Virus record (IMG/VR): IMGVR_UViG_3300020191_000009
Span: 51,373-71,372 of that record
Direction: 5' to 3' (one strand)
DNA from: an uncultured virus (IMG/VR IMGVR_UViG_3300020191_000009)
Lineage: Duplodnaviria; Heunggongvirae; Uroviricota; Caudoviricetes
DNA: 20,000 bases
In this document: piece by piece, positions 1 to 20,000 of the stretch
Position numbering within the stretch: the stretch's first letter is position 1
Layout of the letters: every line of letters begins with the position of its first letter
Made by a program: the position numbers and the translations under genes
The notes under the pieces: model-generated
What the model saw: the letters and a program-made list of their open reading frames with translations, nothing else
Told to the model about the DNA's origin: nothing
The model's database searches: none

Positions 1-829
1 TCGACGTATTCAACGATGATGAAGTACATTTCTGAATATCTACGCTCCTGCTACCGCTCCAATCATCCATGAGCCAGTGAGGTAGACCATCAACTTCACT
101 GAATCCAAGATATGAAAACTCGGAGTACGCTGTAAGTATGAATCCGGCCTGGGGTGTATTCGCAGTCGGCCAACTAACAGGTATAAGACCGAAACCATAT
201 CTATACCAACTACTAGTATTATTCTCATAATTCATTCTACTCCAAATCAGCCTCGAGGTAGGTTGATAATAATCAAGTATAAAACTGTAAGCCCTAGAGT
301 TGAATGGTGAACTGGTGATGGTGTTTGTGGTTACTCCTCCCTGAAAAGGAATATCATTAAATCCTTGATCAGAACTAATTTTGTAACTATCTATGTAAAA
401 ATACGCCTGAGTAGTGTTATTACCACTGGAATGAAATACTGCATCGTTAGATCCATTATTAATTACAAAAGCTCCCGCTTTTGCTGGATTATTTCTATCC
501 ATTGAAATATCAAACTTTCTAGTAGCCTGATTAAGATAGTTACTAGAGACACTGGTGTACTGTTTAAACTCTGTCCAAGGCTTCATCAAGCTTCCAATTT
601 GGTACCTACCATTTGTAAGACTGGTATTACTTCTTTGGTTCATCGCATTGGTGCCGGTAATTCCATTCGATCGCGCCGCGCTGGTACCATACATTTTATT
701 ATAAATAGGGCTTAATGTACTGAAGTCGTGCTGAGCGTCAAACAAAAAGAAATCATTACTTGAAACACGAGGGTCTTCAAATACACAAAATTGCCCGCTG
801 TGACCTTGATAGTCTATAATTTTAGCCAT
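1..829 (-). CDS. Partial ORF (>276 aa, 3' end beyond the window), probable virion structural protein: MAKIIDYQGHSGQFCVFEDPRVSSNDFFLFDAQHDFSTLSPIYNK...
   Basis: Translated by hand; absent from the ORF track because it has no stop in the window. ATG at 829 abuts the TAA of the upstream gene (TAAATG), with GGAGGTGG just upstream. The frame is open from 829 to the edge and is S/N/T/G/aromatic-rich, like beta-rich virion proteins. Function is inferred from context only. Confidence 0.85.
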   Translation of the reverse strand, partial: MAKIIDYQGHSGQFCVFEDPRVSSNDFFLFDAQHDFSTLSPIYNKMYGTSAARSNGITGTNAMNQRSNTSLTNGRYQIGSLMKPWTEFKQYTSVSSNYLNQATRKFDISMDRNNPAKAGAFVINNGSNDAVFHSSGNNTTQAYFYIDSYKISSDQGFNDIPFQGGVTTNTITSSPFNSRAYSFILDYYQPTSRLIWSRMNYENNTSSWYRYGFGLIPVSWPTANTPQAGFILTAYSEFSYLGFSEVDGLPHWLMDDWSGSRSVDIQKCTSSSLNTS

Positions 830-1108
830 TTATACCACCTCCACTTCATATCGTTCACAAAAAACAGACACAGCTTCTTCTTCGGAAGTTATGGCAATTT
901 TTGCATCCAGATTGCTATATGCAACTCCTACGCTATTACCCCAAGGAACTAAAGGGTCCTCACAGTTAAATATGTAATATGGGTCTTCCCATACTACCTC
1001 TACTGGCAGAGCTCGAAACTCGTCCAAGCCTATTCCATCTTCATCTTTTGCCCGCTCGCCATCTTCTCCGAAGACGGGAACTAGACACCTAATATTATAA
1101 TTGCTCAA
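830..1108 (-). CDS. Small acidic hypothetical protein (92 aa), possibly a fibre assembly chaperone or adaptor
   Basis: TTG start preceded by AAGGAG at 7 nt spacing; packed tightly between the giant fibre gene and the next ORF. Function is a positional guess. Confidence 0.8.
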   Translation of the reverse strand: MSNYNIRCLVPVFGEDGERAKDEDGIGLDEFRALPVEVVWEDPYYIFNCEDPLVPWGNSVGVAYSNLDAKIAITSEEEAVSVFCERYEVEVV

Positions 1109-1120
1109 AATTGATCTCCT

Positions 1121-4100
1121 TTATGAGTAAATGAACTTCACGGACAAGTTTGTACCTGGTCCTGATATTATGTCAAGAGTTATTTCATCCACCAAACCTA
1201 CAGTTACTCCGCTAGTAAAAGCAGCCTCTACAATACCTTGCGCTGAAGGCATTACAAATTGTTGAACTTCTACGGAATTTTTCATAACTGCAAAAATAAG
1301 AGTCTCTCCTGACGGTTGATCGACTTGAGCTCTTATTTCATGCAATGTTATTGCTTGCTGTGGTTGAAATACCTGTTGACCCTCTAATGGTCCAGTAAAG
1401 TTTCCGGCTCGAACTAAGTAGAACGCATTAGTTCTCTTTAGATTATACCAAACTGTACCTTCCCATACGTATAGTGCGCCTGTGTCCTGTGCAAAAGATA
1501 AATCACCTAAGTTACCTAAAGAAGGAAACGAGGCTCTAGTTGCATAGATTACTGCTGGGCTTGGGGTCGGCGTAGCTTCCCAAGCACTTGAATTTGAATT
1601 ATATTTTAAAACATCGCCATCATTTGGGGCGGGCACTGACACATTAGATAGGTCATCTAAAGTATCAACATTGGAAGTGCCTACTATTGCGAGCTCAAAT
1701 TTATTAGTTTGATCATCGAATATTAGTCCTTGCCCCTGTGTTGGAGAATCCGCATTTACATCTGTTAAGTCAACAATTGCTGCAGCAAATTCCGGTAAGT
1801 CTTGCGGAAGCCATACGCTAGTATTTAAGTTATATACTAAATATTGGCCATCTGTTATACCGCCGCTTACATTTACATCTGTTAACTCAGCTATAGAAGT
1901 TGCTACATCTCCTGGCTCCCAAAGGGATGTTACATTATTATATTGTAAGAACTGATTATTACTGACCCCCGAAATATCAACATCCGTCAAGCCTTCTAAA
2001 GTACTAACGTTATCTTGGGCTACCCACTGGGTAGATATATCGTCCCATATTAAAATTTGTCCTACGCTAGGTGCCTGATCGTCTACGTCATTTAAACTAG
2101 TTATTGATCTATCAGTAACTCCAGGTTTGAAAGAGCTTGTGTTTCCATCCCAGACTAGCGTTTGGCCAGATTCGATTGGTGTTGTATAATCTACATCCGA
2201 TAACTCTGATGTAGATATTGAAGAATTTTCCCAGGAACTAGTGTCTGTAGAATATACTAATAAATTTTTATCTTGTAAGTTAGATATAGTAACATCATTC
2301 AGCAGAGTAATAGCTGCTGTACCAGGTACCCAAAGAGCTGAGGACGAATCGTATTGTAAGAAATTATTATCTGCGGGAAATGAAGTAAAAATATCAACGT
2401 CTGTTAAATCGTTTATTCCTGCGATAAGAGCGGCTGTACTTTCTTCGTCCAAATCTATATTGCTAGTATTAGAGCTAATTAATATAGTGGTAGAATCTAT
2501 TGCTCTACCTATTTTACCAAATCCTGTAGGCCCGGGAAATAAGCTACCGTCAATAGACACATAGTAGTTTAAACCAGTAACAAGATTAGTTACAGAGCTA
2601 GTAACACCAGACCCTGTATTAATTTTTGCTATGTCTCCATCATATGTTAAAGATTCATTAATACCTACCCAATCTGCTGCTCTAGTGTTAGTCTTAATAC
2701 CACTTAAATTATAGTTTAATACTTCTCCTAGGTTGCTCTTATGTATTAATTTAGTTTTATACATAGCTCCCGATTGAAAAGAGCTACCAACACTAAAATT
2801 AGCTAGTTCTAGTCCTGAAGCAATATCGTAATATTTTACTCCATCACTTGATCCAGTAATTACTGCTACTTGTTTATCATTACAAACAATATCTTTACCG
2901 GAAGAAGAAATAATAGGTTTGCTATACAAGTTTGCGCCACTTACAGTGCTCCATACCGATAAATAACCGTGCTGGTTAGACCCTGTAATAAGGTAGTTTG
3001 TATTAAGGGCAAACTTATCTGCTACTACACCTACCAGACTATGGTCTATAGTAGTCCTAAAGGAATAATCAGATAGCTCATAAATATGTGTTAAACTAGA
3101 TCCAGTGCCTGTATCTGTTATTGAAATGATACTTTCACTTTCATCTATATTAATATATCGACCAAAATCTGCTCCATTAGAAGGATTTGGGTTATTAAAA
3201 CTATACTCCTGAGTGCCTGTAAATATATTAAATACGTATGCCTTACCCGGAGTAGTTCCTAACGTAGCATCTCTCCAATTAGAGTTACCTACAATTAAAT
3301 AAGATGACGTCATTACTACTGAATTATGCTGAGCAAAAGGGCCATTCGTAGATACAGAGTCTTCTGGGTTTACTATTTGTCTTAATAAAGCTCCTGTATA
3401 AGCATCGTATAAATAAATACGCCCGTAATCATTATTAGAGGGAGACTCTTTAGCAGTAATAGCTACTTCGCTGCCATTTGTAGCTACTCCCCAGCCAAAA
3501 CTTTGTAATGAATAATCAGTAGGAGGCTCCAAAGTATATAGAAGCTGCCCACTAGTAGCATTATAGATGTATGCTCTACCTGTACTCAGAATATTTCCGC
3601 TGGTAAAATACGGGTTACCTACAACTATAATATCTTTACTAACCGCTAAATTAGTTCCAAAATTAGAATTCGATACAGGAGGATATAAAGTATTTACTAG
3701 GCTTTCTGTGCCTAGAACAGTCTCCGTGCCTTTGATTGCAGCAACTTTACCATCGTCCGTAATATAAACAGGATCTCCAGCTTGTATTGGTTGTGTTGGA
3801 GCATAAGCCTCTAGGTTTAAAAAATTGCCAAAATTACGTTTGTCTATTATCCACTCATCTGCAGACTCGCTCCAAGTAAGTATATCGTAATCAACTTTAA
3901 GAGTAGTAGTGTTTACATCCGTTAAATCATTTATACTATTAACAGAAGAAAACGTAGTAGGAATCCAATTTACTCCGTTCCATTCAATGCTTTGGCCTAC
4001 TGTAGCATTACTAACATCTACATTATTAAGATCACTAAACTGAGCTACATTAGAGTAGCCTATATTAGCAGGAACCCATTTAGACGTGTTGTTATCATAA

Positions 4101-7100
4101 ACTAAGCCTTGTGCATCTTCTGGAGGAGAGTCTAGTAAATTTACATCTTCAAGATCTAGTAAATTAGTTACTGTTGATACATAGCTTGCTACCCACTTTT
4201 GACCGTTCCAAGTTAATCCATGTTGGGGAACTAATCCCGCAGAAAAATCAACATCAGCTAAGTCAGCCATATCAGATACGCCTGAAATACTTCCAAGTAT
4301 TAATATTTCAGAAACACTTGCTGCAGGACCTACTATTCCGTAAGAAGTTTCTTCAAGGGTTAGACTTCCGTCAGCCCCAGCATAGTAATATTCTCCAGGA
4401 ACTAAATTAGAGTAAATACTAGAAGTTTTTCCTCCTAGAATTACCACTTCTAGTTGTTCTCCTGTAACTGCTGTCTGTTCTGCAATGCCCATCCAGTCTG
4501 CTGCATTTGATTGTGTAGCTTGCAGTGTTACATCGTATATAAAGAATACCCCTCTATCTGTTGCGGGGAACTGTTGAGTTCCCTGAACATTATCATTATA
4601 CGGAGCACCAACAATAGCACGACCAGAATTTGTTACCGCTACAGAAAATCCAAATAAACTTCCGGAAGGGTTGACAACATAACCCGGGTTTTCAAATGCC
4701 GCATATAGGGGGTACGAAGTAGTGGATGCTCTATTATAGCTATAAAACTTTCCTGAGTCATTGTAACCTAATACGTCATTATTTGCTTCTGAACCTACAA
4801 CGATTTGACTCGATCCCAGCCCTACTGACCTACCGAATTTATCTCCTATCTGATCTGGACTGTTTATTTCTGCAAGCACTGCACCCGAGGTTGTAGAATA
4901 TACCAATACCCTTCCCAAACCTCCATTAAAGTCTGGGGTTCCTGCAACTATGATAGAATCATCCATTTCGAAGGTAAAACCTAGTCCGTTAGATCCTATA
5001 TTAGTATCCTGCAGAGTGTGTATAGTAGACCCAGTATTAATATTACGAACGTATATTCTACCGGTTGATAGCTGTCCTCCAGTATCCTCCCCAGGAGCTC
5101 CAATAGACAAGTAAGTATCTGTTGCGCTCAGTGCAGACCCAAACAGGTCTCCTCCAGTGCCTCCATCATCATTATTATTGTTGAATGTAAAATCAGGAAC
5201 TAAAAGAGGATCCCATCTTGCTTCTGTTTCTCCTTCTGGTATTCCATACTCTGATGACTCTAATAACGAGATAGGATATCTATATACTTTACCTACTAAT
5301 GCATTATTCCCTATATCTACTCGTGGTGCGCCCACTGCTACATAGGTTGAGTTAATAGCTACTGAGGAACCGAACTGCCCTTGGAGAAGAGGCTCAGGGC
5401 TTTCTAGAACTGCTATTAAAGTACCTGAGCTTATTCTATATACGTATACAACGCCAGAATTAACCGCATCTAAATCCTTAAGAGGAGAGCCTACAACTGC
5501 ATAATCATCTTTTATTGCTACTGCAAATCCAAACGCCTGATTAGTTTCTCCTCGCCAAGCCGCGGGCGTTGTGAGGCTTAGGGAGGGTTGTAATGTACGT
5601 ATTAAAGTAGAGTTATCTGTATCATAAATCCTTACTAGGCCGGTTGCGACTCCGCTGTTGGGGCCAATTCTATGATAAGGTGCTGAAACTGCGACACGGC
5701 CGCCTTCTTCTGCAATTGTATGCCCAAAAAGTCCCAAATCTGAGCTAGATGGGAAAGAAGATACCAGCTCCCCTGCAGTTATTGTGGGATTTTCAAACTG
5801 ACCAGAACTATTTAGTACTACTAAGCCGCCTTGTAATATTTGCTCCGCTGCAATACCAGTAATACGCTGTCCCTCGGGTAAGTCTTGAGGAGACCATATT
5901 GAGCCATTATATTGCAATATCTGCAAAGCTGAAGGTAAAACACTACTAAGATCTACGTCTGTTAAATCATCTAATACGTCTACGTTACTTGAACCAGTTA
6001 CAGCATTAACAAAAGACTGAGATACCGCGTTCCAAGTTAAAACCTCCCCTGTTTGAATATTTGAAGGTATAGGTAAATTTATATCATCTAAATCCGATAA
6101 GCTACTAACACCCCCAGCCGCATCTCCTGCTACCCATTGAGAGCTTTGTGCGTTCCAAACAAGCGCCTGGCCGTCTGAAGCAAATGCAGTAACATCTCCA
6201 AGATCATTTAAATTATTTACTTGGTCAGCAGTATTAGATTCAACGTCCCCTGTTATTAAAATGTCGTTTGCACTTAAAGCTTTACCAAAAATACCTAAAT
6301 TTGTGGGAGAACTGTTAAGAGTACCATCAATATTTAAATAATAATTCTGTCCCGGCAATAGATTAACTTGATTGTGTGCTATACCACCAAACAGGGTTAC
6401 TTGTCCTACATCTCCATCTAAAATATCTTCAAAAGCTACTCCTATCCAAGATGAAGCATTACTAGTTATATTAATATCAAAAGCTGTAAGGTGTCCAGAG
6501 TTAAAGTCACCTGAAATAGTATTCCTAGCAAAAGGAGCACCTACGTATAATTTATCATTACCAATAGCAACACTTGAACCAAAGTACTCAGTTGTACTAT
6601 TCCCATATATATTAGGATTGTCAAAATATGCAATAGGAGTACCGGTATCGGCTTCGAAATAATAAGCCTTACCAGCATTAGTATATACTCCTCCTATGTA
6701 CCCCTGATCTTCTCTTCTTGCACCTACTAGTATTTTGTTATCTTTCATATCGATGGAGTAGCCGAACTCATCTCCCTGCGGAAGAGGATAAGTATCAGGG
6801 TTTTGAATAGTATTTATAAGAGTACAAGCTTCATCGGTTACATCATATATATAAACAAGACCTTCATTAGCACCCGTAAAATCCTGCTCTGGTGCAGATA
6901 TAGCTAATCTTTTAATTGATGGATTTCTATCCCATACTATATCAAACCCATGCGTTGCATCTGAACCTCCACCCGGATTTGGATTTGATATAGTATGTAA
7001 TAAAACGGGAAGAGAGTCACTGCTTACGTCATATATATAGACATATCCCTTTACGCTAGTTGTACCTTCTCTGGACGCAGTAACAGCTAAGTATTTTCTA

Positions 7101-10100
7101 TCTTGAGTAAGAGACACTCTTTGGCCAAAGTAATCCCCTGATATACTACCGACTGTATTAGGATTATCAATACGGTATAAAAACCCATATTGAGGGTCTC
7201 CTACACCTATGTCAGGATCGAAAAAGTATACGCATCCAGCTTCTGAGTATTGGTCACTCATATCTTCTAGTGGTGCGCCGACGGCTAAACGAGCCTCACC
7301 ATTATAATCGCTTATAGCTACGTCAGTGCCAAACTGCGCGTTGTTTGTACCATCAGGATTTTGTATTGATAGCCATAAGTCTCCACTAGGGGATGTTCCT
7401 GTAGCCAAGCGGTAGACATAAGCTGCTCCTTGATTATACCCTGTTAGATCATCAGCAAGAAGAGATCCTACCGCTAGAAGGTTACCGCTAGCGTCTAAAG
7501 AATTACCAAATCGGTCCCCTGTTACAGGATTATTTATATTTTCATTTTTAATATAATACTGTTGAGTACCAAAATTATTAAATACGTATACAACCCCAGA
7601 ACTACTTCCTTCTATCTCGTCCTCATATTGAGCACCAGCAATAATATAATCTCCTGATGCAACAACTGCACTAGTAAATTGATCACTGGTAGCCGTACCA
7701 AATATAGTAGGGTTTTCTACATTCCAAGCAGGTAAAAAGGGCTCTTGACCTGTCTTTTTAACTTTTCCAGGAGGGGTAATAGAAACTATATCTCCATCAC
7801 TAATATCTCCATTTGCTATGAAGTTTTCTATACCACCCGAGTGCCCTGCTCTAGGGTACCACTTCTGGGTAGTAGCATCATAAGTAAGTACTTCCTTTTC
7901 TTTTGCTGGGTTTGCAATTACCTCTACATCTAGCAAACTATTAAGAGTTGCAGCAGTAGGTGCTGTTGAGCCAGGAGACCAATTAACTCCGTCCCAGGCT
8001 AAAAATTCTCCGAAACTAGGCTCACTTGCAGTGCCGGGCGTAGTATCTACGTCTGAAAGAGATCCTATACTAATAGTGTCTAAGGCTGGAGAGCCTGGCT
8101 CCCATACGCCTTCAATACCGTTCCAAATTAAAGTTTCTCCTGGAACAGGTGCATAAAGTCCCGCAGTTCTAACATCATCCATGTTATCTAACTGCGTTAC
8201 GGTAATATTAGTAATTTGAACAGGTGTCCAGCCAACGCCCGCTTGATAAGCAATAACATTATCTTGTACAGGCGGCTGAGAAGCTAAATCTACATCGATT
8301 AAGTCCCCAAGCGCAGATACTCTAGAAACTTGACCTGGCTCCCACAGCTCGCTGTTGGCATTATAAACTAATACATCATTATTAACCGCAGATACTGTGG
8401 AAAGATCTATATCATTTAAATCGTTTATTGTTGCTGGGATCGGTATAACACTTGCCTGCCACTCATCAAATTGCAAACTGTAAACTAAGGCGGCATTATC
8501 AACAACCCCGGAAGTATCAACATCTGATAGACTACTTAGAGATAGAGTTCCAGCTTCAATATATGTTGCAAGACCCCATGAAGATCCACTGTATTTAAGA
8601 CCTTGGCCTGCTTGGACTCCCCCAACACTTGTATCTGTTAAGCCACCAAAAGTAGTGATATTACTATATCCTATATTTTTAGGGGCCCACCTATTATTAG
8701 CACTATCCCATACTAAGCCTTGATTGTTAGAGGGAGGAACAGTTACAGTATCTACATCACGGATATCATTTATATAAGTTACTCCGGTTTCAGCAGATAC
8801 TACATTTCCTGTAATAAGCAACTCATCAGCAGCAAGAGCTTTTCCTAACACACCGTAATCTGTCTCAGTCTCAGTTATAAAGCCTCTACCGTCTATATAA
8901 TAGTTTTTATTAATAGTCAGACCGGATACAAACTTATTTACGGCACCTACAGTTGTTACAGTTACTTGTTGAGTAGCTTCTACCGATTGTTCTGATATTC
9001 CTACCCAATCACCAGCATTACTTTCTATGAACGAATCACTAGCAAAAGTTGCAATTTTACCTGTACCTGCAACGGTTAGTCTAGGCGAACCAATAATAAG
9101 ATAGTCGTTCGTAAGAGCTAGACCAAATCCCCAATTTATATTTGTTGCTCCTTCATCTGATAAAAATTCATTTCTAAAAGCTCCCGAGGCGGCCTCGAAC
9201 AAATAAACACTCCCTACATTCTCTCCACTGGCAGAAGCAAGTATATACTCAGTTGTTACAGCAACGCTACTACCAAAATTATCGCCTGTGGGTACGTCTG
9301 CGTTTCTATTAGGGTTGTTAAGAGTATAGTTAAAATCGCCATTATTTAAATTGTATATATACAGTTTTCCGCTGCCCGTATCAGCAGTAGGAGCACCAAC
9401 CACCATACGTCCGTCAGAAGAAATTGCAATAGAGCTACCGAAGTCTCCTGCACCGCCAGGGTTAGAAATAGTATAGATAGAGCTTAAAGTAGCTGCCTCA
9501 TAGACATATACTTTTTCCTCGCTAGGGCTTCCAATAGCTAAATCGCCTGAAGTAGATATTGATATAGCACTACCAAACCCTGTTATGCTGGGAGAGGGAT
9601 TTTCTACAAAGCCTAACTGATTTCCAGTTGCAGTGTTAAATACGTACACTGTGCCAGAGTTAGTATCTGACAAGGATTGAGGCTCTTCATTAATTGCAGT
9701 AACCGCTACATAAGTATTTGTATTCTGTACTCTAAAGCCAAATTGGTCGTCTAACGTTGATGTTGCTGCATTTGGGTTGTCGATAGTATGTTCTAGTATG
9801 AACCCTGGTAAACTATATACATATATTCGGCCTGCATTAGAGTCGTAGCCTGGAGCCCCAATAGTAAAAAACTGGCTTGAAATTGATACCGATTCTCCAA
9901 ATTTATCATTGGCAGTTGCATTGGGGTTGTTTATAGTTTGTACAAGGGTGTTAGTACTTGTAGAGAATATTTCTACCTTACCCCCAACAGTTAAGTACTC
10001 ATACCCTGGAGCTCCCACAATATAATAGTCATCAGATACAAATACACTTTTACCATAGTAATCAGAACTTACTGAAGGGCTACCTGAAGCTTGAAAGATG

Positions 10101-13100
10101 CTGGATACACTACTTTCTATTTCTGCTATTTTTTCGACTTCGCCGTCTGATCTTAAAGCTAGTAGGTCACCTGCTGAAAGGTTTTCAGCGGCTATATAGT
10201 TGGCTACACCTGAGCGAGTTGCAGGTCTCCACTCCCCTGTAGACGCGTTATACTCTAATGTGTTTCTGTTTTGTGGAGGCACTGCCTGAAAATCTACATC
10301 GGTTAAAACATCCAAACCTATAGAAATTACTGCACCTTCTACACTTCTAGTTACCCATGAGTTTGTATCGGGATCCCAAGAAATAAAATCCGAATTGTAG
10401 GGTTCAGTTATTGAAACATCGTCTAAATCTTCTAATCTAAGTCCTATTCCTTCTATGCTGCCCGTAACTACAGTATCTATAGTAGTTCCCGTCCATTTTA
10501 AAAACTTAGAAGAAGGTGTATTTCCCAGATTTTGAAAACCGTTCTCGTTTAGCTGGTTTAATAGAAAAATAGATCTTTCGTTTAGGTCTTCTAAAGCCCT
10601 GGGTATGGGCGCAGGGCTCCAGCTTGCGCCGTTCCATACAAGAGCATCAGACGGTTCTGGCAAACCTGCGACATCAGCTAAATCATATATGCTGTCTGGG
10701 AAGGACGCAGAGCTATAGAATCCTGTGTTACTGTCGTATACTAAAGCAGATCCATCAAAGGGCACACCAGTAACGTCTGCAAGGTTGTTCATGGTATAGT
10801 CACTTGCTCTCATGACCTCGCCTATAGGAGTACTGATAAAGGCGGAAGAAGGGGCGTGCCACGTAAGAATATTGTTCGATGCCTGATTCGCTATATTGTA
10901 ATTAAAATCTGCTAGAGCGCCTGCTCCAAAACTGGGATCTATATTTTCATATCTGTTTGCATCAGCTAGTGTAGTATATCTAAGTATTTGACCTTCTTGA
11001 GGGTTGTCGATACGAACATCATTTAATGCGTCTAATGAATTAGATAGTTGGACGTCACTAGTAGTCCATACTTGGTTTTCATAGTTCCACAGTAAAACCT
11101 CTCCATCTTGCAAAGCAGCTGTTTGAATATCTGTATCTGATAGTTCCGCTAGAGTAAACGTTACTTCTTGCTGCTTGCTAGTAGTACTACCAAAGGTAAT
11201 AAATTGACCGTCTACTAAAGCGTCTACATTTTTATTTACAGTAATGCTAAGTCTGTCTGTAGATATAAATACTACTCTAGGAGCAGACTCTAGTTCCGAG
11301 TGCATTACATAATGATTAACTTCTACATCTGGGCCCACAGGGTCGTTCAGTACAATAGTGTTGCTACCAGTAGTCCCTGCAGGATTGTTATTTACGAATG
11401 ATCCTACATCCTGAGAGATTGCCATAGGAATTACTACTTTAAATATAATAGTAGCGCCTGCAGTTATATCTATATCATAACTTACAGCAAAGCTTAATCT
11501 GTCTCCACTTATTCCACTTACAATAGGAATATTTACATTGCTTCCTATGTAAACAGCGTGACCAGGAACAATTTCTTCAGGCAAAGGAGTATCAAGAAAG
11601 ATCTCACTAGTGGATTCAGTACCTACAACCCCCTGACCAACCTCTACAGTGCCAGTAGTTGCAACTACTTGGTAGACAGGAGGAGTTGCAAAAATAATAG
11701 CCTCAAATTGACTAGTTGATATATTTTCAGAAAGAGTGAGCTCTGTCCTGTCTTCAGATATGCTGTATACAACAGGATACGGCTTAGATAATGAGGGTGT
11801 TTGAAATAAGTCGCCCGGCTTTACGTTTTCAGGAATAACATCCGTTGCAGGTACAGTATCAGTATTAGTAACAGTCTCAGAAACAAACCCAGTTCCAGTT
11901 TCGATAGGTTCTTCTATATCTTCATCAACGTCTAAAGAGGGAATTTCTATTATATCCCCGTCTTCCGTTTCAACGGTTCCGCCAGTACTTCCTCCACCCC
12001 CGTCAGGGTTTGGGCTAGGAGTAGTAGTAGTACCCCCTCCAGTATCGCCACCGCCAGTACTTCCTCCTCCACCACCAGTAATAGTAGCAGGCGCCCACTT
12101 AGTTCCATTCCAAACAAGAGACTGACCGGGTTGGGGCGAAATAGTAGAAGTATCTACATCAAACAAGTCTCCAATGCCGCCAAAATTACTAACAAAGCCT
12201 AAGGTGAACTGGTTTGCATAGGTACCCGTTGTATTAAATATAGGTACCATACCTTGTTGGCCACTCCACTGGCCTCCGGTATCTGCAAGATCTCTAAACC
12301 TGGGCATAGTTGAAACGGCTTGGCCAGGAACCCAATTAGCACCATCATACTGAAGATATGTTCCTGTAGCTAATCCGGTTGTTAAATCTACATCATTTAT
12401 ATCTCCAAGATCGGTTTCTAAATTTACCGGGGATGAAATCCAAGTCTGAGTAGGACCATTGTATGTGAGCAGATCTCCATCATTTACTTGAACAAAATTT
12501 ACATTACTAAGTTCTCCCAGCTCTACAGGCTCATCAATTAAAATTTGATTTATTGATTTAGGAACCCATTCTATGTTAAAATTATCCCAAGCAAGTAAGT
12601 GGCTTTTAGGTATGCCAGCTTCAAAACCGTTATAAGTATCGACATCATCAAGATTACTTATTTGACCAGTTACTGAGGCATAGGCTGGAACCCATTTTTG
12701 TGCATTGGTATTCCATTGAAGAAATTGTTGAGAAAGAGGAGCTGTCGATAGTGTATCCACATCCTCTAGTTCTGTTATGCTTTTGGGTATACCTGCTATG
12801 CTAGGATTTGGCTCGACATCACCGGTAATAAGAACGGTGCTTGCATCTATACTTATGCCAATGGCGCCGCTTCCTACATCACTGGTGCGAAGACTTCCTC
12901 GGTATAACCTTGAATTATCAATATAAATTGGAGTACCAGGAACAAAATTACTCGGCTGTGAACCACCTATCCAACTAGTAACCTTCGTCTGGCCCCCTAA
13001 AATAGTTATAATTCCAGAATTATAGTCACTTGAACCACTAGAAAAACTTTCATCTGCGATACCAAACCAGTCTTTAATATTAGTTACTGGATTGTTCCCA

Positions 13101-15064
13101 TAGGTTATAGCCCGTACTCCCGTAGCTAAATCTAACGGAACTATCATTCTACTTTCTGTTAGCCCACTAGTAGAAGCGGGATGTATGCTTCCATTTATTA
13201 TAAAAGAATCATAAGTATCGTCTGAAGCTGCCTCAGCTCCGTCTATATCTACAATGGGGCGGCCACTCCATTCACTATATGCAATAGTTGTTGTAAAGAG
13301 TTCTATATCATTGGTGTCAGAGTTCTCTCTCCCCCATAAAATAACTGCCGCCCTATCTGTAGTGGATGCTAAGACTGCAGGCCTAATATTTGACATGTTA
13401 TACGGGGTAGGCCCTGAGCCAGTTCCATCTTCGAAGAAATATCTGGAGTACAACGAGTTGTCTGTTACCGTGCTAGTACCTGTGGCGCTAGCAGTAAACC
13501 TTGTGACCTTTCCACGAGGGGGACTAACCGTATTATCTTTATAAGCAACCCAGCAAGAGCTACCGTCTGGAAGTATAGTTACAAAAGGAAAACTTAAGTC
13601 ATCATCAAATGTTCTTGGTGTTCTATAAGTTGCAAATACCCCCGTAAGTAAAGTGACCATCGAGTAGCCTTCACTGATTTGGTCAGTAAATACAGTAACG
13701 TGCCTATTAGTTGTAGGAGCATAAACAGTATGAAGGTCGTAAACTTCCCTGGTTGTAAAAGCAGTGGGCGGCTGAAAAAGTACGTCTAAGCCATCTATTT
13801 CACCTACTCGACCTATACCTACGCCTCCTCCGTTTAAAGAGTTATCCGCATAATGAAAAATTAAATTTCCGCTTTGTGTGTCAGAAGAGACGGAGTGAGA
13901 GCCGATAGCCTCGCCCAAAGAAAAATCGATAGGAAACTGCGACATGCTTACCGCAAACCCTGCAATTGTAACTACACGAGTATATCCAATATTGGTAATA
14001 ATATCTTTCCAGGCAAAAATAACTCGAGTAGTTGCTATATCATACGTAACGGAGAACTCTCCTCCGACGCCGGTAGCAAACTCATGGACAGTGGTGTCCA
14101 TAGTTATCTCTACACCATCATCATCTACTTCTCCAATTACAAACTCGCCCGCACCTGTAGTAGCATTAATAAATGCTACAATAAATTTTTTCTGAGAGCT
14201 TAGCCATAGCGAATGAGTTTGAGCGCCTAACTGATTACCAACAGTTTCTGATTGACCAAACTCAGGAGGTAGATAAGAGATAGGAAAGACTACAGTTCTG
14301 TTATTCTGTCTACCTACTGTAACAGCCTTTCCTGCAGTAATGTTAGTATTGAGTGCGGCTGATACAGTTAGTTTTCCGACAGTAGCTGGTGTTCCAGGAA
14401 TCCACTGTTCTAAAACGTCATCGTATATTAAAGATTCGCCAGCCTTCGGAGTTGTGAGGTAGTTTACATCTGTTAAGTTTTCTATTTCTAGAACAGGACT
14501 TGTACTTACCCAAAAAGACCCGTCAAAAGCGAGTACATCATTTTCAGAGGCACCTGTAACATTTACATTTACAAGATCATTTAAATAAACGGAACTTAAA
14601 GCTGCCGCAGAGGTTGCGGTCCAGAGAGAGGTTTGAGCATCGTATGCAAGAATAGATCCGTCTGAAACAGTAGAAACATCGAAATCTGAAAAGTCTGTGA
14701 TTTCAAGAGCTTTTGGAACGTAGTTACTGCCGTCATGAATGAGTACGGCACCGAGAAATCCAGCACCGCTCGAGTCATTGAGTTCTGAAAAAGAATAAGG
14801 ATTATTAGTGTGATAAGAAGCAACATAAGATTTTACTGCTTCTTCAGTAGGAAGTATTACTGACCCGTCTATAGAATTCAGAGTCGGGTCATTTGTGAAC
14901 GCAAGAATCTGTAGCACACCGTCTGAGAGGGTACTAAAATTCAGTTGTCCAAATTGGGCGTCATCTCCACTTTCGTACTTAGTTGTATTTAAGTAAGTGA
15001 AGTTTCCGTCTAGCTCTGTAAAAGTAAGTTCTGTGCCTTTTACAAGTCGTAGTACTAAAGCCAT
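1121..15064 (-). CDS. Giant (4647 aa) phage fibre/adhesin-like virion protein with about 41 fibre repeats and five beta-propeller modules, several of FG-GAP/integrin-alpha type
   Basis: 13.9-kb uninterrupted ORF. The N-terminus LVLRLVKGTELTFTELDGNFTYL is a motif typical of phage fibre/virion-anchor N-termini. Recurrent LxDLxDV..P..GQxLxW(D/N)G..W repeats; FG-GAP blades such as FGESVSIS..IGAPG, FGSSVAI..VGAP and FGYSID..VGA. C-terminal ATRASFPSLGNLGDLSFAQDTGALYVWEGTVW fibre motif followed by a ~100-aa beta-rich terminal domain. Confidence 0.9.
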   Translation of the reverse strand: MALVLRLVKGTELTFTELDGNFTYLNTTKYESGDDAQFGQLNFSTLSDGVLQILAFTNDPTLNSIDGSVILPTEEAVKSYVASYHTNNPYSFSELNDSSGAGFLGAVLIHDGSNYVPKALEITDFSDFDVSTVSDGSILAYDAQTSLWTATSAAALSSVYLNDLVNVNVTGASENDVLAFDGSFWVSTSPVLEIENLTDVNYLTTPKAGESLIYDDVLEQWIPGTPATVGKLTVSAALNTNITAGKAVTVGRQNNRTVVFPISYLPPEFGQSETVGNQLGAQTHSLWLSSQKKFIVAFINATTGAGEFVIGEVDDDGVEITMDTTVHEFATGVGGEFSVTYDIATTRVIFAWKDIITNIGYTRVVTIAGFAVSMSQFPIDFSLGEAIGSHSVSSDTQSGNLIFHYADNSLNGGGVGIGRVGEIDGLDVLFQPPTAFTTREVYDLHTVYAPTTNRHVTVFTDQISEGYSMVTLLTGVFATYRTPRTFDDDLSFPFVTILPDGSSCWVAYKDNTVSPPRGKVTRFTASATGTSTVTDNSLYSRYFFEDGTGSGPTPYNMSNIRPAVLASTTDRAAVILWGRENSDTNDIELFTTTIAYSEWSGRPIVDIDGAEAASDDTYDSFIINGSIHPASTSGLTESRMIVPLDLATGVRAITYGNNPVTNIKDWFGIADESFSSGSSDYNSGIITILGGQTKVTSWIGGSQPSNFVPGTPIYIDNSRLYRGSLRTSDVGSGAIGISIDASTVLITGDVEPNPSIAGIPKSITELEDVDTLSTAPLSQQFLQWNTNAQKWVPAYASVTGQISNLDDVDTYNGFEAGIPKSHLLAWDNFNIEWVPKSINQILIDEPVELGELSNVNFVQVNDGDLLTYNGPTQTWISSPVNLETDLGDINDVDLTTGLATGTYLQYDGANWVPGQAVSTMPRFRDLADTGGQWSGQQGMVPIFNTTGTYANQFTLGFVSNFGGIGDLFDVDTSTISPQPGQSLVWNGTKWAPATITGGGGGSTGGGDTGGGTTTTPSPNPDGGGGSTGGTVETEDGDIIEIPSLDVDEDIEEPIETGTGFVSETVTNTDTVPATDVIPENVKPGDLFQTPSLSKPYPVVYSISEDRTELTLSENISTSQFEAIIFATPPVYQVVATTGTVEVGQGVVGTESTSEIFLDTPLPEEIVPGHAVYIGSNVNIPIVSGISGDRLSFAVSYDIDITAGATIIFKVVIPMAISQDVGSFVNNNPAGTTGSNTIVLNDPVGPDVEVNHYVMHSELESAPRVVFISTDRLSITVNKNVDALVDGQFITFGSTTSKQQEVTFTLAELSDTDIQTAALQDGEVLLWNYENQVWTTSDVQLSNSLDALNDVRIDNPQEGQILRYTTLADANRYENIDPSFGAGALADFNYNIANQASNNILTWHAPSSAFISTPIGEVMRASDYTMNNLADVTGVPFDGSALVYDSNTGFYSSASFPDSIYDLADVAGLPEPSDALVWNGASWSPAPIPRALEDLNERSIFLLNQLNENGFQNLGNTPSSKFLKWTGTTIDTVVTGSIEGIGLRLEDLDDVSITEPYNSDFISWDPDTNSWVTRSVEGAVISIGLDVLTDVDFQAVPPQNRNTLEYNASTGEWRPATRSGVANYIAAENLSAGDLLALRSDGEVEKIAEIESSVSSIFQASGSPSVSSDYYGKSVFVSDDYYIVGAPGYEYLTVGGKVEIFSTSTNTLVQTINNPNATANDKFGESVSISSQFFTIGAPGYDSNAGRIYVYSLPGFILEHTIDNPNAATSTLDDQFGFRVQNTNTYVAVTAINEEPQSLSDTNSGTVYVFNTATGNQLGFVENPSPSITGFGSAISISTSGDLAIGSPSEEKVYVYEAATLSSIYTISNPGGAGDFGSSIAISSDGRMVVGAPTADTGSGKLYIYNLNNGDFNYTLNNPNRNADVPTGDNFGSSVAVTTEYILASASGENVGSVYLFEAASGAFRNEFLSDEGATNINWGFGLALTNDYLIIGSPRLTVAGTGKIATFASDSFIESNAGDWVGISEQSVEATQQVTVTTVGAVNKFVSGLTINKNYYIDGRGFITETETDYGVLGKALAADELLITGNVVSAETGVTYINDIRDVDTVTVPPSNNQGLVWDSANNRWAPKNIGYSNITTFGGLTDTSVGGVQAGQGLKYSGSSWGLATYIEAGTLSLSSLSDVDTSGVVDNAALVYSLQFDEWQASVIPIPATINDLNDIDLSTVSAVNNDVLVYNANSELWEPGQVSRVSALGDLIDVDLASQPPVQDNVIAYQAGVGWTPVQITNITVTQLDNMDDVRTAGLYAPVPGETLIWNGIEGVWEPGSPALDTISIGSLSDVDTTPGTASEPSFGEFLAWDGVNWSPGSTAPTAATLNSLLDVEVIANPAKEKEVLTYDATTQKWYPRAGHSGGIENFIANGDISDGDIVSITPPGKVKKTGQEPFLPAWNVENPTIFGTATSDQFTSAVVASGDYIIAGAQYEDEIEGSSSGVVYVFNNFGTQQYYIKNENINNPVTGDRFGNSLDASGNLLAVGSLLADDLTGYNQGAAYVYRLATGTSPSGDLWLSIQNPDGTNNAQFGTDVAISDYNGEARLAVGAPLEDMSDQYSEAGCVYFFDPDIGVGDPQYGFLYRIDNPNTVGSISGDYFGQRVSLTQDRKYLAVTASREGTTSVKGYVYIYDVSSDSLPVLLHTISNPNPGGGSDATHGFDIVWDRNPSIKRLAISAPEQDFTGANEGLVYIYDVTDEACTLINTIQNPDTYPLPQGDEFGYSIDMKDNKILVGARREDQGYIGGVYTNAGKAYYFEADTGTPIAYFDNPNIYGNSTTEYFGSSVAIGNDKLYVGAPFARNTISGDFNSGHLTAFDINITSNASSWIGVAFEDILDGDVGQVTLFGGIAHNQVNLLPGQNYYLNIDGTLNSSPTNLGIFGKALSANDILITGDVESNTADQVNNLNDLGDVTAFASDGQALVWNAQSSQWVAGDAAGGVSSLSDLDDINLPIPSNIQTGEVLTWNAVSQSFVNAVTGSSNVDVLDDLTDVDLSSVLPSALQILQYNGSIWSPQDLPEGQRITGIAAEQILQGGLVVLNSSGQFENPTITAGELVSSFPSSSDLGLFGHTIAEEGGRVAVSAPYHRIGPNSGVATGLVRIYDTDNSTLIRTLQPSLSLTTPAAWRGETNQAFGFAVAIKDDYAVVGSPLKDLDAVNSGVVYVYRISSGTLIAVLESPEPLLQGQFGSSVAINSTYVAVGAPRVDIGNNALVGKVYRYPISLLESSEYGIPEGETEARWDPLLVPDFTFNNNNDDGGTGGDLFGSALSATDTYLSIGAPGEDTGGQLSTGRIYVRNINTGSTIHTLQDTNIGSNGLGFTFEMDDSIIVAGTPDFNGGLGRVLVYSTTSGAVLAEINSPDQIGDKFGRSVGLGSSQIVVGSEANNDVLGYNDSGKFYSYNRASTTSYPLYAAFENPGYVVNPSGSLFGFSVAVTNSGRAIVGAPYNDNVQGTQQFPATDRGVFFIYDVTLQATQSNAADWMGIAEQTAVTGEQLEVVILGGKTSSIYSNLVPGEYYYAGADGSLTLEETSYGIVGPAASVSEILILGSISGVSDMADLADVDFSAGLVPQHGLTWNGQKWVASYVSTVTNLLDLEDVNLLDSPPEDAQGLVYDNNTSKWVPANIGYSNVAQFSDLNNVDVSNATVGQSIEWNGVNWIPTTFSSVNSINDLTDVNTTTLKVDYDILTWSESADEWIIDKRNFGNFLNLEAYAPTQPIQAGDPVYITDDGKVAAIKGTETVLGTESLVNTLYPPVSNSNFGTNLAVSKDIIVVGNPYFTSGNILSTGRAYIYNATSGQLLYTLEPPTDYSLQSFGWGVATNGSEVAITAKESPSNNDYGRIYLYDAYTGALLRQIVNPEDSVSTNGPFAQHNSVVMTSSYLIVGNSNWRDATLGTTPGKAYVFNIFTGTQEYSFNNPNPSNGADFGRYINIDESESIISITDTGTGSSLTHIYELSDYSFRTTIDHSLVGVVADKFALNTNYLITGSNQHGYLSVWSTVSGANLYSKPIISSSGKDIVCNDKQVAVITGSSDGVKYYDIASGLELANFSVGSSFQSGAMYKTKLIHKSNLGEVLNYNLSGIKTNTRAADWVGINESLTYDGDIAKINTGSGVTSSVTNLVTGLNYYVSIDGSLFPGPTGFGKIGRAIDSTTILISSNTSNIDLDEESTAALIAGINDLTDVDIFTSFPADNNFLQYDSSSALWVPGTAAITLLNDVTISNLQDKNLLVYSTDTSSWENSSISTSELSDVDYTTPIESGQTLVWDGNTSSFKPGVTDRSITSLNDVDDQAPSVGQILIWDDISTQWVAQDNVSTLEGLTDVDISGVSNNQFLQYNNVTSLWEPGDVATSIAELTDVNVSGGITDGQYLVYNLNTSVWLPQDLPEFAAAIVDLTDVNADSPTQGQGLIFDDQTNKFELAIVGTSNVDTLDDLSNVSVPAPNDGDVLKYNSNSSAWEATPTPSPAVIYATRASFPSLGNLGDLSFAQDTGALYVWEGTVWYNLKRTNAFYLVRAGNFTGPLEGQQVFQPQQAITLHEIRAQVDQPSGETLIFAVMKNSVEVQQFVMPSAQGIVEAAFTSGVTVGLVDEITLDIISGPGTNLSVKFIYS
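1575..14791 (-). repeat. About 41 degenerate 30-40-aa protein repeats (LxDLxDVd...P..gqxLx[WY]dg..W) in blocks of 4/6/8/8/3/4/8 separated by globular modules
   Basis: Counted by eye in the translation, e.g. IENLTDVNYLTTPKAGESLIYDDVLEQW, LEDLDDVSITEPYNSDFISWDPDTNSW, LDDLSNVSVPAPNDGDVLKYNSNSSAW. Diverged at the DNA level. Confidence 0.85.
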
Positions 15065-15067
15065 TCT

Positions 15068-15358
15068 CTATCCAATAGTTACTAGTGTTGCTGCGATTCC
15101 TGAGGTGATCAAGCCGGTGACGGCGATCCATAGCAGTCTAGTAATGCTTTGCAGAATATGGCCGTGGTTATCGATATCTCTAAGTGCGACCGTTTGCATA
15201 ATTTCAATATCTGTAACTCTCGATTCAATTTTGTCTCTTGCGTCATCTAAGTCTGAAATTTGCTCTTCTACTCTTGCTAGTGCTACTACTAGTTCTGTTA
15301 ATTTGTCAATTTTGTTCTCTATTCGATCTATGCGATTATTCTGTTGCTCCAGCTCCAT
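15068..15358 (-). CDS. Coiled-coil protein with one C-terminal TM helix (XhlA-like/holin-like phage membrane protein, 96 aa)
   Basis: Heptad-rich N-terminus (RIDRIENKIDKLTELVVALARVEEQI) and hydrophobic C-terminus (LLWIAVTGLITSGIAATLVTIG). Overlaps the end of terS by 23 nt and stops 3 nt before the giant gene. Confidence 0.7.
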   Translation of the reverse strand: MELEQQNNRIDRIENKIDKLTELVVALARVEEQISDLDDARDKIESRVTDIEIMQTVALRDIDNHGHILQSITRLLWIAVTGLITSGIAATLVTIG

Positions 15359-15809
15359 TTAATAATTTTTCCATCAACTTACCGTAGTTGCCTTGCCCAA
15401 AAGGAATACCTTCATTAATCTGTACATTCGTTTGACTACGAATAGTGGCTGCATTGGACGCCTTTTCAGCTTCTGCCAACGCTTTAATTTCGTCCATTCT
15501 CATTTTATGGGCCATGACCATCAGATCCGCTAGATCCTTTGATGTATACATACCGCTCTCTTGAGCCTCTTCTAGCTTTGATGCTATCATTTCGTCAAGA
15601 ACAGCTGCAATATTATTTTTATTCCTGTACCCCATATCTAAATACACAGTGTCTACATAACGCTTTACTTCACGCGTATTTAAAATTTCTACTACCCTAT
15701 GTTCTGGCACAGACATGTATTCGCAAACTGCCTTTATGTTGCCGTATTGGAGATAGCAATTAGCTACTTCTACTCCTTCGGGAGATATTATAGAAACTTC
15801 TTTTGACAT
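15336..15809 (-). CDS. terS: Terminase small subunit, T5-like (157 aa from ATG 15809)
   Basis: Motifs SPEGxxVxxxYLQxG, GYRN, VLDExIxxKLEExxExG, AHKMxMxE and QTNxQ match my recollection of T5-family TerS. The TTG start at 15845 in the ORF track is the -35 box of the promoter, so ATG 15809 is the likely start. Confidence 0.8.
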   Translation of the reverse strand: MSKEVSIISPEGVEVANCYLQYGNIKAVCEYMSVPEHRVVEILNTREVKRYVDTVYLDMGYRNKNNIAAVLDEMIASKLEEAQESGMYTSKDLADLMVMAHKMRMDEIKALAEAEKASNAATIRSQTNVQINEGIPFGQGNYGKLMEKLLNGAGATE

Positions 15810-15816
15810 GCTATAA

Positions 15817-15845
15817 ATTATACATTCGAGCAGATCGAATGTCAA
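15817..15845 (-). promoter_or_regulatory. Perfect sigma70 promoter TTGACA-17-TATAAT driving terS and the fibre operon, overlapped by an 8-bp inverted repeat
   Basis: Minus strand reads TTGACA ttcgatctgctcgaatg TATAAT ttatagc ATG, with an A/T tract upstream. Inverted repeat ACATTCGA-N5-TCGAATGT at 15822-15842. Confidence 0.9.
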
Positions 15846-15949
15846 GAAAAATTTTTCGAAGGTGAGGTAGGAAGGTGGAAAGGGAAGGTTCAGACATGCT
15901 GAAGAAAATTAAGAGGAAAAATTTTTGCGGACGTGTTCGAATTTTATGA

Positions 15950-15994
15950 GGTTTTTTCAGGTTTTTTCGCCGATTCGGGTTTTTTCGGTTTTTT
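15950..15994. repeat. Four GGTTTTTT tracts (15950, 15960, 15978, 15987)
   Basis: Read directly from the sequence; spacings 10, 18 and 9 bp in non-coding DNA. Confidence 0.75.
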
Positions 15995-16025
15995 ACAAAG
16001 TTTTACGTAAAGATGGGGCCGCGCG

Positions 16026-16041
16026 CGTCAAAATTTTGACG
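16026..16041. promoter_or_regulatory. Perfect 16-bp palindrome CGTCAAAATTTTGACG (copy 1 of CGTCAA-N4-TTGACG), putative protein-binding site
   Basis: Exact palindrome; a second copy with the same arms is at 16145-16160. Confidence 0.65.
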
Positions 16042-16075
16042 GTCTCTTAACCGCCCCCTCCTGGGCAGGCGCGCG

Positions 16076-16088
16076 TAACCTATTGATT
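16076..16088 (-). promoter_or_regulatory. IHF-binding consensus (AATCAATAGGTTA = WATCAANNNNTTR)
   Basis: Exact match to the IHF core consensus on the minus strand, with A/T-rich DNA on its 5' side; lies about 46-58 bp upstream of the predicted sigma54 start. Confidence 0.6.
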
Positions 16089-16106
16089 TATAAGGGAAAA
16101 ATAAAG

Positions 16107-16123
16107 TTGGCACGATTCCTGCT
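16107..16123 (+). promoter_or_regulatory. Sigma54 (RpoN) -24/-12 promoter element TTGGCACGATTCCTGCT
   Basis: Matches YTGGCACGRNNNTTGCW with one mismatch (C for T) and exact GG-N10-GC spacing; points toward the pre-early cassette. Confidence 0.65.
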
Positions 16124-16143
16124 TAAGAGCTAGGGCACGCCCC

Positions 16144-16161
16144 GCGTCAAACTATTGACGC
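16144..16161. promoter_or_regulatory. Inverted repeat GCGTCAA-ACTA-TTGACGC (copy 2 of CGTCAA-N4-TTGACG)
   Basis: Same arms and 4-nt spacer length as 16026-16041, 119 bp away; followed by the palindrome TATAAGCTTATA at 16171-16182. Confidence 0.65.
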
Positions 16162-16189
16162 ACATTTGGTTATAAGCTTATAGCACATC

Positions 16190-16234
16190 GATATAAAAAA
16201 CCCTGTACATTTGGAATTAGACCCTGTAAAATCC
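16190..16234 (+). promoter_or_regulatory. Pre-early sigma70-type promoter, copy 1 (A-tract, TGTACA-17-TAAAAT)
   Basis: gatataaaaaa cc cTGTACAtttg gaattagacc ctgTAAAATcc; 34/45 identical to 16397-16441, with identity concentrated in the UP, -35 and -10 parts. Confidence 0.75.
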
Positions 16235-16263
16235 ATCACATATAAAAACAAAAGGTATAAAAA

Positions 16264-16374
16264 ATGTTTCACGATTTATTCACTAGAGCGCTCTTAGGAA
16301 TTATTGGCATGGTAATTGCCTTAGCAATTCTGATGCCAATAGCAGGATCGTTCTTGCTAAACCTTATACCATAA
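16264..16374 (+). CDS. Small single-TM membrane peptide (36 aa) MFHDLFTRALLGIIGMVIALAILMPIAGSFLLNLIP
   Basis: Translated by hand (below the ORF-track cut-off); AAGGT SD-like motif, own promoter directly upstream, strongly hydrophobic. Confidence 0.7.
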   Translation: MFHDLFTRALLGIIGMVIALAILMPIAGSFLLNLIP

Positions 16375-16396
16375 TGGAATATCGTTATTCTATCTT

Positions 16397-16441
16397 GATA
16401 TAAAAAATACTGGACATTTGCAGAATACCTCTGTAAAATCC
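16397..16441 (+). promoter_or_regulatory. Pre-early sigma70-type promoter, copy 2 (A-tract, TGGACA-17-TAAAAT)
   Basis: gatataaaaaa ta cTGGACAtttg cagaatacct ctgTAAAATcc, about 40 bp upstream of the A2-like gene, which has a TAAGGA SD. Confidence 0.78.
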
Positions 16442-16482
16442 TACCCATGCAATAAAGCATTAATCACTAAGGAAAAAAAGTT

Positions 16483-16779
16483 ATGGCTACATACACTGAA
16501 AAAATGGTTAAGCGAATGCGCGATCTTGCACCCCTTGACCTAGACAAAGCAAAGGCGCTTGCCGACGAATTCGGTTCCGTGTCTTATCGCTCTATCATCG
16601 CCAAAGCCAAAAGCGAAGGCGTTGACTATATCGCTAAAGCTCCAGCGGCTAAAAGGCCAAAAGGCCCAACTAAACGCGAGCTTGTGAGTGCTATCGAGCG
16701 ATCTCTGGGATTACCCGAGAGTGACCGCGAAAATCTCACCGTTGATGGCTTAAGCCGCGTTTTAGAGCATCTCGCGTGA
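16483..16779 (+). CDS. A2: T5 A2-like pre-early DNA-binding protein (98 aa)
   Basis: Basic helical protein with YTEKMV...LADEFGSVSYRSIIAK...Y.AK...K.ELV.AI...L, the pattern I recall for A2-family proteins; supported by proximity to dmp. Confidence 0.62.
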   Translation: MATYTEKMVKRMRDLAPLDLDKAKALADEFGSVSYRSIIAKAKSEGVDYIAKAPAAKRPKGPTKRELVSAIERSLGLPESDRENLTVDGLSRVLEHLA

Positions 16780-16973
16780 TTGCGGTTTGCTCTTGGATAG
16801 GCACCGCGCTGCTTGGCGCGGCTCCCTTCCTCATTGACATGCCAGCGGGTAAACTCATGGCGATCATTGGACTTGCTCTGTTATGCTTGCAAGCATACGA
16901 GAAAAAATGCTACAATCTGCTTATATTAAACACAATAGGGATTATCGGTTATGCTTCCAATTTTTTTATTTGA
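16776..16973 (+). CDS. Small multi-TM membrane protein (65 aa)
   Basis: GTGA start/stop overlap with the A2-like gene; three hydrophobic segments (WIGTALLGAAPFLI, LMAIIGLALLCLQA, LLILNTIGIIGYA). Confidence 0.75.
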   Translation: MIAVCSWIGTALLGAAPFLIDMPAGKLMAIIGLALLCLQAYEKKCYNLLILNTIGIIGYASNFFI

Positions 16974-17418
16974 TCTCGACGAGACTGTCATCGACTCGAC
17001 CCACCGTCAAGGTGAGACGTTAAGCGACTGGCGCAGAATGAATACACCCGCAAACGTCATGCGCGACTCTACGCTTCCGCTTGCTTCTACAATGATTCAA
17101 GCCATCTCGGAAGGGTTAGACGTTGGCATTTGTACTTCTCGCGTCATGGGTAGCGTTGATCGCGTTTGGCTACGCATGCGCGGAATGCTGCCAGCGTTTA
17201 CGCTTTCGCGTTCAATCGATGACAATCGACCCGCTGGTGAATTCAAGCTCGCCAAAATGTCAGAGCTTGCGATTGCTCGCCGCGTTTCGTTCGACGAAAT
17301 TCGTCGTCGCGTTATCCTTTGGGATGACAACGCAGACGTGCAACAAACTTTAAAAAATGCTGGCTTTCGTGTAATCGATCCGGTAAAATATAACCAAGCA
17401 AAAAAGGTAGCTGCATAA
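16951..17418 (+). CDS. dmp: HAD-family phosphatase, T5 Dmp-like deoxynucleoside-5'-monophosphatase (155 aa)
   Basis: HAD motif I FDLDETVIDSTHR, motif II ICTSR, Lys in EFK, motif IV LWDDN. DSTLPL, ICTSRVM..D..WLR..G and GF..ID...N parallel T5 Dmp as I recall it, without its long acidic C-terminal tail. Confidence 0.78.
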   Translation: MLPIFLFDLDETVIDSTHRQGETLSDWRRMNTPANVMRDSTLPLASTMIQAISEGLDVGICTSRVMGSVDRVWLRMRGMLPAFTLSRSIDDNRPAGEFKLAKMSELAIARRVSFDEIRRRVILWDDNADVQQTLKNAGFRVIDPVKYNQAKKVAA

Positions 17419-18152
17419 TGAGCAAGAAACAATATATAGCGACAATCGATGTTGAAACAACGCAAGATCACAAGGTCGCTGATTTTGCTTGCACTATCAC
17501 AGACCGCAAGGGGCGCATTCACGCTCAATGCGCTGTCATGGTTGACGGCATTTTCACGGATGCAGAAAATCACCCGCTCTTTTTTAATAAGGATGCTGGC
17601 CCTTCTGCGCTATGGTCTCGCAAATCAGCAGACCGACGGTATGCAAAATATCAAAAAATGGTACAGGATGGCTCGCGCATGATTGCAAGCGTGGGCGCGA
17701 TTAACCGCTGGTTAGAGCGGGCGGTCGGAAAATACGACCCAATCTTGACCGCTTACAATCTAGGCTTTGATTCTGGCAAAATGTCAAATACTGGAATAGA
17801 TCACTCTATTTTTTCTCAGCGCTTCTGCCTCTGGCAAGCGGCCTGCGTAAAATGGGCATCCTCTACGGCATATAAAAATTTCATCATGCAAAATCATTAC
17901 TTTAATCCGCCTACTGCTTTCGGCAATATGACTTACCAAACCAACGCCGAGGTTATGGCGCGATTCGTTACGGGTCAAGATTTGCCAGACGAGCCACATA
18001 CAGCGTTAGAGGATATTATCGGTTACGAATTGCCTATATTGAACGCAATCATAAAACGCGGTAAAATGTCCGACATCATAGATTCTTGCGTTGGCTATAA
18101 CTGGCGCGACTATCAAGCAAAAAATCATTTTACTGCAAAAAAGGTTGCATGA
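17418..18152 (+). CDS. DEDDh (DnaQ-like) 3'-5' exonuclease (244 aa)
   Basis: ExoI TIDVETT, ExoII AYNLGFD, ExoIII PHTALEDI; start overlaps the dmp stop (TAATG). Confidence 0.88.
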   Translation: MSKKQYIATIDVETTQDHKVADFACTITDRKGRIHAQCAVMVDGIFTDAENHPLFFNKDAGPSALWSRKSADRRYAKYQKMVQDGSRMIASVGAINRWLERAVGKYDPILTAYNLGFDSGKMSNTGIDHSIFSQRFCLWQAACVKWASSTAYKNFIMQNHYFNPPTAFGNMTYQTNAEVMARFVTGQDLPDEPHTALEDIIGYELPILNAIIKRGKMSDIIDSCVGYNWRDYQAKNHFTAKKVA

Positions 18153-18153
18153 T

Positions 18154-18264
18154 ATGAAAACCAAATTGCTCGCTTTAGCTTTCAAGGCTTATATAATTTA
18201 CTCGCTATGCGCTGATTTTATTCTCGTTTGCGGTATAATCTGGCTTCTTTTGGAGACTGTATAA
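18154..18264 (+). CDS. Small hydrophobic peptide (36 aa) MKTKLLALAFKAYIIYSLCADFILVCGIIWLLLETV
   Basis: Translated by hand; fills the gap between the exonuclease stop (18152) and ppk2 start (18266) with 1-nt spacing on each side; AAGGT upstream. Confidence 0.7.
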   Translation: MKTKLLALAFKAYIIYSLCADFILVCGIIWLLLETV

Positions 18265-18265
18265 T

Positions 18266-18883
18266 ATGAAATTAAAAACAGAACAGGCGCGACTGAATCG
18301 CAATCTCGAAAATCTAGCGCTCGATAGAATCTGCGTGGTGCTCGAAGGTCGCGACACTGCCGGAAAATCCTCGACGATTCGCGAGGTGACGCACTATCTG
18401 AATCCTGCGCTTTATTCTGTGCATCTATCGCGCAAGCCTAGCAAGTCCACCATGAAAAAATGGCTTGCGTATTGGTCGCGTAGAATGCCAGCATATAACC
18501 AGATCGTTTTTTATGATCGATCATGGTATAGCCGCGCAATGGTTCAACGCTTAAACGGTTGGTGCTCAGAAACTCAATATAAGAATTTTCTAGCGAATCA
18601 TAAATCATGGGAAAAATCGCAAGGCGTTCGCATGATTAAATTTTGGCTTTCAATTTCCGAGGATGAACAACGCGCACGAATTGAGCGCAGAAAAAAATCG
18701 CCATTGACCTACTGGAAATTTTCCGAGAATGACGAGAATGCGCTCTCATACTATGACCGCATGACTCTATTAAAAGAGCGCGTGATTGATTCTGATTGGC
18801 ATGTGATCGACTACAACGACAAGCGGCAAGGCATCTATTCCCTTTTGGAAACACTCAATACCACACTTGAAAATTTGGAATAG
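18266..18883 (+). CDS. ppk2: Polyphosphate kinase 2 family protein (205 aa, single domain)
   Basis: Walker A VVLEGRDTAGKSSTI, Walker B FYDRSWYSR, IKFWLSISEDEQRARI, PLTYWKFSEND and WHVIDYNDKR are all PPK2 hallmarks; GGAG SD. Confidence 0.93.
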   Translation: MKLKTEQARLNRNLENLALDRICVVLEGRDTAGKSSTIREVTHYLNPALYSVHLSRKPSKSTMKKWLAYWSRRMPAYNQIVFYDRSWYSRAMVQRLNGWCSETQYKNFLANHKSWEKSQGVRMIKFWLSISEDEQRARIERRKKSPLTYWKFSENDENALSYYDRMTLLKERVIDSDWHVIDYNDKRQGIYSLLETLNTTLENLE

Positions 18884-18891
18884 GTCGCGCA

Positions 18892-18907
18892 TGTTTCACG
18901 TGAAACA
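18892..18907. promoter_or_regulatory. parS: parS centromere-like site TGTTTCACGTGAAACA (ParB/Spo0J loading site)
   Basis: Exact 16/16 match to the canonical chromosomal parS palindrome, intergenic, 8 bp after the ppk2 stop. Confidence 0.88.
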
Positions 18908-18911
18908 CTCT

Positions 18912-18959
18912 CGCCAAAAATTTCTTGAAAAAAGCATTGACTTCTTGAAATTTTTGGCG
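18912..18959. repeat. 13-bp perfect inverted repeat CGCCAAAAATTTC-N22-GAAATTTTTGGCG (hairpin/cruciform or possible terminator of the pre-early operon)
   Basis: Arms at 18912-18924 and 18947-18959; also contains TTCTTGAAA twice. No clean U-tail. Confidence 0.7.
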
Positions 18960-18969
18960 CGGGGGCGCC

Positions 18970-19203
18970 AGTGCGAAAGCGAAGTGCAAATCCGATTGGT
19001 GTTACGTCCTTGCGGGTGCGTGTATGGTGGATCAAAAGGTAGTCTTCGGGGAAAGTTGCGGAAAATTTTGTAGAAAATTTGCTCGCGCCGATTATAGTGG
19101 GAAATCGATGCGATGTCAAGGACTTTTTGCGGGTGTGTTGTAATTAGTTTAAATTTGCGCAGGTCTCGGCTGCGCCGAAGCAAGTGCGAAAATGAAGTGC
19201 AAA
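18970..19203 (+). repeat. 21-bp direct repeat AGTGCGAAA(GC/AT)GAAGTGCAAA at 18970-18990 and 19183-19203
   Basis: 19/21 identical; each copy is itself an AGTGC tandem and has GCGCC shortly upstream. Confidence 0.8.
19091..19119 (-). promoter_or_regulatory. Perfect sigma70 promoter TTGACA-17-TATAAT pointing back toward parS/ppk2
   Basis: Minus strand: TTGACA tcgcatcgatttcccac TATAAT; no credible gene downstream on that strand. Confidence 0.8.
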
Positions 19204-19204
19204 A

Positions 19205-19257
19205 TTTACGTACGTAAAAGTGTAACTTTTATACACTTATATGTACGTAAAAGTGTA
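19205..19257. repeat. Nested cluster: palindrome TTTACGTACGTAAA (19205-19218), direct repeat GTACGTAAAAGTGTA (19210-19224, 19243-19257), inverted AAGTGTA/TACACTT (19218-19238)
   Basis: Read directly from the sequence. Confidence 0.8.
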
Positions 19258-19360
19258 CCATGCAGCAAATCGGACTTAATTTGAGATAACCCCGCTTTAT
19301 CTTACCAAACACCCGCCAAACCCAGGATCGCCGCCGTGTGCACGGAATCCCATTAGGTAT

Positions 19361-19390
19361 ATTATACAGGCTTTAGCGGGGTAATGTCAA
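19361..19390 (-). promoter_or_regulatory. Second leftward consensus promoter TTGACA-18-TATAAT
   Basis: Minus strand: TTGACA ttaccccgctaaagcctg TATAAT; no ORF with SD downstream. Confidence 0.7.
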
Positions 19391-19525
19391 GCCCGTGTAG
19401 GGTTAGGTACAATTTAAAAAAATTTATTTGCGCCGAAATTTGACAAAAAACTTGACCCCGCAATGGTCGAGGGCGGCCCCCGGGAATTAGGTTGCGGTTG
19501 CTTATTGACAAAAAAGAAAAAACAT

Positions 19526-19554
19526 TTGACAACGTAATCAAATGGTAGTATAAT
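19526..19554 (+). promoter_or_regulatory. Strong early sigma70 promoter TTGACA-17-TATAAT with upstream A-tracts
   Basis: TTGACA acgtaatcaaatggtag TATAAT, followed by AAGGAG SD and GTG at 19583. Confidence 0.9.
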
Positions 19555-19582
19555 ATACACATATTAAAAAGGAGTATATTAA

Positions 19583-19837
19583 GTGGCAAAGCAAAAGATC
19601 TTTTGTGTGATAGACGACAAAACCTGTGCAATAAAAGGTGCGTACTCTAACTTTGAGACAGCTATCAATTTAGCTAAAGCTTTCTCTACAGTAGAAGACA
19701 TACACCACTCTATAAAGTCTATACCCTTTGACTTCATAGACTTTACAGTGTTGGGCCAAGCAGTAATCAAAAAAACAGAATTTAAAGAGGGTGAGAAGTT
19801 TAAAATTCTTGACCAGAATACCAAAATTGTGGTATAA
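19583..19837 (+). CDS. Hypothetical early phage protein (84 aa)
   Basis: GTG start with AAGGAG SD directly behind a consensus promoter; AT-rich codon style returns here. Confidence 0.8.
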   Translation: MAKQKIFCVIDDKTCAIKGAYSNFETAINLAKAFSTVEDIHHSIKSIPFDFIDFTVLGQAVIKKTEFKEGEKFKILDQNTKIVV

Positions 19838-19838
19838 T
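19809..19838 (+). promoter_or_regulatory. Early promoter TTGACC-18-TATAAT with extended -10 (TGnTATAAT), embedded in the 3' end of the 84-aa gene
   Basis: TTGACC agaataccaaaattgtgg TATAAT, then AAGGA SD and ATG at 19864. Confidence 0.75.
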
Positions 19839-19863
19839 AACTTTATAAATAAAAGGAAAAGCC

Positions 19864-20000
19864 ATGAAATTATATGTAGTATTTGACCCAGAGCAGCAAG
19901 AAGCAGTGTTTATTCACCCTGATTTTCGAGAGCTCAAGAAGTTTATGAAAGAGCTGAGAGACGAGTTAGTAGAGTTAGGTGCTGAAGAAGCAGAAGGGTG
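19864..20000 (+). CDS. Partial hypothetical early protein MKLYVVFDPEQQEAVFIHPDFRELKKFMKELRDELVELGAEEAEG...
   Basis: Translated by hand; AAGGA SD, open to the window edge. Confidence 0.75.
   Translation, partial: MKLYVVFDPEQQEAVFIHPDFRELKKFMKELRDELVELGAEEAEG

Follow-up and report, generated by a model that had tools for sequence, protein, structure and literature searches.

The stretch of DNA analyzed here (the window; 20,000 nucleotides) forms the last part of a virus record of 71,372 bases, and a second record of 95,808 bases, 98% complete and with overlapping ends, represents the same phage. Beyond the terminase small-subunit gene lies a plus-strand operon that encodes, in order, an A2/D5-family protein, a 65-aa hydrophobic protein, a Dmp-like phosphatase, a DEDDh nuclease, a 36-aa hydrophobic ORF, and a polyphosphate kinase 2 (PPK2), and is followed by a parS site (Table 1). 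The first three junctions are overlaps (4 nt between the A2-like and 65-aa genes, 23 nt between the latter and dmp, and 1 nt between dmp and the nuclease gene), while the 36-aa ORF is separated by 1 nt from the nuclease gene on one side and by 1 nt from PPK2 on the other. As the original prediction had proposed, the genes share one codon style: GC3 is 0.48 for PPK2, 0.46-0.48 for four operon genes 5' of it, and 0.26-0.34 for 13 replication and structural genes, and the PPK2 codons score a log-likelihood of +0.21 per codon for the operon model. That prediction had also described coupling to an A2-like gene, dmp, and an exonuclease; the coupling and dmp hold, the exonuclease is recognized by motif and fold, the A2 likeness is weak, and two small membrane-type ORFs had been missed.

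Table 1. Genes and sequence elements at the PPK2 locus, by position in the window
Feature	Position	Strand	Basis or remark
Terminase small subunit; final late gene ahead of the module and not part of it	15336..15845	-	phrog_3802, E 2.6e-37; GC3 0.34
Candidate terminal repeat / first-entering module, ~3 kb, edges approximate	16020..18985	.	Contig breaks, depth, end motifs; co-occurring strains also raise depth
T5-like left-end motif TAACCGCCCC	16048..16057	+	T5 nt 35 with 1 mismatch; 1 exact copy in the 71-kb record
Three sigma-54-type -24/-12 motifs (16108+, 16305+, 16338-)	16108..16338	.	Pattern match alone
Likely operon promoter, TGGACA-17-TAAAAT at 16411-16439	16397..16455	+	Consensus match; putative
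A2/D5-family DNA-binding protein, 98 aa	16483..16779	+	Weak A2 likeness
Hydrophobic protein, 65 aa, at the position of T5.005	16776..16973	+	Conserved in relatives; viral clusters only
Dmp-like HAD phosphatase (dNMP 5'-phosphatase)	16951..17418	+	T5 Dmp likeness; phrog_415
DEDDh (DnaQ-fold) nuclease, 244 aa	17418..18152	+	Motif and fold; swapped or missing in some relatives
Hydrophobic ORF, 36 aa	18154..18264	+	Conserved in many relatives
Polyphosphate kinase 2, single domain, class-I-like, serine signature	18266..18883	+	205 aa; profile, alignment, model
Perfect palindromic parS	18892..18907	.	8 nt beyond the PPK2 stop
Single copy of a 12-mer (nine copies near the right edge of the T5 terminal repeat)	18984..18995	+	Weak; 9/85 loci
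Control region: two perfect leftward sigma-70 promoters (19119, 19390) and a rightward early promoter (19526-19554)	19091..19554	.	Same layout in relatives

The segment that carries the likely operon promoter is the second copy of a 59-nt repeat, the first copy of which lies at 16190-16248. Past the operon, the two perfect sigma-70 promoters of the control region (19091-19119 and 19361-19390, minus strand) point across a gene-free interval toward parS and the PPK2 3' end, an arrangement also seen in relatives, and could turn the operon off through antisense RNA. Elsewhere in the window, a minus-strand ORF of 4647 aa (1121-15064) is rich in short repeats, includes stretches resembling beta-propellers, and probably encodes a giant tail fibre or adhesin.

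Among the genes upstream of PPK2, dmp is the clearest: its product and T5 Dmp, which both belong to phrog_415, share 31% identity across 86 aa (E 1.3e-8). The nuclease residues D11, E13, D118, H194, and D199 are invariant in 19/19 family members, none of which (0/19) has a Pfam match, and the top Foldseek matches are all DEDD nucleases (E ~1e-4). A match of the nuclease profile to delta-endotoxin (E 0.19) was disregarded as chance. The nuclease gene is also variable: contigs of co-occurring strains skip or replace it while keeping its flanks, and in other relatives an unrelated gene occupies its position. The A2-like protein resembles T5 A2 weakly in direct comparison (pairwise E 0.14; profile E 0.0027, probability 11%), 10 of 21 members of its family match phrog_1725, the family of T5 A2, and paralogues occur in the early region. 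For the 65-aa hydrophobic protein, searches gave neither a family match nor sequence likeness to T5.005.

The PPK2 gene, which has a GGAG 8 nt 5' of its ATG, is a 205-codon reading frame without internal stop. Its product matches Pfam PPK2 (PF03976) with an E value of 5.7e-42 and 144.3 bits against a cut-off of 22.3, as one domain over residues 6-202, and all 18 solved sequences that match it at E up to 0.001 are polyphosphate kinases; the intact single-domain PPK2 of the original prediction is confirmed as a genuine member of the family. An AlphaFold model from a 35-sequence alignment (pLDDT 86, pTM 0.84) has the predicted thymidylate-kinase-like fold with lid, and its best superposition among solved PPK2s is on the polyphosphate (polyP)-bound structure 5LL0 (TM 0.85). 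Residues were equated by aligning the phage protein to solved sequences, with roles taken from the available parts of PMC4748334 and PMC8776046. By this alignment, D62, K66, D117, R118, R178, and D192 of the solved class I enzyme correspond to phage D30, K34, D84, R85, R142, and D156. Across 65 distinct phage PPK2 domains, D30, K34, D84, R85, R90, R142, K151, and D156 are invariant and R138 is kept in 63, so that the Walker A Asp and Lys, the Walker B DRS, and the lid arginines with their Asp are all present.

The phage enzymes differ from characterized classes in two respects. First, the residue after Walker B, which is N in class I, G in class II, and E in class III (PMC8776046, text available in part), is S in 65/65 phage domains; the same S occurs in 51 of 69 cellular sequences from a species-genome search whose pattern was biased to DRSWYS. 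Second, the proximal polyP ligands K34, R85, R142, K151, and K186 are retained, while the basic residues of the distal polyP channel are eroded: the R72 position is basic in none of the 65 domains, the R232 position is I in 46/65, and the K184 position is T in 49/65. The protein is also short (205 aa vs 263-312 aa for single-domain solved PPK2 chains), although the net charge of the domain is similar to that of class I (median +8 vs +10), and N97 and W99, in the neighborhood of the base pocket, are phage specific. The best NCBIfam model is TIGR03707, with 159.7 bits, which is below its equivalog cut-off of 301.8; TIGR03709 (class III) scores 98 bits. Of the diagnostic columns, 12 side with the class-I-like enzymes of N, S, or T signature and 2 with the G-signature class II, and by sequence we place the phage PPK2 with class I rather than class II, as class-I-like.

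A phylogeny against host and phage homologues had been suggested together with the profile search. In a FastTree analysis of 142 domains, selected from 279 by identity thinning and aligned over 224 columns (class I and class II only; support labels shifted on the re-rooting path), one clade (support 0.99) unites the phage PPK2s with three unannotated representatives, and no true cellular member falls within it among the 142 sequences. This clade, together with the enzymes of N, S, or T signature, is set off from G-signature class II by a long branch, and the tree supports no one position for it within class I. In species genomes, the three best PPK2 matches (68, 66, and 45%) are contigs of 2.3-5.7 kb with the same phage operon, and the other 77 among the matches listed are 34-47% identical, many of them from SAR86, Porticoccaceae, Halieaceae, Marinimicrobia, and Flavobacteriales. 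Of the members with a record in the nearest Atlas clusters, 91-100% are viral. Purifying selection is evident from dN/dS (median 0.142, maximum 0.287; 102 of 595 pairs with 0.05<dS<1.5, pairs that are not independent). A recent host fragment or a chimeric assembly, which the original prediction had named as grounds for abandoning it, was rejected, since independent contigs at 59-100% identity carry the same operon and the true cellular matches listed reach 47% at most. A pseudogene was likewise rejected because the catalytic residues are invariant and the gene is under purifying selection. The best reading of these data is that PPK2 has long been kept in the phage lineage as an accessory metabolic gene.

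PPK2 is widespread in this lineage, whose members are T5-related, uncultured viruses of coastal and marine waters. A protein search with PPK2 gave 44 viral loci at 59-100% identity, and another, with 2075 candidates, gave 2006 proteins, of which the best 120 are 80-99% identical. We then used dmp as an anchor, which avoids selection for PPK2, and sorted the best 80 of 161 relatives by eye. PPK2 is present in 64 of these 80 loci, 51 times at the operon end and 13 times elsewhere (seven after parS, three further into the early region, and three upstream of the A2-like gene); among the 71 loci that could be assessed it is missing in seven (at least 2.5 kb read), and the other nine of the 80 are too short. 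When the same 80 loci are collapsed into 59 clusters at 95% Dmp identity, 37 have PPK2 at the operon end, six after parS, three in the early region, one upstream, and seven not at all, and five are short. Five PPK2-less records (15-80% complete) gave no PPK2 match anywhere. Anchoring on PPK2 instead (best 80 of 315 loci) gave 52 in the operon, 13 after the control region, three without dmp within 4 kb, and 12 short. In the seven after-parS loci, PPK2 lies 3' of consensus rightward sigma-70 promoters and looks like a first early gene. The gene was found in 5/5 near-complete genomes, which were chosen for having it. Among 50,697 phage records, 15 match PPK2, the best four being huge phages at 38-42%, and 378 match dmp; no record named Escherichia, Salmonella, or Vibrio phage matches PPK2, and the gene is absent from cultured T5-like phages. 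On this distribution, PPK2 appears to be a common, accessory, and early-acting gene that is not fixed to entry.

Several observations point to a terminal repeat around the operon. In two DNA runs, unique flanking contigs break off at 16050 and start again at 18952-18957, and flank depths of 30.4/30.8 and 27.2/27.3 compare with 50-91 and 39-85 for the listed contigs inside; contigs over the strain-specific nuclease gene have 2.3-2.5 times the flank depth. A T5-like end motif is present in 62 of 76 relatives vs one of 67 control windows, while the 12-mer of the T5 right edge (Table 1) is not conserved in the clade. The whole operon thus probably lies within a terminal repeat of ~3 kb. Contigs alone stop short of proof here, because related strains share parts of the module and may partly raise the depth. 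The position claimed for a pre-early operon fits these depths and end motifs, and from position we infer the "pre-early" status itself. Parts of PPK2, as well as late genes, are represented in metatranscriptome contigs, which carry no strand, timing, or gene ranking. Of the genes expected in a first-step-transfer (FST) module of T5 type (the T5 terminal-repeat context is described in the accessible part of bioRxiv 10.1101/866236), dmp is clear and A2 weak; A1 was not found in five near-complete records, by a search without positive control, nor in the best 80 of 161 dmp-anchored loci. A1 is reported in 227/227 Demerecviridae examined (bioRxiv 10.64898/2026.04.02.716235, accessible part), and since it was not found here, two-step DNA transfer cannot be assumed.

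For the phage terminase, identity to its counterparts in Vibrio T5-like phages and My1 is 47-49%, and the PPK2-bearing genome also has RNR, ThyX, PhoH, and MazG-type genes. One genome (G001) carries in its early region an inserted plus-strand block (L210:5103-13365) of seven large ORFs without Pfam match, as well as IscU, Hsp20, two DUF2589 genes, MazG, and PRA-PH-like and stand-alone dATP/dGTP diphosphohydrolase genes; a relative (G005) has IscA and IscU. Phage IscU is 77-82% identical to that of four Cellvibrionales-type genomes and 65% to that of SAR86. The host is probably a gammaproteobacterium, and it is named no closer because IscU is up to 85% identical to that of gammaproteobacteria beyond the Cellvibrionales-type genomes. 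Phage contigs of the PPK2 clade have been binned into Rubripirellula, Poseidoniales, and Saccharibacteria MAGs. In marine gammaproteobacteria, five loci contain PPK2, with no PPK1 detected in 5/5 genomes; in SAR86 the gene after cellular ppk2 is ppx, and in three loci it is a Nudix gene.

For bacteria, polyP is one of the major reserves of phosphate and energy. We put at about even the chances that the phage PPK2 is an accessory polyP-to-NTP kinase acting early in infection. A compact, active class-I-type PPK2 would be made by the phage and, because it is co-transcribed from the candidate terminal repeat with the A2-like, dmp, and nuclease genes, would appear in the first minutes. It would transfer terminal phosphates of host polyP to nucleoside diphosphates (ADP/GDP, possibly dNDPs), converting the phosphate and energy reserve of the host into NTPs as host DNA breaks down and phage synthesis begins. 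This reading is supported by the family's preference for polyP consumption (PMC8776046, available text), and the RNR, ThyX, PhoH, and MazG-type genes count in its favor; the S signature, the eroded distal channel, the existence of polyP-making class I enzymes, the five PPK1-less marine genomes, and the loss of the gene in seven of 71 assessable loci and its displacement in 13 count against it. The original prediction had suggested that the phage may tap polyP at entry for ATP/GTP. Regeneration of ATP/GTP survives as the best reading, but a role tied to entry itself finds no support, because in relatives the gene either follows early sigma-70 promoters or has been lost; PPK2 would aid early infection generally rather than form part of the injection machinery.

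The main rival of this reading, one that the original prediction had not considered and that we think unlikely, is that the enzyme runs in the direction of synthesis and banks phosphate: the nuclease would free dNMPs, Dmp would free phosphate, and PPK2 would convert NTP to polyP, keeping phosphate for later phage DNA synthesis. Co-transcription of PPK2 with the nuclease and dmp genes fits this scheme, as do PhoH in three of five relatives and the absence of PPK1 from all five candidate-type marine genomes, one of which has ppk2 beside ppx. Further, some class I enzymes make polyP, namely those of C. glutamicum and P. aeruginosa PPK2B (PMC8776046, in part), T5 excretes the by-products of Dmp (bioRxiv 10.64898/2026.04.02.716235, accessible part), and viral ppk genes have been read as raising polyP accumulation (PMC13188868, accessible part). 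Against it, synthesis would cost ATP when demand is highest and would run counter to the family preference; relatives that keep PPK2 have the nuclease swapped or missing; and an eroded distal channel seems ill-suited to long-chain synthesis.

It is rather improbable that PPK2 instead serves as a DNA-precursor kinase, a stand-in for the dNMP kinase (Dnk) of cultured T5-like phages that would pass polyP phosphate to dNMP or dNDP. No DNMK family match was found in 5/5 near-complete relatives, and a search that found T5 Dnk in T5 found it in none of four clade records, while Vibrio T5-like phages have Dnk. PPK2 is kin to thymidylate kinase, some PPK2s accept dAMP/dADP (PMC4748334 and PMC8776046, available text), and N97 and W99 lie near the base pocket. 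However, a PPK2-less relative (80% complete) is also without Dnk, the class-I-like columns predict NDP rather than NMP acceptors, and futile cycling of dNMP would follow from co-expression with Dmp.

Improbable, too, is a role in counter-defence or stress silencing, also raised by the original prediction, in which polyP would be drained or NTP pools refilled, so blunting stress responses or nucleotide-depleting defences. The first-entering position, patchy presence, and movement of the gene are typical of host-takeover genes, and MazG-type genes occur in the same genomes, but selection on PPK2 is strongly purifying rather than of the arms-race kind, and our literature search found no such role. 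A PPK2 fold with an altered donor or no net use of polyP (acting on short-chain polyP, as an adenylate-kinase-like enzyme, or in oligophosphorylated nucleotide synthesis) would suit the lost distal charges and shortened protein, and such side activities are known in PPK2s (PMC4748334 and PMC8776046, in part); retention of the five proximal ligands and a net charge like that of class I make it very doubtful. Least credible of all is the proposal that PPK2 supplies CTP for a host ParB loaded at the adjoining parS: although the site is close by, ParB_N was found in none of five near-complete relatives, and one class I enzyme prefers CDP/UDP (PMC8776046, available text), a fixed link between PPK2 and parS was rejected because a parS-type palindrome is kept in 6/7 PPK2-less loci and missing within 2.5 kb in 11/43 PPK2-bearing ones. 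In other lineages PPK2 lies beyond parS, and an enzyme that diffuses freely would not profit from having its gene next to the site.

Taking the polyP-to-NTP reading further, we speculate, and hold it unlikely as a whole, that the FST module has been rebuilt as a phosphate-and-energy takeover unit. The nuclease and Dmp would strip phosphate from host DNA, and a serine-signature, channel-remodelled PPK2 would link host polyP to NTP/dNTP supply, replacing A1-type takeover and Dnk, so that, from its first minute, infection of starved marine cells would draw on polyP for its costs. If a widespread phage clade does tap polyP early, viral lysis would be tied to marine phosphorus cycling via a defined enzyme; in addition, so compact a natural PPK2, whose signature residue is uncharacterised, might be of use in NTP regeneration.

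Compared with class I PPK2 (TIGR03707; 5LL0/4YEG, 3CZQ), to which it is 30-32% identical in structural alignments, the phage enzyme shares the fold, the Walker A motif GRDxxGK, DRSWY, the lid R-x3-R plus Asp, a single domain, and the 12 class-diagnostic columns; it differs in being viral, in its length, in S for N, in its score below the TIGR03707 cut-off, and in its fewer distal-channel charges. With the serine-signature PPK2s of marine bacteria, its nearest cellular relatives by BLAST among the matches listed from the DRSWYS-biased search, it shares DRSWYS, but these proteins are ~280 aa where read and form a separate clade; we found no characterised one in the literature. The PPK2s of three huge phages (635-735 kb) have the N signature and long N-terminal extensions, and fall among class I sequences as a separate acquisition.

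The operon resembles that of the T5 FST region (A2, 005, A1, 003, 002, dmp; AY543070) in having an A2-family gene, a small membrane gene, and dmp in the same transcription order, in adjoining terS, and in a like end motif. The T5 terminal repeat is 10.2 kb vs ~3 kb here; the DEDDh nuclease and PPK2 are added here, and PPK2 is absent from the annotated terminal repeat of T5, in line with what the original prediction had said of its pre-early genes. The operon here reads inward from the candidate left end, whereas the A2-A1-dmp operon of T5 reads outward, though the end motifs are in the T5 orientation, and parS stands in place of the DnaA-box repeats of T5.

Virus-encoded ppk auxiliary metabolic genes are reportedly also the subject, by its title, of a 2025 study by Li et al. 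(Water Res 268:122678), which PMC13188868 cites. In the available part of PMC13188868, ppk1 and ppk2 are described as viral auxiliary metabolic genes, also in active viruses; they are phage-borne as here, but come from sediments and sludge and are read as genes for polyP accumulation. The main text of PMC10987575 does not contain "ppk", and our literature search, which covered mainly open-access main texts, found no PPK2 in a T5-like or terminal-repeat phage. Phage ppk2 is already known; its T5-like setting, at the end of an operon and probably within a terminal repeat, appears to be new.

Follow-up and report, generated by a model that had tools for sequence, protein, structure and literature searches.

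Among phages, a centromere on the viral DNA is familiar from the plasmid-prophages P1 and N15, which encode their own ParA and ParB and use site sequences of their own. For a host-type parS in a lytic phage there is a precedent in phi29, which carries five such sites and relies on the host protein Spo0J (ParB) for spore entrapment, as described in PMC2731898. The CTP-dependent loading of ParB clamps and their spreading on DNA are established (PMC7053999, PMC8367383). For the T5-like phages, Davison (bioRxiv 10.1101/866236) described DnaA boxes that occur in pairs within the iss of 25 phages and proposed, without experiment, that membrane-bound DnaA stops injection there; the same preprint states that injection in two steps is confirmed for T5 and BF23 alone and that circular T5 DNA has the length of the genome less one repeat copy, and its main text holds no match to parS, ParB or Fur. 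The mechanism of the injection stop is still described as poorly understood in a paper of 2026 (PMC13250531).

The window analysed here is a stretch of 20,000 nt from an uncultured virus (positions 51,373 to 71,372 of IMG/VR record IMGVR_UViG_3300020191_000009). The 16-mer TGTTTCACGTGAAACA occupies positions 18892-18907 and starts 8 bp past the stop of the polyphosphate kinase 2 ORF at 18266-18883. The features on which the argument draws are the following.

15336..15809, minus strand: small terminase subunit at the end of the late region (phrog_3802, E 3e-37)
16021..18987, no strand: probable direct terminal repeat or first-injected block of ~2.95 kb (depth, contig breaks, gene order)
16483..16779, plus strand: A2/D5-family small DNA-binding protein (a profile of marine homologs matches T5 A2 at E 6.5e-7 and pVp-1 A2 at 4e-12)
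16776..16973, plus strand: small hydrophobic protein, kept in relatives, with no family match
16951..17418, plus strand: HAD phosphatase resembling T5 Dmp (31% over 86 aa, E 1e-10; phrog_415)
17418..18152, plus strand: probable RNase T/DEDD-type exonuclease, a lead only (atlas neighbours with PF00929 at 0.94-0.95)
18266..18883, plus strand: polyphosphate kinase 2, ppk2 (PF03976, E 6e-42)
18892..18907, no strand: parS of the chromosomal consensus type, a ParB loading site, present once (sequence, consensus identity, kept in 124/151 clusters)
18912..18959, no strand: AT-rich inverted repeat separating parS from the GC motif, with little sequence conservation (arms at 18912-18929 and 18942-18959)
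18953..18972, plus strand: conserved GC motif of the iss-like region (motif scans of relatives), containing a plus-strand match to the T5 major-nick consensus
18965..18996, plus strand: repeat also found among the repeats of the T5 iss region and in the terminal repeat of phi 3, JSF10 and JSF12 (blastn)
19526..19554, plus strand: sigma70-type promoter, by a 12/12 consensus match only, preceding the first early ORF at 19583-19837

The original prediction of an exact intergenic parS just after ppk2 is borne out by these coordinates, and so is its judgement that a chance 16/16 match in 20 kb is very unlikely, the number of exact matches expected in the window being 6e-7 to 7e-6 (Markov orders 0-3). 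The scan of the full genome that it had called for was run on the 71,372-bp contig and returned one copy at up to three mismatches to the consensus; when a degenerate version of parS was scanned, a lone three-mismatch match appeared at 8132. The palindromy of the 16-mer is by itself unremarkable, since the contig has seven perfect 16-bp palindromes, and the weight rests on identity to the parS consensus and on conservation in relatives, not on symmetry. The window 16-mer is the consensus parS, and is distinct from the Noc site NBS, including its discriminating G and A positions, both sites being taken as used by Jalal et al. (PMC7383237). It sits in a phage genome and not near oriC of a bacterial chromosome, and would work like a chromosomal parS without being one.

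Judged by homology, and not by formal family assignment, the phage belongs to a distant T5-like (Demerecviridae-like) clade, as had been predicted and as its terminase, A2-like and dmp-like genes indicate. The large terminase matches 908 cultured records, with Vibrio, Salmonella, Escherichia and Klebsiella phages the commonest among them, and is 47-49% identical to the best cultured matches. T5-like membership is further supported by D5 and a replication module beside the T5-type terminase; the near-identical genome G001 (98% complete) carries genes for D5, primase, polymerase and helicase. The stretch is present in each of the 24 runs listed, which are without exception salt-marsh metagenomes from one year.

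A short block separates the terminase from the first early promoter; it encodes the A2/D5-family protein, the small hydrophobic protein, the dmp-like and exonuclease-like proteins and PPK2, and the order of terS, the A2-like, dmp-like and following genes and then the early genes is that of T5. The original reading of this block as a pre-early cassette stands as regards dmp and A2, which are present as distant homologs (A2 shows no significant match to T5 A2 by pairwise BLAST alone). For A1, also a gene of the T5 first-step-transfer region, none of five genomes (G000-G002, G004, G005, four of them 91-100% complete) gave a T5 homolog at E <= 1 in a single-sequence query run with no positive control. 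The exonuclease-like product of 17418-18152 is not A1, to which it has no similarity in pairwise comparison; a PDB search with it gave no match, and the gene is skipped in some strains, a joint omitting 17419-18154 being found in two of four runs. An exchangeable exonuclease-like gene occupies the pre-early block where a T5 A1 homolog is absent, and A2/D5-family paralogs number two to four per locus or genome, spread over pre-early and early regions (window 16483-16779; L387:12916-13299 and 14837-15139).

Contig depth is flat outside ~16,020-18,990 and raised inside it in four of four salt-marsh runs (~1.5-4.5x on long exact pieces), and contigs break at both edges of the block, at ~16021-16050 and 18932-18987. 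Together with the gene order, this pattern fits a probable terminal repeat of ~3 kb at 16021-18987, the corresponding first block being ~10 kb in T5. Alternatively, the block is a module common to co-occurring strains; the depth pattern is no proof of a terminal repeat, because loose ends show that other strains carry the block too, inflating depth.

The lack of parA and parB in the window, noted from the start, extends to five genomes. PF02195, PF17762 and PF13614 matched in none of the five, whereas the positive controls did match; HTH_ParB and ParA (AAA_31) gave no match in this contig and four related genomes of 91-100% completeness, and ParB_N none in G000-G004. The phage-encoded ParB for which a search had been advised was thus found in none of the five, which implies a host protein. 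Since the phage genomes are without ParA and ParB genes, host ParB is the likely binder, and it very probably binds the phage parS. The marine phage differs in this from P1 and N15, for it has no par genes and its site is the host chromosomal consensus.

Conservation of the site was assessed in relatives chosen by the downstream GC motif alone, to avoid selecting on parS, and a parS was called at up to one mismatch to the degenerate consensus. The motif scan of IMG/VR gave 86 loci in 69 clusters, 68 of them with at least 150 bp upstream; parS lies within 150 bp upstream of the motif in 56 of the 68, mostly at 57-61 bp, and at 183-265 bp in four more, with no other parS in the 399,802 flanking bases of this set and none in 193 kb farther upstream. 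Metagenome contigs (at least 120 loci) yielded 77 of 93 clusters with parS, and the set with a TTCGG variant of the motif 7 of 14, one of the 14 being an unrelated phage. The low-GC TTCGG group (8 of 23 loci) was an unrelated phage with a chance motif match in a coding region and was removed from the pool. With this group and 11 clusters with less than 270 bp upstream left out, parS is found within 270 bp upstream of the motif in 124 of 151 pooled clusters, 27 (18%) being without it, so that the conservation in T5-like relatives on which the original prediction had staked its case is indeed seen, at the iss-like boundary. For the clade as a whole the rate may fall short of 82%, since in a set chosen by terminase (80 loci) 11 reach the motif and 4 of the 11 have parS. 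Loci found through ppk2, which were not dereplicated, have parS in 33 of 44 cases, and four of the other 11 end within 90 bp of the gene. Exactly one parS is present in eight of eight larger marine contigs (G000-G005, G029, G030), L141 and L147 having two, and none occurs elsewhere in the 21 parS-negative fragments, all of them at most 51% complete. When IMG/VR was scanned at random for exact copies of the 16-mer, at least 137 loci were returned, none of the 137 listed having the iss motif, and the result is uninformative on this clade.

Chance and assembly artefact are ruled out by this conservation, by an expectation below 1e-5 and by the same site in near-identical contigs; the parS site is real and under selection. 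A functional link between ppk2 and parS (e.g. CTP supply) was rejected as a rule, as ppk2 moves or is missing while parS stays: in one locus (L174) ppk2 lies ~3.5 kb farther downstream and parS is still at the boundary. The adjacency of the two is incidental.

Identity to the window is 0.90 inside the site versus 0.28 and 0.43 in its 16-bp flanks, and best matches are bimodal, with either at most one or at least five mismatches. Among 56 sites only positions 1, 5, 8, 9, 12 and 16 vary, partly by construction owing to the one-mismatch filter, and one metagenome site differs at position 14. Positions 5 and 12 read C5/G12 in 35 of the 56, T5/A12 in 11 and the non-palindromic C5/A12 in 10, the half-sites swapping independently; on a dmp tree covering 55 of the 68 clusters there were at least 11 changes at these positions and five changes of presence, in pre-early genes that may recombine. 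PMC7022226 gives the same forms as parS or half-sites of Pseudomonas, Caulobacter, Myxococcus and Vibrio chromosome I. Judging from its variants, the site seems to evolve like a host ParB site, and the frequency of the non-palindromic hybrids disfavours a hairpin role. In two of 50 ppk2 matches (L312 and L320, which stand apart on the dmp tree) parS lies in frame inside ppk2, reading VSRET, a string found in none of the other 48; these two loci are without intergenic parS, and their in-gene site is 257-265 bp upstream of the motif.

The GC motif begins 61 bp past the start of parS and is followed by the GTGCAAATCCGA repeat, which is present in the annotated T5 iss region. The spacer after parS had been described as repeat-rich, and it proved to be so, with a repeat common to the iss regions of T5 and phi 3: its best blastn match among 50,697 phage records is the terminal-repeat copy of phi 3 (33 nt, 91%, E 0.01), and a second, degenerate copy of the iss-type repeat lies at 19180-19203. 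T5-type direct repeats are also found downstream of the motif in 52 of the 68 clusters at up to two mismatches, and folding of the region is somewhat more favourable than that of shuffled sequence (z -2.2). The match to the T5 major-nick consensus (as given in PMC3517423) is on the plus strand, whereas T5's own nick at the corresponding place is on the minus strand; a nick at the GC motif is only a guess, which gets no support from the contig ends, these showing no clustering at the motif. Two 12/12 sigma70 matches in the spacer, at 19119-19091 and 19390-19361 on the minus strand, point back to the iss-like region and have no evident gene. Palindromes that we take to be Fur-box-like occur upstream of the motif in 22 of the 68 clusters, enriched 13-fold beside parS, and also in the T5 iss (L191:9551-9720); the window itself has none.

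T5, phi 3, Ceto and pVp-1 each have one or two consensus DnaA boxes within the 350 bp ahead of the repeats, whereas the same upstream slot holds one in a single cluster of 151 marine clusters, in none of the 68 of the IMG/VR set and none in the window spacer. By this comparison parS would sit in the iss slot that holds DnaA boxes in cultured T5-like phages. The replacement of DnaA boxes by parS is not clean, as 13 of the 68 marine clusters have a DnaA-consensus box downstream of the motif. The locus resembles the T5 iss in its non-coding repeat region after the pre-early genes, its GTGCAAATCCGA-type repeat, its host-protein sites upstream and, in the clade, its Fur-like palindromes, and differs from it in having parS where T5 has DnaA boxes and in lacking an A1 homolog.

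Two of 13 cultured T5-like records carry parS, namely phi 3 and JSF10 (Jesfedecavirus, Demerecviridae), which are two of eight Vibrio records. In phi 3 (L205) the sites are intergenic, at 821-836 and 2934-2949, and in JSF10 they lie at 88001 and 90149, each pair flanking A1; the JSF10 sites have a central CATG variant also present in marine sites. The two phages share with the marine clade chromosomal-type parS in the pre-early arm, here two of them, and no ParB above cut-off, and both phi 3 sites lie inside the annotated terminal repeat of the phage whose iss repeat is closest to that of the window. They differ in that parS flanks A1 and not iss, A1 and the DnaA boxes being kept; in phi 3 parS lies 4.6-6.7 kb from iss, where the DnaA boxes remain. 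These sites were found in this analysis and are without annotation in the record stretches viewed. Vibrio species other than V. cholerae also have parABS. For V. cholerae itself the system is described in PMC7022226; since six of the eight Vibrio T5-like records are without the site, a parABS host is not sufficient for a phage parS, and a general rule that T5-like phages of parABS hosts carry parS is not supported (2/8 Vibrio, 2/13 cultured overall).

Outside the T5-like phages, the Arthrobacter phage Racecar (L396/L550) has one perfect parS ~150 bp from the right edge of its 20,468-bp terminal repeat, and the Arthrobacter phage Mimi (L559) has the same spacing, both sites being ~140-155 bp from the right end. 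Both phages resemble the window in having a single perfect parS, near the right edge of what in the window is a probable terminal repeat and in the two phages a long one, and differ in their actinobacterial host, and Racecar gave no match to ParB_N or to a T5-type terminase. A rule that long-repeat phages in general carry parS is not supported, the site being found in none of SPO1, phiCbK, Jay2Jay and K, all of which have long repeats, annotated in the case of phiCbK and K. Perfect parS cores also occur six times in JasmineDragon (L398, Arthrobacter phage) and twice in PatrickStar (L397, Gordonia phage), with no ParB_N match in either.

Taken together, it is a real possibility, if somewhat short of probable, that the 16-mer is a host ParB loading site selected at the right edge of the terminal repeat as a handle on the entering DNA. 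What we observe is the sequence of the site, how it is conserved and placed, and that par genes are lacking from the phage; the steps of entry are what we infer. Once the first block of ~3 kb had entered, the bases that emerge last would include parS; clamps of host ParB-CTP would load at it and spread, building a protein handle beside the entry point, and this handle could stop back-sliding as a ratchet and couple the DNA to ParA and the nucleoid or to polar anchors during pre-early expression. The second copy of parS, near the right genome end, would be handled likewise at the completion of entry. The strict position is the main argument for such an entry handle, and we also count in its favour the placements in phi 3/JSF10 and in Racecar, which may be read as convergence. 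Staged injection in the clade is only assumed, as none of five genomes has an A1 homolog, and parS is better regarded as an entry aid or accessory than as an essential stop signal, since it is dispensable in some relatives, A1 is missing and the layout in phi 3 is different. The DnaA tether is itself a proposal only. It is conceivable, although doubtful, that the marine T5-like lineage exchanged the logic of DnaA boxes and A1 for a host ParB CTP clamp gating entry at the trailing edge, Racecar and Mimi having arrived there independently. The original suggestion that host ParB is recruited onto the first-injected DNA retains from this the site at the iss-like boundary and the lack of a phage ParB, its role in injection being our inference.

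Several of these observations would also suit a hijack of host partitioning as in phi29, by which host ParB and ParA would position or segregate the genome after entry (for instance by retaining a genome stalled in a starving cell or handing it to a daughter cell) and leave entry itself unaffected. The five parS of phi29 and their use with Spo0J provide the precedent (PMC2731898), and the lack of phage par genes, the scattered sites of the par-less phages JasmineDragon (six) and PatrickStar (two) and the dispensability of parS in 18% of clusters are in agreement with it. Partitioning, however, works from any position, and the confinement of parS to 270 bp by the iss-like motif, with none in 400 kb of flank, leads us to consider it unlikely. 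The position at the repeat edge fits roles in end processing as well as it fits the entry handle: ParB on both repeat copies might bridge or shield the ends for circularisation, or mark the edge for repeat regeneration or packaging. Bridging is an established activity of ParB and counts for this reading; the right parS copy would be ~100 bp from the genome end, if 16021-18987 is the repeat, and in Racecar and Mimi it is ~140-155 bp from it. The size of T5 circles, one repeat short of the genome in the preprint of Davison, points the same way, but the sites of phi 3 are distant from the repeat edge and the long-repeat phages SPO1, phiCbK, Jay2Jay and K are without parS (0/4), which makes end processing quite unlikely.

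Spreading of ParB could also act on transcription, as a roadblock dampening or insulating the pre-early operon, whose transcription runs toward the site. ParB represses parS-adjacent genes in Pseudomonas as described in PMC7022226, the phi 3 sites flank A1, and the two 12/12 minus-strand promoter matches are directed at the site; however, it is the operon's 3' end that has the site, in no case its promoter end, and the site can fall inside ppk2, so that we regard a roadblock as very unlikely. No more credit can be given to a binder other than ParB, be it a phage A2/D5 paralog recognising the palindrome or a hairpin within the iss structure: several A2/D5-family DNA-binding paralogs per genome and the folding of the region (z -2.2 versus shuffles) are compatible with it, whereas non-palindromic hybrids are common (10/56), the variant spectrum is that of host parS (PMC7022226), the same 16-mer occurs in unrelated phages and the A2 paralogs persist in clusters without parS. 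The titration of ParB from the host origin by amplified phage parS, disturbing host segregation or replication, had been among the original suggestions and fares worst. The number of copies would rise during phage replication, but arrays of sites would be expected of such a sink, which also has no need of a fixed position, and one site per assembled genome is the case in eight of eight larger marine contigs, with two in L141 and L147; we hold it to be highly improbable.

The fixed placement of parS at the terminal-repeat edge appears to be new, host parS on a lytic phage being known: the literature covered, which largely left subscription papers outside, describes parS neither in the terminal repeats of T5-like phages nor at iss. 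The arrangement would carry the exploitation of host ParB by phages past phi29 and sporulation. Across more than 100 marine lineages the same iss slot presents a natural swap for a different and biochemically well-understood host site, which supports the idea of the iss region as a docking platform for host DNA-binding proteins. The 16-bp target is mutable and brings the question of which host factor acts at the T5 injection stop within reach of a test, its own function being putative, and the comparison points to cultured phages with the same arrangement.

As to the host, the hints conflict, cultured relatives infecting Gammaproteobacteria versus an alpha-like permuted tmRNA in three of nine genomes. 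Terminase matches in 11 GTDB contigs sit in taxonomically inconsistent MAGs, ppk2 homologs gave no informative context, and the part of PMC4611503 consulted has no T5-like SAG virus. The permuted, two-piece tmRNA, alpha-like by Rfam, lies at L387:11817-12073 (minus strand) in G001 and is also present in G002 and G012, the genes of the three genomes differing in their tag peptide. The early region of G001 further encodes an IscU/NifU-like Fe-S scaffold (L386:15078-15458, minus strand). Near the small terminase, the window holds a repetitive ORF of 4,647 aa (1121-15064, minus strand), which by its sequence is probably a tail fibre or adhesin-like virion protein.
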